Positions 1-61,864 of a stretch of 61,864 bases of DNA are shown here, one piece after another; positions within the stretch are counted from its first letter, which is position 1; each line of letters starts with the position of its first letter. The DNA comes from Ramlibacter sp. GTDB taxonomy: Bacteria > Pseudomonadota > Gammaproteobacteria > Burkholderiales > Burkholderiaceae_C. Below the pieces are notes generated by a model that saw nothing but the letters and a program-made list of their open reading frames with translations, made no database searches and was not told the DNA's origin. The DNA lies in assembly GCA_028292195.1 (NCBI GenBank), contig JAQGMU010000609.1, positions 1-61,864 of the forward strand, written 5' to 3'. Position numbers and translations under genes: made by a program.

Positions 1-1086
1 GTCCCCGGCCGGAAGGCCGAGCAATTCCTGCGTGCGCGCGGCAAGGTAGGTGCTGCCGGTGCGAAGGTCCCAGTCGAACACGCCTTCGTTGGATCCCGCC
101 AGGGCGAGCGCGTAGCGCTCCTCGGACGAGCGCATTTCCTCTTCGGCCTGCATCCGCTCGGTCACGTCGGTCGTGGCGGTGCTCGTGCGCACCAGCTTGC
201 CCGTTGCATCCCGCTCGTAAAGGGTCGTCCAGTGCATCCGGCGCACCTCTCCGCGGCGGACCACGCGGGCGTCGAACTCCAGGCGCCTCGTGTTTCCTCG
301 AAGGTGCCGGTCGAGCAAGCTCAGGACGCGGTCGCGATCGTCCGGATGGAACGGGAACAGATCGAGCATCTGCTGTCGGCTGGGGCAGCCCCGTTCGGGA
401 GATATCCCCCACAGTTCGAGCAGGCGAGGGGATGCGTAGAAGACATCTTCATCGACGATCCAGTCCGCATGGCCGTCCGTGGCAGCCTCCACGGCCAGTG
501 CGTAGCGCTCTTCGGCACGACGCACTGCGGCTTCCGCTGCCTTGCGCTGCGCCTTCTCCTGCTCCAGCATCGCGTGCAGCTGCGCGTTCTGCAGCGAAAT
601 GGCGGCCTGGCACGCGAGCAGGTCGAGCGCCGCGTGACGCGCCGGCGTGAACACATGGGCCGCAAGTGCGTGCTCGAGGTACAGCACCCCCATCAGTTCT
701 CCCTGCTTCATCAGGGGCAGGCACATCACCGAACGGGGCGCCTTCCCCTGAAGGTACGGATCGTGCGAGAACGCGTTGGCCAGGGTTGCGTCGCCCAGGA
801 TGACGCAGCGGCCGGACCGTGCGGCGTGCAGGACCATCGTCGCCGGAAGATCCGTCGGCACCATGGGCCTGCCTGACGGTTGCACCACCACTGCGCCTGC
901 GCAAAGCGAGGCAACCGCCTCCAGGTGCTGTTCCGTTCCCCTTTGCAGAAGCAACGCGCCCCTTTGCGCGGCCGCGTGTTCGACCGCGACCACCAGCAGC
1001 CTTTCGACCAGCCGCGCGGTGACGATTTCGCCCGATAGCGCCTGCGTTAACTTGACGATGGCCGAAAGATCGAGTGACTCGGGCAA
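1..1086 (-). CDS. GAF + PAS/PAC sensor protein, probably a histidine kinase; runs off the left edge
   Basis: Manual translation: LPESLDLSAIVKLTQALSGEIV...SVMCLPLMKQGELMGVLYLE (GAF), then EERYALA...HPDDRDRV...DVTERMQAEE...EERYALALAGSNEGVFDWDL (PAS repeats). An in-frame TGA at 1135-1137 makes the TTG at 1086 the earliest possible start. Confidence 0.85.
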   Translation of the reverse strand, partial: MPESLDLSAIVKLTQALSGEIVTARLVERLLVVAVEHAAAQRGALLLQRGTEQHLEAVASLCAGAVVVQPSGRPMVPTDLPATMVLHAARSGRCVILGDATLANAFSHDPYLQGKAPRSVMCLPLMKQGELMGVLYLEHALAAHVFTPARHAALDLLACQAAISLQNAQLHAMLEQEKAQRKAAEAAVRRAEERYALAVEAATDGHADWIVDEDVFYASPRLLELWGISPERGCPSRQQMLDLFPFHPDDRDRVLSLLDRHLRGNTRRLEFDARVVRRGEVRRMHWTTLYERDATGKLVRTSTATTDVTERMQAEEEMRSSEERYALALAGSNEGVFDWDLRTGSTYLAARTQELLGLPAGD

Positions 1087-1182
1087 TCGCGGACTTCTCG
1101 GTAACCCATGCGGGTGGGTTGAAACATGGCGGCTTCACGGCTCCAATGAACTGCAGAACATCGCAGATCGGGGCGCCACGGA

Positions 1183-1224
1183 CAACCGGGCATCCGGTTG
1201 AAACGGTTTCAAGCATTCCTTGAA
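1183..1224. promoter_or_regulatory. Candidate LysR-binding region made of overlapping inverted repeats
   Basis: Perfect palindrome TTGAAAC-G-GTTTCAA (1198-1212, contains T-N11-A), flanked by CAACCGG-N4-CCGGTTG and TTCAAG-N5-CTTGAA, in the divergent gap upstream of the LysR gene. Confidence 0.55.
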
Positions 1225-1232
1225 GATGAGTC

Positions 1233-2201
1233 ATGGAAACTCTGGCCAACCTGGAATCGTTCGTCCGCAGCGCGGAGGCCGGAACCTTTTCGGCCGCGGC
1301 ACGGCAGCTGGGCCTGACGCCCGCCGCGGTGAGCCGCAACGTCACCATGCTGGAACGCAACCTGGGTGTGCGCCTGTTCCAGCGCAGCACCCGCCAACTG
1401 GCGCTCACCGAATGCGGCGAGCAGTTCCGATCCGAGATCGCGCTGAAGCTCGAGGGCCTGCGGGCAGCCATTACGAACGTTGCCGTAGCACGTGGCGAGC
1501 CGGCCGGGGTGCTGAAGATCAGCGCGTGCCCGGCTTTCTGCATCAAGCACATCCTGCCGATGCTGCCCGCTTTCCTGGAGAGATATCCGCGCATCCGCCT
1601 GCAATGGCATTTCGACAACCGGGTCACCAACCTGATCGCCGAAGGGTACGACGCGGCAATCGGCGGCGGCTTCGAGCTGCCCCCGGGCATGGTGGCACGG
1701 CCCCTGGCGCCGGCACATCTCATCGCGGTCGCGTCACCGTCTTACGTGAAACGGCACAAGTCGCCCGATGCCCCTGGCGATCTTGTGGCCCTCGACGGAA
1801 TCGTGATGCACTCGGACCACACGGGACGGGTCCGCCAGTGGACCATGCGCAACGGCGAAGGCGACCAGGTTCCGGCCCGCCTCGACGGGAAGATCATGGT
1901 CAACGATTCCGCGGCGATGTGCCGCTGCGCGGTTCTCGGCCTGGGGGTTGCCCTGCTCGCCGTGCCGGACGCATGGCACGAACTGCAAGACCGCAGGCTG
2001 ATGCGGCTCCTGCCCGGGTGGTACGCGGATGCCGGGGACATCTCGCTTTACTGGGCCCATCGAAAGCTGCTGGCGGCCAAGACGCGTGCCTTCATCGACC
2101 ATGTCGTTGACGTGGCCCGGCATGACTGCTGGGCCCGGCGTTTCGCTGCGGATACGGCCGTCGATGCAGGCGACCTGCGGGTCGTCAACGATGAGCCCTG
2201 A
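1233..2201 (+). CDS. LysR-family transcriptional regulator (CrgA/DmlR-like)
   Basis: N-terminal HTH FSAAARQLGLTPAAVSRNVTMLERNLGVRLFQRSTR; substrate domain NLIAEGYDAAI...KTRAFID. Confidence 0.95.
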   Translation: METLANLESFVRSAEAGTFSAAARQLGLTPAAVSRNVTMLERNLGVRLFQRSTRQLALTECGEQFRSEIALKLEGLRAAITNVAVARGEPAGVLKISACPAFCIKHILPMLPAFLERYPRIRLQWHFDNRVTNLIAEGYDAAIGGGFELPPGMVARPLAPAHLIAVASPSYVKRHKSPDAPGDLVALDGIVMHSDHTGRVRQWTMRNGEGDQVPARLDGKIMVNDSAAMCRCAVLGLGVALLAVPDAWHELQDRRLMRLLPGWYADAGDISLYWAHRKLLAAKTRAFIDHVVDVARHDCWARRFAADTAVDAGDLRVVNDEP

Positions 2202-2371
2202 AAGAAGGCAGGGCGGGCCCCTATCCGGGGGATGGATGGGACAGCGATTTCGACGCAAGCTCCCACCACCCCATCCCCTGACACGAAGACCCGAATGCGA
2301 AGCAAAGTTTACCCCCTGCACCGAAGCCGCCACGACCTCCGTCGAGCCGGCCGGCCAACCGCACTGACGGC

Positions 2372-2764
2372 ATGAGGAGCGTCGTGGTCAATTCGGATGC
2401 TTCAGGCCATTTGCAGACGATCGCCATCGGTCCGCACCGGCTCAGGGCCGATGAGCCGGCGGATGCGGGCGGCGCCGACGAGGGCCCGAGTCCTCCCGAG
2501 CTCCTGCTCGCCGCGCTGGGGGCCTGCAAGGGCCTCACCGTGCGCATGTATGCCGAGCGCAAGCAATGGCCGCTCGATGCGGTACGGGTCACCCTCGTGC
2601 GTTCGCAGGCCGAAGGCGTCGAGCAGATCGACGTGGCCCTCTCGTTCGTCGGCGAGCTGTCCGAAGCGCAGCGCCGCCGTCTCCTGGAGATCGCCGAGCA
2701 CTGCCCGGTCCATCGCATGCTGGTCTCCGACATACGCATCCGCTCGCGCTTCGAGCCGCAATGA
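2372..2764 (+). CDS. OsmC/Ohr-family protein (YhfA-like)
   Basis: ADEP..GG.D.GPSPPELLLAALGAC and AEHCPVHR, giving the two conserved Cys. Confidence 0.9.
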   Translation: MRSVVVNSDASGHLQTIAIGPHRLRADEPADAGGADEGPSPPELLLAALGACKGLTVRMYAERKQWPLDAVRVTLVRSQAEGVEQIDVALSFVGELSEAQRRRLLEIAEHCPVHRMLVSDIRIRSRFEPQ

Positions 2765-2830
2765 GTCCGCCTCGGCCGAAGCTTCCTGTTCGAACGAAAC
2801 CCACTGATTTGAAGCCGAAGGAGCAAGCAC

Positions 2831-3637
2831 ATGGCAACTGCAGCAGCAGCGATGGACGAGATCGTCACGGAACGCTCCGGGCGCATTCTGCGCGTCGAGT
2901 TGAACCGTCCGGCAAGGAAGAACGCGATGACCGGCAGGATGTACGCGAGGCTCGCGCAGATCCTGGAGCAGGCCGCCAGCGACGCTGACACGCGTGTCGT
3001 GCTGCTCCACGGCGCGGGCGATTGCTTCTCCGCCGGCAACGACATCGAGGACTTCCTGAAGAATCCCCCCGGGCCGGGAGGGTCGCCGCAGGCGCAGCTG
3101 ATGAATGCGCTCGTCGATTTCGACAAGCCGCTGATTGCCGCCGTGCACGGCGCCGCCATCGGCGGCGGGACCACCATGCTGCTGCACGCCGACTTCGTCT
3201 ACGCCGGAGAGAGCGCGAGCTTCCGGATGCCTTTCATCGACCTCGCGCTGGTGCCGGAATTCGGTTCGAGCTTCTCACTTCCGGCAAGGCTCGGCCACGT
3301 CCGCGCCGCGGAGTTGATCCTGCTGGGCGTGCCTTTCGGTGCGCGGCGGGCGGCGGACCTGGGAATCGTGACCCAGGTCGTGGCCGACCAGGCCCTGCTC
3401 ACGACCGCGCTGGAAACGGCGCAGAAGCTGGCCGCGAAGCCGGCCGGCGCGCTCCAGGCCGGCAAGAGACTCCTGAAGCAGGCGTTTCGCGAGCAGACCA
3501 GGGCGGCCGTGAAGGCCGAGAACGAAGTGTTCAGCGCGCAGGTCCGGTCCGACGACGCCCGGGAAGCGCTTGCCGCCTTCCTGCAGAAACGCCGGCCCGA
3601 CTTCGGCAAGACCACGCCATCCGCAACGCCCGCGTGA
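2831..3637 (+). CDS. Crotonase-family enzyme, probable delta3,delta2-enoyl-CoA isomerase type
   Basis: FSAGND; GGGTTMLLHAD (no first Glu); PFIDLALVPEFGSS; SD AAGGAG. Confidence 0.88.
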   Translation: MATAAAAMDEIVTERSGRILRVELNRPARKNAMTGRMYARLAQILEQAASDADTRVVLLHGAGDCFSAGNDIEDFLKNPPGPGGSPQAQLMNALVDFDKPLIAAVHGAAIGGGTTMLLHADFVYAGESASFRMPFIDLALVPEFGSSFSLPARLGHVRAAELILLGVPFGARRAADLGIVTQVVADQALLTTALETAQKLAAKPAGALQAGKRLLKQAFREQTRAAVKAENEVFSAQVRSDDAREALAAFLQKRRPDFGKTTPSATPA

Positions 3638-3672
3638 GCGACGCGGCTCCCCCAAATTCCACGGAGGTCAAC

Positions 3673-4902
3673 ATGAGCGACAACATCTTCTCCGGACTCA
3701 AGGTGGTGGACCTCGCGAGCTTCATCGCGGGACCGAACGCCGCCGTGATCCTGTCCGATTTCGGCGCCGACGTGATCAAGGTCGAGCCGCCGGCCGGGGA
3801 TCCCTGGAGACACGCGCACCAGATGCCGCCGCAGCCGGTGGCCGAGGAGGCGTATCCCTGGCATCTCGTCAACCGCAACAAGCGCGGCATGACGCTCGAC
3901 CTGAAGTCCTCGAGCGCGCGGCAGGTCGTCGAGCGGCTCGTGCAATGGGCGGACGTGCTCATCGTCAATACGCCGCATCCGGCACGCAAGCGCCTGCGGC
4001 TCGAGTACGACGACGTGGCGCATCTGAACGCGCGCCTGGTCTACGCGGATCTCACCGGCTTCGGCGCCAAGGGCCCCGATGCCGACCTGCCGGGCTTCGA
4101 CCTCACGTCGTACTGGGCGCGCAGCGGCCTGCTCTCGCAGACGCGCGACGCCGGCGCGCCGCCGACCTGGCCGGTGGCCGGCAGCGGCGACAACGCGACC
4201 GCCGTCGGAATCTACTCGGCGATCGTGACCGCGCTTTATTGCCGCGAACGCACCGGCAAGGGTTCCTACGTGAGCACCTCGCTGCTCGCCGAAGGCATCT
4301 GGGCGGCGAGCGTTTCGATCCAGGCCGCGCTGAGCGGGGCCAAGTTCTACGGCCTGCACGATCGCATGAACCCGGCGAATGCGGCGATGAACGTGTACCA
4401 GGCTGCCGACGGTACCTGGTTCGTCCTGCTCGTCACCTCGGACAAGCTGGCCGCCGTGGCGAAAGCGATCGGCCGCCCGGACCTGCTGACGGATCCCCGG
4501 TTTTCCGAGCCGGCAAAGCTGATGGCCAACAGGCCGCAGCTCTCGGCCATCCTGGACGAAATCTTCCGCGCCCAGCCGATGCCGCACTGGCACCAGGTCT
4601 TCAGCGGCATCCACGTCACGTTCGGCGCCGTCCGCGCACCGCAGGAGGTGATCGATGATCCGCAGCTGCGCGCGAATGACATCGTCGTTCCGCTCGCAGG
4701 CGCCGGCGACAAGCTGTCCCTGACGATCAGCAGCCCGATCCAGGTGCATGGGGTGGCGAAGGTGCCGGCACGACGCGCGCCGGAGCTCGGCGAGCACAAC
4801 GAGCAGGTGCTGAAGGAACTCGGATTCAGCGCCGCCGACATCGCCGGCTTGCACGCGAATGGCGCCATCGCGGGCCCGAAGCAGGCTTCGCCGGCGCCAT
4901 GA
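3673..4902 (+). CDS. CaiB/BaiF (family III) CoA transferase
   Basis: VVDLASFIAGP, DFGADVIKVEPP.GD, NRNKRG, catalytic Asp in GSGDNAT, APELGEHN; SD GGAGG before ATG 3673. Confidence 0.95.
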   Translation: MSDNIFSGLKVVDLASFIAGPNAAVILSDFGADVIKVEPPAGDPWRHAHQMPPQPVAEEAYPWHLVNRNKRGMTLDLKSSSARQVVERLVQWADVLIVNTPHPARKRLRLEYDDVAHLNARLVYADLTGFGAKGPDADLPGFDLTSYWARSGLLSQTRDAGAPPTWPVAGSGDNATAVGIYSAIVTALYCRERTGKGSYVSTSLLAEGIWAASVSIQAALSGAKFYGLHDRMNPANAAMNVYQAADGTWFVLLVTSDKLAAVAKAIGRPDLLTDPRFSEPAKLMANRPQLSAILDEIFRAQPMPHWHQVFSGIHVTFGAVRAPQEVIDDPQLRANDIVVPLAGAGDKLSLTISSPIQVHGVAKVPARRAPELGEHNEQVLKELGFSAADIAGLHANGAIAGPKQASPAP

Positions 4903-4943
4903 CCGCGTCACCACCCCATCGTCGCACATCGAAAGGAAAGCAC

Positions 4944-5825
4944 ATGTCCAGCCGTTTGTTCATTCTCGACCTGGCCGAGGGCCGCGTGTTCTCGGTCCAG
5001 CCGGACGGGACCGACAAGAAGATCATCGCCATCGGCGGGCGCCGGCCCGACGGCGTCGCCGTCGACGCCGAGGCCGGGCACATCTATTGGACCAACATGG
5101 GCGACCCGAGCCGCAACGACGGCTCGATCGAGCGGTGCGGCCTCGATGGCAGCAACCGCACCACCATCATTCCCGAGGGCGCGACGTTCACGCCCAAGCA
5201 GCTCCAGATCGACCGGCGCGGCGGCAAGCTTTACTGGTGCGACCGCGAGGGCATGCGGGTGATGCGCGCCAACCTCGACGGCTCGGACATCGAAACGCTG
5301 GTGCAGACCGGCGCGACCGACGCGGACCGCCGCGACGCGACGAACTGGTGCGTCGGCATCGCGCTCGACCCCGGGCGCGGCCAGATCTACTGGACGCAGA
5401 AGGGCCCCGACAACGCCGGGAAAGGCCGCATCTTCCGCGCCGGCATCGAGCTTCCGAAAGGCGAGACCGCGGCGAAGCGCAGCGACATCGAGGTGCTGCA
5501 CGACGGCCTGCCCGAGCCGATCGACCTCGAGATCGATCACGCGAAGCGCATCCTCTACTGGACCGACCGCGGCGATCCGCCCCTCGGGAACACGGTGGCC
5601 CGCGCGTACCTCGACGCCGGGCGCGACGGCGGCACCGCGCCCCAGATCGTCTTCAGGAATCTCATGGAAGGCATCGGCATCGCACTCGATGGCGCGGGCG
5701 ACCGCATGTTCATGACCGATCTCGCCGGCTCGGTCTACGTCGCCAGCCTCGACGGCTCCCATCCTTCGGTGCTGCTCATGACCCAGGGCAATCTCTCCGG
5801 GATCGCCTACGCCAACCTGTCATGA
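4944..5825 (+). CDS. YWTD (LDL-receptor class B-like) six-bladed beta-propeller protein, no signal peptide
   Basis: Blade motifs LFILD, IYWTN, LYWCD, IYWTQ, LYWTD, MFMTD, preceded by P-x-G/D-[IVL]-x-[VIL]-D-like motifs; SD AAGGA. Confidence 0.85.
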   Translation: MSSRLFILDLAEGRVFSVQPDGTDKKIIAIGGRRPDGVAVDAEAGHIYWTNMGDPSRNDGSIERCGLDGSNRTTIIPEGATFTPKQLQIDRRGGKLYWCDREGMRVMRANLDGSDIETLVQTGATDADRRDATNWCVGIALDPGRGQIYWTQKGPDNAGKGRIFRAGIELPKGETAAKRSDIEVLHDGLPEPIDLEIDHAKRILYWTDRGDPPLGNTVARAYLDAGRDGGTAPQIVFRNLMEGIGIALDGAGDRMFMTDLAGSVYVASLDGSHPSVLLMTQGNLSGIAYANLS

Positions 5826-5829
5826 AGAG

Positions 5830-5849
5830 AGCACCGCGCAGGCGGTGCT
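5830..5849. terminator. Hairpin between convergent operons
   Basis: AGCACCGC-GCAG-GCGGTGCT, 8-bp stem just after the stop at 5825; weak U-tract. Confidence 0.5.
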
Positions 5850-5873
5850 TGCGGCTGAACCGGTGAATTCGGC

Positions 5874-6659
5874 TCATCGGCCGCTGAAGCGCGGGGGCCG
5901 GCGCTCCAGGAAGGCCGTGGTGCCCTCGCGCTTGTCCTCGGTGCCGGCGCACAGCGCGAAGGAGACGCTCTCGAGGGCCAGGCCCTGCGCCTGGCCGGCG
6001 TCCAGCCCGTGGTTGACGGCTTCCATGGCCAGGCGAACGGCCAGCGGCGCGTTGGCGATGATCCGCAGCAGGATTTCCTCGGCGCGCGTCATGAGCCGCG
6101 CCGGTTCGACCACCTCGTTCACCAGCCCGATGCGGTGCGCCTCGCGGGCATCAATGTTTTCCGCAGTCAGGATGATCTGCATGGCAGGGCCCTTGCCCAC
6201 CAGGCGGGGCAGCCGCTGAGTGCCGCCGAATCCCGGCATCACGCCGAGCTTCACCTCGGGCTGCCCGAAGCTGGCGTTCTCCGCAGCGATGCGCAGCGTG
6301 CAGGCCATGGCCAGCTCGCAGCCGCCGCCCAGCGCGTAGCCGTTGACGGCGGCGATCACGGGCTTGCCCAGGGTTTCCACGAGATCGAAAACGGCTTGGC
6401 CGTGCCGCGTGAACGCTTGCGCCTCCTGAGGGGATGCCGAGGCGATCTCTGTGATGTCGGCACCTGCGACGAAGGCCTTGCCTCCCGCGCCGGTCACGAT
6501 GACCCCGTGCACGGAAGGATCGCTCGCCGCGTCCTGCATTGCCCGCTGGATCTCCGCCAGCGTGGCCTGGTTCAGCGCATTCAGCGCCTTGGGGCGGTCG
6601 ATCGTCAGGGTCGCGATCGCGCCGCTCTTGCGATAGCTCAGGTTCTCGAAGTCAGGCAT
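5874..6659 (-). CDS. Enoyl-CoA hydratase (crotonase)
   Basis: FVAGADI, GGGCELA and FGQPEVKLG (both catalytic Glu present); start MPDFENL after SD GGAG. Confidence 0.93.
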   Translation of the reverse strand: MPDFENLSYRKSGAIATLTIDRPKALNALNQATLAEIQRAMQDAASDPSVHGVIVTGAGGKAFVAGADITEIASASPQEAQAFTRHGQAVFDLVETLGKPVIAAVNGYALGGGCELAMACTLRIAAENASFGQPEVKLGVMPGFGGTQRLPRLVGKGPAMQIILTAENIDAREAHRIGLVNEVVEPARLMTRAEEILLRIIANAPLAVRLAMEAVNHGLDAGQAQGLALESVSFALCAGTEDKREGTTAFLERRPPRFSGR

Positions 6660-6676
6660 CGGGGTCTCCAGGGTTC

Positions 6677-7945
6677 TCAAGGGTTGGATGGGGTTTCGGG
6701 GATCAGCCTGGAGCTGCGCTGGCCGCTCAGGTATGACCACAGCCACTGGATCTGCACACGGAGGCGGTTCTGCACCTGCGGCAGGAAGGCGACGTGCAGC
6801 ACGGCCCAGAGGAACCAGGTCGCGATGCCGCTGGTGCGCCAGCGGCCGCGCTGCAGGACGGCGAAGTTCTTGCCGACGACGGCCATGTTTCCGCGGTCGC
6901 TGTAGCGGAAGGGCGGGGTCCCGGCACGCGACTCGCGAATCCGGGCCGCGATGGCGCGGCCCGCATGCCGTCCCTGCTGGATCGCGGCCTGGGCCACGCC
7001 GGGAACGGGATGTCCGTCCTGCATCACGCTGGCGGCGTCGCCGACCACGAAGACGTTCTCGTCATCCGCAAGATGCAGGCCCGGCTCGACGCAGGCCCGG
7101 CCCGCGCGGTCGGTCTTCGTCTCGAGCATGGCGACCAGCGGCGAGGCCTGCACGCCGGCGGTCCACAGCACGGTCGCCGCTTCGATGCGTTCCCCGCCCG
7201 CGAGCACGCCCTGGGCGTCGACCGCGTCCACCCGCGTGCCGGTGCGGACCTCGACGCCGAGCGCCTCCAGCCGCGCGACCGTCTTGCGCGCCAGCGACTC
7301 GTCGAACGATGCCAGCGCGCGCGGCCCCGCTTCGACCAGGACGATGCGCGTGGCGGCGGGGTCGATGCGGCGGAAATTGCGCTGCAGCGTGACGCGTGCC
7401 ATCTGGGCCATCGATGCGGCAAGCTCGACGCCGGTCGGGCCGGCGCCGACCAGCACGAAGGTCATCGCCCGACTGCGCTCCACTATGCAGTCTGCCTGCT
7501 CGGCGCGCTCGTAGGCCGACAGGATGCGGGCGCGGATGGCCTCGGCATCCGCCAGCGTCTTGAGGCTGGGCGCGTGGGCGGCGAACTCATCGTGCCCGAA
7601 GTAGCTTGCCCGCACGCCGGTGGCCACCACCAGGTAGTCGAAGCGGATCGTGCGCTGCGCCATGCCGGCGGGCGTGACCACGAGCGTGCCCGCGTGCCGG
7701 TCTACCGCGCTGACCTCGCCCAGCATGACCGACAGGTTGTCCTGCCGCTCGGCCAGCTGCCGCAGCGGCGAGGCGATGTCGGCTGGTGCCAGCACCGCGG
7801 TGGCCACCTGGTACAGCAGCGGCTGGAAGATGTGATGGTTGCGGCGGTCGATCAGGAGGACGTCCGCCTGGCAAGCGCGAAGTTCGCGCGCCGCGGCGAC
7901 GCCGGCAAACCCGCCGCCGAGGATGACCGCGCGTGGAGGCGTCAT
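6677..7945 (-). CDS. ndh: Type II NADH dehydrogenase-like FAD oxidoreductase
   Basis: GGGFAG, NHHIFQPLLYQVAT, VGAGPTGVELA, WTAGV, VFVVGDAA, PGVAQAAIQQG, FRYSDRGNMA. Confidence 0.9.
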   Translation of the reverse strand: MTPPRAVILGGGFAGVAAARELRACQADVLLIDRRNHHIFQPLLYQVATAVLAPADIASPLRQLAERQDNLSVMLGEVSAVDRHAGTLVVTPAGMAQRTIRFDYLVVATGVRASYFGHDEFAAHAPSLKTLADAEAIRARILSAYERAEQADCIVERSRAMTFVLVGAGPTGVELAASMAQMARVTLQRNFRRIDPAATRIVLVEAGPRALASFDESLARKTVARLEALGVEVRTGTRVDAVDAQGVLAGGERIEAATVLWTAGVQASPLVAMLETKTDRAGRACVEPGLHLADDENVFVVGDAASVMQDGHPVPGVAQAAIQQGRHAGRAIAARIRESRAGTPPFRYSDRGNMAVVGKNFAVLQRGRWRTSGIATWFLWAVLHVAFLPQVQNRLRVQIQWLWSYLSGQRSSRLIPETPSNP

Positions 7946-7956
7946 GCTTGCCTGCC

Positions 7957-8889
7957 TCACGTGCGGGCGCGAACCGCGAGCAGCCCGAGCAGGTCCTCGT
8001 CGCGTTGGGCGGCCAGTTCGTCCAGCGAGCGCGGGCCGGCTTCCTCCAGCACGCCGGCCACGATCCTGCTGCGCAGCTCCGGCGTGATCTCGGGCGACCC
8101 GAGCACTTTCCACCAGGCGGTCATCGGTCCGGTGAACTGGTCGAAGAAGTGCTCGATGCCGCCCGCGCCGCCGGCCAGGTGGTACAGCAGGTTGGGCCCC
8201 ATCACGCCCCAGCGCAGGCCCGGCCCCCAGCACACTGCGGCGTCGGCGTCGCTCACGCTCACGACGCCGCTGGCGACCAGGTGAACGACCTCGCGCCACA
8301 GCGCGGCCTGTAGTCGGTTGGCCACGTGCCCGGGCACTTCCTTGTGCAGGCGGATCGTGCGCTTGCCGAGCGCCGCGTAGAACTCGGTCACCCGGCCGAT
8401 GGTGTCTTCGGAAGTCTTCGCTCCACCCACGATCTCCACCAGCGGGATCAGGTGCGGCGGATTGAACGGGTGCCCGATCACGCAGCGCTCGGGATGCGCG
8501 GGGCAGGCCGACTGGATCTCGCTCATCGTCAGGCCGGAGGAACTCGAAGCGATGATGACTTCGGGCCGCAGCAGCGCGTCGAGCGTGCCGTAGAGGTCGC
8601 GCTTGAAGTCGATGCGCTCGGGGCCGTTCTCCTGCACCAGGTCGGCAGCGGCTACCGCCGAGGCCAGGTCGGCCGTGAAGGACAGTCGGCCTGCGGCCAT
8701 CGGCGACTGGGCGGCGAGGCGCTGCAGCGCCGGCGCTGCCTTTTGAACGTACGCGCGCAGGCGCTCTTCGGCGCCCGGGGCGACGTCGGTGGCCGTCACG
8801 TCCAGGCCGTGCGCCAGGAACAGGGCCGTCCAGCTGGCGCCGATCACACCGGTGCCGATCACGGCGACGTGCTTGATGGGATTCTTCAC
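7957..8889 (-). CDS. 3-hydroxyacyl-CoA dehydrogenase family protein (carnitine dehydrogenase/lambda-crystallin-like)
   Basis: GTGVIGASW, VQENGPE, ASSSSG, GHPFNPPHLIPLVE, GHVANRLQAALWRE, GPGLRW; GTG start with SD AAGGAG. Confidence 0.93.
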   Translation of the reverse strand: MKNPIKHVAVIGTGVIGASWTALFLAHGLDVTATDVAPGAEERLRAYVQKAAPALQRLAAQSPMAAGRLSFTADLASAVAAADLVQENGPERIDFKRDLYGTLDALLRPEVIIASSSSGLTMSEIQSACPAHPERCVIGHPFNPPHLIPLVEIVGGAKTSEDTIGRVTEFYAALGKRTIRLHKEVPGHVANRLQAALWREVVHLVASGVVSVSDADAAVCWGPGLRWGVMGPNLLYHLAGGAGGIEHFFDQFTGPMTAWWKVLGSPEITPELRSRIVAGVLEEAGPRSLDELAAQRDEDLLGLLAVRART

Positions 8890-8916
8890 GGAGAGTGCTC
8901 CTTCAAAACGGATGAA

Positions 8917-9215
8917 TCACGAGAAAGTGCTGAAACCGGTGAACGCCTTGCCGACGTCGGCCGCTTCGTCGCCGAGAAGGTGGAAACCGAGGCATCGATG
9001 CGCGCGAGCTCCATCACCACGAAGCCCATCAGCGTCGTGCTCTTGCCCGGGCAGCCGTAGCCCTGGTGCGGAGGACCGGCAATGCCCAGCGTCCTGAAGT
9101 CGCACAGCGTCTCGAACGGGAAATTCGTCGCGCTCCCAGTAGTCGTTGATGATCGGCTCGACCTCGCTTTCCATGAAGAAGGCTTGATCGTCGCGGGCGG
9201 TGTCATGGTCGCCAT
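8917..9215 (-). pseudogene. Internally deleted, frameshifted acyl-CoA dehydrogenase (glutaryl-CoA dehydrogenase-like) remnant
   Basis: SD GGAGG + ATG 9215. Fragments in alternating frames: FMESEVEPIINDYWERDEFP / FPFE...GIAG...QGYGCPGKSTTLMGFVVMELARIDASVSTF / VGKAFTGFSTFS-stop. About 300 bp against roughly 1.2 kb for an intact gene. Confidence 0.78.
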
Positions 9216-9423
9216 GGCGCCTCCATCACGGGTTCGATGTGCTGTATGTCCATGGGCGCAATGGTCGTCGCGATGCCCGCGCGCCGCATCGGCACGAGGT
9301 CGCGCAAAGGACTGTTCCAAACGAACGACGTCCGGCGCGCGCAGCTGGCCAAGAATGAGGGCCGCCCCTTGCCGCACCACCTTGACAGCCGTGAACGTCG
9401 TTCCTTCCACGACAGGGATCTGG

Positions 9424-10107
9424 ATGGTCGTGAACATGGCCGTCGCGCTGCTGCTTGGCTGGGTGGTCGGTTACGAGCGCCATTTCAGCGGACGGGTCGC
9501 GGGCAGCCAGGTCTATTGCCTCGTGTGCGCCACGTCCTGCGCCGTCACCTTGCTGGCCGGATACCCGGGGCTCTGGTATTGGGGCACTGCCCACGATGCC
9601 GGCGGCGGCGATCCGACGCGGGTCGTCGGCGGGGTGCTGACCGGCATCGGCTTTCTCGGGGCAGGTGTCATCATCCAGCGCGGGTTCGACGTGCGGGGCC
9701 TGACGACAGCCGCGTCGATCTGGGGGTCGTCGGCCATCGGCATCCTGGTCGGCACCGGCTTCTACGTCCCGGCCGTCGGCCTGGCGGTCCTGATCGTGAC
9801 GAGCGCGGCGCTCGTGCCATTCATCGAACGCCGCTTGCCGGCGCATGCGCCGATCGCGGCGACGCTGCACTTCCGCGCCGGCTACCGGCCGCGGATCCAG
9901 GACATCGACCGCTTCCTGGCCGATCGCGGCCTCAGCATTCCGCACGACAGTCTGAGCATCACGCACGACGGCACGCGATTCGAAGTCCAGTGCCTCATCG
10001 TCGCGGACACGGCCATGCGCTCGGAGGCGATGAACCGCATCGCCGTGGAAATGGCGGAGATGGCGGAAGTGGAGCGCTTCACCGTCTCGCAGTCCAGTCG
10101 AGATTGA
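9424..10107 (+). CDS. MgtC/SapB-family membrane protein (start uncertain, 9355-9436)
   Basis: LLGWVVGYER, DPTRVVGGVLTGIGFLGAGVI, VRGLTTAASIW..SAIGILVG.G; C-terminal ACT-like domain. Confidence 0.9.
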   Translation: MVVNMAVALLLGWVVGYERHFSGRVAGSQVYCLVCATSCAVTLLAGYPGLWYWGTAHDAGGGDPTRVVGGVLTGIGFLGAGVIIQRGFDVRGLTTAASIWGSSAIGILVGTGFYVPAVGLAVLIVTSAALVPFIERRLPAHAPIAATLHFRAGYRPRIQDIDRFLADRGLSIPHDSLSITHDGTRFEVQCLIVADTAMRSEAMNRIAVEMAEMAEVERFTVSQSSRD

Positions 10108-10259
10108 GCCTCGTGAGGCGGCCATCCCCGGCACTCCCCTTCGCACCAATACGGATGTCATGGACAGCTGCGGGCCGTAGTCCTGCGGTAATGCGCGCGA
10201 CGGACATTCACGCAGACGGGCCGGTGGACCGGCGCCGTCTGACTCTGAAGGAGCTCGGC

Positions 10260-10724
10260 ATGAACTTCGACGGCTGGCAAATCGACGACCTGAGTGCCCA
10301 CGCCCTCCTGCATCGCAGGCCGGCCGTAGCCGACCTGGACAACGTGCAGATGATCCATACGTACATGGCAAACGGCGGCCTCGTGACGGGCGACGAAGTG
10401 GCCAGGCGCTTGCGCCCGTACCGGGAGCAGCCGGTTTCCGTGATCGCGCGGTGGATCGTCGCCCGGCAGGTTGTGTGCTTCACATGGCGGTCCGAAACCC
10501 TCGTTCCGCTGTTCCAGTTCGACCGGTCCGACATGTCGCTGCGTCCCGCCGTTTCGGAGGTGCTCTTCGAACTGGCCGGAACCCTCGACGACCTTGAATT
10601 GGCCCAATGGTTCGCCCGGCCGAACGGCTGGCTCGAGAACGCCGAACCCGTCGCGGTGATCGAGGCCGACCAGCCCGCGGTCGTGCAGGCAGCCCGCGCC
10701 GACAGATATGTCGCGAAAGGATGA
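10260..10724 (+). CDS. Hypothetical protein; C-terminus resembles the Xre/MbcA/ParS antitoxin C-terminal (DUF2384-like) domain
   Basis: SD GAAGGAG; motifs VPLFQFD and AQWFARPNGWLENAEP. Confidence 0.7.
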   Translation: MNFDGWQIDDLSAHALLHRRPAVADLDNVQMIHTYMANGGLVTGDEVARRLRPYREQPVSVIARWIVARQVVCFTWRSETLVPLFQFDRSDMSLRPAVSEVLFELAGTLDDLELAQWFARPNGWLENAEPVAVIEADQPAVVQAARADRYVAKG

Positions 10725-10730
10725 GGAAAA

Positions 10731-10943
10731 ATGATCGCCAATCCGTCGACAGGCCGCTTCGCTTTCGAGATGCCCGCGCAAGCCCAGCCCGATTCCATGC
10801 AAGCGAGCACGCAGAGCGGGCTTCGTTGCGGTGGCCAAGGGAAGACCGAAGGATGCGAGGTGCAGGTGTTCGCCGTCCTCATCAGGGGCCTTCATGAGGG
10901 ACTGCATAGCGAGTTTTCGCGTGTCGTCGACCCGGACCGGTGA
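10731..10943 (+). CDS. Small hypothetical protein (70 aa)
   Basis: SD GAGGA; starts 6 nt after the previous stop; no recognisable motif. Confidence 0.4.
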   Translation: MIANPSTGRFAFEMPAQAQPDSMQASTQSGLRCGGQGKTEGCEVQVFAVLIRGLHEGLHSEFSRVVDPDR

Positions 10944-10950
10944 GCGCGCC

Positions 10951-11442
10951 ATGTCTGCCCTGCTCGAATCCCTTCTCGACCTGCCTCGCGCAGCCGCCTG
11001 CGCCCTGCACGAGGCCGAGAGCGCGCACCACCCCTTCTGCAGCATGCCCGAGGCGGGCCCCCGCATCGTGGGCGCGCCGCGGGCCTGCGCCATCGAAGCC
11101 CTGATCTCGGAGCCGCGCGAGTACCGGTTTGAAGTGATCCGCGCCGGCGAGCGCGAGGAGATTCACCACCGTACTTGCGCGGGCGACGTGGAAGTGGAAC
11201 TCGCGCGCCTGGAGCTCGCCGCCGACGGCGCCACCTGCCGCGCGTGGCCGGTGATGGAAATCACCTTCGAAGAGGGCCGCGACGCCTACCCGCGGCCCTT
11301 GCACCGCTGCCACGGCGGCGAGGCCGAGAGTGGCTGGTGCGCAGCGGCACGGCAACAAAGGCGGCATGACGCGCAACAGCACCGCGCACCTGCGGCTGCG
11401 CGCGATGGAGGTTTCCAGCGAGCTTGCGCCGTGCGGCTGTGA
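10951..11442 (+). CDS. Hypothetical protein (doubtful, especially the 3' part)
   Basis: ATG 7 nt after the previous stop; ends before the hairpin at 11459; no motif recognised. Confidence 0.3.
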   Translation: MSALLESLLDLPRAAACALHEAESAHHPFCSMPEAGPRIVGAPRACAIEALISEPREYRFEVIRAGEREEIHHRTCAGDVEVELARLELAADGATCRAWPVMEITFEEGRDAYPRPLHRCHGGEAESGWCAAARQQRRHDAQQHRAPAAARDGGFQRACAVRL

Positions 11443-11458
11443 CATCCCGGGAATGCGA

Positions 11459-11485
11459 GCCGGTCCCGCGAGCGGCGGGACCGGC
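11459..11485. terminator. GC-rich hairpin between convergent genes
   Basis: GCCGGTCCCGC-GAGCG-GCGGGACCGGC, a perfect 11-bp stem 6 nt past the stop at 11492. Confidence 0.6.
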
Positions 11486-11491
11486 GGCCGC

Positions 11492-11851
11492 TTACTTCAT
11501 GAGCTGCGCGAACGGGTTCGACGGCCGGCGGCTCGCGACCACGCTGGCGAACGGGCGCTGCTGCAGCTCGTTCACGAGCTCTGCGTACTGGGGCGAGTCC
11601 CGCAGCGCGAGGTAGGTGGCGTAGGCCCTGCGGTACTGGTAGCTATTGGTGTCCACCGACTGCTCGCCGCGCGTGAGATCCCCCAGGCCGGCAAGGCGCC
11701 ATATCTGGAAATCGGCAAGCACCTCCGCCTGCGTCAGCTGCGATTGCACGGGTTCGACGTTGGGCACGTCGATGACGATGGGCGCCGCGCTGGCGGCGGC
11801 TCCGGCGAAGAGCGCAAGGGCGAGGGCGGAAAGGGTAAGAATGCGTTTCAT
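11492..11851 (-). CDS. Small secreted protein, DUF4148-like
   Basis: Sec signal MKRILTLSALALALFAGAAASA; SQLTQAEVLADFQIWRLAG; SD GGAG. Confidence 0.8.
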   Translation of the reverse strand: MKRILTLSALALALFAGAAASAAPIVIDVPNVEPVQSQLTQAEVLADFQIWRLAGLGDLTRGEQSVDTNSYQYRRAYATYLALRDSPQYAELVNELQQRPFASVVASRRPSNPFAQLMK

Positions 11852-12045
11852 CAGGATTTCTCCGGTGGGCCGTGGACCGCACGGCGCGGCCGGTGCCTGC
11901 AATGCGACCGAGGTTCCATTGAAGCAGCGCCGTGTGCCGCAGTCCATTGAACGGAGGTGCGGCGCGCATGCCCTCCAAAGGGAGGACCGACGTCGCCGCG
12001 ATGCCAGAGCCCGCGTGCTTCGGCCAAGCCGCAGTCGGTGGTGAT

Positions 12046-13014
12046 CTACTCGATGACGATCTTCGCCTCGCGCACGACACGAGCCCACTTGTCGACGTTG
12101 TCCACGATCTGCTTCGCGTACTCGTCGGGCAAGTTGGAGACAGCCTCCAGCGACATGCCGGCGAAGCGCTCTCGCAGGTCCGGTGCGGCGAGCGACTCGG
12201 CGACCGCCCGGTTCAGCCGGTCGACGATTTCCCGCGGCATCCTGGGCGGGCCGGCGAGTCCCAGCCAGCCCTTCGCCTCGAATCCCGGCAGCGTTTCGGC
12301 GACCACGGGAACGTTGGGAAACGCCTTCGTGCGGCTGGTGCCGGTGGTAGCCAGCAGCAGGATCTTGCCCTCCCGGATATGCGTGTCGGTCGGGCCGATG
12401 CCATCGATGGACACCTGGGTGTCGCCCGCCAGCAGCCCCATCGTCTGCGGGCCGCTGCCCTTGTACGGGATCGCGACCATCTTCATTCCGGCCGTGCTGT
12501 TCAACAATTCACCGACCAGGTGGGTAGGGGTTCCGGCGCCGTTGGTGGCGTAGCTGACCTTGCCCGGATTCGCCTTGGCATAGGCGATCAGTTCCGGCAG
12601 CGTGCGGAACGGCGCCGAGGGGTTGCCGAGGATGACGTACGGCGTTTCCGCAACCGTCGAAATGGGCGTGAGGTCGCGGCGCATGTCCACCGGCGTGCCT
12701 TGCTGGCGCAAGGCCAGCATCGCCATCGACGACGTGCCGACCAGCAGCGTGTACCCGTCCGGCGGCGCCTTCGCCACGTATTCGGCGGCCAGCAAGGTGC
12801 TGGCGCCCGGCTTGTTCTCGACGATCACCGGCACCCCGAGCCGCTCGCTCAGTTTCTGGCCGAGCACGCGCCCGACGATGTCGGACTGTCCTCCCGGTGC
12901 GAAGGGAACCACCAGGCGGATCGGCCGGTCCGGATACGCGGCCCAGGCACTCGGCAGCCCCGCCGCGGCCGCGGCGGCGCCCATTGCCTGCAGAAGTCTC
13001 CTGCGCGAGATCAT
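12046..13014 (-). CDS. Bug/TctC tripartite tricarboxylate transporter substrate-binding protein
   Basis: SRRRLL leader, YPDRPIRLVVPFAPGG..D, VENKPGA, PPDGYTLL, IPYKG, W..VVREAKI; SD AAGGAG. Confidence 0.95.
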   Translation of the reverse strand: MISRRRLLQAMGAAAAAAGLPSAWAAYPDRPIRLVVPFAPGGQSDIVGRVLGQKLSERLGVPVIVENKPGASTLLAAEYVAKAPPDGYTLLVGTSSMAMLALRQQGTPVDMRRDLTPISTVAETPYVILGNPSAPFRTLPELIAYAKANPGKVSYATNGAGTPTHLVGELLNSTAGMKMVAIPYKGSGPQTMGLLAGDTQVSIDGIGPTDTHIREGKILLLATTGTSRTKAFPNVPVVAETLPGFEAKGWLGLAGPPRMPREIVDRLNRAVAESLAAPDLRERFAGMSLEAVSNLPDEYAKQIVDNVDKWARVVREAKIVIE

Positions 13015-13101
13015 GCTCACTCCTTTATGGTCTGCGCCAGACTGCCGGCGCCCGCTCTGTGTAGCGCCGCCCAGGCGCCTTCGCAAGGAAGGAGCGGCAT
13101 T

Positions 13102-13114
13102 CATCAAGCATGTG
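13102..13114 (+). promoter_or_regulatory. Repeated operator-like motif, copy 1
   Basis: CATCAAGCATGTG in the divergent Bug/SDR gap. Confidence 0.7.
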
Positions 13115-13182
13115 ATCATTCCCGAGCCCGGTAGCGCGTCGCCTGCCACAGATAACAATTGCGCATGCGCAAGGAGACCAGG

Positions 13183-13917
13183 ATGAAGCTGCAAGGCCGA
13201 CGTATTCTCGTCACCGGTGGTGCCTCCGGCATCGGACGGGCCACCGCGGAAGCCTGCCTGCGCGAAGGCGCGCAGGTGGCGATCATCGACATCGATGCGG
13301 CCGCCATGGAGGGAATGGCCGTGCCGGGGCGTCGCTGGACCTTCCACGGCGACGTGCGTGACGAACAGGGCCTGGCCGCCGCAGTCGCCGCCGCGGCGGC
13401 TGCGATGCACGGCCTGGACGGACTGGTGCACTGCGCCGGCGTCGCCAACGGGACGCCGTTCGAAGAGACCGACTTCGACACCTGGAAAACGCAGATCGAG
13501 ACCAATCTCGGCGGTACCTTCCTGGCCTGCAAGGCCGCGATGCCCTTCCTGCGCCAGGCTGATGCCGCCACCATCGTGAACATCGCCTCGGCGCAAGCGC
13601 TGCTGCCCACCGGCAGCAGCAGCAGCTACACGGCGGCCAAGGGCGGCGTGGTGGCCTTCAGCAAGACGATCGCCATCGAACTGGCGCCGAAGATCCGTGT
13701 CAACGTGGTCTGCCCCGGGACCACCCGCACCCCGATGGTCGACGGCGTGCTGAAGACGCGTCCCGACGCCATCAGCCGCAACCTGGCCTCGGTGCCGATG
13801 GGGCGGATCGCCGAGGCCCCGGAGGTCGCCGACCTCATCGTGTACCTGACCAGCCGGGAATCGTCCTTCGTGACGGGCACGGCGATCGCCGTGGACGGAG
13901 GCCGCACCCGGCACTGA
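13183..13917 (+). CDS. Short-chain dehydrogenase/reductase (paralog A)
   Basis: TGGASGIG, NIASAQ, YTAAK, VNVVCPG, VDGG; SD AAGGAG. Confidence 0.95.
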   Translation: MKLQGRRILVTGGASGIGRATAEACLREGAQVAIIDIDAAAMEGMAVPGRRWTFHGDVRDEQGLAAAVAAAAAAMHGLDGLVHCAGVANGTPFEETDFDTWKTQIETNLGGTFLACKAAMPFLRQADAATIVNIASAQALLPTGSSSSYTAAKGGVVAFSKTIAIELAPKIRVNVVCPGTTRTPMVDGVLKTRPDAISRNLASVPMGRIAEAPEVADLIVYLTSRESSFVTGTAIAVDGGRTRH

Positions 13918-13976
13918 AGCGCGGCCCAGGCTCGGCTGAACTGCCCATATGGTGATGCGCCGGCCGGGTCAGAAAT

Positions 13977-13989
13977 CACATACCTGATG
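13977..13989 (-). promoter_or_regulatory. Repeated operator-like motif, copy 2
   Basis: Reverse complement CATCAGGTATGTG (11/13 match), upstream of Bug 14068. Confidence 0.62.
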
Positions 13990-14067
13990 ACATGCCGGAC
14001 CGAGTTGGTAGTGCGGAGTTGCAATCCTAGAATGGCCGCGCCCACCCGCTGAAATGAAGGAGACGAG

Positions 14068-15033
14068 ATGCGAGGTTTTGCGAACTGGCTCAGGGCCGGG
14101 TTCCTGTTGCTTTCCTGTGCCTTCGCCATCGCTGCCCATGCGGCCTATCCGGAACGGCCGGTCAAGCTGATCGTTCCTTTTGCGCCCGGGGGTGCCGGCG
14201 ATGCACTCGCCAGGCTGATCGCGACGCGCCTTGGCGAGCGCCTCGGCCAGCCCGTGCTGGTGGACAACAAGCCGGGCGCCGGCACCCTGATCGGCGCCGA
14301 GCTGACCGCTCGCTCGCCCCCGGACGGCTACACGCTCATGATGGTTACTTCGTCCGCCGAACTGCTGGCCCTGCGCAAAGGCAACACGGTGGATCTGCGG
14401 CGGGACTTCACGCTGATCTCGCCGGTCGCCGAGTCTTCCTACATCCTTGTCGCCAATCCGAATGCGCCCTTCCGAACCCTGGCTGAAATGGTGGCTTTCG
14501 CCAGGGCCAATCCGGGCAAGGTGACTTATGGGCACCAGGGCACCGGCACGTCGACCCACCTGGTGGGAGAGTTCTTCGCGGATGCCGCCGGCGTGAAGCT
14601 GATGCCGGTTCCATACAAGAGCGCAGCGCCGTCGCACACCGCGGTGATCGGAGGCGAGGTCATGCTGATCGTCGACGGCCTCGGGCCGACCACGCCGTAC
14701 GTCCGCGAAGGGCGGCTGGTCGCACTGGCCACCACAGGCGAGCGCCGCGTGCCCCAGTTGCGGGCGGTGCCGACCGTCGGCGAGACGGTGCAGGCGGTGT
14801 TCCCGAAAGCCTGGTACGGGATCGGGGCGCCAGCCAATACCCCGCCGGACATCGTGCGCCGGCTGCATGCCGAAATCCTTGCCGTGGTTGCGCTGCCCGA
14901 TGTGCGCGAGCGGATGGCCACGATGTCGATCGATCCCCTGACGGCCACGTCCGAAGAGTTCCGACGAATGATCGGAGCGGACATCGAACGCTGGAGCACG
15001 ATCGTGCGCAAGGCCAATATCGACATCGAGTGA
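14068..15033 (+). CDS. Bug/TctC substrate-binding protein
   Basis: AHA signal cleavage site, [34 protein letters not shown]; SD AAGGAG. Confidence 0.95.
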
Positions 15034-15060
15034 GGCGCGTGCGCCGGGAAAGGGATCGTG

Positions 15061-15645
15061 ATGGACCCGACTGCAGACGAATATTCACTGGAGCGCATGC
15101 GGGACCGCATGCAGATCCAGGACCTGCTGTACCGCCTGGTGCGCGCGGTGGATCGCAGGGACTACGACGCCGTGCGCGACGCGTTCCACCCGGACGGCGT
15201 GGACGACCATGGCGCGTATTCGGGCGGGTTCGAGGGCTATATCGAGTTCTCGCGCAAGCGCAATGAGACCATCCCGAGCTCGATGCACCAGCTGAGCAAC
15301 ATCCTGGTGGAATTCGCGTCGCTGGATCTTGCGCTGGTCGAGACCTATGTCTGGAGCGTGCAGCAGTATCCGGCGGCGGCGCGGGCAGCGCTTTCGCAGT
15401 TCGTCGGCAACAACGCGCCCGAGGCGGCGCATGGGGTCGATTCGCTGGGCTGCGCCCGCTACGTCGACCGGATAGAGCGGCGCGAGGGACGCTGGAGGAT
15501 CAGGCACCGGACCGTGCTGATGGACTGGAAGGCCATGCTTCCCCTGCAGGCGCCGCCCGCTGCCTTCCCGATGTTCAAGCCGAGTTCGCGCAACCAGGAA
15601 GACTGGCTCTATCGCGAGCGGCGCGCCCTCGGCATCGGGACCTGA
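15061..15645 (+). CDS. NTF2/SnoaL_4-like protein
   Basis: DRMQIQDLLYRLVRAVDRRDYDAVRDAFHPDG.DDHG, HQLSNILVE, RYVDRIERREGRWRI..R. Confidence 0.88.
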   Translation: MDPTADEYSLERMRDRMQIQDLLYRLVRAVDRRDYDAVRDAFHPDGVDDHGAYSGGFEGYIEFSRKRNETIPSSMHQLSNILVEFASLDLALVETYVWSVQQYPAAARAALSQFVGNNAPEAAHGVDSLGCARYVDRIERREGRWRIRHRTVLMDWKAMLPLQAPPAAFPMFKPSSRNQEDWLYRERRALGIGT

Positions 15646-15655
15646 TCGGCCCGGC

Positions 15656-16132
15656 ATGTCTTCGGCACTCCTGCAACGGCTGGCCGACGAGTCGGACATC
15701 CGCGATGTCGTCTACCGCTACGCGCACGGCATCGACCGCCGGCGCTGGGACGAGTTGCGCAGCTGCTTTGGGACAAGCCTGGTGGCCGACTTCACCCGGG
15801 CCGGCCGCAAGGAAGTTTTCGACGGCACGGCGGACGACTGGGTTGCCGGCTTGCGGCGGCTGGTCGAAGGCATGGATGGTACCCACCATGTCATCGCCAA
15901 CGTGCGGATGCGGGTCGACGGCGACCGTGCGGAGGCCAGCAGTTCCTTTCATGCCTTGCACAGGTTGCTCAATGACACCGGCGGCTCCGACTACACCGTG
16001 ACCGGTTTCTATGACTACGTGCTCGAGCGCCACGAGAGCGCCTGGCGCGTGGTGCGGTACGCGGCCACCATGAACATCCGCCAGGGCAATCCGCATATCT
16101 TCAAGCTGGCGGCCATCAAGGAGCAAACATGA
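15656..16132 (+). CDS. NTF2/SnoaL_4-like protein (scytalone dehydratase/LinA/BaiE-like fold)
   Basis: DESDIRDVVYRYAHGIDRRRWDEL, THHVIAN, GFYDYVLER...WRV. Confidence 0.88.
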   Translation: MSSALLQRLADESDIRDVVYRYAHGIDRRRWDELRSCFGTSLVADFTRAGRKEVFDGTADDWVAGLRRLVEGMDGTHHVIANVRMRVDGDRAEASSSFHALHRLLNDTGGSDYTVTGFYDYVLERHESAWRVVRYAATMNIRQGNPHIFKLAAIKEQT

Positions 16133-16863
16133 AACTTGCCGATCGACACCTGGTCGTCACCGGCGGTGCCTCCGGCATCGGCCGCACCACCGTCGAAGCC
16201 TTCCTGCGTGAGGGCGCGCGGGTCGCCATCCTCGACATCGACGACCAGGGCATGCAGGACCTGCACGCGCCCGGACGCTGCTGGCCGATCGCCTGCGACG
16301 TGCGCGATGAAGGCAGCGTGCAGCGGGGCGTGCAGGCCGCCGCGGAAGCCATGGGCGGCATCGACGGCGTCGTGAATTGCGCAGGGGTGGCCAACGGCCT
16401 GCCTTTCGAGCAAACGGACTGGGCCGCCTGGAAGGCGCAGATCGACACCAACCTCGGCGGTACCTTCCTGGTGTGCAAGGCGGTGCTGCCGTGGTTGCGC
16501 AAGGTGCCCGCCGCCACCATCGTCAACATGGCGTCCGCCCAGGCGCTGCTGCCCACCGGCAGCAGCGCCAGCTATACCGCCTCGAAGGGCGGCGTGGTGG
16601 GCTTTAGCAAGACGATAGCGATCGAGCTCGCGCCGAAGATCCGGGTCAACACGGTTTGTCCGGGCACGACCCGGACCCCGATGGTCGACAAGGTGCGGCA
16701 GGAAAACCCGGCTGCTGTCGACCGGATGGTTGCCGCGGTGCCGATGGGCCGGCTCGCCGAAACCGGGGAGATCGTGAACCTGATCGTGTTCCTGACCAGC
16801 ACGGAATCCTCCTTCATGACGGGCACGGCCATTGCGGCCGACGGCGGCCGGACGCGGCACTAG
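16129..16863 (+). CDS. Short-chain dehydrogenase/reductase (paralog B)
   Basis: TGGASGIG, YTASK; collinear with 13183-13917; ATGA overlap with the upstream gene. Confidence 0.95.
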   Translation: MKLADRHLVVTGGASGIGRTTVEAFLREGARVAILDIDDQGMQDLHAPGRCWPIACDVRDEGSVQRGVQAAAEAMGGIDGVVNCAGVANGLPFEQTDWAAWKAQIDTNLGGTFLVCKAVLPWLRKVPAATIVNMASAQALLPTGSSASYTASKGGVVGFSKTIAIELAPKIRVNTVCPGTTRTPMVDKVRQENPAAVDRMVAAVPMGRLAETGEIVNLIVFLTSTESSFMTGTAIAADGGRTRH

Positions 16864-16917
16864 CGGGAGCCGGCCGCGGACGGGCAAGCGGCTCGCGCCC
16901 CCGCGGGTTTGCTCCCG
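16864..16917. repeat. Intergenic imperfect stem-loop (terminator or REP-like)
   Basis: CGGGAGC...CCGCGG / CCGCGG...GCTCCCG immediately after the SDR stop. Confidence 0.4.
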
Positions 16918-16926
16918 TCAAATCAG

Positions 16927-16939
16927 CACATTCTTGATG
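16927..16939 (-). promoter_or_regulatory. Repeated operator-like motif, copy 3
   Basis: Reverse complement CATCAAGAATGTG (12/13 match), upstream of the aminotransferase. Confidence 0.68.
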
Positions 16940-17030
16940 CGAGATCGAGGCACGCGCGGGTGTGCCGGCGGTAGCATCTTCCGAGCCGTCCGGCCCGGTC
17001 GGTCCGCAGTGTTTTCAACAGGAGCGAGGC

Positions 17031-18392
17031 ATGACAAACCCTGGGGTGGCGAGCGCCGCCGATTCGATCGAGAGCCGCTTTCGTGCGCGCACGAAGAAGT
17101 CCCGGGAGCTCGCCCAGCGCGCCAGCTCCGTGTTTCCGGATGGCGTCGGCCGCGCCGGCATGCCGAATGAGCTGTACCCGGTGTTCGTCGACCGGGCCAG
17201 CGGGCAATATCTCTACGACGTCGACGGCAACCGCTTGCTCGACATGTCCAACGGCCACAGCGCGCTTCCGTTGGGACACTCCCCGGCTCCCGTCGTCGCC
17301 GCGATCGCGAATCAGCTTGCGCGCGGCATCGGCTTCTTCCTGATGGAGGAGGGCGAGATCCGGCTGGCGGAGATGCTGCGGCAGCGAGTGCCGTCGATGG
17401 AGAAGATCCGTTTCACGGCATCAGGCACCGAGGCAACGATGTTCGCGGTGCGCGCCGCGCGCGCCTTCACTGGAAGGAAATTGTTCGCCCGCGCCGAGGG
17501 CAGCTATCACGGAATGCACGACATGATGTGCTCCGGGATGGGCATGAACGTGGGCACCCCCTGGATGGACAGCGGCGACAACCCGGTGAGCAACGGGGTC
17601 CTCCCCTCGGTGCGGGAAGGCGTGGTTTTCCTGCCGTTCAATGACATCGAGGCCAGCCGCAAGGTCATCGCCGCGCATGCCGCCGACCTGGCCGCGGTCA
17701 TCATCGAACCCATGCTCGGCGGCGGCGGCGGGATCCCGGCGGAGCGCGAATACCTGCTGGCACTGCGCGAGCTTTGCGACCGGCACAAGATCGTCCTGAT
17801 CCTGGACGAAATGGTCACGATCGGATTGGCGCGAGGCGGGGCGCAGGAGTATTTCGGCGTCCGCGCCGACTTGACGACCACGGGCAAGCTGGTGGGGGGC
17901 GGCATGCCGATGGGCGTCTTTGGCGGCCGTGCGGACATCATGTCGCTGATGAACCGCGATGCCAGCGGCGTGCTGCGCATGTTCCACACCGGCACCTGGA
18001 ACGGCCACCCGCTGGCCATGGCGGCGGGCATCGCGCAACTCGAGATGCTGACGCCGGAGAAGTTCGCCTACCTTGGCGAACTGGGCGAGACCATGCGCAA
18101 GAAGGTGCGCGCCCTGGCCACGGAAATGCGCGTTGCGGTGCAGGTGACCGGCGTGCAGCATTTCAGCGCCTTCCACTACACGCCACAGCCGGTGCGCAAC
18201 CGGCGCGACGCCCTGCGGGCGAATCCGAAGTTGTCGTCCCGCGTGTCCTTCTCCCTGCTCAGCCAGGGCTTCTACATGCTCGGGCAGCGCACCAATCTTT
18301 CCACCGCGATCACGCACCAGGACATCGACGAGTTCATTTCCGCCCTGGCGGTCGCCTTCGAAGAAGCAGGGGCTGCCGGCACCGCGGCGTGA
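17031..18392 (+). CDS. Class III PLP aminotransferase (GSAM-like / beta-transaminase-like)
   Basis: DVDGN, LGHS, RFTASGTEA, GSYHG, AVIIEP, LILDEMVT, PLP lysine in TTGKLVGGG, HTGTWNGHP. Confidence 0.93.
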   Translation: MTNPGVASAADSIESRFRARTKKSRELAQRASSVFPDGVGRAGMPNELYPVFVDRASGQYLYDVDGNRLLDMSNGHSALPLGHSPAPVVAAIANQLARGIGFFLMEEGEIRLAEMLRQRVPSMEKIRFTASGTEATMFAVRAARAFTGRKLFARAEGSYHGMHDMMCSGMGMNVGTPWMDSGDNPVSNGVLPSVREGVVFLPFNDIEASRKVIAAHAADLAAVIIEPMLGGGGGIPAEREYLLALRELCDRHKIVLILDEMVTIGLARGGAQEYFGVRADLTTTGKLVGGGMPMGVFGGRADIMSLMNRDASGVLRMFHTGTWNGHPLAMAAGIAQLEMLTPEKFAYLGELGETMRKKVRALATEMRVAVQVTGVQHFSAFHYTPQPVRNRRDALRANPKLSSRVSFSLLSQGFYMLGQRTNLSTAITHQDIDEFISALAVAFEEAGAAGTAA

Positions 18393-18411
18393 ACCCGGGG
18401 TGTGCGCCCGG

Positions 18412-18774
18412 TCATTGCGGAATGCGGGCGATGGCCTCGATCTCGATGCGCGCCCCCGGCGTCAGCAGGCCGGCCACGACGACCACGGTACCGGCCGGCG
18501 CCGGCTGCGCTACCCAGCCCTTCTTTGCGTTGGCGTAGTGCGGGTAGTCGGCAGCGTCGACCAGGTAGGCAGTCAGCTTGACGAGATGCTCGCGTGAGCT
18601 GCCGGCCTGGCGCAGCAGCATGTCGATCTTCTCCAGCGAGATGCGGGCCTGTTCCGCGCAGCCCTCGGCGATCCGGCCTTGCGCATCCGTGCCGATCTGG
18701 CCGGAGACGTGGACCCATCCTTCCGTGACGATCGCGGCGGAAAAAGCTGGCGTGCTGGGTGGCAGTGCGCGCAT
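18412..18774 (-). CDS. Rid (YjgF/YER057c/UK114) family protein lacking the catalytic Arg
   Basis: HVSGQIG, EQA, LVKLTAYL, PAGTVVVV, IEIEAIA; SD GAGGA. Confidence 0.9.
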   Translation of the reverse strand: MRALPPSTPAFSAAIVTEGWVHVSGQIGTDAQGRIAEGCAEQARISLEKIDMLLRQAGSSREHLVKLTAYLVDAADYPHYANAKKGWVAQPAPAGTVVVVAGLLTPGARIEIEAIARIPQ

Positions 18775-18864
18775 GGTTCGGTCCTCTTTTGAAAGCGCCG
18801 ACTATCCGCCGCGACCGCCTTGCGCGTCAAAGGAAAATCACGCGAGCGGGCGATCGCGTCCGAT

Positions 18865-18879
18865 CACATCAAGCATGTG
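18865..18879 (+). promoter_or_regulatory. Repeated operator-like motif, copy 4 (palindromic form)
   Basis: CACAT-CAAGC-ATGTG in the divergent Rid/ABC gap; degenerate companion site at 18955-18970. Confidence 0.72.
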
Positions 18880-19052
18880 TTGAATCGGCGCACCCGGCGT
18901 CTGCCGGTAGTTCGCGGGTGATCGCGCGCTGCAATCGGTAGTTCCCCGGATCCTCGCATCACACTCTTGCTCGTTGCCGGGTGGAATCGCCTTTCCCGCC
19001 GCCAGGTTGTAGATTGAGGTCGCACTCTGCAACGAACACGGAAGGCTGGCAC

Positions 19053-20225
19053 ATGAAAAGCGTCATTCGACTCCTGGGCATCGCTTCGCTGGTGGCTTTG
19101 GGGACGCCTTTCGCACAGGCGCAGACGCCCGGTGTCACCCGCGATCAGGTCGTCGTCGGGTCCACCAGTCCGCAGACCGGCAGCGTTGCGTCGTATTGCA
19201 AGCCCATGATCGACGGTGCCCTCGCGTGGTTTGCCAAAGTCAACGCAAAGGGCGGCGTCCACGGCCGCAAGATCGTCAACAAGGTCCTGGACGACCAGTA
19301 CTCGGCTCCCCAGGCGCTGGCAAATGCCCGCCAGCTGGCCGAGGAAGGCATCTTTGCGTTCTTCGGCGGCTGCGGCAGCATGCAGCCGCCGGCGGTGCAG
19401 CAAGTCGCGGTGCCGGCCAAGATTCCCTACGTGTTTCCGAACGCGGGCGTACCCCAGGTGGTGCCCGACCCGAATTTCCGCTCCATCAATCCGCTTTGGG
19501 CCGACCAGCTGCAGGCCGTCACCGAATGGGCCATGAAGAAGCACGGTGCCGGGCGCGCCTTCCTGGTGAACCAGCGTGCGCCGGCGTTCGATGCCAATGT
19601 CGCCGGCATGAAAGCGGGCGTTGCTGCCGGCGGCGGCACGATCGTCGGTGACGAAGCGATGGTGGTGAACGAACCCGATTTCACGCCCCTGGTACTGAAG
19701 ATGAAGGCAGCCAGGCCGGACTACATGATCATCGCCGCTGCTGCCAGCGACGTTGCCCGCCTGATCAAGACGATGCACGCGCAGCAGGCAATGCCGGCCA
19801 AGTTCATTCTCAGCAACTCCGCGTTGCTCAACGAAGCCTTCCTGGAACCCGTGCGCGGGCTGGTCGACGGCAAGATCCTCACCCCGCAGATGATCGCCGC
19901 CGCCACCAGCGACAAGTCCGGCGAGTGCACCTCCGCTTTCAAGGAGTTCGGCGCCGGCCTGCGGCCGGACGCGCAAAGCCTGTACGGCTGCGTCGTGGCA
20001 CAGACGTTGGTCGCGGCGCTGGAGGATGCCGGCAAGGACCTCACGCGGGAAGGCTTCCTGAAGGCGATCGACGGCTGGAACCGCAAGGCCGTCTCCCCCC
20101 TGATCCCGCCCCTGAGCTTTGTCGGGGGCCGGCATATCGGGATGAGCACCATGACGGTGGGCGGCGTGGAGAAGGGGGAGCTCAAGGACATCGAAGGGCA
20201 GCTCGTTCCCATGCCCGCACGCTGA
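19053..20225 (+). CDS. HAAT/Liv-type ABC substrate-binding protein
   Basis: Signal AQA, QTPGVTRDQVVVG, VNAKGGVHGRKI...DDQY, DFTPLVLKMK, AGKDLTRE. Confidence 0.93.
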   Translation: MKSVIRLLGIASLVALGTPFAQAQTPGVTRDQVVVGSTSPQTGSVASYCKPMIDGALAWFAKVNAKGGVHGRKIVNKVLDDQYSAPQALANARQLAEEGIFAFFGGCGSMQPPAVQQVAVPAKIPYVFPNAGVPQVVPDPNFRSINPLWADQLQAVTEWAMKKHGAGRAFLVNQRAPAFDANVAGMKAGVAAGGGTIVGDEAMVVNEPDFTPLVLKMKAARPDYMIIAAAASDVARLIKTMHAQQAMPAKFILSNSALLNEAFLEPVRGLVDGKILTPQMIAAATSDKSGECTSAFKEFGAGLRPDAQSLYGCVVAQTLVAALEDAGKDLTREGFLKAIDGWNRKAVSPLIPPLSFVGGRHIGMSTMTVGGVEKGELKDIEGQLVPMPAR

Positions 20226-20243
20226 CGCCGGCGCGTCCAGGGC

Positions 20244-21125
20244 ATGCAACTCCTGCTTAGCGGCGTCATCAGCGGCGTCGCCATCGGCTTGCTGTATGGC
20301 CTGCTCGGATTCGCCATCGTGGTGCTCTACAAGTGCACTTCGGTGGCGAATTTTGCCCAGGGCAACCTCGGAGCGGTTGCCACTTTCCTCGTGTTCCAGT
20401 TGCTGGTGCTGGCCAGGTTCGGGCTGGTCCTGGCGCTGGCGCTGGGCCTCGTGATCTCCGCGCTGGTGGGGGCGGCCTGCTACTTCTTCGCCATCCGTCC
20501 CAAGCCGGAGGCGGGCCACCTCAACGTCACCATGCGGACCCTCGGCCTGTACCTGCTGCTGCTGGCGATCATGAATGTCGCTTGGGGCAAATACCAACCC
20601 TATACCTTTCCTGCCGTCTTTTCGTCCGAAGCGGCCCTGACGATCGCGGACGTCAACATCTCCTGGCTGACGGTCGGCACCTTGCTGATCGCGCTGGCCA
20701 TGGCCGCGGCGTTCGAGACGTTCTTCAGGCGAACGGACCTCGGCCTGATGTTCCTGGCCGTTGCGGAGAACCCGGCCGTCGCCAGCCTGCTCGGGGTGAA
20801 CACGCGCAAGGTGACGGTGCTGGCATGGGCCATCAGTTCGGTGGTGGCCTACGTCATCGCAGTCCTGGTGGTTCCCGTCACCTTGCTGTCGTCCACGATG
20901 ATGGACTTGTACCTGTTGCTGGCCTTCACGAGCGCCATCATCGGCGGGCTGAACAACATCTACGGGCCATTCCTGGGCGGCCTGCTGGTGGGCGTGGTCT
21001 ACAACGTGGCGGCAATCCAGTGGAGCCGCGACGCCGCCGTCGCCTGCGTCTTCGTGCTGCTGCTGGCGGTCATGATGTTCCGCCCCAGCGGCATCCTGTC
21101 GTCGGCCAGGACGGAGCGCCTGTGA
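20244..21125 (+). CDS. LivH-like ABC permease
   Basis: NFAQG, RTDLG..FLAVAENP..A.LLGVN, AIIGGL, RPSGI; hydrophobic. Confidence 0.93.
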   Translation: MQLLLSGVISGVAIGLLYGLLGFAIVVLYKCTSVANFAQGNLGAVATFLVFQLLVLARFGLVLALALGLVISALVGAACYFFAIRPKPEAGHLNVTMRTLGLYLLLLAIMNVAWGKYQPYTFPAVFSSEAALTIADVNISWLTVGTLLIALAMAAAFETFFRRTDLGLMFLAVAENPAVASLLGVNTRKVTVLAWAISSVVAYVIAVLVVPVTLLSSTMMDLYLLLAFTSAIIGGLNNIYGPFLGGLLVGVVYNVAAIQWSRDAAVACVFVLLLAVMMFRPSGILSSARTERL

Positions 21126-22942
21126 ATCTGACGGACCGGGCCCGAAGCGGCACCCAGCGGGCCGTGCTCGGGATCATGGCCATCCTGTTGTTGGTGCCGG
21201 CGCTGCCGCTGTCGCAGCGCTCGCTGTATACGCTCTCGCTCGGCATGATCTACGCGGTGGCGGCCGTCGGGCTCGACGTCTTCGCCGGCTACGCTGGCCT
21301 GCTGGCCGTCTGCAGCTTCGCCTTCGTCGCGATCGGGGCCTATTGTTCGGTGCTCGCCGCGACCCACTGGGCAGCCGGCCTGGGCTTGCCGTCCGCGGTG
21401 CTCGGCACTTTGATCGTGGGGCTCGTCGTCGGGCTGCCGATGATCAGGCTGCGCGAGCTGGGCGTGGCACTTGCCACCTTCTTCTTCGCTTTCGCCGCCG
21501 TGGTGGTACTGGAAGGCGACCTCTTGGCGCGCTGGACCCAATCCACCACCGGCCTGGCGGTGCCGCTGGCGACGCTGGGCGACCTGCCGCTGAACCGCGG
21601 GCGCGGGCTCTACTACCTCTCCTGGGTGGTGCTGCTGGCGACCGCGCTGGTCACCTGCCGCTACGTGAATTGCCGGGCCGGCAAGGCGCTGCGCCTGGTG
21701 AAGCGCAGCGACGTCGTGGCGCGCTCGCTCGGCGTCGGCACCGCCGAGGCGCGCTTGTGCGCCTTCGCCTTCTACGCTGCGGCTTGCGGGGCCGCCGGTT
21801 ACCTGTACGCGCAGGCGGTCGGTCACATTTCGCCGGAAGTCTTTCCCGGGCTCGAGTCCGTCATCATCCTGGCGATGGCCGTCATCGGCGGCCTGGGCAG
21901 CGTGGCGGGACCGATCGTCGGCGCGATCGTGTTCCTGCTGCTCTCCGAGGCGACACGCGGTGCCGGCGGCTACCGGGAACTGGTGCTGGCGCTCACCTTG
22001 CTGGGCATTCTCGTGCTGTTGCCGGACGGTTTGTATGGGCTGGGCGAGCGGATCGCCCGGCGGGCCAGGCGGTGGCTGCCGAGCCGGGCCGCTCCTGCGC
22101 CTGCCGCGGACGCCGGGCCGGCCGGGCGAGCAAGCGGCGGGCCGGTGGCGGCCGGCGTGCCAGCACGGGCCACGGGGCATTCGCTCAAGCTGTCGCACGT
22201 CACGGTGCGCTTTGGCGGCGTGATCGCACTCGAAGACGTTTCGGTGGAAGTGCCGGCGCAGTCAATCACGGCGATCCTCGGCCCCAATGGGGCGGGCAAG
22301 ACCACGCTGTTGAACTGCATCAGCGGCGCACAGGCCTGCACGGGGGAGATCCTGCTGGACGGAGGCAGGATCTCAGGACTGGCGGCGCGCGCGATCCGGC
22401 TGCGTGGCGTCACCCGCACCTTCCAGCACCCGTCGCTGGTGACGGATCTGTCCGCGCTCGAGAATGTCGAACTCGGCTTGTACGGCGAGGCGCCGGCGTC
22501 GCCGATGCTGGACCTGCTTCCCTTTGGCGCGGCGCCCAGGCGGGATGCCGCGGCCCGCGTCGCCGCGCAACAGGCGCTGGACCTGGTGGGCCTGCCGCGG
22601 GAACGCCAGTTGCGCAGCGCCAGCGACCTCAGCCTGGCGGAGCAGAAGCGGGTGGACATTGCCCGCGCGATCGCGAGCCACCCGCGGCTGCTGCTCCTGG
22701 ACGAGCCGACGGCGGGCCTGGCCGAAGCCGAGATGGATGCGCTCGCGCAAGTGTTGCGCGAGGTGCATCGCGCCGGGGCGGTGACGATCGTGGTGATCGC
22801 CCATCACATGGGTTTCATCCGCACCCTGGCGGAGCGGGCGGTGGTGCTCGACTTCGGTCGCGTCGTCGCCACCGGTACGCCGGCCGAGGTGCTTTCACAG
22901 CCAGACGTGATCTCCGTGTTCGTCGGGGGTGCCGATGCCTGA
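21122..22942 (+). CDS. Fused LivM-like permease + LivG-like ABC ATPase
   Basis: GTG overlapping the previous TGA; VIGGLGSVAGP, LPDGL; Pro/Ala-rich linker; VRFGGVIAL, GPNGAGKTT, RTFQ, LLLLDEP. Confidence 0.92.
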   Translation: MNLTDRARSGTQRAVLGIMAILLLVPALPLSQRSLYTLSLGMIYAVAAVGLDVFAGYAGLLAVCSFAFVAIGAYCSVLAATHWAAGLGLPSAVLGTLIVGLVVGLPMIRLRELGVALATFFFAFAAVVVLEGDLLARWTQSTTGLAVPLATLGDLPLNRGRGLYYLSWVVLLATALVTCRYVNCRAGKALRLVKRSDVVARSLGVGTAEARLCAFAFYAAACGAAGYLYAQAVGHISPEVFPGLESVIILAMAVIGGLGSVAGPIVGAIVFLLLSEATRGAGGYRELVLALTLLGILVLLPDGLYGLGERIARRARRWLPSRAAPAPAADAGPAGRASGGPVAAGVPARATGHSLKLSHVTVRFGGVIALEDVSVEVPAQSITAILGPNGAGKTTLLNCISGAQACTGEILLDGGRISGLAARAIRLRGVTRTFQHPSLVTDLSALENVELGLYGEAPASPMLDLLPFGAAPRRDAAARVAAQQALDLVGLPRERQLRSASDLSLAEQKRVDIARAIASHPRLLLLDEPTAGLAEAEMDALAQVLREVHRAGAVTIVVIAHHMGFIRTLAERAVVLDFGRVVATGTPAEVLSQPDVISVFVGGADA

Positions 22943-23639
22943 AGCAGCACTTCGCGTCGTCGACCTCGCGGTTTCGTTCGACCAGGCACGGGTGCTGGAT
23001 GGCGTATCCCTGACCATCCGACCCGGCTCCATCGTGGGCTTGGTGGCGCCCAATGGCGCCGGCAAGACGACGACGCTGCGGGCCATCTCCGGCATCGTGC
23101 CGCGCTCGGGGCAGGTCTGGCTGGGAGAGCGCTTGCTGCCGGCGCGCCCTGACGTCGTCGCCGCCGCGGGCGTTGCGCACGTTCCGGAAGGACGGCGGCT
23201 GCTCGCGACCCTGACGGTGGAGCAGAACCTGCGGCTCGCCGCCGTCGCCGTGGGCCAACCCTACGGCGCCGCGGAGCGCGACTACGTGCTCTCGGTGTTC
23301 CCCGCGCTGGAAGCATTCCTGAAAACGGATGCGGCCCTCCTGAGCGGGGGCCAGCAACAGATGGTGGCGATCGCCCGCGGGCTGGTGGCCGGGCCGCGCT
23401 TCCTGATGGTCGACGAAGTTAGTCTCGGCCTCGCGCCCAAGATCGTCAAGGACCTGCTGCGCGTGCTGGAGCGCGTGGCGCGCAGTCGCGGCATCGGGCT
23501 GTTGCTGGTGGACCAGAACGTGCGGGCCTTGTCCGCCATGGCCGACGAGATGTACGTGCTGCGCGACGGCAGGGCCGAGATGTCCGCAGACACCGACGCG
23601 CTGGTGGAACTGGTGTATTTCGGAGGAAAGGAGCAATGA
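22935..23639 (+). CDS. LivF-like ABC ATPase
   Basis: APNGAGKTT, HVPEGRR, LSGGQQQM, MVDEVSLGLAP, VDQN. Confidence 0.92.
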   Translation: MPEAALRVVDLAVSFDQARVLDGVSLTIRPGSIVGLVAPNGAGKTTTLRAISGIVPRSGQVWLGERLLPARPDVVAAAGVAHVPEGRRLLATLTVEQNLRLAAVAVGQPYGAAERDYVLSVFPALEAFLKTDAALLSGGQQQMVAIARGLVAGPRFLMVDEVSLGLAPKIVKDLLRVLERVARSRGIGLLLVDQNVRALSAMADEMYVLRDGRAEMSADTDALVELVYFGGKEQ

Positions 23640-24700
23640 CCATGAGCGACCGACAACAAGCCCGCTGGAAGGTGCGGCCCGAGGGATCCACCTGGGGCGA
23701 CTGGGGAGCGGACGACCAGCTCGGGCGGCTGAACCTGTTGACGCCGGAGCGCCGCCGCGCGGGCCTGCTCGAGGCCAGGGAGGGCATCGCGTTCTGCCTC
23801 AGCCTGCCGCTGGACTACCCTGGCGGTTCCGTGCTCAGCGGCCGGCGCCATCCGCCACAACTGCGACCAACCCTCTGGGGCGACCGGCCGATGATGAATT
23901 TCCCGTTTTCCTTGCTCGATCCCCAGAACTGCGACATCGGCTGCGACGATGCGGTCCTGCTCCACCTGCAGTACTCCACCCAGTGGGACAGCCTGGCGCA
24001 CATGGGCCAGATGTTCGATGCGGACGGCGACGGCGTGCCCGAGCCGGTCTACTACAACGGTTATCGCGCCGACGAGCACATGTGCGGTCCCATGCACTAC
24101 CACGGCGCCGGCGCGCCGGTGCCAAGCGGCAGCCAGGGAAGCTACGCGCATGCCCTCGGCATCGAGAACATGGCTGCCAGTGCGGTGCAGGGCCGCGCGG
24201 TGCTGGTGGACCTGGGACACCATCTCGGCAGCAGCCGGCGCTACGTCGGTTACGACGACCTCCAGCGGATCCTCGAGGCGGACGGGATTTCGGTGGAGGA
24301 GGGCGACCTCCTGTGCCTGCGAACCGGCTTCGACGAGCTGCTGCTCGGGATGGATCGGCAGCCGGACGCCGCACTGATCCACGACCGGTGCGCCGCCCTC
24401 GACGGCCGTGACGAACGCCTGCTGCAGTGGATCACCGACAGCGGCATCGCCGCCCTCATTTCGGACAACTTCGCCGTCGAGGCTTATCCGGCGCGGCCGC
24501 GGATCGGAATGCGTCCCATGTTGCCGCTGCACGGCCACTGCCTGTTCAAGCTCGGACTCCCGTTGGGAGAACTCTGGCTGCTCAGCCCGTTGGCCGCGTG
24601 GCTGCGGACCAACGGGCGCCACCGCTTCCTGCTGACTGCGCCCCCGCTGCGGCTGCCCGGCGCCTGCGGCTCGCCCGTCACTCCCGTGGCGACGGTCTGA
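23636..24700 (+). CDS. Cyclase-family (kynurenine formamidase-like) metal-dependent hydrolase
   Basis: WGDWGADDQLGRLNLLTP, QYSTQWDSLAH, GRAVLVD, SDNFAVE, H..CLFKLG.PLGELW.L, GSPVTP. Confidence 0.9.
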   Translation: MTMSDRQQARWKVRPEGSTWGDWGADDQLGRLNLLTPERRRAGLLEAREGIAFCLSLPLDYPGGSVLSGRRHPPQLRPTLWGDRPMMNFPFSLLDPQNCDIGCDDAVLLHLQYSTQWDSLAHMGQMFDADGDGVPEPVYYNGYRADEHMCGPMHYHGAGAPVPSGSQGSYAHALGIENMAASAVQGRAVLVDLGHHLGSSRRYVGYDDLQRILEADGISVEEGDLLCLRTGFDELLLGMDRQPDAALIHDRCAALDGRDERLLQWITDSGIAALISDNFAVEAYPARPRIGMRPMLPLHGHCLFKLGLPLGELWLLSPLAAWLRTNGRHRFLLTAPPLRLPGACGSPVTPVATV

Positions 24701-24821
24701 AGGGGGCTTGCACTGCGGCCTTCAAAACAGATACGTGGGGAATTGGAGCAGTGCAGGTTTCCTGCGTAGCCATCGGGCAGGCGACGCCCTAGCATGGGAT
24801 GGTCAATTCCAAGGTCATCCC

Positions 24822-25808
24822 ATGAGTCTCATTTTCTCCCGCCGGGCACTGGTCGCCTGGCTCTGCTGCATCGCGGCGGTGCCCGCCGCCGTGGCGCAGG
24901 TCTCCTCGTATCCGAATCGCCCGATCCGCCTCATCGTGCCCTATGCCGCCGGCGGCGGCACCGACCAGCTTGGCCGCCTGATCGCGGAAAAGCTGCGCCA
25001 GCGGCTGGGCCAGGCCGTCGTCGTGGACAACAAGCCGGGCGCCGGCACCATCGTCGGGACCGATCTCGCGGCCAAGCAGCCGGGCGACGGCTATACCCTG
25101 CTGCTCACGACGTCCGCCCTGTCGAGTGCGCCGGCGATGATCGCCAGGCTGCCGTTCGACCCGGTGAAGGACTTCACGCCGATCGCAAACGTCGGCGTGA
25201 TGCTCATCTCGATGTCCGCCAACAATCGCCTGCCCGCCGCCAACGTGAAGGAACTCATTTCCTACATGAAGGCGCATCCCGACAAGGTGAACTACGGCTC
25301 CTACGGCATAGCGACCACGGCCAACATCTCCATGGCGCTCTTCAACCAGCGCGCCGGCGTCACGTCGACCCACATCCCCTACAAGGGCGGCGCCTCGCAA
25401 GCGCTGCCCGAGATGGTGGGCGGCGAGCTGGACATCATGTTCGACGCCATGGCCTCGTCGGCGCCGCTGGTCAAGGCAGGCAAGATCAAGGTGCTCGCGG
25501 TGGCTTCCAGCAAGCGCTCGTCGCTGATGCCGGACGTGCCCACGGTCGCCGAGGCGGCGAACCTGCCCGGGTTCGCCTTCGAGCCCTGGTACGGCATCGT
25601 CGGCCCCGCCGGCATGCCGCGCGAAGTGGTCGAGCGCCTCAACCGCGAGATCAATGCCGCGGTGGCCGAGCCGGAGGTGCAGGAATCCTTGCGCAACCAG
25701 TACATTTCGCCCCTGACGGGAGCGCCCGCGATGATGCGCGACATCATCGTCAACGACATCGCCTACTGGAGCAGCGCGGCGAAGGCCGCCGGCGTCAAAC
25801 CGGAGTGA
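24822..25808 (+). CDS. Bug/TctC substrate-binding protein
   Basis: [43 protein letters not shown]. Confidence 0.95.
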   Translation: MSLIFSRRALVAWLCCIAAVPAAVAQVSSYPNRPIRLIVPYAAGGGTDQLGRLIAEKLRQRLGQAVVVDNKPGAGTIVGTDLAAKQPGDGYTLLLTTSALSSAPAMIARLPFDPVKDFTPIANVGVMLISMSANNRLPAANVKELISYMKAHPDKVNYGSYGIATTANISMALFNQRAGVTSTHIPYKGGASQALPEMVGGELDIMFDAMASSAPLVKAGKIKVLAVASSKRSSLMPDVPTVAEAANLPGFAFEPWYGIVGPAGMPREVVERLNREINAAVAEPEVQESLRNQYISPLTGAPAMMRDIIVNDIAYWSSAAKAAGVKPE

Positions 25809-25831
25809 TGCCCGTTCACGCCCAGGCCGAA

Positions 25832-25844
25832 CATCAAGCATGTG
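25832..25844 (+). promoter_or_regulatory. Repeated operator-like motif, copy 5
   Basis: CATCAAGCATGTG, identical to copies 1 and 4, upstream of the CoA-ligase operon. Confidence 0.72.
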
Positions 25845-25923
25845 CGGAAATGGGCCGGCTCGCCGCGCAGCGCTCGTGCCGGCGTCCTCTTGCCCTAGCA
25901 TCGGAAGCATCGAAGGAGAGAGC

Positions 25924-26019
25924 ATGAGCATCCGCGTCAGCCGCCGCACCGCGCCCGCCCTGGCAAGGCGCGTTGCCCCGCCCATCTTCGCCCCGGCCGC
26001 CGGCGTGAAGGCGGAGTAA
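25924..26019 (+). pseudogene. 31-aa mini-ORF, probable collapsed Bug paralog (or leader peptide)
   Basis: SD GAAGGAG; MSIRVSRRTAPALARRVAPPIFAPAAGVKAE-stop; its termini mimic those of the upstream Bug (MSLIFSRRA... / ...AAGVKPE). Confidence 0.6.
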
Positions 26020-26028
26020 GGCTTGCGC

Positions 26029-27627
26029 ATGCGCGATGCTCTCCTCCCAGCCCGCCGCATTTCGACGGGCGTGACGCTGGGTGACCTGATCGAGCGCAAT
26101 GCGCGCTTCAGTCGCGACGACGTCGCCTTCGACGACGGCACCCGGCGGCTCACGCATCGGTCCTTTTTCGAGCGCGTGAGCCGGCTGGCGGAAGCACTGG
26201 AAGCCCGTGGCTGCCAGCACCAGGACCGGGTGGCGATGCTTTCCATGAACTCGATCGAGTACTTCGAGTTCTATGGCGCCTGCGAATTGGCCGGCTACAT
26301 GGCGGCCACCGTCAATTACCGCCTGGCGCTCGCCGAAATGCGCGCGATCCTGGAGAGCGCGGCGCCCACGGTCCTCCTCTTCGAGAGCCAGTACGCGGGG
26401 CTGGCCGAGGAGTTGCGCGCCGGCCTGCCCGGCGTGCGGGCCTGGATCTGCATCGGGCCCGGGCCGTCGTGGGCGGAGGACTACGAAGGCGTCCTTGCGG
26501 CCGCCAGCGGGGCCGGACCGCGCGGACGCAGCGGCGAGGACGACATCGCCCACCTGATCTTCACCAGCGGCACCACGGGCAAGCCCAAGGGGTGCATGCT
26601 GGCGCATCGCGACAGCGTGAACAAGGCGGCCATGCATGCGGCGGAAATGGGCGTGACGCCGGCCGACCGGATGTTGCTGGTGATGCCCTATTTCCACGTG
26701 GGCGCGAAGGGCATGCAGCTCGGTGCCTGCTGGCGCGGTGCCACGGTCATCGTGCAGCGCAGCTTCGAGCCCGAACGCGTGGTGGAAGCGATCGAGCGCG
26801 ACAAGGCCACGATCGTGCACCTCGCCCCGACCATGGTCCAGAGCGTGCTCGAACTGCCCGGCATCGAGGGCCGCGATCTCTCGTCGCTGCGCGTCGTGGG
26901 CTACTCCGCCGCGCCGATGCCCATCAACGTGCTGCGCAAGGGGCTGGTCCTCATGGGCAACGTATTCCACCAGGTCTATGGCCAGACCGAGGGGGCGATC
27001 AGCGTGCTGCTGCGCTCCCAGCACCGGCCGGATGGCACGGCGCGGGAGCGCCGCTGGCTCGAGTCCGTGGGGCAGCCGCTGATCGGCACCGAGGTGCGCC
27101 TGGTCGACGACCACGATCAGGACGTCCCGGCCGGCGAGCCGGGAGAAATCATCTACCGGGGCGGCGTGATGTTCCGCGGGTTCTGGAACGACATGCCGGC
27201 GACCATGCAGGCCCTGCGCGGCGGCTGGGTGCACTCCGGCGACATCGGCCGCTTCGACGAAGACGGCTTCCTGTACATCGTCGACCGCAAGAAGGACATG
27301 GTCATCTCCGGTGGCGAGAACATCTACACGCGCGAAGTGGAGCAGGCGCTGGTGCAGCATCCCGCCGTGCTCGAGGCCGCCGTCATCGGCATCGCCGATG
27401 CCCGATGGGGCGAAGCCGTCCGCGCGGTGGTCGTCCTGCGCGCGGGCTCCCGGCTGTCCGAGCAGGAGCTCGTCGACCACTGCCGAACCCTGATTGCGGG
27501 CTACAAGAAGCCGCGCAGCGTCGTCTTCGCCGCGGAGCTGCCCAAGCTGCACAACGGCAAGGTGGACAAGAACCGCATCCGGGTGCTGCATGGCGGCGCC
27601 CTCAATTCGATCCAAGGAAAGCCATGA
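26029..27627 (+). CDS. AMP-binding acyl-CoA ligase
   Basis: FTSGTTGKPKG, YGQTE, WVHSGDIG, DRKKDMVISGGENIY, PKLHNGK. Confidence 0.95.
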   Translation: MRDALLPARRISTGVTLGDLIERNARFSRDDVAFDDGTRRLTHRSFFERVSRLAEALEARGCQHQDRVAMLSMNSIEYFEFYGACELAGYMAATVNYRLALAEMRAILESAAPTVLLFESQYAGLAEELRAGLPGVRAWICIGPGPSWAEDYEGVLAAASGAGPRGRSGEDDIAHLIFTSGTTGKPKGCMLAHRDSVNKAAMHAAEMGVTPADRMLLVMPYFHVGAKGMQLGACWRGATVIVQRSFEPERVVEAIERDKATIVHLAPTMVQSVLELPGIEGRDLSSLRVVGYSAAPMPINVLRKGLVLMGNVFHQVYGQTEGAISVLLRSQHRPDGTARERRWLESVGQPLIGTEVRLVDDHDQDVPAGEPGEIIYRGGVMFRGFWNDMPATMQALRGGWVHSGDIGRFDEDGFLYIVDRKKDMVISGGENIYTREVEQALVQHPAVLEAAVIGIADARWGEAVRAVVVLRAGSRLSEQELVDHCRTLIAGYKKPRSVVFAAELPKLHNGKVDKNRIRVLHGGALNSIQGKP

Positions 27628-28430
27628 ACTACGACAAGTACGAATACCTGCTGGTGGACGTCGATGCGGAAGGCATCGCCACCGTCACCATGAACCGCCC
27701 CGAGGTGCTGAACGCCGCCGGCGGGCCCATGCATCCGGAGCTGGAACGCATCTGGCTGGACCTCAACGACGACCCGCGCGTCAAGGCGGTGATCCTCACC
27801 GGAGCCGGCCGCGCGTTCTCCGCCGGGGGGGACCTGAAGGGCATGGCACAGCGCGTGGGCACCCAGGACAACTTCCGGCACTCGCTGCGGGCGCCGGCCA
27901 ATACCCGGCGGCTGTGGCAGAACATCCTGGAACTGCAGCCGCCCCTGATCGCCGCCATCAACGGTGACGCCATGGGCCTGGGCTGCTCGCTGGCGCTGTT
28001 CTGCGACATCACCGTGATCTCGGAAACCGCCCGCATCGGCGACACCCACGTGAAGGTCGGCCTGGTGGCCGGCGACGGCGGCGCGGTGATCATGCCGCTG
28101 CTGATCGGCGACGCCAAGGCCAAGGACATGCTGATGCGGGGACGCGTGGTGAATGGCAAGGAAGCGGGCGACATGGGCCTGATCACCCATGTGCGGCCGG
28201 CGGAAAAGGTCATGGAGGAAGCCCGCACGATCGCGCTTGAACTTGCGGCCCTTCCGGCTTACGCCGTCGCCTGGACCAAGCTGTCCGTCAACAAGCGGAT
28301 CAAGGACCAGCTCAACCTGGTCATCGACACCTCCATGGCGTTCGAGATGCTCACCATGAACAGCGGCGACCACGCCACCGCCGTCAAGGCCTTCGTGGAA
28401 AAGCGCAAGCCCGAGTTCAAGGGCGAGTGA
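27624..28430 (+). CDS. Crotonase-family enzyme with a His-X8-Asp motif
   Basis: FSAGGD, GDAMGLGCSLAL, GDTHVKVGLVAGDGG; SD AAGGA; ATGA overlap. Confidence 0.92.
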   Translation: MNYDKYEYLLVDVDAEGIATVTMNRPEVLNAAGGPMHPELERIWLDLNDDPRVKAVILTGAGRAFSAGGDLKGMAQRVGTQDNFRHSLRAPANTRRLWQNILELQPPLIAAINGDAMGLGCSLALFCDITVISETARIGDTHVKVGLVAGDGGAVIMPLLIGDAKAKDMLMRGRVVNGKEAGDMGLITHVRPAEKVMEEARTIALELAALPAYAVAWTKLSVNKRIKDQLNLVIDTSMAFEMLTMNSGDHATAVKAFVEKRKPEFKGE

Positions 28431-28438
28431 GGGCGGCG

Positions 28439-29590
28439 ATGGCGACCGACTGGAACGCACTGACCGACGAGGCCTTTCGCGCGACGGCGGCGCGCTTCTT
28501 CGAGGAGCATTGCCCGCCGGATGTGCGCCATCACCCGAAGCGCCAGCGCTGGGCGGCGGTCAAGCCCTGGTTCATGATCCTGTCGCGCCACGGCTGGGTG
28601 GCGCCCTCGTGGCCCGTGCAGTGGGGCGGCATGGGGCTGTCCCCGGTCAAGCAGCTGATCTACATCGAGGAGTACGAGCGCAGCGGGGCCCCCTTGATGC
28701 AGACCCAGTCGCTGACCAATTTCGGGCCGATCCTGATCGCCCGCGGCACCGAGGAGCAACGCCGCAAGTACCTGCCCCGGATCCTGTCCGGGGACGACGT
28801 CTGGGTGCAGGGCTATTCGGAACCGAACGCCGGCTCCGACCTCGCCAACCTGCGCACGGAAGCGCGGCTGGAGGGCGACGAGTTCATCATCAACGGCCAG
28901 AAGATCTGGACCACGATGGGCTTCGACGGCACCCACATGTTCGCGCTGGTGCGCACGGACAAGACGGTGAAGAAGCAGGCCGGCATCAGCTTCGTGATGT
29001 TCCCCATGGACCAGCCTGGAATCACGGTGCGGCCGATCGAGGACATCTCGGGCGGCGCGGAGTTCTGCGAGGTGTTCTTCGAGAACGTGCGGGCCCATCG
29101 AAGCGACCTGGTGGGCCAGCTCAATGGCGGCTGGGAGATCGCCAAGACCCTGCTGGGCTTCGAGCGGGTCTGGTCGGGGTCCCCCCGGCAGTCGCTGATC
29201 GGCCTCGCGCGGCTGGAGAAGGTGGCGAAGGCGAATGGCAGCTGGAGCGACCCCGTGTTCCAGGACAAGTACACCCAGGTGCTGTTCGACGTGCAGGACC
29301 TTGCAGCCATGTACGAGCGGCTGGTGCGTTCGCTCGCCGTCGGCAAGGGATTCGGCCTCGAGTCGTCGCTGCTGAAGATGACCGCCACCGAGACGAGCCA
29401 GCGTGTCACCGAGCTGCTGCTGGAGACCGCCGGCCAGGATGGCGCGCTCACCGGCAACGTGGAAATCGGAAACGAGTCGATCGACGTGCTCACGCCCTTC
29501 CTGGAATCCCGCGGCCCGACCATCTATGGAGGCTCCAACCAGATCCAGCGCAACATCCTCGCCAGGCAGTGGCTGGAGCTTCCCGGATGA
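28439..29590 (+). CDS. Acyl-CoA dehydrogenase (putative catalytic subunit of a heteromeric pair)
   Basis: WVQGYSEPNAGSDLA, NGQKIWTT, FCEVFF, LGFER, TIYGGSNQIQRN. Confidence 0.94.
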   Translation: MATDWNALTDEAFRATAARFFEEHCPPDVRHHPKRQRWAAVKPWFMILSRHGWVAPSWPVQWGGMGLSPVKQLIYIEEYERSGAPLMQTQSLTNFGPILIARGTEEQRRKYLPRILSGDDVWVQGYSEPNAGSDLANLRTEARLEGDEFIINGQKIWTTMGFDGTHMFALVRTDKTVKKQAGISFVMFPMDQPGITVRPIEDISGGAEFCEVFFENVRAHRSDLVGQLNGGWEIAKTLLGFERVWSGSPRQSLIGLARLEKVAKANGSWSDPVFQDKYTQVLFDVQDLAAMYERLVRSLAVGKGFGLESSLLKMTATETSQRVTELLLETAGQDGALTGNVEIGNESIDVLTPFLESRGPTIYGGSNQIQRNILARQWLELPG

Positions 29591-30768
29591 ATGGAAACGC
29601 CGTGTCACTGGACGGAGAGGCGCAGGACGTCGCCGGGATGCTGCGCGACAGCGCGCGTGACTTTGCCGCGCGCGAGCAGGACCTCGCCGCTTTCCGCCAG
29701 CGCATGCAGACGCTGCCCGGACATGACGCGGCCCAGTTCGCGCGGATGCACGAACTGGGCTGGCGTGCGGTCCTCGTCCGCGAGGAGCTTGGCGGCGCCG
29801 GGCTCGGCCTGCGCGAAGCCGCCGCCGTCGCGGAAGAACTCGGCAAGGCGCTGCTGGGCGAGCCCTATGTCGCAACGGCGGTACTGCCCATACGCCTCCT
29901 GCAGGGCGACTCCGCGTCCCCAGGGGCCGCCGCATTGCAGCGACGCGCCGCGGATGCAGAGGTCACGCTCGCATTGGCCTGGCAGGAGCAACCGGGCTCG
30001 ATAGACCCGGCGGCGATCACCGCGCAGGCCCGCCGCGCCGGAGCGGGCTTCTTGCTGTCGGGCCGCAAGGGCTGGGTCGCGGGCGCGGCAGCGGCGAGCG
30101 ACTTCCTGGTCTCCGCCAGGACAGCTGGCGGCATATCGGTGTTCCACGTGCCGCGCGATGCGCACGGGGTGAAGTTGACCCATTCCTGGCAGGCGGACGG
30201 GACACCCTCCTTCGCCCTGGAGCTGGCGGACGTGGAACTGCCCGCGTCGTCGGAGCTGCTGCCGGCGGGTTCGGGTGCCGGTGCGCTGGCGCGCGCGCTC
30301 GATGCGGCGGCCGTGGTGGCCAGCGCGGAATTGATGGGCGTGGCGCGGGCCGCTTTCGAGATGACCCTCGCCTACATGCGCACCCGAGTGCAGTTCGAAA
30401 AGCCGATCGGCAGCTTCCAGGCGCTCCAGCACAAGGCCGCTGACCTGCTGGTGCAGCGGGAGCTGGGCGCCGCCGTGCTGGAAGAAGCGGTCGCTGCATT
30501 CGATGCGGGAGACAAATCCGACGCGGAACTCGGGCGCATCGCCAGCCGATGCAAGGCGCGCTGCAGCGATGCGGCCCTGCGCATCACGCGGGAGTGCATC
30601 CAGCTGCACGGCGCCATCGGCTACACCCACGAGTACGACATCGGCCTGTATCTCAAGCGCGCGCTGGTGCTGGCGGCGTGGCTGGGGAACGGCTCCCAGC
30701 ACCGGCGCAGGCACTTTGCCTTGTCCTCGGTCCACCCAGGAGAGCACCATGAGCCATTCAAGACGTGA
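29587..30768 (+). CDS. Acyl-CoA dehydrogenase (putative partner subunit)
   Basis: LSGRKGWV, RVQFEKPIGSFQALQHK, QLHGAIGYTHEYDIGLYLKRA; ATGA overlap. Confidence 0.93.
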   Translation: MNGNAVSLDGEAQDVAGMLRDSARDFAAREQDLAAFRQRMQTLPGHDAAQFARMHELGWRAVLVREELGGAGLGLREAAAVAEELGKALLGEPYVATAVLPIRLLQGDSASPGAAALQRRAADAEVTLALAWQEQPGSIDPAAITAQARRAGAGFLLSGRKGWVAGAAAASDFLVSARTAGGISVFHVPRDAHGVKLTHSWQADGTPSFALELADVELPASSELLPAGSGAGALARALDAAAVVASAELMGVARAAFEMTLAYMRTRVQFEKPIGSFQALQHKAADLLVQRELGAAVLEEAVAAFDAGDKSDAELGRIASRCKARCSDAALRITRECIQLHGAIGYTHEYDIGLYLKRALVLAAWLGNGSQHRRRHFALSSVHPGEHHEPFKT

Positions 30769-31732
30769 CGCCATCGCCCGCCTGGGCGCCCTGGCCCTGG
30801 CCGGCGCGCTGCCGCGGCTGTCGCAGGGGCAAACCCTGGAGACGGCAAGGATCATCACGGGGTTCGCGCCCGGCGGCGTTTCAGACACGGTCTCGCGCGC
30901 CGTCGCGCAGAAACTGGCGCCCGGCTACGCCCGCAGCGTGGTGGTGGAGAACCGCACCGGTGCCGGCGGGCAGATCGCGGTCCAGTACGTCAAGGACCAA
31001 CCGGCCGACGGGACCACCATCCTGCACACCAGCATGTCGATGCTGGGGATCTTTCCGCACACGTACAAGAAATTGCCCTACGACCCGCGCGAGGTGACGC
31101 CGGTGTCCATGACGAGCCTGATCGAATTCGGCATCGCGGTGGGTCCGGCGGTGCCCGCGAGCGTGCATACGGCGACGGACTTCTTTGCCTGGTGCAAGGC
31201 CAATCCGGGCAAGGCCAGCTTCGGGACGCCGGCCAACGGTTCGGCGCCGCACATGGCAGGCGTGCTGATGGGCCGCCAGGCCGGCGTGGACATGACGCAC
31301 GTCGCTTTCCGCGGCAGCCAGCCAGCCATCCTCGACATGATCGGGGGGCAGCTTCCCGCCGTCATCTGTCCGGTCGGTGAGTTCAGCCAGCACATCGCCG
31401 CCGGCCGCTGCCGCGTCATCGGCACCGGTGGGCAGCAGCGCAGCAAATTCGCGCCCACGGTCGCCACCCTTTCCGAACAGGGGTTCAAGGACATGGTGTT
31501 CACCGAGACCGACGGCTTGTACGTACCGGCGCGCACGCCACGCGAAATCGTGCTCCGCCTGAACAGCGCCATTCGTGCCGCGGTCGCGCACAAGGACGTG
31601 GTGGATCGGCTGGCCGTGGTGGGGCTGGACGCGCAATCCTCGACACCGGAGGAATACGCGGCCATGTTGCAGCAGTACACGGCGGAGTGGGGTGTCCGGG
31701 TGAAGGCCGTCGGCTTCACCGCCGAAAGCTGA
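30749..31732 (+). CDS. Bug/TctC substrate-binding protein
   Basis: SRRDAI leader, IITGFAPGGVSD, VENRTGAGG, HVAFRG, WGVRVKAVGFTAE. Confidence 0.93.
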   Translation: MSHSRRDAIARLGALALAGALPRLSQGQTLETARIITGFAPGGVSDTVSRAVAQKLAPGYARSVVVENRTGAGGQIAVQYVKDQPADGTTILHTSMSMLGIFPHTYKKLPYDPREVTPVSMTSLIEFGIAVGPAVPASVHTATDFFAWCKANPGKASFGTPANGSAPHMAGVLMGRQAGVDMTHVAFRGSQPAILDMIGGQLPAVICPVGEFSQHIAAGRCRVIGTGGQQRSKFAPTVATLSEQGFKDMVFTETDGLYVPARTPREIVLRLNSAIRAAVAHKDVVDRLAVVGLDAQSSTPEEYAAMLQQYTAEWGVRVKAVGFTAES

Positions 31733-31746
31733 GGGCTTTGCGAAAA

Positions 31747-33303
31747 ATGGAACTTGCGCTTCCCGCCACCCTCGGCGACATGATCGAGGACAACGCGCGC
31801 CAGTATCCCAACGACATCGCCTTCATCTGCGGCGATACGCGCCTGACCCATCGTGCGTTCGCTGCCCGGGCCAGGCAGCTGGCGAGCGGCCTGCACAAGC
31901 TGGGTGCGCGCCGGCAGGATCGCATTGCGATCCTGTCCCAGAACCGGCTGGAGTTCAACGAGGTCTACGGCGCCGGCGAGCTGGCCGGCTACATCACCGC
32001 CACCGTCAACTTCCGGCTGGCCGCGCCGGAGATCGAATGGATCGTCAACGATGCGTCGCCGCGCATCTTCGTCTTCGAGAAGGAATACCTGCCGCTGGTG
32101 CAGCAGCTGCGGCCGCGGCTGGGCAGCGTCGAGGCCTTCATCTGCATCGACGGCGAAGCCGACGGGGTGCTCTCGTACGAGCAGGTCCTTGCCAGTGGCG
32201 ATGAGGCAGGCCCACCGTTTCGCGCCCGGCCCGAGGACATTGCCTACATCATCTACACCAGCGGCACCACCGGCCGGCCCAAGGGCTGCATGCTGGGACA
32301 GCGCGAGGAACGCAATACGGCGCTGATGATGAACCACTCGCAGCGCAGCGCCCCCGGCGACGTCACGCTGCTGATGATGCCGTTCTTCCACGTCGGCGCC
32401 AAGCACATGGCGAACACCCAGCATATCTACGGCGGCACGGTCGTCGTGCAGCGCGGCTTCGATGCCAGGGCGGTGCTGGAAGCGATCCAGCGCGAACGTG
32501 TGACGGTTGCGCTTATGGCGCCGATCATGGTGCAGGGGATGCTCGAGTACCCAAAGCTGGCGCAGTACGACCTGAGCAGCCTGCACACCATCATCTACGC
32601 CGCCGCGCCGATGCCGACGCCGGTGCTGCGTCAGGGCTTGCGCCAGGTGGGGAACGTGTTCGTCAACATGTATGGCCAGACCGAAATCTCGTCGACCGCC
32701 CTGATGCAATCGCTGCATCGCCCGGACGGCACCGAAGCGGAACGCGCGCGCCTGGGCTCGGTCGGCCAGCCTTTCCTGGGCACCCGCATCCGCATCGTGG
32801 ACGACGCCGGCCGTGACTGTCCGCAGGGCATGCCCGGCGAGATCCTGGTCAGGAACGAGGGGCACTTCCGGGGCTACTGGAACAACACGGCCGCCACGCT
32901 CGAAACCCTGCGCGACGGCTGGGTGCATTCGGGGGACATCGGCAAGCTGGATGACGAAGGCTTTCTTTACCTGGTGGACCGCAAGAAGGACATGATCATT
33001 TCGGGCGGCGAAAACATCTATTCCCGCGAAGTCGAGGAGGCGCTGGTGCAGCACCCCGCGGTCTCCGAGGCGGCAGTGGTCGGCGTGCCGGATGCGAAAT
33101 GGGGCGAGGCGGTCTGCGCGGTGGTCGTGCTGCGGCCCGCGCATGACGCCGATGAAAGCGCTCTCATTGCGCATTGCCGGACGCTGATCGCCAGCTACAA
33201 GAAGCCGAAGTTCGTTGTCTTCGCCCGGGAAATTCCCAAGATGCCCAATGGCAAGACCGACAAGATCCAGCTGCGCCGGGCCCACGCGTCGCTGGGCAGC
33301 TGA
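31747..33303 (+). CDS. AMP-binding acyl-CoA ligase (paralog of 26029-27627)
   Basis: YTSGTTGRPKG, YGQTE, WVHSGDIG, DRKKDMIISGGENIY. Confidence 0.95.
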   Translation: MELALPATLGDMIEDNARQYPNDIAFICGDTRLTHRAFAARARQLASGLHKLGARRQDRIAILSQNRLEFNEVYGAGELAGYITATVNFRLAAPEIEWIVNDASPRIFVFEKEYLPLVQQLRPRLGSVEAFICIDGEADGVLSYEQVLASGDEAGPPFRARPEDIAYIIYTSGTTGRPKGCMLGQREERNTALMMNHSQRSAPGDVTLLMMPFFHVGAKHMANTQHIYGGTVVVQRGFDARAVLEAIQRERVTVALMAPIMVQGMLEYPKLAQYDLSSLHTIIYAAAPMPTPVLRQGLRQVGNVFVNMYGQTEISSTALMQSLHRPDGTEAERARLGSVGQPFLGTRIRIVDDAGRDCPQGMPGEILVRNEGHFRGYWNNTAATLETLRDGWVHSGDIGKLDDEGFLYLVDRKKDMIISGGENIYSREVEEALVQHPAVSEAAVVGVPDAKWGEAVCAVVVLRPAHDADESALIAHCRTLIASYKKPKFVVFAREIPKMPNGKTDKIQLRRAHASLGS

Positions 33304-33317
33304 GAGGAGACGGTGCG

Positions 33318-34481
33318 ATGAGCTTCTACGAATCGGCTGAAGTCGCGGCGGTCCGCCAGGCGGCGCGCAAGTTCGCCGCCGAAGTCGCGCCGCCCGAGAA
33401 GGCGGCCGAATGGGACCTGGCCAACGAGGTGCCGCGCGAACTGCTGCTGCAGATGGCGAGCCTGGGTTTCAGCGGCCTGGTGGTGCCCACCGAATATGGC
33501 GGACGCGGCCGCCACGTGATGGGCTTCCTGGCCGTCATCGAAGAACTCGCGCGGCGCAGCTTCGGCCTGTCCACGCTGTACGCCTTAAATGCCGGTTACG
33601 GCGGGCTGAACCTTTCGGTTTCCGGCAGCGAGGAGCAGAAGCGGCGCTTCCTGCCCGACATCCTGGCCGGCCGCCTGATGTTCGCGTACGGCCTGTCCGA
33701 GCCGGATGTCGGCGCCGACCTGGCCAGCGTGAGCACCACGGTGCAGCGCAAGGGCGACCAGGTCGTCGTCCGCGGCCGGAAGCGCTGGACCTCGGGCGCC
33801 CAGCATGCGGACTACATCATTTGCCTGGCGCGCAGCGGACCGGAAGGGGAGCGGCACAGGAACCTGTCAATGGTGCTGGTTCCGACTTCGGCGCCGGGCG
33901 TGCAGATCACCAACATCCGGATCCTCGGCAGCGGCGGGAACGCCCCGGCGGACGTGGTGTTCGACGACGTGACAGTGCCGCTCGCCGATGTGATGGGCGG
34001 CGAGGCCGGTTGGAACGAAGGCTGGAGCCAGCTGGTCGGCCCGGCACTGGAAATCGAGAAGATCCAGCCCGCCGCGATGGCGCTCGGCATCGCCGAAGCT
34101 GCGGTCGAAGAAGCCTGGACCTACAGTGAGCAACGCAGGCAGTTCGGCCGCGTCATCAGCGCCAACCAGTCGATCCGCCACGACCTGGCCGATGCCCGCA
34201 CCATGCTGCACGCCTGCCGCCTCATGCTGCAGGACGCCGCCTGGCGGGTCGACCATCGCGAGGCGAGCGCGGTCGAGACCTGCATGACCAAGCTTTTCCT
34301 CTCCGAGCAATGCCGCGACGTGGTGCTCTCGTGCCAGCAGGTGATGGGCGCGCCCGGCTACGCCGCGGGACACCAGATGGAACGGCTGGTGCGCGACAGC
34401 CTGTGCTTCCCGATCATCGGCGGCTCCTCTGCCATCCAGCGCAACAACATCAGCAACCTCTTGAAGCTCGCCCGCGGCTGA
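33318..34481 (+). CDS. Acyl-CoA dehydrogenase
   Basis: YGLSEPDVGADL, GRKRWTS, RRQFGR, QVMGAPGY, IIGGSSAIQRN; SD GAGGAG. Confidence 0.94.
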   Translation: MSFYESAEVAAVRQAARKFAAEVAPPEKAAEWDLANEVPRELLLQMASLGFSGLVVPTEYGGRGRHVMGFLAVIEELARRSFGLSTLYALNAGYGGLNLSVSGSEEQKRRFLPDILAGRLMFAYGLSEPDVGADLASVSTTVQRKGDQVVVRGRKRWTSGAQHADYIICLARSGPEGERHRNLSMVLVPTSAPGVQITNIRILGSGGNAPADVVFDDVTVPLADVMGGEAGWNEGWSQLVGPALEIEKIQPAAMALGIAEAAVEEAWTYSEQRRQFGRVISANQSIRHDLADARTMLHACRLMLQDAAWRVDHREASAVETCMTKLFLSEQCRDVVLSCQQVMGAPGYAAGHQMERLVRDSLCFPIIGGSSAIQRNNISNLLKLARG

Positions 34482-34502
34482 CGCGGGCAAAAGGAGACAG
34501 GC

Positions 34503-35054
34503 ATGAGAAGAGTGGTCACGGGACACGACAGCAACGGCAAGGCCGTTGTGCTGAGCGACGGCAATCCGGGCGTGGAGTCGTCCAGCCAGACGCGCAAGGC
34601 GGTGAACGTCTGGTTCACCGATGCGACGCCGGCGCCGCTGGCGGCCGGCCCGGCGGAAACCATCGACCGTCCCTACTCGATCGTTCCGTCGCCCGGGGGT
34701 ACTTCCTTTCGCCTCTTCGAACTGCCGCCCGACGAGCAGGCGATCGGCGGCCGATCGCCTGCCGAAATCAAGGCGGCGTTCAACGCCGCCGGCGGCGGCT
34801 CGTTTTCCACGACCAAGGCGGATTCACCGCACCCCCTGATGCACCGGACCGAAACCATCGATTACGGCATCGTGCTGGAAGGCGAGATCTTCCTGCTCGT
34901 CGACGACGCGGAGGTTCACCTGAAGCAAGGCGACGTGATCGTCCAGCGCGGCACCAACCACGCGTGGAGCAACCGTTCCGGTGCCGTGTGCCGAATGGCC
35001 TTCGTCGTGGTCGACGGCAAGTTCGAGCCGGAACTGGCGAAAGCGCTGGCGTGA
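34503..35054 (+). CDS. Cupin domain protein
   Basis: RRVVTGHD.NGKAV, MHRTETIDYGIVLEGE, GDVIVQRGTNHAWSN; SD AAGGAG. Confidence 0.92.
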   Translation: MRRVVTGHDSNGKAVVLSDGNPGVESSSQTRKAVNVWFTDATPAPLAAGPAETIDRPYSIVPSPGGTSFRLFELPPDEQAIGGRSPAEIKAAFNAAGGGSFSTTKADSPHPLMHRTETIDYGIVLEGEIFLLVDDAEVHLKQGDVIVQRGTNHAWSNRSGAVCRMAFVVVDGKFEPELAKALA

Positions 35055-35079
35055 GCCGGCCCATCCCGAGGAATCCAAC

Positions 35080-36048
35080 ATGACCCTGCGCCGAAACCTG
35101 CTTCGCGCGATTGCCGCCGCAACCGCAATCGGCCTCCTGCCCGCCGCGTGGGCAGCCTACCCGGACAAGCCGATCCGGCTGGTGGTCCCATACGCAGCCG
35201 GGGGCGGCGCGGACGTGCTGGGCCGCTTCCTTGGGCAGAAATTGAGCGAGAGGCTGGGCGTTCCGGTGATCGTCGAGAACAAACCGGGTGCGAGCACGCT
35301 GATCGGCGGCGAGTTCGTCGCCAAGGCGCCGGCCGACGGCTACACCCTCCTGATGGGCACGTCGTCGATGGCGCTGCTGCCCCTGCGCAAGCAGGGCACG
35401 ACGGTCGACATGCGCAAGGACCTGGCGCCGATCTCCGCTTTCGCCGAGACGCCTTATGTGATCCTGGCCAACGTCAACGCGCCCTTCAAGACGCTGCCGG
35501 AGATGGTCGCGTATGCGAAAGCGAATCCCGGGAAACTCAGCTACGGCGTGAACGGCGCCGGCACCTCCACGCACCTCGTGGGGGAATACTTCAACAGCAT
35601 GGCGGGCATCAAGATGACGGCCGTCCCGTACAAGGGCAGCGGACCCCAGACCATCGGCCTGCTGGGGGGCGAGACGCTGGTCTCGGTGGATGGCATCGGC
35701 GCCACCAATCCGCACATCAAGGAAGGCAAGATCAACCTCCTGGCGACCACGGGCAGCGCGCGCAGCAACATCTTTCCGAACGCGCCTACGGTATCCGAGT
35801 CGATCCCCGGCTTCGTCGTGAACGGCTGGTATGGGCTGATGGCGACGCCTGGCACGCCGAAGGAGGCCATCGACAAGTTGCAGGCCGCGGTGGCCGCCAT
35901 CGCGGCGCAACCCGATGTGCGTGAACGCCTGGCGGGCCTTTCCCTCAATGCCGTGAGCACCACGCCCGCGGAGTACAAGCGGCTGATCGAGGCCGACGTG
36001 GACAAGTGGACCAAGGTGGTCCGCGAAGCCAACCTGGTGCTCGAATAG
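35080..36048 (+). CDS. Bug/TctC substrate-binding protein (close paralog of 12046-13014)
   Basis: YPDKPIRLVVPYAAGG, LGQKLSERLGVPVIVENKPGASTL, PYKGSGPQT. Confidence 0.95.
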   Translation: MTLRRNLLRAIAAATAIGLLPAAWAAYPDKPIRLVVPYAAGGGADVLGRFLGQKLSERLGVPVIVENKPGASTLIGGEFVAKAPADGYTLLMGTSSMALLPLRKQGTTVDMRKDLAPISAFAETPYVILANVNAPFKTLPEMVAYAKANPGKLSYGVNGAGTSTHLVGEYFNSMAGIKMTAVPYKGSGPQTIGLLGGETLVSVDGIGATNPHIKEGKINLLATTGSARSNIFPNAPTVSESIPGFVVNGWYGLMATPGTPKEAIDKLQAAVAAIAAQPDVRERLAGLSLNAVSTTPAEYKRLIEADVDKWTKVVREANLVLE

Positions 36049-36060
36049 GCGCCGGATGCC

Positions 36061-36810
36061 TCAGGTGGCGGTGAGGCCGCTGTCCACCGGCAGGATGTGG
36101 CCCGTCACCCGGCGGGACTCGTCCGAGGCGAGATAGAGGGCGGCCAACGCCACGTCGATCGGCTCGGCGGGACCCAGCAGGTTGCGTCCGTCGTTGCCCG
36201 GCTGGCGGTTCTTGCGCAGTTCCATCACCCGCGGTGTCATGGTGGTGGTGGGCGCCAGCGCGTTCACCCGCACCTTCATCGGCGCGAACTCCACGGCCAT
36301 CGACCGGGTGAGCGCGACCAATCCACCCTTGGATGCAGTGTAGGCATCCAGGCGATGCAGTCCCATCAGCGCGACGACCGATGCGGTATTGATCACGGAG
36401 CCGCCGCCGGCCTTCGCGATCTCGGGAATGCCGTGCCGGCAGCAGAGCCACGCGCCGAACAGGTTCAAGCGGATGGCGCGCCAGAATTCCTCCGCGGGCG
36501 CCTCCGTGACGGGGCCGTCGGCGGCGCTGGAGGCGCCGGCATTGTTGTACAGCACGTCGAGCTTTCCGTAGGTGGCAGTCGCCGCCTGGATCGCAGCCTG
36601 CACCGAAGCTTCATCGGTCACGTCGGTCTGGATGAAGACCGCCTGCCCGCCGGCGGAGCGGATCTGGCTTTCAACGGCCCGGCCGTCTTCCGCCTTGAGT
36701 TCGGCCACCACGATGCGCGCACCCTCGCGCGCAAAGAGGCGGGCGGCTTCCGCGCCGATGCCGTTGGCCGCGCCCGTGATCAGGGCCACCTTGCCTTCGA
36801 GTCTGCCCAT
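36061..36810 (-). CDS. Short-chain dehydrogenase/reductase
   Basis: RLEGKVALITGAANGIG, YNNAG, YTASKG; SD GGAGG. Confidence 0.94.
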   Translation of the reverse strand: MGRLEGKVALITGAANGIGAEAARLFAREGARIVVAELKAEDGRAVESQIRSAGGQAVFIQTDVTDEASVQAAIQAATATYGKLDVLYNNAGASSAADGPVTEAPAEEFWRAIRLNLFGAWLCCRHGIPEIAKAGGGSVINTASVVALMGLHRLDAYTASKGGLVALTRSMAVEFAPMKVRVNALAPTTTMTPRVMELRKNRQPGNDGRNLLGPAEPIDVALAALYLASDESRRVTGHILPVDSGLTAT

Positions 36811-36862
36811 GCGTGCCTCCGTGCTGTGAGCTGCGTAGTGTCGGCGCATCCGCGCCCGTTGA

Positions 36863-36878
36863 CGCATCACACTCCTGC
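36863..36878 (-). promoter_or_regulatory. Degenerate copy of the repeated operator-like motif
   Basis: CGCATCACACTCCTGC matches 18955-18970 (CGCATCACACTCTTGC) at 15/16; reverse-complement core CAGGAGTGTG; upstream of SDR 36810. Confidence 0.55.
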
Positions 36879-36945
36879 GGAATTGGCGGAGGGCCGGTCG
36901 CCGCCGTTGGGAGCCACTCCACGGCCGCCGGAGCGAGCGCAGCGG

Positions 36946-37755
36946 TCAGGACGGGAAGTGGTTCGCCAGGGTGTCCCGCATGATCCCGAGCAGTTCCGCG
37001 CGCCGCTTCTTCTGGACTTCGCTGATGCCGCCGAGGCCGATGACCAGCGCCTGGCCGCCATCCGTCACGGGGAGCGGCATGGCGAGTACGGCGCCCCCGG
37101 GCGTGACCAGGTCGGAGGTGAAGGCATAACCCAGGCGCCTCACTTCCGCGATGGTTTGCAGCAGGTCGTCCGTCGCGACCGTGGGAGCCTTGATCGCGCC
37201 GCTGCGCACCTCGGCGTTGACGCGGTGCGCGACCTTTCGCACTTCGGCATCCGTAAGGGCGCTCAGGAGTGCATAGCCCGTGCCGGACGCGGCAACAGGG
37301 CGCAGCGCGCCCCGCGTCACGTGCAGCCGGGCGCTGCTCGTTGCCTGCAGCACGTGGATGTACTGGGCCCACACGCCGTTCTGGATCGCGAGCATCACGG
37401 CGTCGCCGGTGCGCTGTTGCAGGTCTTCCATGCAACGCAGCGCGACTCCCCCCATGAACAGCGGGCTGTTCACCCAGTTGCCGAGGAGCGCGACCCGGCA
37501 GCTGGGCGTGTAGGAGCGCGCACCGCGGTCGAAATGCAGGTAACCCATGGCGACGAGGCTGCGCAGCAGCGAGGAAGTACTGGACTGCGGCAGTCCAAGG
37601 GTTTCGGAGATCTCGATCACGTTGGCATGCCGCTGGATCTCGTCGAAGTACTCGAGGACCTGCAATGCCCGGGCCGCCGATTTCACGACTCCTCCCGGCA
37701 GTGGTGGCCTCGAGCCCACGGCAGGTTTCTTCTCGGGAATCCATTTCTTGCTCAT
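36946..37755 (-). CDS. IclR-family transcriptional regulator
   Basis: VKSAARALQVLEYF, LGLPQSSTSSLLRSLVAMGYL, SGTGYALL, VRRLGYA. Confidence 0.93.
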   Translation of the reverse strand: MSKKWIPEKKPAVGSRPPLPGGVVKSAARALQVLEYFDEIQRHANVIEISETLGLPQSSTSSLLRSLVAMGYLHFDRGARSYTPSCRVALLGNWVNSPLFMGGVALRCMEDLQQRTGDAVMLAIQNGVWAQYIHVLQATSSARLHVTRGALRPVAASGTGYALLSALTDAEVRKVAHRVNAEVRSGAIKAPTVATDDLLQTIAEVRRLGYAFTSDLVTPGGAVLAMPLPVTDGGQALVIGLGGISEVQKKRRAELLGIMRDTLANHFPS

Positions 37756-37777
37756 GGTGCAATGTACTTTCCAGGGC

Positions 37778-38713
37778 CTATCGAGCGGCCAGGCAAACGC
37801 CGGCGACACCTGCCATGACGAGTATCAATCCTGCCTGCTCGATGGTGGAGATCCGCTCGTGCATCATGCGTCTGGAGACCACGTAACTCAGGACAACCTC
37901 GACCATGCTCAACGCGCGGACGTCGGCAGCAGGCCTGAGGATGTAAGCCGTGACTCCGGTGACGGAGGCCACCGCTCCAGCAAGACCGGCGATGGCGGAT
38001 ATGCGCCAGGAACTGAAGACCAGCAGCAACTGCGGCCGCGACCGCCAAGCCATCCACCCGCAAATGACTGCCGACTGCAGGGCTTGCGCCAGCAGGATCG
38101 TCCAGCCGCCCGCGTACCAGACCGAGTAGGGCCCGGCGCGCATGAATTCGAGCCCGGCTGCCCGATACGATATGACGGCTACCGCGAAGCAGCCGCCGGC
38201 ACCAAGTCCGCATAGCGCTGCCGGGCCGAGCCCGCGCCATCCTGCGGAGGCGCTGAACTGCATCCTGGGAATTGCGAGCAGAACGACTCCCGCAACGGCG
38301 ACCGTCATCGCGACCAGCGCCGGTGCCGTGGGCAGTTCATGGAGGAGGAGAGCACCAAGGCCGGCGACCTGCAGGACTTCCGTCTTCGAGTAGGTGACCG
38401 CGATGACGAAATTTCCACGCTGCATCGAAGCCACGAGCAGCGCCGTCGCCATGGCTTGCGCCAGCGCGCCCAGTACCAGCCATGCTGCGTAGGCACCGGT
38501 GACATGCGGCACGGCGGTGCCAGGGTCGGACGCCACTTGCAGGACCAGGACGTACGCGAATGCAAATGGCAGTCCGTACAGGAACCGCACCAGGGTCGCG
38601 GCCATGGGCCCTGCAGTGCCGGTCAGCGAGCGTTGCGCTGCGTTTCTGGTGGTCTGGGCGATGGCCGAAAAAAGGACCACCGGGATCCACAGCCACGATG
38701 GTGCTTCAGCCAT
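37778..38713 (-). CDS. EamA/DMT-family transporter
   Basis: QTTRNAAQRSL, ATLVRFLYGLPF, NFVIAVTYSKTEV; about 10 hydrophobic segments. Confidence 0.85.
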   Translation of the reverse strand: MAEAPSWLWIPVVLFSAIAQTTRNAAQRSLTGTAGPMAATLVRFLYGLPFAFAYVLVLQVASDPGTAVPHVTGAYAAWLVLGALAQAMATALLVASMQRGNFVIAVTYSKTEVLQVAGLGALLLHELPTAPALVAMTVAVAGVVLLAIPRMQFSASAGWRGLGPAALCGLGAGGCFAVAVISYRAAGLEFMRAGPYSVWYAGGWTILLAQALQSAVICGWMAWRSRPQLLLVFSSWRISAIAGLAGAVASVTGVTAYILRPAADVRALSMVEVVLSYVVSRRMMHERISTIEQAGLILVMAGVAGVCLAAR

Positions 38714-38739
38714 GGATCATGGCGAGGCCCGCGCCGGCA

Positions 38740-39711
38740 CTATCTCTTGATCCCGGTTCCGGTCAGCTCCACCAGCCTGGACCAGCGCTTCGAGTCTTCG
38801 TCCAGGAAGGCCTTGTATTCCGCCGGAGTGCTGGTGGCGGTGAGGGCGCCGTTCTCGCGCAAGCGCTCGCGCGGCTCCGGCCGGTTCAGCGAGGTCTGCA
38901 CGGCCGCGGAAAGCCGTTCGACGATCGCCCTCGGCGTGCCCGCGGGCGCGACGAGCCCCAGCCATGGCACGGCCTCGAGGAAGCGGGGATATCCGGCTTC
39001 CGCCATGGTCGGGATGTTCGGCATGTCCGGGTGGCGCACCGGCGTGCCGGAGGCAAGCACCTTGATCTTGCCGCCCTTCAGCATTTCGGGCACGCCGATC
39101 GTCGGGTAGAAGGACATCGAGACGCGGCCGGCCATCACCTCGAGGGCAACCTGTCCGTTGCTCTTGAACGGTACGTGGAGCAGCTTGGTGCCGGTGATCT
39201 GCTCGAACAGCGCGCCGGCCAGGTGGCCCGACGAGCCGATGCCCGACGATCCATAGGAGATGCCCTCCGGCTGCGCCTTGGCCGCGCGCACGACGTCCTG
39301 GACGGAGTTCAGGTGCGACTCCGTGCCGGTGATGAGCACCAGCGGCAGGATCACGACCTGCGAGATCGGGGCGAAGTCCTTCAGTTCGTAGCGCACCTTC
39401 TCGATCATCAGGGGGTTGATCAGGTGGGCGTGCGTGAACATCAGGAGGGTCAGGCCATCGGGTGCCGACTGGCCGACGACGTCGGCGGCGATGTTTCCGC
39501 TGGCACCGGGTCTGTTCTCGACGATCACGGGCTGCTTCAGCTCCGCCGAAAGCTCCTTGGCCAGGTGGCGGGCAATGATGTCGGTCGGCCCTCCCGCGCT
39601 GTAGCCCGCGATGAGGTGGATCGGCTTGTCGCTGTTGCCGATCTGGGCGGATGCACCGCCGCCAGCGGCGAGCGCGATCATGCCGAGGGAGAAATTTCGT
39701 CTAGACGTCAT
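38740..39711 (-). CDS. Bug/TctC substrate-binding protein
   Basis: SRRNFS leader, PIHLIAGYSAGGPTD, VENRPGASG, HVPFK. Confidence 0.93.
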   Translation of the reverse strand: MTSRRNFSLGMIALAAGGGASAQIGNSDKPIHLIAGYSAGGPTDIIARHLAKELSAELKQPVIVENRPGASGNIAADVVGQSAPDGLTLLMFTHAHLINPLMIEKVRYELKDFAPISQVVILPLVLITGTESHLNSVQDVVRAAKAQPEGISYGSSGIGSSGHLAGALFEQITGTKLLHVPFKSNGQVALEVMAGRVSMSFYPTIGVPEMLKGGKIKVLASGTPVRHPDMPNIPTMAEAGYPRFLEAVPWLGLVAPAGTPRAIVERLSAAVQTSLNRPEPRERLRENGALTATSTPAEYKAFLDEDSKRWSRLVELTGTGIKR

Positions 39712-41309
39712 GGGTGTCTCCAGGTGTCGGTGTCGCGCGTGGAGTCCCACGCGCGTTCGTTGGAAAGCGCTTTGAGCTTGTGGCGCTCGATTTCGAGCTT
39801 GGTGGTCGAGCGCGGGAAATCGGCCACGAACTCGATGTACCGGGGCACCTTGAAAGCCGCGATGCGCGTGCGGCACCATTGCGCCAGCGCGGCGGGGTGG
39901 ATGGCATAGTCCGGCTCGGCGATCACGAAGGCCTTGATCTCTTCTTCGCCGACGTCAGAGGGCACGCCCACTGCCACGACGTCCTTGACGCCGGGATACT
40001 GCCGCACGAGCGCCTCGATCTCGTAGGCCGAGACGTTCTCGCCGCGCCGGCGCATCCAGTGCACCTGGCGGCCGGTGAAGTACAGGTCGCCGTCCTCATC
40101 GAGGTGGCCGAGGTCGCCTGTGTGCAGCCACAGGTTGCGAAAGGTTTCCACCGTCTTCTTCTCGTTGTTCAGGTAGCCCGCCATGAAGATGTGCGGGACC
40201 CGCGGGCGCAGGCAGATCTGCCCCACGGCGCCGGGCGGCAGCGGCAGGTCGCGCTCGTCGACGATCTGCAGGTCGGCCCAGCCGCAGCCGTTGCCGTTGG
40301 ACAGCGGCTTGGACGAGTTGGGCTTGCCGTGGATGATCACCGTGCCCCCGCCCTCCGACAGCGAGTAGACGTTGATCAGTTCGATGCCGAAGCGCTCGGC
40401 GAACAGCGGCGGAATGTGTTCCGGCAATTGCAGGATCGGCGCCAGGCATACCCGCACGCTGTTGTCCTTCTCGTCCGGGTTCTCGGGCGCCTGCGCCAGC
40501 AGCAGCATGATCGTGCCGATCATGTCGATCACCGTCGACTTCGTCTCGCGGATGCGGCGCCAGTAGTTGCTCAGGCTGAACTTTGCATCCACCGTCGTCG
40601 GGATGCCGCACATGATCGGCCCGAGCACGCCGAGCTGCAGCCCGCCGTTGTGGAACAGCGAGAGCACCGAGTAGTGGCGGTCGCCGGGCCGGATGTCGAA
40701 GGTCTCACGGTACCGGTAGGTCGCCGCGATCCACGCGAAGTGGGGCAGGATCACGCCCTTGGGCAGCCCGGTGGTACCGCCGGTGTAGACGACGACGGCC
40801 GGGTCCGCGGGCCCGATTTCCACGGCCGGCGGCGCGGCCGTGCCCGAGAGCAGTTGCTCGAAGGAGGCGTAGGCCGGCCTGGCTTCGCCGACGGTGAAGC
40901 GCAGGCCGGGCACGTCGGCGCCGGTCGCTTCCACGCGGGCCACGTAGTCCGAAGCCACCACCAGCGCCTTGGGCGCGGCATCGCGCAGGGTGTAGGCGAG
41001 GTCGTCGCCGATCAGGCCGGTGTTGACCGGGAACCAGACGGCGCCGATCTTCACCGCGCCGAACCAGGTGAGGATCTGCTCCAGCGAATTCGGCAGCATC
41101 GAGGCGACGTGGTCGCCCTTGCGGATGCCCAGCCCGTGCAGGTTGGCCGCCACGCGGTCGGCCAGGCCGACCAGTTCGCCATACGTCATCCTGCGGCCGC
41201 AGATCTCGATGGCGAACTGGTCGCGCTGGTCGCGCGCCCGCTCGTCGAGCAGCTGGCCGATCGTTTCCCACTCCATGCGGGCGCCGTTCACTGTCAGTTC
41301 AAGGGACAC
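39708..41309 (-). CDS. AMP-binding CoA ligase (CaiC-like)
   Basis: YTGGTTGLPKG, YSLSE, FRNLWLHTGDLG, RRRGENVS; GTG start with SD GGAGGA. Confidence 0.93.
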   Translation of the reverse strand: MSLELTVNGARMEWETIGQLLDERARDQRDQFAIEICGRRMTYGELVGLADRVAANLHGLGIRKGDHVASMLPNSLEQILTWFGAVKIGAVWFPVNTGLIGDDLAYTLRDAAPKALVVASDYVARVEATGADVPGLRFTVGEARPAYASFEQLLSGTAAPPAVEIGPADPAVVVYTGGTTGLPKGVILPHFAWIAATYRYRETFDIRPGDRHYSVLSLFHNGGLQLGVLGPIMCGIPTTVDAKFSLSNYWRRIRETKSTVIDMIGTIMLLLAQAPENPDEKDNSVRVCLAPILQLPEHIPPLFAERFGIELINVYSLSEGGGTVIIHGKPNSSKPLSNGNGCGWADLQIVDERDLPLPPGAVGQICLRPRVPHIFMAGYLNNEKKTVETFRNLWLHTGDLGHLDEDGDLYFTGRQVHWMRRRGENVSAYEIEALVRQYPGVKDVVAVGVPSDVGEEEIKAFVIAEPDYAIHPAALAQWCRTRIAAFKVPRYIEFVADFPRSTTKLEIERHKLKALSNERAWDSTRDTDTWRHP

Positions 41310-41685
41310 GCGTTCCTCCGGGAAGTGTGGCGACGGGCAGGGCGCGGTCCCCCACCCGTTCGAAAGCGATGACGACGGAGTCGCCGATGCGGGCGGCGGT
41401 GGCGCCGGCCGCGAAGGTGACGAGCATGCGCACGCCTTCCTCGAGTTCGACGTAGCCGGTCGTGTAAGGCGCCGGCCGGCCCGCTGCAGTCACGGTGCTG
41501 CGGTGCACGGTGGTCACGGCGTGGACGGTGCCGTTGCGGCGCGACTCGCGCCACTCCATCGCGGTGGAGCACGCAGGGCAGGCCGTGCGGGCGACGAAGG
41601 TGCGGCTTCCGCAGGCCGGGCAGGCGCGGTAAAGCAGCACGCCGCGCTCGCCCGCTTCCCACCATTCCCGCATCAGTGCGCTCAT
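41299..41685 (-). CDS. DUF35-type Zn-ribbon + OB-fold protein
   Basis: CPACG...RTACPAC, GTVHAVTTVH, PY..GYVELEEGVRM, RIGDSV. Confidence 0.9.
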   Translation of the reverse strand: MSALMREWWEAGERGVLLYRACPACGSRTFVARTACPACSTAMEWRESRRNGTVHAVTTVHRSTVTAAGRPAPYTTGYVELEEGVRMLVTFAAGATAARIGDSVVIAFERVGDRALPVATLPGGTRVP

Positions 41686-42845
41686 GCCGGCGCTCCGAGG
41701 ATCAGGGTGCCCGACCCGTGGCGGGCATCCAGCGTGCCGCCGATGCCGCAAGCGAGTCCGACCTTGGCGTCCTTGACCTGGCGGGCGCCGGCTTCACCGC
41801 GCAGCTGCCTGACGGTTTCTACCACCAGGAAGATGCCGCGCATGCCGGGGTGGTTGTTGCGCAGGCCGCCGCCGTCCATGTTGGTGGGCAACTTGCCGCC
41901 AGGGCGCAGAACACCCGAGGCCGCCAAGGCGCCGCCTTCGCCCTTGGCGCAGAAGCCCAGGTCTTCCAGCAGCGTCAGCACCGTGATGGTGAAGGAGTCG
42001 TACAGCATGCAGAAGTCGACGTCGCGCGGGGCCAGGCCGCTCTCGCGGAAGGCGGCCGCGCCCGACATGCGCGCGGCAGACTCGGTGAAACGCAGCGCCG
42101 AACTCGTGTCGCGGTGCGCCAGGTATTCGCCGGCGCCAAGGATGCGCACCGCGCCGGCGCGGCAGTCGCGCGCGATGTCGTTGCGGGCGACCACCAGCGC
42201 GCCGCCGCCGTCGGTGATCACGCAGCACATGCCGGCGGTGAGCGGCGTGGCCACCGGCGCCGACGCCAGCACGTCGGCGATGGTGACGGTGCCTTGCCGC
42301 AGCGCCTGCGGATTCATCGCGCCCCATTCGCTGGCGGCCACTGCCGGTGCGGCCAGCTGCTCCGGCGTGGTGCCATATTCGTGCATGTGGCGGCTGGCGA
42401 ACATGGCGTAGCGCGCCGCGACCGTGGCGCCGTGCGCCGTCTCGCGTTCGTCCGCGATCTCGTCCATCACGCCGCCGGTGCCGATGCCGACGCGTCCCGA
42501 TTTCGACAGGCTGCCGTAGACGACCAGGGCCACGTTGCAGGCGCCGCTTTCGATCGCGCGTACCGCGTGGTGCACGTGGGCGAGGAAGGCGGTGCCGCCG
42601 ATGCGGGTGGTGTCGGACCAGCGCGGCTCGATACCGAGCTGCTCGGCCAGCAACAGCGCCGGCACCAGCCCTGGCAGGTTCGCCATGAACAGGCCGTCGA
42701 CCTGGCTGGCGTGCAGGCCGGCATCGGCCAGCGCGCCATGCGCGGCCTGGGCGAAGACGTCGATCAAGGCCATGTCCGGCAGCGTGCGCTGCGGGATTTC
42801 GTAGGCGCCGACGATGCCGGCGCCGAGCTTTGCGGCGGTTGCCAT
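41682..42845 (-). CDS. Thiolase-like protein (SCP2/Ltp2 type) without the nucleophilic Cys
   Basis: RIGGTAF at the nucleophile position, ASRHMHEYG, CCVITDGGGA, LYDSFT, LEDLGFC.KGEGG, NMDGGGLRNNHPG. Confidence 0.9.
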   Translation of the reverse strand: MATAAKLGAGIVGAYEIPQRTLPDMALIDVFAQAAHGALADAGLHASQVDGLFMANLPGLVPALLLAEQLGIEPRWSDTTRIGGTAFLAHVHHAVRAIESGACNVALVVYGSLSKSGRVGIGTGGVMDEIADERETAHGATVAARYAMFASRHMHEYGTTPEQLAAPAVAASEWGAMNPQALRQGTVTIADVLASAPVATPLTAGMCCVITDGGGALVVARNDIARDCRAGAVRILGAGEYLAHRDTSSALRFTESAARMSGAAAFRESGLAPRDVDFCMLYDSFTITVLTLLEDLGFCAKGEGGALAASGVLRPGGKLPTNMDGGGLRNNHPGMRGIFLVVETVRQLRGEAGARQVKDAKVGLACGIGGTLDARHGSGTLILGAPA

Positions 42846-42865
42846 GCGTTGTCGCAGCGGCCGCG

Positions 42866-43789
42866 TCAGGCGGCGCGCAGCAGGGCCGCGTTCTTCGGCC
42901 TGGCCGGGCCGAAGGGCTCATCGCCCTCGATCTCCACCCGGTACATCTCCCGGCGGAAGCCGAGGTAGTCGTCCAGCGCCAGGTGCTGCGTGCAGCGGTT
43001 GTCCCAGAGCGCCAGCGTGCCCCGGCTCCAGCGGTAGCGGCAGCTCAGGAGCTCCTGCGTCGCCAGCTCCTGGAAGAACTTCATCAGCGGCGCGCTCTCC
43101 TCCGGCGTCATGTCCTCGAAGCGGCGCCCGTAGTCGAGCCCGGTGATCCACAACGCCTTGCGGCCGGTTTCGGGATGGATGCGCACCAGCGGATGCACGC
43201 GCTCCTTGACCGCTTCCTTGGCCGCATCCGGCAGCACCGTCAGCCCGGCGCCGCCGGCCTTGGCCGTCGCGTAATGCACGGCACTGTGCACCACCGTCAG
43301 CGATTCGGCCAGGCGCTTCATGCCGGCACTCAGCATGTCGTACGCCAGGTACAGGTTGCAGAACAGCGTGTCGCCACCGTAGGGCGGCACGTCCTTGGAG
43401 TACAGGGAAGAGCCCATCGGCGGCCGCTCGTCGAAACTGGAGTCCGAGTGCCAGCGGCGGCCGATCACCTGCACGTCCTCGTCCTTCTCGCGCTTGAGCA
43501 GCAGCACTTCCGGGTACTGCTCCATCGTCTTCAGGAACGGATGGCGCGTGAGGGGCCCGAAGCGCCGCGCGAAGTCGCACTGGTGCTGCGGCGTGATGTC
43601 CTGGTCGGCGATGAACACCACCAGGTTGTCCAGGAAGGCCTGGCGGATTTCCGCGAACACCTCGTCGGCCAGCGGCTTCGACAGGTCGACGCCGCGGATC
43701 TCCGCGCCTAGTGCGCCGGCCAGGGGCCGCACATCGATGTGGCGATAGCTGCCCGTGCGGATGTTCTGGATCGAAACGCGTTCTGGCAT
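42866..43789 (-). CDS. TauD/TfdA-family Fe(II)/2-oxoglutarate dioxygenase
   Basis: LGAEIRGVDL, WHSD, GGDTLF, HPLVRIHPETGRK, WDNRCTQH...R. Confidence 0.95.
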   Translation of the reverse strand: MPERVSIQNIRTGSYRHIDVRPLAGALGAEIRGVDLSKPLADEVFAEIRQAFLDNLVVFIADQDITPQHQCDFARRFGPLTRHPFLKTMEQYPEVLLLKREKDEDVQVIGRRWHSDSSFDERPPMGSSLYSKDVPPYGGDTLFCNLYLAYDMLSAGMKRLAESLTVVHSAVHYATAKAGGAGLTVLPDAAKEAVKERVHPLVRIHPETGRKALWITGLDYGRRFEDMTPEESAPLMKFFQELATQELLSCRYRWSRGTLALWDNRCTQHLALDDYLGFRREMYRVEIEGDEPFGPARPKNAALLRAA

Positions 43790-43824
43790 GTGGGTCTCCT
43801 GGTTCCGGCAGCTGGTTCCGACGC

Positions 43825-44610
43825 TCAGTGCCGGTACGAAGGGTCGATGCGGTCCAGCCGCCGCAGCAGCGCGGTCCAGGCCAGCTCGCCATTGACGACG
43901 GGGTCGTCCTTGCGCGCCTGGTACTTGGCGTAGGTTCGCTCCATCACCTGCCGCGGCGGCAGGGTGAGCTCGCTGTTGCTGGCCATCGCCATCAGCTGCA
44001 CCTGGCAGGCGCGCTCCAGGCGGTACAGCAGGCTGAAGGCCTCGCCCACGCTGCGGCCACCGACCAGCAGGCCGTGGTTGCGCAGGATCATGGCGTTGTT
44101 GCCGCCGAGGTCGCGCACGATGCGCTGCTGCTCGTCGAGCTCGTCGGCGATGCCCTCGAAGTCGTGGTACGCGAGGTGCAGGAACGGCATGGCGGTCTGC
44201 GCCATGGGCACCAGGCCGCCCTTCAGTGCCGAGACGGCCATGCCGGCCGGTGTGTGGGTGTGGGCGACGCAGGCGATCTCGGGGCGGGCCTTGTGAACCG
44301 CCCCGTGAATCACGAAGCCGGCGGCGTTGACGCCGTAGCCGCTGGTGTTGAGGATCGTCCGGCCCTCGACGTCGATCTTGATCAGGCTGGAAGCATCGAT
44401 CTCGTCATAGAGCATGCCGAAAGGGTTGATCAGGAACTGGTCGTGCGTGCCGGGAACGCGGCACGAGATGTGGTTCGCGATCAGGTCCGTCATGCCGAAC
44501 AGCTCGGTCAGCCGGTAGCAGGCCGCCAGCTCCACGCGCGCCTGCCATTCCGCGGCAGAGACCTGACCGCGGACCTCGCTGGGCGGCGCGGTGGCGCTTG
44601 ACGCTTCCAT
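43825..44610 (-). CDS. Class II aldolase/adducin-family protein
   Basis: RVELAACYR, NHIS, AGFVIHGAVH, HTHT, LRNHGLL; SD GAGGAG. Confidence 0.93.
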   Translation of the reverse strand: MEASSATAPPSEVRGQVSAAEWQARVELAACYRLTELFGMTDLIANHISCRVPGTHDQFLINPFGMLYDEIDASSLIKIDVEGRTILNTSGYGVNAAGFVIHGAVHKARPEIACVAHTHTPAGMAVSALKGGLVPMAQTAMPFLHLAYHDFEGIADELDEQQRIVRDLGGNNAMILRNHGLLVGGRSVGEAFSLLYRLERACQVQLMAMASNSELTLPPRQVMERTYAKYQARKDDPVVNGELAWTALLRRLDRIDPSYRH

Positions 44611-44652
44611 GGCTCCTCCGGATCTGGCGAGGCGGCAAACCGCCGCATTCAC

Positions 44653-44671
44653 AAACCAGTTGGATAGTATA
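44653..44671 (-). promoter_or_regulatory. -10 box TATACT overlapped by candidate TetR operator, copy 1
   Basis: Minus strand reads T-ATACTATCCAACTGGTTT upstream of the aldolase gene. Confidence 0.6.
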
Positions 44672-44678
44672 AAAGCGT

Positions 44679-44735
44679 CGGCGCAGCCAGGAAGCTGGAA
44701 AACCCCTAGGAGCCCTGGGCGCGCTGGCTGCGCCG
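44679..44735. repeat. 12-bp inverted repeat downstream of the ABC operon (terminator-like)
   Basis: CGGCGCAGCCAG (44679-44690) / CTGGCTGCGCCG (44724-44735). Confidence 0.45.
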
Positions 44736-44743
44736 CCGGTTCA

Positions 44744-45895
44744 CTACCGCGGGTAGGGCAGGAATTTCTTCTGCTTCATGTCCAGCAGGATCGGGTAGCC
44801 GGTCACTTCGGACAGGTGCTGCTTACCGGAGAAGCTGATCGGCGGCATGATGCCGGTCTTGAAGGCCTTCAGGCCCTCGAGCTTGGCCATCGTGCAGGCC
44901 CGCGTGAGGTTGCGGCCGCATTGCTTCATGCCCTCCGCCAGCACTTTCATCGCCACGTAGCCGATGGCGGTGTAGCGGTTCATCTTCGGCAGGTCGGCGG
45001 GGTTGGCGTGCTTCTTCGCCAGCGCCAGGAAACCGGCCATCGACGGGTCGTCCAGCGAAGGCACGAAGTCGTACAGCAGCATGCCGTCGCCTTCTTCCCC
45101 GACCAGGTCGATCATGGGCGGGAAGTGCGACAGCCAGAGCGTGCTGACGAACAGGTTCATGCCCAGCTTCTTCGACTCGCGGATGATGCTGGCCTGCATG
45201 GCGGGAAAGGTGCCGAGGAAGATGGCGTTGGCGCCGGATTCCTTGACGCGCAGCACTTCCGCCGAGAAATCCGTCTGGCCACGCTTGTGCCGCTGGACGT
45301 TCACGACCTGCTGGTTCAGTTCCTTGGCGCCGCGCACGAAGCCGACCTCCTGGTCGATGCCGCTTTCGTCGTCCTGCACGATCACGGCCCATTTCAGGCC
45401 GGGCTTTTTCGCCGCGATGAACTTCATCAGGTCGAACGACGCGTCGCGGTAGGCCATGCCGATGCCGAAGTGCGTCTTGCGCACCGGGTCGAAGGTGGCC
45501 AGGCTGGCCACCAGCGGCGTCACCGACGGGATGCCCTTTTCTTCCAGCATCGGCAGCACGGCCAGCGTGCTGGCGGCGCCGGAGGCGGAGGTGAGCGCGA
45601 AGATCTTGTCCACGTCGATCAGCTTCTGCACCTGCTGCACCGTGCGCGCCGGCACGTAGCCGTCGTCCTCGGGCACGAATTTGATCATGCGGCCGTTGAT
45701 GCCGCCGGCCGCGTTGATCTCCGCCGCCGCGATCTGCGAGCCGATCGCGGTTGCATAGCCGAGCACGCCGGCCGGGCCGGTGAACGGCGTGGTCGCGCCG
45801 ACCACGATCTCCTTGTCGGTCACGCCGGGGTCCTGGGCCCACGCCGCCGTGGCACAGACACAAGCCGCAAGTGCGGCCATCATCAAACGTTTCAT
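44744..45895 (-). CDS. HAAT/Liv-type ABC substrate-binding protein
   Basis: Signal AWA, QDPGVTDKEIVVG, INAAGGINGR, DDGYVP, DFSAEV; SD AGGAG. Confidence 0.94.
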   Translation of the reverse strand: MKRLMMAALAACVCATAAWAQDPGVTDKEIVVGATTPFTGPAGVLGYATAIGSQIAAAEINAAGGINGRMIKFVPEDDGYVPARTVQQVQKLIDVDKIFALTSASGAASTLAVLPMLEEKGIPSVTPLVASLATFDPVRKTHFGIGMAYRDASFDLMKFIAAKKPGLKWAVIVQDDESGIDQEVGFVRGAKELNQQVVNVQRHKRGQTDFSAEVLRVKESGANAIFLGTFPAMQASIIRESKKLGMNLFVSTLWLSHFPPMIDLVGEEGDGMLLYDFVPSLDDPSMAGFLALAKKHANPADLPKMNRYTAIGYVAMKVLAEGMKQCGRNLTRACTMAKLEGLKAFKTGIMPPISFSGKQHLSEVTGYPILLDMKQKKFLPYPR

Positions 45896-45942
45896 CTTGT
45901 CTCCTGGTGGTTGGTTGGTCTACGGATGCGGAAAGCCGGCAA

Positions 45943-46998
45943 TCAGCTGGAACGCTTTGTCAAGGGCCACTCGGACCAGTAGCGCTTGGTGCGGGTCCAC
46001 TGCGCCGCCAGGCCTTCCGGCTCGAAACGCAGGAAGCCCATGATCAGCAGCGCATAGATGACGGCCCGCAGTTCCTGCGCATGGGCCGCCGACAGGCCCG
46101 CGAGCGAGGCACCGGCGACCGAGAACACCAGCCGGCTCAGGTCGGGCAGGATCGTGATGAGGAAGGCGCCGAGCACCGCGCCGCGCACGCTGGCCAGGCC
46201 GCCGACGATGATCATCGCCAGCGCCTCGACGCTGGTCAGCACGCCGAAGGCGTCGATGTTCACGTAGCGGATGTGGATCGCCAGCAGCGCGCCCGCCACG
46301 CCCGTGAGGAAGGCGCTGACCGCGAAGGCCAGCAGCTTGTAGTAGACGAGGTTGATCCCCATCAGGATGGCGGCGATGTCGTAGTCGCGGATCGATGACC
46401 AGGCCCGGCCCACGCGGCTGCGCAGCAGGTTGAGCGCGCCCAGCACCGACAGCACCAGCGTGCCCAGGCACAGGTAGTACACCGCCGTCGGCGTGTCGAT
46501 CGGCAGCCCGAGCAGCGAAGTGCGCTTGACCGAGATGCCGCCGGAGCCGCCGGTCAGGCTCTCGGCCTGCAGGATGATGTTGGTGACGATGATCGAGAAC
46601 GCCAGCGTCGTCACCGCCAGGTACAGGCCCTTCAGCCGCAGCGACGGGATGCCGACCAGCGCACTGAAGGCCGCGGCCATCGCACCCGAGGCGATGATCG
46701 CCGTCGCCAGTTCCACGTTGTACTTCGAGGTGAGGATGGCCGTGGTGTACGCGCCGATGGCGAGGAAGCCGGCGTGGCCCAGCGAGATCAGCCCGGTGGT
46801 GCCGGTCACCAGGTTGAGGCCGATCGCACCGACCGCGGCGATGAAGACCAGCGTCGCGTAGGTGGCGATGTAGGTGGGCAGCAGCAGCGGCAGCGCGATC
46901 AGCGCCGCCAGCAGCACGCCGTACCAGACCCAGCCGTCGCGGTAGGGGATGAGGCGAGTCAGCTCGCCGTAGGTTTCCTGGTAGGTTGCGGTACGCAT
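45943..46998 (-). CDS. LivM-like ABC permease
   Basis: GLNLVTGTTGLISLGHAGF, RLKGLYLAVTTLAF, SRVGRAW, IIVGGL, EPEGL. Confidence 0.94.
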   Translation of the reverse strand: MRTATYQETYGELTRLIPYRDGWVWYGVLLAALIALPLLLPTYIATYATLVFIAAVGAIGLNLVTGTTGLISLGHAGFLAIGAYTTAILTSKYNVELATAIIASGAMAAAFSALVGIPSLRLKGLYLAVTTLAFSIIVTNIILQAESLTGGSGGISVKRTSLLGLPIDTPTAVYYLCLGTLVLSVLGALNLLRSRVGRAWSSIRDYDIAAILMGINLVYYKLLAFAVSAFLTGVAGALLAIHIRYVNIDAFGVLTSVEALAMIIVGGLASVRGAVLGAFLITILPDLSRLVFSVAGASLAGLSAAHAQELRAVIYALLIMGFLRFEPEGLAAQWTRTKRYWSEWPLTKRSS

Positions 46999-47870
46999 CA
47001 GACCCTCTCGATGTCTTTTTCGCCAAACAGGCCGTAGGGCCGGACCATCAGGACGACCAGGATCACCGCGAAGCCCGCGATTTCCTTGTAGCCGGTGCCG
47101 AGGTAGCCGCCGGCGAGGTTCTCGATCACGCCGATCAGCACGCCCGCGAAGCCGGCGCCGATGACGGAGTCGAGTCCGCCCATCACCGCGGCCGGGAAGG
47201 CCCGGATGCCGATGTCGCTCATCTCGATGCCGATGTTGTTGATCATGGCCAGCAGCACGCCGGCCGTGCCCGCCATCAGCGCGGACATGATCCAGGCCAG
47301 CCGGTAGATGCGGCTGGGCGCCGCCCCCATCAGCATGGCCGTGGTCGGGTCGGCGGCGGTGGCGCGCATCGCGATGCCGATCACGTTGAAGCGCAGGAAA
47401 GCCCACACCGCCACGCACATCGCGGCATAGATGACGATCAGCCAGACCTGCGCGGCCGCGAGCCGCACGCCGAGGATCTGCAGGCCGCCCGAGCCGAGGC
47501 TGACCGGGAAGCGGTGCGGATCGACGCCCCAGACCATGCCGACGATGGCGCGGATCAGCACCGCGAGCGCGATGGTGAGCATCACGATCGAGAACACCGG
47601 CTGCCCCAGCATCGGCCGGATCACCAGCCGCTCCAGCAGGTAGCCGAGCACGATCGCGGCGACGATCACGGTGGCGACGGCGGCCACCGCGCTGCCGCCG
47701 GTGTGTGTGGCTGCGGTGTAGGCCGTGTAGGCGATCAGCATCATGACCTCGCCCTGCGCGAAGTTCACCACGCGGCTCACCTTGTAGATCATGGCGAAGC
47801 CCATCGCCACCATCCCGTACAGCGCGCCGGCGGCGATGCCGGTGATGACCAGTGTCGTGAGGTATTGCAT
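46998..47870 (-). CDS. LivH-like ABC permease
   Basis: VVNFAQGE, GIAMRATA, AVMGGLDS, RPYGLFG...IERV. Confidence 0.94.
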   Translation of the reverse strand: MQYLTTLVITGIAAGALYGMVAMGFAMIYKVSRVVNFAQGEVMMLIAYTAYTAATHTGGSAVAAVATVIVAAIVLGYLLERLVIRPMLGQPVFSIVMLTIALAVLIRAIVGMVWGVDPHRFPVSLGSGGLQILGVRLAAAQVWLIVIYAAMCVAVWAFLRFNVIGIAMRATAADPTTAMLMGAAPSRIYRLAWIMSALMAGTAGVLLAMINNIGIEMSDIGIRAFPAAVMGGLDSVIGAGFAGVLIGVIENLAGGYLGTGYKEIAGFAVILVVLMVRPYGLFGEKDIERV

Positions 47871-49738
47871 CAGGCCGCCTGCCCGTAGATGGAGGAAATC
47901 TCCGTTGCGTACTTCTTCTCGATCACCGAGCGGCGCACCTTCTGGGTGGCCGTGAGCTCGCCGTCGTCGTGGTCGAGTTCCTTCTGCAGGATCACGAACT
48001 TGCGCACCCGAGCCACCTGCGCGAACCGTTCGTTGCAGCGATCCACCTCGGCCGCCACCAGCGCCCGCACCTCGGGCAGTTGCGACAGCGACCTGTAGTT
48101 GGTGTACGAGAGGTTCTGCGCCGCCGCCCAGTTGCCCACCGCGTCGGTATCGATCTGGATCAACGCCGAGACGAAGTGCCGCTGCTCGCCGATGACGATC
48201 GCCTCGCGGATGTAGACGGCTTCCTTCAGCGCGTTCTCCATCTCGGAGGGCGCGATGTTCTTGCCGCCGCTGGTGACGATGATTTCCTTCTTGCGGTCGA
48301 CGATGCGCAGCTCGCCGGCCGGCATCTGCTCGGCGATGTCGCCGCTGCGCAGCCAGCCGTCGTCACCGAGGATGTTCCGGGTTCCCTGCGCGTCGTGCAG
48401 GTAGCCGGCGAACACGGCCGGTCCGCGCAGCAGCACCTCGCCGTCCTCCGCCAGCCGGTACTCCATCCCCGGCAGCGGCGTGCCGACGCCGCCGCTCATG
48501 CGGGCATCCTTGTGCTGCGAGAACGACATGCCGCCCTCTGTGAGCCCGTAGGCCTGGTAGGTGGGAAGCCCCAGCACCTCGAAGAAGCGCAGCGTTTCCG
48601 GCGACACCGGGGCGGCGCCGCAGATGCGCACCAGCGAGCGGTCGAACCCGAGGTGCTTGGCGATGCTGCGGAACACCAGCAGCCAGAGCACGCCGTACTC
48701 GATGCGTTCCAGCCATCCCATTGGCGCCGGGGCGCCCGAGGGCTGGCGATTCGCGTCGCGCACTTTCAGGCGCCGGAAGGCGCGGTCGAACGCCCGGTCC
48801 ATCGCCCAGCGCTGCAGCCGGGGCGCCTCCTGCGAGCGCACGCGGATCGACTGCTGCATCTTCTGCCAGATGCGCGGCACGCCGAGGAACACGGTGGGGG
48901 CGATCTCGCGGATGTTGGACTGCACCGTCTCGATCGACTCGGCGAAGTTGACCACCCCGCCGGTGCTCAGGTGCATGGCCAGCGAGAACAGGCGCTCCGC
49001 CAGGTGGCACAGGGGCAGGTAGGAGAGCACTACGTAGTTGTCTTCGTGCAGCCCATGCAGCCGGGTGAACTCGTCGGCCGTGTGGCCGATGTTGCGGTGC
49101 GAGAGTTGCGCGCCCTTGGGCTTGCCGGTGGTGCCGGAGGTGTAGACGATGATCGCGACGTCGCTGGCGTCCTGCGCCTCGCAGGCGTGGACCCACTGCG
49201 CGTGCGCTTCGTCGGCGGGGCGGCCGTCGGCCAGGGCGCTGACGCGATCGAAGGGCAGCAGGCGCGGATCTTCGTAATGCCGCATGCCCTTCATGTCGAC
49301 GCAGATGATCCGCTCCAGCTCGGGCAGGCCGCCTTCCTGGCTGCTGGCGTCCAGCACCTTGTCGACCTGCTCCTGGTCGCCGCAGACGATGAAGCGCGCG
49401 TTGCAGTGGCGCACCACGTACTGCAGTTCGGGCCAGGGGCTGGTGGGGTAGACGCCGGTGGTGATGCCGCCCAGGGACTGGGCGGCCAGGTCGGCGACCA
49501 GCCATTCGGGCGTGTTGTCACCCGCGATCGCCAGCCGGTCGCCCTTGCGGAAGCCGAGCTCCAGCAGGCCCAGCGCAAAGCGCCGCACCTCGGTTTCATA
49601 CTGCTTCCAGCTCAGGCGCTTCCAGACGCCGAGCTCCTTTTCGCGCATGGCGACGCCATCCGGCTTCAGCCGCGCCCAGTGGCGCAGCCGGTTCGGCATG
49701 GTGACCATGGCGCCGGGGGGAGGACGATGCGCGCTCAT
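47870..49738 (-). CDS. Long-chain acyl-CoA synthetase-like AMP-binding protein embedded in the ABC operon
   Basis: YTSGTTGKPKG, SYLPLCH, GVPRIW, YGLTE, GWLRSGD, TSGGKNIAP, ELTATQK. Confidence 0.95.
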   Translation of the reverse strand: MSAHRPPPGAMVTMPNRLRHWARLKPDGVAMREKELGVWKRLSWKQYETEVRRFALGLLELGFRKGDRLAIAGDNTPEWLVADLAAQSLGGITTGVYPTSPWPELQYVVRHCNARFIVCGDQEQVDKVLDASSQEGGLPELERIICVDMKGMRHYEDPRLLPFDRVSALADGRPADEAHAQWVHACEAQDASDVAIIVYTSGTTGKPKGAQLSHRNIGHTADEFTRLHGLHEDNYVVLSYLPLCHLAERLFSLAMHLSTGGVVNFAESIETVQSNIREIAPTVFLGVPRIWQKMQQSIRVRSQEAPRLQRWAMDRAFDRAFRRLKVRDANRQPSGAPAPMGWLERIEYGVLWLLVFRSIAKHLGFDRSLVRICGAAPVSPETLRFFEVLGLPTYQAYGLTEGGMSFSQHKDARMSGGVGTPLPGMEYRLAEDGEVLLRGPAVFAGYLHDAQGTRNILGDDGWLRSGDIAEQMPAGELRIVDRKKEIIVTSGGKNIAPSEMENALKEAVYIREAIVIGEQRHFVSALIQIDTDAVGNWAAAQNLSYTNYRSLSQLPEVRALVAAEVDRCNERFAQVARVRKFVILQKELDHDDGELTATQKVRRSVIEKKYATEISSIYGQAA

Positions 49739-50508
49739 GCGTGGGCCGTTCCAAGGTAGGCGTTGATGACCTCGGGGTTGGCCGCCACTTCGGCCGGCGC
49801 GCCCGAGGCGATCGACTCGCCGAAATTCATCACGTGGACCGAATCGGAGATGTCCATCACGACGCTCATGTCATGCTCGATCATCAGGATGGTCATGCCG
49901 AATTCCTCGCGCAGGTCGAGCACGAAGCGGGCGATGTCCTCGGTCTCTTCCTGGTTCATGCCGGACACCATCTCGTCCAGCAGCAGCAGCTTGGGCCGGG
50001 TGGCCAGGGCACGTCCCAGCTCCACCCGCTTCTGCAGGCCGTAGGAGAGCTGGCTCACCTTGTGGTGCCGGATCTCCTCGATCTCGAGGAACTCGATGAT
50101 CTTCTCCACGTGCTCGCGGGCCGCGATTTCCTCGCGCGCCGTGCGGCCGAAGAAGAACGCGCCATCGAGCACGCCGGAGCGCAGTTGCGAATGCATGCCG
50201 ACCAGCAGGTTCATCACCACGGTTTCGTGGCGGAAGATCGCCAGGTTCTGGAAGGTGCGGCCGATGCCGAGGCCGGCCAGCCGGTGCGGCGGCTGGGCCA
50301 GCAGGTCCGTGCCTCGGTAGGCGATGGAGCCACTGCTGACGTTGAACAGGCGGCAGACCGCGTTGAACAGCGTCGTCTTGCCGGCGCCGTTGGGACCGAT
50401 CAGGCTGGCGATCTCGCCCTCGTGCACGTCGAACGAGACGTTAGCGACGGCCTTCACGCCGCCGAACGACTTGGAGACGGACTTGAGGCTGAGGAGGGGG
50501 GCGTTCAT
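49735..50508 (-). CDS. LivG-like ABC ATPase
   Basis: FGGVKAV, GPNGAGKTT, RTFQN, LSYGLQKRVE, IEHDM, VINAYLG. Confidence 0.94.
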   Translation of the reverse strand: MNAPLLSLKSVSKSFGGVKAVANVSFDVHEGEIASLIGPNGAGKTTLFNAVCRLFNVSSGSIAYRGTDLLAQPPHRLAGLGIGRTFQNLAIFRHETVVMNLLVGMHSQLRSGVLDGAFFFGRTAREEIAAREHVEKIIEFLEIEEIRHHKVSQLSYGLQKRVELGRALATRPKLLLLDEMVSGMNQEETEDIARFVLDLREEFGMTILMIEHDMSVVMDISDSVHVMNFGESIASGAPAEVAANPEVINAYLGTAHA

Positions 50509-51365
50509 GACAGCCACCGCTTGCGCTGCTTGTAGTGCTTGACGTCGCGCATCGACTTGCGTTCGGTCGACGAGCGCATGCCGAGGTAGAACTCCTGGAT
50601 GTCGCTGTTGCGCAGCAGCGCCGCCGCATCGCCGTCGAGCATCACGCGCCCACGTTCGAGCACGTAGCCGTAGTCGGCGACCTGCAGCGCCAGCCTGGCG
50701 TTCTGCTCCACCAGCAGGATGTCGATGTGCTCCTTGCGCAGCAGGGCGATGGTCTCGAAGATGCGTTCGATCACCTTGGGCGCCAGGCCCAGCGAAGGTT
50801 CGTCCAGCATCAGCAGCGAGGGCTGCACCATCAGCGCACGGGCAATGGCCACCATTTGCTGCTGCCCGCCCGACAGGTAGCCCGCGACCTGGGTGCGGCG
50901 CTCGGTGAGTTCGGGGAACAGCGTGTAGGCGCGCTCCAGTGCCGCGCGACGGGCCGGCCCGCGCAGGGTGCAGCCGCCCATGACCAGGTTCTCTTCCACC
51001 GTCAGCGCGGCGAACAGGCGCCGGCCCTCGGGCACGTGGACGACGCCGGCGCGGACGATGTCCTCCGGCGAGCTGCGCCCCAGGTCGACACCCTTGTAGC
51101 GGATGCTGCCCCGGACCAGCGAACCCTTTTCGGGAAACAGGACGCCGGAGATCGCCTTCAGCAGCGTGCTCTTGCCGGAGCCATTGGGCCCGAGCAGGCA
51201 GACCACGCGGCCGCCATCGACCTTCATCGAGATGTCGCGCACGGCTTCGACGCAGCCGTCGTAGAAGACCTGCGCGTTCAGGATCTCCAGGCCGCCCGCT
51301 GGCGGGGTCGGCGCGGAGGTGCGGGGCTGGCCCGTGGCGGGACGCATGCCGGTCTCAAGATCCAT
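50505..51365 (-). CDS. LivF-like ABC ATPase (start 51365 or 51347)
   Basis: GPNGSGKST, VPEGRR, LSGGQQQM, DEPSLGLAP, VEQNA; basic C-terminal tail KHYKQRKRWLS. Confidence 0.93.
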   Translation of the reverse strand: MDLETGMRPATGQPRTSAPTPPAGGLEILNAQVFYDGCVEAVRDISMKVDGGRVVCLLGPNGSGKSTLLKAISGVLFPEKGSLVRGSIRYKGVDLGRSSPEDIVRAGVVHVPEGRRLFAALTVEENLVMGGCTLRGPARRAALERAYTLFPELTERRTQVAGYLSGGQQQMVAIARALMVQPSLLMLDEPSLGLAPKVIERIFETIALLRKEHIDILLVEQNARLALQVADYGYVLERGRVMLDGDAAALLRNSDIQEFYLGMRSSTERKSMRDVKHYKQRKRWLS

Positions 51366-52566
51366 GGGCAGGCACCACGCGGACGACGATGTTTTCCGGG
51401 CCGCGCACCTGGCCGGAGCCCCATTTCACCGGGCCGGGTTCGCGCTCGAAGTCGGGCATGGCCTGGAGCCATTCCTCGAGTGCGACGCGCACTTCCATGC
51501 GTGCCAGGTGGGCGCCCAGGCAGCGGTGCGCGCCAGTGCCGAAGGTGAGGTGCCGGTTGCGCTTGCGCTCCAGCTGCACTTCGTTGGGCTGGTCGAACAC
51601 CGCGGGGTCGCGGTTGGCCGCCGGGTAGGCGAGGATCACGCGCTCCTGCGCGGCGATGCAGCGTCCGTGCAGTTCGACTTCTTCGCTGGTGATGCGGCCG
51701 ATGGTGAGCGGGGCGAAGACGCGCAGCAGCTCCTCCACCGCCGTGGTCTTCATCAGCTCGGGCCGGGCGACCAGCTTGGCGCGGTCGTCCGGATGTTCGG
51801 CCAGGTGGTAGATGCTGCCGTTGATGGCGTTCCAGGTGGTGTCCGCGCCGGCCAGGATGGTCAGCAGCAGGCTGCCCAGCTTGTGCTTGCGCGAGATCGG
51901 CTGGCCGGCTATCGTGGCTTGCGCGAGATGGCTCACCAGGTCGTCGCCGGGCGCGGCAGCGCGCTCGGCCAGCAGCTGGTCGAGGTCGTCGAACGCGTCC
52001 CGGAAAGCAGCGCTGCGCAGTTCCTGGTCGAAGGGCCCGAGCTTGATCACGCGGATCGCCCAGTCCATGAACCGGGCCTGGCGATCGTCCGGCACCTGCA
52101 GCAGGCGCGTGAGGATGGACAGCGCATACGGCTGCGAGAACTCGCGCGCCACGTCGCCACCGCCCTTGGCCGCCATCGCGGCGATGAGCGTGCGGGCGCG
52201 CTCGCGGGCAAAGGGCTCGATGGCGGCGATGCGCGCCGGCGTGAACCACGGCTCGAGCAGGTCACGGTGCGGTTTGTGGTCCGGCGGATCGCTGGTCAGC
52301 GGCGCGAAGAACAGGCCGCCGCCGACCTCCGGGATCGGGCCGGCGAATTCGACGGCCCGCGACGACAGCCGGGCGGAGTCGTGCGCGAGCTTGTGGATGT
52401 CCTCGTAGGCGGTGGGCAGCCACGACGAGCCCCACTTGTCGCTGTGCGCCACGGGGCAGCCGCTGCCGCGGATGTCATCCCACACCGCGTGCGGGTCGTT
52501 CACGTAGCGGTCCGAATACAGGTCGTAGCCGTCCTGCGGCTGCGTCGGGATCGGGGGCTTGTCCAT
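51355..52566 (-). CDS. Cytochrome P450
   Basis: DPPDH, I-helix AGADTT, EELLR, AANRDP, heme motif FGTGAHRCLG; SD GAGGAG. Confidence 0.97.
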   Translation of the reverse strand: MDKPPIPTQPQDGYDLYSDRYVNDPHAVWDDIRGSGCPVAHSDKWGSSWLPTAYEDIHKLAHDSARLSSRAVEFAGPIPEVGGGLFFAPLTSDPPDHKPHRDLLEPWFTPARIAAIEPFARERARTLIAAMAAKGGGDVAREFSQPYALSILTRLLQVPDDRQARFMDWAIRVIKLGPFDQELRSAAFRDAFDDLDQLLAERAAAPGDDLVSHLAQATIAGQPISRKHKLGSLLLTILAGADTTWNAINGSIYHLAEHPDDRAKLVARPELMKTTAVEELLRVFAPLTIGRITSEEVELHGRCIAAQERVILAYPAANRDPAVFDQPNEVQLERKRNRHLTFGTGAHRCLGAHLARMEVRVALEEWLQAMPDFEREPGPVKWGSGQVRGPENIVVRVVPAHGS

Positions 52567-52598
52567 TCTGTCTTGTCTCCTCGGCTGCTTGGCCGTTG

Positions 52599-53738
52599 TC
52601 AGTTCCATTCGTTGAGGACGCTGGCGGTGTCGGCGCCCAACAGGGGTGGCGCCCGCCGGATGTCATTGCCGCCTTCGGAAAAGCGCATCGGGTTGCGCAG
52701 CACGCGGATCGATCCCGCCGCGGGATGCTCCATGCGGTGCACCATCGAGTCCGCGACGACCGGATCGGCAAAGGCTTCCTCGACCTGGCGCACCGGCGCG
52801 AACACCGCTCCGGCTTCGGACAGCACCGCTTCCCAGTGCGCGTACGGCCTGGCACGCACCAGCGCCGCGATGGATTCGTCGAGGGCGACGCGATGGCGTA
52901 CGCGCGTGTCGTTGTCCGAGAAGCGGTGGTCGCCGGCCAGGGCTTCGTCGCCCAGGGCCTTCAGCAGCACGCGCCAGAACTTCTCGGTGTGCGCGATCAG
53001 CATCAGCAGGCGGCCGTCGGCGGTTTCGTAGGTGTTGTACGGCGCCATCTGGTAGTGGCCGTTGCCCAGGCGCGGCGGCGGTGAACCGGTCGCGAAGAAG
53101 TAGGCCTCGCGCGGCGTCATGGCGAAGATGGTCGCGTCCAGCATGGAGACGTCGACCCGCTGGCCGCGGCCGTGGTCGCGCCGGGCATGCAGGGCGGCCA
53201 GCACGCCGATGGTGGCAAACAGCGGCGGCACGACGTCGCCCAGCGGAAAGCCGGTCTTCAGCGGACCGCTCTGGGCGGTGCCGGTCAATTGCATGATGCC
53301 GGACATCGCCTGCACCGTCGGGTCTAGCGCGGGCCTGTCGCCGTAGGGAGCGTCCTTGCCGAAGCCGGAGATCGCGGTGTAGATGAGGCCCGGGTTGTCA
53401 CTGGCCAGCGCTTCGTAGCCCAGCCCCCATTTCTCCATGGTGCCCGGGCGGAAGTTCTCCACCACGACGTCGCAGCCGACGATGAGCGCGCGCAGCGCCT
53501 CGACGTCGCGCGGCTGCTTCATGTCCAGCACCACGCTGCGCTTGTTGCGGTTCAGCGCCAGGAACACGTCGCTCTCGCCGCCGATGCGAGTGACGCCCAC
53601 GTGGCGCCCCGCTTCACCCTCGGGCGGCTCGATCTTGATCACGTCGGCGCCAAGGTCGCCCAGCAGCAGGGTGCACAGCGGCCCCGCGACCAGCTGGGTG
53701 AGGTCGATCACGCGGATGTCCTTGAGCAGGTTGGTCAT
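52599..53738 (-). CDS. CaiB/BaiF (family III) CoA transferase
   Basis: VIDLTQLVAGP, DLGADVIKIEPP, NRNKRS, VENFRPG, PLGD, PPLLGADT. Confidence 0.95.
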   Translation of the reverse strand: MTNLLKDIRVIDLTQLVAGPLCTLLLGDLGADVIKIEPPEGEAGRHVGVTRIGGESDVFLALNRNKRSVVLDMKQPRDVEALRALIVGCDVVVENFRPGTMEKWGLGYEALASDNPGLIYTAISGFGKDAPYGDRPALDPTVQAMSGIMQLTGTAQSGPLKTGFPLGDVVPPLFATIGVLAALHARRDHGRGQRVDVSMLDATIFAMTPREAYFFATGSPPPRLGNGHYQMAPYNTYETADGRLLMLIAHTEKFWRVLLKALGDEALAGDHRFSDNDTRVRHRVALDESIAALVRARPYAHWEAVLSEAGAVFAPVRQVEEAFADPVVADSMVHRMEHPAAGSIRVLRNPMRFSEGGNDIRRAPPLLGADTASVLNEWN

Positions 53739-53750
53739 GCCGGCTTTCTT

Positions 53751-54914
53751 CTAGTAGGTCTCGACATGGAAACGTCCCTGCTGCCGCATGGCTTCGCGCT
53801 GCGGCGCCCAGCCGCCGCCGCAACCGCGCAGGATGTCTTCGAAGGCTTCTTCCACGCCGGCTTCCATGCCCTTGCGGCCGCAGATGAAGACGTGGGTGGT
53901 GGGCGCCAGCAGCAGCAGCTGCAGGCGGTCGGCGCTCACCCGCATCCGGTCCTGCACGTACACGCGCGGCAAGCCCGGCTCCCGGGAGAAGCAGATGTGG
54001 TGGTCGAGGAAGCCGGCGGGCAGGCTCTCATGCCGCCCGTAGTAAGGCAGTTCCTCCGGCGTGCGGCCGCCATAGAACATCATCAGCGCGCCACTGGCGT
54101 CGCGCATGGCGCGCAGGCGCTGTTCGATGAAGCCGCGGAACGGGGCGACGCCGGTGCCGGTGCATACCATCAGCAGGTTGGCCTCGGGGTCCTGCGGCAG
54201 CAGGAAGGTGGTGCCGAAGGGCCCTGTCACCTGCACCCGGTCACCGGCCTTGAGGTCGGCGAGATGGTTGGAGCACAGCCCGGACGGCTCCCGCTTGACG
54301 GTGAGGGCGACGGTGTTGGTGCCGTTCTCTTCGCCGCCGCGGGCGCTGGCCACCGAGTAGAGGCGCTCCACGTTCGGGCGCCCGCGCTCGTCGACGCCGG
54401 GTGGCAGGATGCCGATGCTCTGGCCTTCCAGCAGCGGCATGCGCTGGCCGCCGAAGTCGAGCACGATGTGGCGCACGTCGTGCAGGTGGGTGCGGGTCGC
54501 GCGGCGGTTGGAGAGCACCGTGGCCGTGGCGGGCGTGGTTCGGCCGTACAGCTGCACGGTTGGCGTGGCGGCCGTGGGCGGGGCGATCGGGCCGGGCAGC
54601 GCGGCGGGCATCCCGGCGGCCGGCACGGCCTGCGGTGGCAGGTCGAGCCAGCCGAACTGCGCCTGGAGGCTGTAGGGCCGGGCCACCGCGTGCCAGCGGT
54701 CCACCGCGCCGGTGGGGCAGGGTGCGACGCAGGCCTTGCAGTGGTTGCAGGTGTCGGCGTTGACCACGTAGTTGTTGTCGTCGTGGGTGATGGCGCCGAC
54801 CGGGCAGGTTTCCTCGCAGGTGTTGCAGCGGATGCAGATCTCGGGATCGATCAGGTGCTGCACCACGAACGCCGGCTCCCCGGGCGCTGCGGCGAGGAAC
54901 GCCGGGTCGCTCAT
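53751..54914 (-). CDS. boxA: BoxA-like 2[4Fe-4S] + FNR-type NADPH reductase
   Basis: QHLIDPEICIRCNTCEETCP, CNHCKACVAPCPTGA; FNR motifs EGQSIGILPPG, RLYSVAS, CTGTGVAPFRGF, YVQD, ICG, C-terminal HVETY; ATGA overlap with ADH. Confidence 0.9.
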   Translation of the reverse strand: MSDPAFLAAAPGEPAFVVQHLIDPEICIRCNTCEETCPVGAITHDDNNYVVNADTCNHCKACVAPCPTGAVDRWHAVARPYSLQAQFGWLDLPPQAVPAAGMPAALPGPIAPPTAATPTVQLYGRTTPATATVLSNRRATRTHLHDVRHIVLDFGGQRMPLLEGQSIGILPPGVDERGRPNVERLYSVASARGGEENGTNTVALTVKREPSGLCSNHLADLKAGDRVQVTGPFGTTFLLPQDPEANLLMVCTGTGVAPFRGFIEQRLRAMRDASGALMMFYGGRTPEELPYYGRHESLPAGFLDHHICFSREPGLPRVYVQDRMRVSADRLQLLLLAPTTHVFICGRKGMEAGVEEAFEDILRGCGGGWAPQREAMRQQGRFHVETY

Positions 54915-56020
54915 TGCAGCACCAGAGCTCGCGCGCCCTGTTCGGCCGCGCAGTAGGCGATGGCGTCGTTGATGCGATCGAGCGGGAAGCGCGCCGTCAC
55001 CAGTTCCTTCAGGTGCAGCTGGCCGGACTGGTACAGCTCGACCAGCCGGGCCAGGTCGCGCTTGACGTGGGCCGAGCCGTAGAGCGAGCCGCGGATGGTT
55101 TTCTCGGACATCACCAGGCCGCCGAACGCCGGGATGTTGACCATCACCTCCTTGCCCGGGGCGCTGACGATCACCACCCGGCCGCCGCGCCGCGTCATGC
55201 GGATGGCGTCGTCGATGGTCTGCTGCCGGCCCGCCACTTCGAGGGCGACGTCGACGCCCCGGCCGGAGGTCAGCTCGCGGATCTGGGAAACCATGTTCCT
55301 GGCCGGTTCCAGCGTGTGCGTGGCGCCGAGTTGCCTGGCCAGCGCCAGGCGGTCCGGCCGCGGGTCGATGGCGATGATGGTGGTGGCGCCGCTGATGCGC
55401 GCGCCCTGGATCGCATTGAGGCCGACGCCGCCGCAGCCGACCACGGCGACCGCTTCGCCGACGGCCACTTGCGCGGTGTTCACCGCGGCGCCGACGCCGG
55501 TGATCACGCCGCAGCCCAGCAAGGCGGCTTCCTCGAACGGCAGGTCGGCCGGGATCCGCACGGCGCAACCGGCCGGCACGACCACGCGTTCGGCAAAGGT
55601 GCCCAGGCCCGTCATGTGGAACACGGGCTGGCCCTTCCAGCTGAAGCGCGTGGTGCCGTCGGCCATGGTGCCGCGCAGCATCGAGGCCTGGCCCGATTCG
55701 CACAGCACCGGTTGGTTGTGGGAGCAATAAAAGCAGCTGCCGCACTGGGCCAGCAGGCTCAGCACCACGCGGTCACCGACGGCCAGGTCCCTGACGTTGG
55801 GGCCGATCGCCACCACCGTGCCGGCGCTTTCATGCCCGAGCACCACCGGCAGCGGGCTGGGCAGCACGGCCTGGTGGACCGACAGGTCCGAATGGCAGAC
55901 GCCCGTGGCGGCGATTTCCACCATCACTTCGTCGGCGTGCGGCTCCTCGAGATCCAGCAGTTCGACCTGGAGGGGTTCGCGGGGCCGCACCATCAGGGCG
56001 GCCTTGGTCTGGAAGGTCAT
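54911..56020 (-). CDS. Zn-dependent alcohol dehydrogenase (MDR)
   Basis: GVCHSD, LGHESAG, CGSCFYC...C structural Zn site, LLGCGVITG, GCGGVG. Confidence 0.96.
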   Translation of the reverse strand: MTFQTKAALMVRPREPLQVELLDLEEPHADEVMVEIAATGVCHSDLSVHQAVLPSPLPVVLGHESAGTVVAIGPNVRDLAVGDRVVLSLLAQCGSCFYCSHNQPVLCESGQASMLRGTMADGTTRFSWKGQPVFHMTGLGTFAERVVVPAGCAVRIPADLPFEEAALLGCGVITGVGAAVNTAQVAVGEAVAVVGCGGVGLNAIQGARISGATTIIAIDPRPDRLALARQLGATHTLEPARNMVSQIRELTSGRGVDVALEVAGRQQTIDDAIRMTRRGGRVVIVSAPGKEVMVNIPAFGGLVMSEKTIRGSLYGSAHVKRDLARLVELYQSGQLHLKELVTARFPLDRINDAIAYCAAEQGARALVLQ

Positions 56021-56063
56021 AACTACAATTTACGGTTGATGCTGGTAAAAAGTGTAGTACAGT
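56021..56063. promoter_or_regulatory. Overlapping divergent promoters with an ACTACA-N25-TGTAGT inverted repeat
   Basis: AT-rich gap. Minus strand: TAAATT 6 nt before the ADH ATG, no SD. Plus strand: TTGATG-N16-TACAGT. Repeat arms at 56022-56027 and 56053-56058. Confidence 0.55.
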
Positions 56064-56097
56064 CTCGCGGCCGATGCAACTGTGGATGGAGTCGGGA

Positions 56098-56292
56098 ATG
56101 AAGATCCGGATCGCGCTGGAACGCTGCAAGGGGCACCAGGCCTGTGTCAGGTCGGCGCCTGAGCTTTTCTTCATTGGCGAAGACGGCTTCGCCCGGCTCC
56201 GCGCCGGCGAGGACGTGGCGCCGGAACAGGCCGAGAACGCGCTCCTCGCATACGACAATTGCCCGGAATTCGCGATCGAAATCGTCCCCTAG
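56098..56292 (+). CDS. Small monocluster ferredoxin with a CxxHxxC...CP motif (P450-associated type)
   Basis: MKIRIALERCKGHQACVRSAPELF...DNCPEFAI; SD GGAG. Confidence 0.92.
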   Translation: MKIRIALERCKGHQACVRSAPELFFIGEDGFARLRAGEDVAPEQAENALLAYDNCPEFAIEIVP

Positions 56293-56340
56293 GGGAAACC
56301 CAGGGGCAACGAAAATATGTTGATGATTCGGGAAAACGAT

Positions 56341-57834
56341 ATGTCCGAAACTGAATCCCTGCCGGCCGGAATCCGCTGGCTGCGCGGCCCCGGTGCCAAG
56401 CGCCTGCTGATCAACGGCCAATGGGTCGAAGCCCTGCAGGGCGAAACCTTCGAAAGCCGCGACCCCGCCACCGGCGAGCTGCTGTGCTCCATCGCCAGGG
56501 GCGGTGCGGCCGATGTCGACCTGGCCGTGGCAGCCGCGCGCCGCGCACTCGACGGCCCCTGGGGCAAGCTCAAGCCCTACGACCGTCAGCTGCTGCTGCT
56601 GAAGCTGGCCGACCTGGTCGAGCGCCACTACGACGAACTGGCCGTGATCGAAACGCTCGATATGGGCGCGCCGATTTCGCGCACCTCGGTTGGCCATCGC
56701 CGCGTGCTGCCGCTGATCCGCTTCTATGCCGGCCTGGCCACGGCGATCCACGGCCAGACCATCGCCAACTCGATTCCCGGCGAGATGCTGACGTACACCA
56801 CCAAGGAGCCGGTGGGCGTGGTCGGCGCCATCGTTCCGTGGAACGCCCCGCTGGGACTCGGCATCTGGAAGCTGGCGCCGGCGCTGGCCACCGGCTGCAC
56901 CGTGGTCATGAAGCCGGCCGAGCAGGCCTCGCTGTCGCTGCTGCGGCTGGCGGAACTGGTCCAGGAGGCGGGCTTTCCTGCCGGCGTGCTGAACGTGGTG
57001 ACCGGCTTCGGCGAAGCGGGTGCGGCCATTGCCGCCCATCCCGGTGTCGACAAGGTGTCGTTCACCGGCTCCACCGAGACCGGCCAGAGCATCATTCGCG
57101 CCTCGGCCGGCAACATCAAGCGGCTGTCGCTGGAACTGGGCGGGAAGTCGCCCGACATCGTGTTCGCCGACGCCGACCTCGATGCGGCCGCCGCCGGCGC
57201 CGCCTTCGCCGGCTTCGAGAACACCGGCCAGATCTGCGTCGCCGGCACCCGGCTCTACGTGGAGCGCGGCGTGCACGAGGAGTTCGTGGAGAAGGTCGCC
57301 GCCCGCGCTGCCAGGGTGCGCATAGGCGCCACCCTGGACCCGAAGACCTCGATGGGCCCGCTGGTGTCCGCCGAGCAGCTGGAACGGGTGCTCGGCTACA
57401 TGGAGCTCGGCCCGCGCGAGGGCGCGCGCACGGCGGCGGGCGCCCGCAGGCTGACCGGCGAGGGCTTCGACAGCGGCTTCTATGTGGCGCCCACGGTCTT
57501 CGCCGACGTGAACGACACGATGCGGATCGCCCGCGAGGAAATCTTCGGGCCGGTGATCAGCGCCATGCCCTTCGACGATGTCGAGGAGGTGATCCGCCGC
57601 GCCAACGACAGTCCTTACGGCCTGGGCGCCGGGGTCTGGACGCGCGACGTCGGCAAGGCCCACCGGATGGCGCGCGCGCTGAAGGCCGGGACGGTCTGGG
57701 TCAACTGCTACATGCCGCTGGATCCGGCGCTGCCCTTCGGCGGCTACAAGATGAGTGGTTACGGGCGCGAGTCCGGCATCCATCACATGGACGAATTCAT
57801 GAATGTGAAGGCCGTCGTCCTGAAGACAGGTTGA
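56341..57834 (+). CDS. NAD(P)-dependent aldehyde dehydrogenase
   Basis: IVPWNAP, KPAEQ, FTGSTETG, LELGGKSP, catalytic Cys in GQICVAG, EEIFGPV, PFGGYKMSG.GRE. Confidence 0.96.
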   Translation: MSETESLPAGIRWLRGPGAKRLLINGQWVEALQGETFESRDPATGELLCSIARGGAADVDLAVAAARRALDGPWGKLKPYDRQLLLLKLADLVERHYDELAVIETLDMGAPISRTSVGHRRVLPLIRFYAGLATAIHGQTIANSIPGEMLTYTTKEPVGVVGAIVPWNAPLGLGIWKLAPALATGCTVVMKPAEQASLSLLRLAELVQEAGFPAGVLNVVTGFGEAGAAIAAHPGVDKVSFTGSTETGQSIIRASAGNIKRLSLELGGKSPDIVFADADLDAAAAGAAFAGFENTGQICVAGTRLYVERGVHEEFVEKVAARAARVRIGATLDPKTSMGPLVSAEQLERVLGYMELGPREGARTAAGARRLTGEGFDSGFYVAPTVFADVNDTMRIAREEIFGPVISAMPFDDVEEVIRRANDSPYGLGAGVWTRDVGKAHRMARALKAGTVWVNCYMPLDPALPFGGYKMSGYGRESGIHHMDEFMNVKAVVLKTG

Positions 57835-57889
57835 TGCGCTTCGGGCAGGTACCATCGACCGCAAGCGCGCGATCCAGCGGCAACCCTCC

Positions 57890-58756
57890 ATGAGTACAAC
57901 GGCCAAGAAGAAGACCCGGTCCGACGACGGCAACGGCAACGGCAATGGCGGCGCCGCCAGTGCGCGCCGCATCCTGATCACCGTGCTGGGCGAGTTCCTG
58001 CGCAACGGGCCGCACCAGGTGTGGAACTCCACGCTGGTGGAGGTGCTGAAGATCGCCGGCCAGAGCGAGCAGGCGGCGCGCCAGGCGGTGCTGCGCGCCG
58101 CCGCGGCGGGCTGGCTGGAGAAAAGCAGCGTCGGCCGCCGGGTCTGCTGGAACCTCACGCCTTCGCTGCTGACCTTCCTCGTCGAAGGCTGGAACCACGT
58201 CTATCCGGCGAACCGCTCCGGTTGGGATGGCCAGTGGCTGATCCTGTATGTATCGCTGCCGGAGAAGCAGCGCGCCGCCCGCGACAAGCTGTACAAGTCG
58301 CTGCAGTGGGCCGGCTTCGGCAACCCGAGCGCGGGGCTCTGGATCAGCCCCTACACCGAACGCCGCGACGAGGTGAAGCGCATCATCCGCGCGCTGGGCC
58401 TGACCGAGTTCACCTTCAGCTTCATCGGGCAGGCGCTCGACATCGGCATCAACGACCAGCGGCTGGTGCAGCTTTGCTGGAACTGGGACGAGATCGCCCG
58501 TCACTACGCGCAGCTGCTGGATCGCTTCCGCAAGGTGAAGCCGCGCACGCGCGACGAGATCCTGGTCGCCCACCTGCAGCTGCTGATCGAGTGGAGCAAG
58601 CTGCCGCTGATCGACCCCCGCCTGCCCAGCGCCTTGCTGCCGGCCGACTGGGAAGGCCAGCATTCCGCGGCGGAACTCGAGGACATGCTCAGCGAGTGGC
58701 GGCGCGTGGCCACCGCGCGCTGGGACGAGGTCGTGGCGCAGGCGGAGCAGGGGTGA
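57890..58756 (+). CDS. PaaX-family transcriptional regulator
   Basis: SARRILITVLGEF, E.AARQAVLR...GWL, WDGQWL, LQWAGFG....GLWISP, DPRLPSALLPADWEG. Confidence 0.92.
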   Translation: MSTTAKKKTRSDDGNGNGNGGAASARRILITVLGEFLRNGPHQVWNSTLVEVLKIAGQSEQAARQAVLRAAAAGWLEKSSVGRRVCWNLTPSLLTFLVEGWNHVYPANRSGWDGQWLILYVSLPEKQRAARDKLYKSLQWAGFGNPSAGLWISPYTERRDEVKRIIRALGLTEFTFSFIGQALDIGINDQRLVQLCWNWDEIARHYAQLLDRFRKVKPRTRDEILVAHLQLLIEWSKLPLIDPRLPSALLPADWEGQHSAAELEDMLSEWRRVATARWDEVVAQAEQG

Positions 58757-58784
58757 GATGGGTGCGTCGCTCGGGAACTTGCGC

Positions 58785-58802
58785 ATACTATCCGCCGAGT
58801 AC
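58785..58802 (+). promoter_or_regulatory. Candidate TetR operator, copy 2 (autoregulatory)
   Basis: ATACTATCCGCCGAGTAC directly after a -35-like TTGCGC, upstream of tetR. Confidence 0.6.
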
Positions 58803-58831
58803 GTAACCCTTGCATGGTATTCTGTTCAGCC

Positions 58832-59488
58832 ATGAGTAGCTCTGCCCTCCGCGTTGCGCCCAAGGCGCCGGTCCGGACGCCCGCCACCAAGCGGACCAAG
58901 CGCGAGCAGCGCGACGAAAGTGTCGACAAGCTGCTCAGCGCGGCACGGACGCTGTTCGTTTCCAAAGGCTACCGTTCGACCACGCTGGAGCAGATCGCGG
59001 CGGCGGCGGGGCTGACCAAGGGCGCCGTCTACTTCCACTTCGGCGCCAAGGAAGCGGTGCTGGTGCAGCTGCTCGATCACGTCGAGAACCAGCTCATTGC
59101 GCCCGCGCTGGACATCCTCAAGGCCGAGGGCAGCCCGGTCTCCGACAAGCTGGTGCAGTTCCTGCGCCTGCATGGCGAGATGGGGATCACCAAGCGCGAA
59201 GACATGCTGCTGCTGATCTCCATGTCCGTGGAGTTCGCCGAGCTCGAGGGCCCGGCAGCCGAAGCGATCAAGCGCATGTATGGGCTTCTGTACCACGCGC
59301 TCGAAGCGCTGATCCGCCGCGGCCAGGCCAGCGGCGAGATCCGGCGCGACGCGCCGGCCGCGGAGCTGGCCTCCGTGGTGGTCGCCACGCACGACGGCGC
59401 CTTCCTCGAGTGGTACCGGCGCGGTACGCAACTCGATGGCCGCGACCTCGTTCGCGCGACCCTCTCCGTCCTGCTGCACGGGCTGTAA
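58832..59488 (+). CDS. TetR/AcrR-family transcriptional regulator (start 58814 or 58832)
   Basis: LLSAARTLFVSKGYRSTTLEQIAAAAGLTKGAVYFHF..KE. Confidence 0.95.
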   Translation: MSSSALRVAPKAPVRTPATKRTKREQRDESVDKLLSAARTLFVSKGYRSTTLEQIAAAAGLTKGAVYFHFGAKEAVLVQLLDHVENQLIAPALDILKAEGSPVSDKLVQFLRLHGEMGITKREDMLLLISMSVEFAELEGPAAEAIKRMYGLLYHALEALIRRGQASGEIRRDAPAAELASVVVATHDGAFLEWYRRGTQLDGRDLVRATLSVLLHGL

Positions 59489-59523
59489 AGCGCCCGCGAA
59501 TCCCGGTCTTCGGGTTCCCCGCG

Positions 59524-59552
59524 TTGACAACATACCGGCCAGCTAGTATTTT
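59524..59552 (+). promoter_or_regulatory. Sigma70 promoter with candidate TetR operator, copy 3
   Basis: TTGACA-N17-TATTTT, with ATAC-CGGCCAGCTA-GTAT (59532-59549) spanning the spacer and -10 box. Confidence 0.75.
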
Positions 59553-59593
59553 CATGAAAACCCCGACCAACGCCGTCAACGGAGCCACACCTC

Positions 59594-60388
59594 ATGGATC
59601 TTCAACTCGCTAGCAAGAGCGTCATCGTCACGGGCTCCGGCTCGAACATCGGCCGCGCCATCGCGCTCGCCTTCGCCCGTGAAGGCGCCAAGGTCGCCAT
59701 CGTCGACATCGACGCAGCCCAGTGCAACAAGGTCGCCGCCGAAGCGCGCGCGCTCGGTGCCGCCGAAGTGCTGGCGCTGGCCACCGACGTCACCAGCTGG
59801 GAGGACGTGCAGAAGATGGCGCAAGGCGTCGAGGCCGGCTTCGGCGGCATCGACGTGCTGGTGAACAACGTGGGCTGGACCTTCGACCGCATGTTCATGG
59901 AGAAGCCGCGCGAAGAGTGGGAAAAGGAAATCCAGCTGAACCTGTGGTCCAACATCAACTGCACCCGCGCGGTGATGGACACGATGGTGAAGGCCGGCAA
60001 GGGCACGGTCGTCAACATCGGCTCCGACGCCGGCCGCATGGGCGAATTCCGCGAAGCCGTGTACGGCGCCACCAAGGCCGGCGTGATCGCGCTGTCGAAG
60101 TCGCTGGCCCGCGAGTACGGCCGCAAGGGCCTGCGCTTCAACACCGTCTGCCCCGGCACCACCATGCCCGATTCCGACGAGGAGATCGGCGAGCGCAGCA
60201 TCTGGGCCACCGGCATGAAGGACTGGAACACCCCCGAGATGCGCGAGCGCATCGCCAAGGCCTATCCGCTGCGCCGCGTGGGCCGTCCGGACGACGTCTC
60301 GAACGCCGTGCTGTTCATGGCCTCCGACTGCGCGTCATTCATCACCGGCCAGACGCTCAGCGTGAGCGGCGGCTACACGATGATGTAA
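59594..60388 (+). CDS. SDR, BadH-like hydroxyacyl-CoA dehydrogenase
   Basis: TGSGSNIG, VNNVGW, SDAGRMGEFREAVYGATK, NTVCPG, ITGQTLSVSGG. Confidence 0.9.
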   Translation: MDLQLASKSVIVTGSGSNIGRAIALAFAREGAKVAIVDIDAAQCNKVAAEARALGAAEVLALATDVTSWEDVQKMAQGVEAGFGGIDVLVNNVGWTFDRMFMEKPREEWEKEIQLNLWSNINCTRAVMDTMVKAGKGTVVNIGSDAGRMGEFREAVYGATKAGVIALSKSLAREYGRKGLRFNTVCPGTTMPDSDEEIGERSIWATGMKDWNTPEMRERIAKAYPLRRVGRPDDVSNAVLFMASDCASFITGQTLSVSGGYTMM

Positions 60389-60398
60389 GGACCGCGGC

Positions 60399-61175
60399 AT
60401 GACGCATCTCGAGATCGCGGACGGCATCGCCCGCCTCACCCTGGCAAGCCCGCCGGTGAACGCGCTGTCGGCGCAATTGCTGGATTCCCTGGAACAGGCG
60501 CTGGAATCGCTGGAGCATCGCGACGACTGGTCGGTGCTGGTGCTGGCCAGCACCGCCAGCGTGTTCTGCGCCGGCGGCGACCTGCAGACCATGGCCGGCT
60601 GGATGAAGGGCGAAGATCCGGGCGGCGTGCTCGGCGCCTATGCGGCGCGCGTGCAGCGCGTCGGCCGCCGGATCGAGGCGCTGCCGCAAGTCACGATTGC
60701 CCTGTGCGAGCGCACCGCGTTGGGCGGCGGACTCGAGCTCGCGCTGGCCTGCGACCTGCGCATCGCCTCGAGCCGGGCCAGGTTCGGCCTGCCGGAAGTG
60801 CGGCTCGGGCTGTTGCCCGGCGCCGGCGGCACGCAGCGCCTGACGCGCGCGTGCGGCAAGGGCGTCGCGATGCGCCTGATCCTCGGCGCCGAGGTGGTCG
60901 ATGCCGCCACGGCACTCGACCTCGGCATCGTCCAATGGCTGTTCGAAGCCGACCAGTTCGCCGCCCGCAGCGAAGAAGTGGTGGCCCGATTCGCCGCGGC
61001 GCCGCGCGAGGCGCTGCTGCACAGCAAGGCCTGCATCCAGCTCGCGCAGGAGCCGCAGGCCGGCTTCACGCGCGAGGTCGAAGGCCTTTCCGCCCTGGCG
61101 CGCACCGAGACGGCACGCACGCTGGTCGACGCCTTCCTGGCCGGGGCGCGCGCCAGCGCGGCCAGGAAGCCGTGA
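60399..61175 (+). CDS. Enoyl-CoA hydratase
   Basis: PPVNAL, FCAGGD, GGGLELALACD, FGLPEVRLG...GGTQRL. Confidence 0.93.
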   Translation: MTHLEIADGIARLTLASPPVNALSAQLLDSLEQALESLEHRDDWSVLVLASTASVFCAGGDLQTMAGWMKGEDPGGVLGAYAARVQRVGRRIEALPQVTIALCERTALGGGLELALACDLRIASSRARFGLPEVRLGLLPGAGGTQRLTRACGKGVAMRLILGAEVVDAATALDLGIVQWLFEADQFAARSEEVVARFAAAPREALLHSKACIQLAQEPQAGFTREVEGLSALARTETARTLVDAFLAGARASAARKP

Positions 61176-61864
61176 ACCTCGACTATTCCCCCGAGGAAGC
61201 CGCCTTCCGCGGCGAGGTGAGGCAATTCCTCGAGAGCAACGTCGACCCCAGGGTACGCGCCAAGCTGCGCGCCGGCGGCGAACTCGAGAAGCATGAGGTA
61301 GTGGACTGGATCCGCATCCTGCACCGGCGGGGCTGGGCGGTGCCGCATTGGCCCGAGCAATGGGGCGGCACCGGCTGGACCCTGGTGCAGCAGATGATCT
61401 ACCGCGACCTGGTGCAGGAAGTGGGGGTGCCGGAGGCGCCGTCCTTCGGCGTCAGCATGGTCGGCCCGGTGATCTACAACTTCGGCAGCGAGGCGCAGAA
61501 GCGCCGCTTCCTGCCCCGCATCGCCAGCCTGGAGCACTGGTGGTGCCAGGGCTTCTCCGAGCCCGGCGCCGGGTCCGACCTCGCCGCCCTGCGCACGGCG
61601 GCGCGCCGCGATGGCTCCGGCGACTGGATCCTCTCCGGCCAGAAGACGTGGACCACGCTGGCGCAGCACGCCGACTGGATCTTCGTGCTGGCGCGCACCG
61701 ACCCCGACGCCCCACGCAAGCAGCAAGGCATCTCGTTCTTCCTAGTCGACATGCGGTCCCCCGGCGTCACGCAGCGGCCTCTGCGCACCATCGACGGCGG
61801 CCACGAGATCAACGAAGTGTTCTTCCACGACGTGAAGGTGCCCGCCGACCAGCTGGTGGGCGAG
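61172..61864 (+). CDS. Acyl-CoA dehydrogenase, PimC-like; runs off the right edge
   Basis: GTG overlapping the previous TGA; MNLDYSPEEAAFRGEVRQFL, FGVSMVGPVI, WWCQGFSEPGAGSDLA, GQKTWTTLAQHADW, HEINEVFF. Confidence 0.93.
   Translation, partial: MNLDYSPEEAAFRGEVRQFLESNVDPRVRAKLRAGGELEKHEVVDWIRILHRRGWAVPHWPEQWGGTGWTLVQQMIYRDLVQEVGVPEAPSFGVSMVGPVIYNFGSEAQKRRFLPRIASLEHWWCQGFSEPGAGSDLAALRTAARRDGSGDWILSGQKTWTTLAQHADWIFVLARTDPDAPRKQQGISFFLVDMRSPGVTQRPLRTIDGGHEINEVFFHDVKVPADQLVGE

Follow-up and report, generated by a model that had tools for sequence, protein, structure and literature searches.

BoxA is an NADPH/FAD/2[4Fe-4S] reductase that acts transiently (PMC4498308). In the GcoAB system, CYP255A is paired with a three-domain reductase, a pairing that its authors called a new P450 class; GcoB carries a single [2Fe-2S] cluster, favours NADH over NADPH and does not need an additional ferredoxin (PMC6021390). 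Three-component systems built on CXX?XXC ferredoxins include FdR1/Fdx3/CYP147G1 of M. marinum (PMC6237146) and likewise FprA/Fdx/CYP51B1 and FdxE/CYP143 (bioRxiv 2022.11.02.514812), and His-motif ferredoxins have been described beside P450 genes (PMC6237146). The operator of E. coli PaaX is TGATTC-N27-GAATCA (PMC9493321).

The Ramlibacter sp. locus described here shares features with each of these systems. Like GcoAB, it combines a P450 with a ferredoxin-FNR fusion, a layout seen elsewhere in a non-heme-iron oxygenase (BenC in the case of GcoAB; PMC6021390). In contrast to GcoB, however, its BoxA-like reductase joins two [4Fe-4S] motifs to an FNR of plastid type that carries NADPH motifs, and a His-ferredoxin is encoded separately; the module does not conform to the GcoAB type ([2Fe-2S], NADH, no separate ferredoxin). 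As in the CXX?XXC systems, a P450 gene is accompanied by a ferredoxin that has one cluster and no second Cys; in those systems the reductase gene is sometimes co-located and often missing (PMC6237146; bioRxiv 2022.11.02.514812). The P450 family and the hosts are different. The reductases FdR1 and FprA are not known to be BoxA-family 2[4Fe-4S]-FNR fusions. A three-component, class I-like gene set (reductase, separate ferredoxin, P450) is present in the window and in 4/4 reductase-bearing DNA loci, but the reductase is not of the putidaredoxin type without Fe-S, since it belongs to the FNR family and carries two Fe-S motifs.

Locus organization

The window, meaning the whole stretch of DNA analysed, covers positions 1-61,864 of contig JAQGMU010000609.1 (assembly GCA_028292195.1, 5.5 Mb, 82%-complete). 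A first-pass annotation had described a minus-strand operon (ADH-boxA-CoA transferase-P450-ABC) divergent from ferredoxin-ALDH-PaaX, and all of these genes were found in that order:

44744-51365, minus strand: branched-chain-type ABC transporter genes (ATPases, permease) and an acyl-CoA ligase (Pfam)
47870-49738, minus strand: the acyl-CoA ligase within the ABC transporter stretch (Pfam)
51355-52566, minus strand: cytochrome P450, subfamily CYP194C (PF00067); the ORF extends to an ATG at 52608
52599-53738, minus strand: CoA-transferase family III (PF02515)
53751-54914, minus strand: BoxA-like reductase, 387 aa (Pfam Fer4, FAD_binding_6 and NAD_binding_1)
54911-56020, minus strand: Zn-dependent alcohol dehydrogenase, ADH (Pfam ADH_N/ADH_zinc_N)
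56022-56058, strand not applicable: candidate operator ACTACA-N25-TGTAGT, within the 77 bp between the divergent genes
56098-56292, plus strand: CxxHxxC ferredoxin, 64 aa (Pfam Fer4_15/Fer4_13)
56317-57834, plus strand: aldehyde dehydrogenase, ALDH (PF00171)
57890-58756, plus strand: PaaX-family repressor (Pfam PaaX, PaaX_M and PaaX_C)

The reductase gene and the ADH stop overlap by 4 nt, the gap between the CoA-transferase and reductase genes is 12 nt, and the ABC, acyl-CoA ligase and permease genes prolong the P450 operon by overlaps of 1-13 nt. The ABC transporter and acyl-CoA ligase stretch was not found in the 12 related loci and is local to the Ramlibacter locus. Contigs of run X1 span the P450-CoA-transferase, CoA-transferase-reductase, reductase-ADH and ADH-ferredoxin-ALDH junctions; this run is probably the source sample, so that its junction support is not independent.

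Two absences stated in the same annotation also held. A tblastn search of the window with the genome's own partial BoxB and BoxC returned only one weak crotonase match, and no putidaredoxin-reductase-type gene lies near the P450. The sole other flavoreductase match in the window, ~43 kb away, is Pyr_redox_2/NDH2-like and scores 39 bits on the HcaD ferredoxin-reductase model (cut-off 450). The neighbouring TauD and flavin monooxygenase do not depend on a BoxA-like reductase.

A reductase related to BoxA

The reductase has the architecture of BoxA (BoxAB, TIGR03224), a 2[4Fe-4S] domain fused to a FAD/NADPH FNR. Both N-terminal [4Fe-4S] motifs are intact (C27/30/33/37 and C56/59/62/66), and the plant-type FNR part carries RxYS (184-187), GxxS (212-215), GTG (253-255), SR (310-311), YVQD (319-322), CG (345-346) and a terminal ETY. 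These cofactor motifs are conserved throughout the clade alignment. The closest solved structures are cyanobacterial and plant FNRs, and the AlphaFold model (10 sequences) was unusable (pLDDT 53.7).

BoxA and the BoxA-like reductase nevertheless differ in family position. The latter falls in a separate clade (support 100/100) that contains no boxB-adjacent rows, and its identity to boxB-adjacent proteins reaches at most 59%. On TIGR03224 the window protein scores 458.5 bits against a cut-off of 459.2, and the scanned clade members score 419-457 in 8/9 cases and 511 in one, clade member P0124 exceeding the BoxA cut-off, whereas 4/4 non-clade proteins score 586-598. The linker between the Fe-S and FNR parts is shorter in the clade (97-113 vs 110-144 in the others, median 118), and 12 diagnostic substitutions mark it. 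In the window and the 4 related DNA loci, the reductase neither stands beside boxB nor groups with boxB-adjacent proteins. The best trees place this clade as sister to all boxB-adjacent BoxA, while nesting among alphaproteobacterial BoxA was not rejected (AU test, p 0.196). The earlier proposal of a re-tasked BoxA is unproven on these trees, the sister position being favoured and nesting still permitted. Judged from these sequence comparisons, the label 'BoxA' for the reductase, like 'PaaX' for the regulator, needs softening.

CYP194C and its associated genes

P450 subfamilies follow a rule of 55% identity. The window P450 is 69% identical to P0264 (CYP194C2) and 61% identical to P0008 (CYP194C1), both above this value, and its heme Cys, I-helix and ExxR motifs are intact (Cys363, AGADTT, EELLR). 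P0264 is the sequence of H16_B1743/CYP194C2 from C. necator H16, and CYP194C1 is from P. fungorum (supplement of PMC9148083). Translation probably starts at 52566, the Met at which homologues begin, with GAGGAG upstream. The AlphaFold model has a P450 fold (pLDDT 84.2) and matches P450cin and P450cam at 26-29% identity, which gives no substrate clue. At the level of titles and listings, the CYP194 literature only names the family, with no substrate or redox partner found, and a literature search for H16_B1743 and related locus tags showed no relevant paper among those listed. One protein, P0024, has the same P450 family fused to a different reductase, suggesting that the reductase slot of this family is exchangeable.

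The ferredoxin motif C-K-G-H-Q-A-C...CP is of the form CxxHxxC(x)nCP, with a single cluster, predicted to be [3Fe-4S]; in motif, length (60-70 aa) and position it is a His-motif P450 ferredoxin. Its best PDB matches are 4id8/4ov1, followed by the CYP51-ferredoxin and FdxE-CYP143 fusions. The ferredoxin of PDB 4ID8/4OV1 is presumably the one that adjoins CYP194A in R. palustris. Ferredoxin orthologues occur in 12/12 P450 loci fetched, at 63-69% identity to the window copy in reductase-bearing loci vs 41-47% in reductase-less loci. The higher identity suggests that the ferredoxin co-diverged with the module, and its retention even without the reductase suggests that it may have partnered the P450 first, the reductase having joined later or being dispensable. 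The ADH is likewise an orthologous partner of the P450 (72-73% in 4 reductase-bearing and 62-63% in 8 reductase-less loci). All 12 related loci also encode an ALDH, but at 36-41% identity. CoA-transferase homologues in related loci reach only 27-45% and are at most putative orthologues.

Recurrence of the module

The first-pass annotation had suggested asking whether a boxB-less BoxA clade recurs next to P450s, and protein searches revealed that it does. The BoxA-family clade stands beside a single P450 subfamily whose loci share the His-ferredoxin and ADH, and the P450 neighbourhood is kept in other genomes. BoxA proper adjoins boxB; the BoxA-like clade was never seen there, but always beside CYP194C where a partner was traceable. 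Each of the 8 other clusters found for the clade at 90% identity could be matched with a P450 from a single subclade (2 paired by DNA, 2 by neighbouring accessions and 4 by equal-sized contigs only). Reductase/P450 record pairs include CAJ96526/CAJ96525, QUN32385/QUN32384, MDP3135119/MDP3135118 and MFM0347838/MFM0347836; equal-sized contigs (55043, 52631, 19438, 8209 and 26334) pair the two proteins elsewhere, and ferredoxin homologues match two of these five sizes. The pairing is thus spread over several soil bacteria, among them the laboratory strain Cupriavidus necator H16, which has both the P450-linked clade and CYP194C2.

The order ADH-reductase-P450-ECH-ECH-CoAT-Fdx is found on plasmid NZ_CP073678.1 (Cupriavidus sp. 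KK10) and in genomes G772, G852 and G853. These 4 reductase-bearing DNA loci are close kin; no boxB occurs in the 20-38 kb read at each, and no other reductase match was found in them or near the window P450. Gene order differs between the window and this Cupriavidus type, yet reductase, P450, ferredoxin and ADH stay grouped. Within one genus, P450 and clade occur in the same 3/78 genomes (G772, G852 and G853), each of which also holds two boxB-adjacent boxA genes. Because both boxB copies there already have their own boxA, the third copy exceeds what BoxB needs. The P450s paired with the reductases likewise make up a single clade, and the branching of the two matches (Spearman 0.91, Mantel p 0.0004, 10 pairs), although co-inheritance of a mobile cassette alone would yield the same matching trees and co-occurrence.

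Eight CYP194C loci (G443, G813, G583, G883, G1026, G942, G899 and G900) have the P450, ADH and ferredoxin without a BoxA-like reductase, so the subfamily can do without one. Seven of these 8 have no reductase match of any kind within ~9 kb; the other has a convergent Pyr_redox_2 gene. The P450 was not found in 400 genomes of its own family or 117 of its own genus, nor the P450-linked clade in 400 genomes of the order or 201 of G443's genus, indicating a rare and patchy module. Pattern scans missed the clade: among relatives of the reductase on genome contigs, boxB was present at 73/80 kept loci and P450 at 0/80, and among 80 metagenome matches listed, boxB was present in 70 and P450 in 1, this one distant (28%) and behind a canonical boxCBA.

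The PaaX-family regulator

The regulator shares with E. coli PaaX the three PaaX Pfam domains, and its divergent promoter likewise contains a 6-bp inverted repeat with a wide spacer, here a candidate operator. It differs in scoring 137 bits on TIGR02277, about half the equivalog cut-off of 264.55, in its half-site and 25-bp spacer, and in lacking paa linkage, no paaA having been found in the 82%-complete genome. Judging by sequence, it is a PaaX-family repressor rather than PaaX proper, and phenylacetyl-CoA sensing, the known role of PaaX, is not supported for it.

The exact repeat CTACA-N25-TGTAG has its sole occurrence in the 5.5-Mb assembly in the divergent promoter. PaaX-like homologues (42-46%, two per locus) are found in 8 CYP194C loci, and each of these has 3 copies of the repeat with up to 1 mismatch; spacers of 18-32 other than 25 gave 0-5 matches. 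The loci without a PaaX-like gene (n=4) have 1 intragenic 1-mismatch match. At the sequence level, the candidate operator repeat tracks the PaaX-like gene. A relative's contig in run X3 has 9 listed intergenic substitutions, all of them outside the operator half-sites, but their number and the depth are too low to carry weight. A sigma-70 scan between the divergent genes gave no promoter. PaaX-like control lies outside the reductase module: PaaX-like genes are lacking at the 4 Cupriavidus-type loci, which carry the reductase, and present at the 8 others, which do not. Of the PaaX control proposed earlier, there thus remains a candidate PaaX-family operator in the divergent promoter, but not a regulator belonging to the module.

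Proposed electron supply to CYP194C

Intact cofactor motifs, a separate clade, recurrence beside CYP194C, orthologous ferredoxin and ADH, and surplus status in three genomes together suggest that the BoxA-like protein is probably a dedicated CYP194C reductase. Within it, electrons would pass from NADPH to FAD and on to the 2[4Fe-4S] domain, and the small His-motif ferredoxin would be the immediate donor to the CYP194C heme. The P450 would hydroxylate a methyl or other C-H group, ADH and an ALDH would oxidise the resulting alcohol to the acid, and the acid would be activated to a CoA ester and passed to beta-oxidation-type enzymes. In the Ramlibacter genome, the PaaX-family repressor may bind ACTACA-N25-TGTAGT and be released by a pathway acyl-CoA. 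The neighbouring genes allow a guess at the substrate, which may be a terpenoid, an alicyclic compound or an alkyl-substituted aromatic.

One point against the proposed chain is that a reductase with its own 2[4Fe-4S] domain would seem to have little need of a separate ferredoxin. The reductase might instead dock this domain directly onto the P450, in the manner of GcoB and GcoA, and the small ferredoxin would then be a remnant or a second route by which housekeeping reductases deliver electrons. Reductase and P450 genes adjoin or stand one gene apart wherever order is known, with the ferredoxin further off or divergent, and the shorter linker and diagnostic substitutions point the same way. 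BoxA reduces BoxB without a ferredoxin being named (PMC4498308), and GcoB, a ferredoxin-FNR fusion, reduces its P450 alone (PMC6021390). The ferredoxin is, however, intact in the window and in 4/4 reductase-bearing DNA loci and has co-diverged with the module, and direct docking seems unlikely. It is quite unlikely that the reductase has another role in the pathway, such as ferredoxin:NADP+ redox balancing, acyl-CoA-stimulated NADPH oxidation or an unseen acceptor, while housekeeping reductases feed the P450 via the ferredoxin. Eight loci do run the same P450/ADH/ferredoxin set without it, the Ramlibacter genome is rich in Pyr_redox_2 and FNR-family genes, and physical linkage could explain the co-divergence. 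Yet no other Fe-S-dependent acceptor is common to the loci read, the reductase is retained at 55-60% divergence despite rearranged gene order, and its stop/start overlaps or nearly abuts the ADH and P450 genes.

A further alternative is an orphan BoxA serving a distant BoxB of the Ramlibacter genome, its P450 neighbourhood being incidental; moonlighting on BoxB is also possible. The first-pass annotation had named a sole boxA serving a distant boxB as grounds for rejecting its proposal, and half of this holds: the genome yielded no other intact boxA-family gene, and it has a distant boxB, on contig C106 with no boxA behind it; boxC lies at the end of C65, and the sole canonical boxA found is a frameshifted remnant on C366. 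BoxA is moreover needed in minor amounts only (PMC4498308). That type of boxB, however, has no boxA match at E<=1e-30 in 15/20 boxB-positive congeners, 8 of them 99-100% complete, and it clusters with flavodoxin in the Ramlibacter genome and in 3/3 relatives read. Together with the surplus copies in G772, G852 and G853 and the clade never being seen beside boxB, this makes service to BoxB highly improbable.

The dedicated CYP194C reductase may, more tentatively, represent a new P450 electron-supply class by the GcoAB standard: a partner-specific 2[4Fe-4S]-FAD-NADPH reductase, sister to BoxA and co-evolved with CYP194C, that would feed a heme rather than a diiron enzyme, would be irreplaceable by BoxA and would not serve BoxB.

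Implications

Most bacterial P450s lack a known native redox partner, whereas here a complete candidate set of reductase, ferredoxin, P450 and downstream dehydrogenase is available. A literature search (titles and abstract starts) found neither this reductase type described for a P450 nor, in agreement with the first-pass annotation, any BoxA-P450 pairing; a BoxA-type reductase feeding a P450 through a ferredoxin would be an undescribed wiring. Because the module is present in the genetically tractable C. necator H16, the claim is directly testable. The unstudied CYP194C subfamily is placed in a pathway and acquires a candidate operator with which to trace its inducer, and the annotation 'benzoyl-CoA oxygenase component A' turns out not to mark the box pathway in every case. 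A matched pair of BoxA and BoxA-like reductase in one cell offers a natural test of reductase choice between diiron and heme partners. If the reading as a new class is true, BoxA would be one branch of a wider oxygenase-reductase family, which beyond BoxA and the P450-linked clade also has the deep branches P0289 and P0292-P0302.

Gene organization

All seven genes that the first-pass annotation had placed around a cytochrome P450 were recovered at their positions, and its claim that the window lacks boxB and boxC holds, as neither was found there.

51355..52566, minus strand: P450 (reading frame open to 52608)
52599..53738, minus strand: family III CoA-transferase
53751..54914, minus strand: BoxA-like reductase
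54911..56020, minus strand: alcohol dehydrogenase (ADH)
56098..56292, plus strand: ferredoxin, ATG at 56098, 64 aa
56317..57834, plus strand: aldehyde dehydrogenase (ALDH)
57890..58756, plus strand: PaaX-like regulator

The minus-strand order is ADH, BoxA-like reductase, CoA-transferase, P450 and ABC genes, with 12-nt gaps or overlaps between them; on the plus strand the ferredoxin is followed by ALDH and then the PaaX-family gene. Elsewhere in the window, an NDH2-like gene at a distance of 43 kb gave the sole other flavoreductase match. Past the ABC genes on the minus strand (39708-44652) lie a class II aldolase, a TauD-family dioxygenase, an SCP2-type thiolase with its ChsH2 OB-fold partner and a CoA ligase, all of them possibly part of one catabolic island with the P450 cluster. 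A TetR regulator, BadH-like SDR, crotonase and acyl-CoA dehydrogenase lie 3' of the PaaX-like gene (58814-61864), and a promoter-like site at 59524-59552 belongs to this group. Another contig of the genome, C46, holds four P450-like genes inside about 11 kb.

Regulation

The 77-bp intergenic region of the window contains an ACTACA-N25-TGTAGT repeat, which was first spotted by eye and counted afterwards. At 25-nt spacing, CTACA-N25-TGTAG has a single exact match in the assembly, the window copy. Allowing at most one mismatch gives three copies per locus in eight loci bearing PaaX-like genes (24 matches versus 0-5 at other spacers) and a single, intragenic copy across four loci without such genes; the eight loci are close kin and thus represent roughly two independent lineages in addition to the window. 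The Escherichia coli PaaX operator is given as TGATTC-N27-GAATCA in PMC9493321, and the window repeat is alike in design but unlike in sequence. Judged from these patterns, PaaX-family control is likely. Phenylacetyl-CoA as the effector has no support, as the regulator scores 137 bits against a cut-off of 264.55 for the PaaX model (TIGR02277) and paaA has no match in the genome (82% complete, 692 contigs). The CYP194C1 clusters L204, L212, L213 and L224-L228 present a candidate small regulon of two PaaX-like paralogues, three repeat copies, thioesterase, porin and MFS transporter.

Family position of the reductase

The reductase contains two CxxCxxCxxxC motifs and all FNR motifs through the terminal ETY. 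Among solved structures, FNRs of cyanobacteria and plants are closest to it, and it scores 458.5 against the BoxA model (TIGR03224, cut-off 459.2), versus 688-730 for canonical BoxA of congeners. In a tree of 61 proteins, thinned from 195 extracted, a 13-row clade (branch 0.54, SH-aLRT 100) takes in all five P450-adjacent rows and no boxB-adjacent one. With FNR-only proteins or distant relatives as root (52 rows and 32 rows), this P450-linked clade falls as the sister group of all boxB-adjacent BoxA, with support of 100/100 and 99/99 in the careful tree; an AU test does not reject its grouping with three alphaproteobacterial BoxA (p 0.196). A "re-tasked" BoxA is thus one option and a shared older reductase the other. 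The linker is shorter in the clade (97-113 residues versus 110-144 in BoxA; 144 of 156 measurable), and at 12 columns the clade deviates from a residue kept in at least 90% of boxB-adjacent proteins. Sedimenticola loci L061, L066, L067 and L074 carry a BoxA-family clade without boxB inside 8 kb and without a P450 match, and proteins P0289 and P0292-P0302, which fuse 2[4Fe-4S] and FNR domains, branch deeply and belong to neither the BoxA nor the P450-linked clade.

Recurrence beside P450s

Two pattern scans returned mostly canonical boxCBA (boxB in 73 of 80 kept loci and in 70 of 80 matches listed), and protein searches gave a small top tier of matches for the reductase and for the P450. The best matches of both adjoin each other on plasmid NZ_CP073678.1 of Cupriavidus sp. 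KK10, where the genes run ADH (73%), reductase (60%), P450 (68%), two crotonases, CoA-transferase, ferredoxin (69%), crotonase, LysR, CoA ligase and ALDH. This order is repeated in G772, G852 and G853, the same three of 78 genomes of their genus that have the P450 and the reductase clade; each has two more boxA copies, both adjoining boxB. Neighboring reductase/P450 accessions are CAJ96526/CAJ96525 (C. necator ATCC 17699), QUN32385/QUN32384, KWR75129/KWR75130, XYJ91327/XYJ91326, MDP3135119/MDP3135118 and MFM0347838/MFM0347836. Other cluster members of the two proteins lie on equal-sized contigs (55043, 52631, 19438, 8209, 26334), and ferredoxin homologues on contigs of sizes 14509 and 19438, as for reductase/P450 cluster members. 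All eight of the clade's other 90% clusters have a P450 partner, two by DNA, two by accessions and four by equal contig size only. The P450 has no match in 400 genomes of the family or 117 of the genus, nor the reductase clade in 400 of the order. The recurrence of a boxB-less clade next to P450s is thus borne out by DNA loci and neighboring accessions, and the reductase-P450 module is real, recurrent and rare.

Proposed electron transfer

Ten partner P450s form one clade (support 100) that branches as the reductases do, and pairwise identities of the two proteins correlate at 0.91 (Mantel p 0.0004, ten pairs, P0122 replacing a partial cluster-mate). The matching trees show long co-inheritance, which a cassette would give with or without direct contact. 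Another job for the reductase within the cassette is improbable.

According to the supplement of PMC9148083, H16_B1743 is CYP194C2 and P. fungorum OI25_5065 is CYP194C1; the window P450 is 69% identical to P0264, which matches the former, and 61% to P0008, which matches the latter. The CYP194C1 type occurs in eight genomes (G443, G813, G583, G883, G1026, G942, G899, G900), where the divergent partners of P450-ADH-ALDH-ferredoxin are CoA ligases, two PaaX-like genes, thioesterase, porin and MFS transporter. None of these loci has a BoxA-like gene; seven lack any reductase match within about 9 kb, the eighth has a convergent Pyr_redox_2 gene, and searches of seven of the genomes found only boxB-adjacent boxA. 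P0024 (722 aa), a self-sufficient form of the family, is a CYP194-family P450 fused to a phthalate-dioxygenase-reductase-type [2Fe-2S]/NAD domain (NAD_binding_1 and Fer2). The core thus consists of P450, ADH and His-ferredoxin, and the slot for a reductase varies, which makes the ferredoxin the likely immediate P450 donor; direct action of the reductase on the P450 is unlikely, if less so than a different role within the cassette. Among solved structures the ferredoxin best matches the R. palustris His-ferredoxin 4id8/4ov1, termed a [3Fe-4S] protein in bioRxiv 2022.11.02.514812; a fold search with the P450 gave no close relative.

Service to a distant BoxB is very unlikely. In the Ramlibacter genome, boxB lies at the start of C106, with an unrelated convergent gene after it, and boxR-boxC at the end of C65; C366 holds a frameshifted remnant of canonical betaproteobacterial boxA (L099:9850-10621) close to IS fragments and a SIR2-like ORF, with 64-87% piecewise identity to congeners' BoxA and 34% to the window reductase. 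The window gene is hence the only intact boxA-family gene found, a circumstance that the first-pass annotation, for a gene serving a distant boxB, had counted against itself. It weighs little against the P450 link, because among 24 congeners (boxB in 20, boxA in five) 15 of the 20 boxB-positive genomes, eight of them 99-100% complete, have no boxA match. In four of the five boxA-bearing congeners a second, higher-scoring boxB adjoins boxA, and the Ramlibacter boxB shares 86-88% identity with the boxA-less type. The genus-typical cluster (L100 = G000:C65:25349-30340, L098, L205-L207) has SBP-benzoate CoA ligase-flavodoxin divergent from boxR-boxC-boxB, and no boxA. The flavodoxin, present in this genome and all three relatives read (79-88% conserved in those three) and without a match in 80 boxA-bearing loci, may supply electrons to this type of BoxB.

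PMC4498308 describes BoxA as an NADPH/FAD/2[4Fe-4S] reductase whose action on BoxB is transient, and CXXHXXC ferredoxins with P450s are well described (PMC6237146). The precedent is GcoAB, named a new class in PMC6021390, in which a ferredoxin-FNR fusion of a type found with another oxygenase serves a P450. Open-access titles and abstract openings yielded no BoxA-family reductase paired with a P450; the pairing would be new as far as that literature goes, and earlier mention in print is possible.

An ADH orthologue is present in 12 of 12 loci, and ALDH in all, though non-orthologous. With CoA ligases, CoA-transferases and crotonases as further neighbors, these genes suggest that a C-H group would be converted to alcohol, aldehyde, acid and CoA ester for beta-oxidation. 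The BoxA-like protein is likely the ferredoxin reductase of one CYP194C subclade, and electrons would probably pass from NADPH through FAD, 2[4Fe-4S] and the His-ferredoxin to CYP194C.
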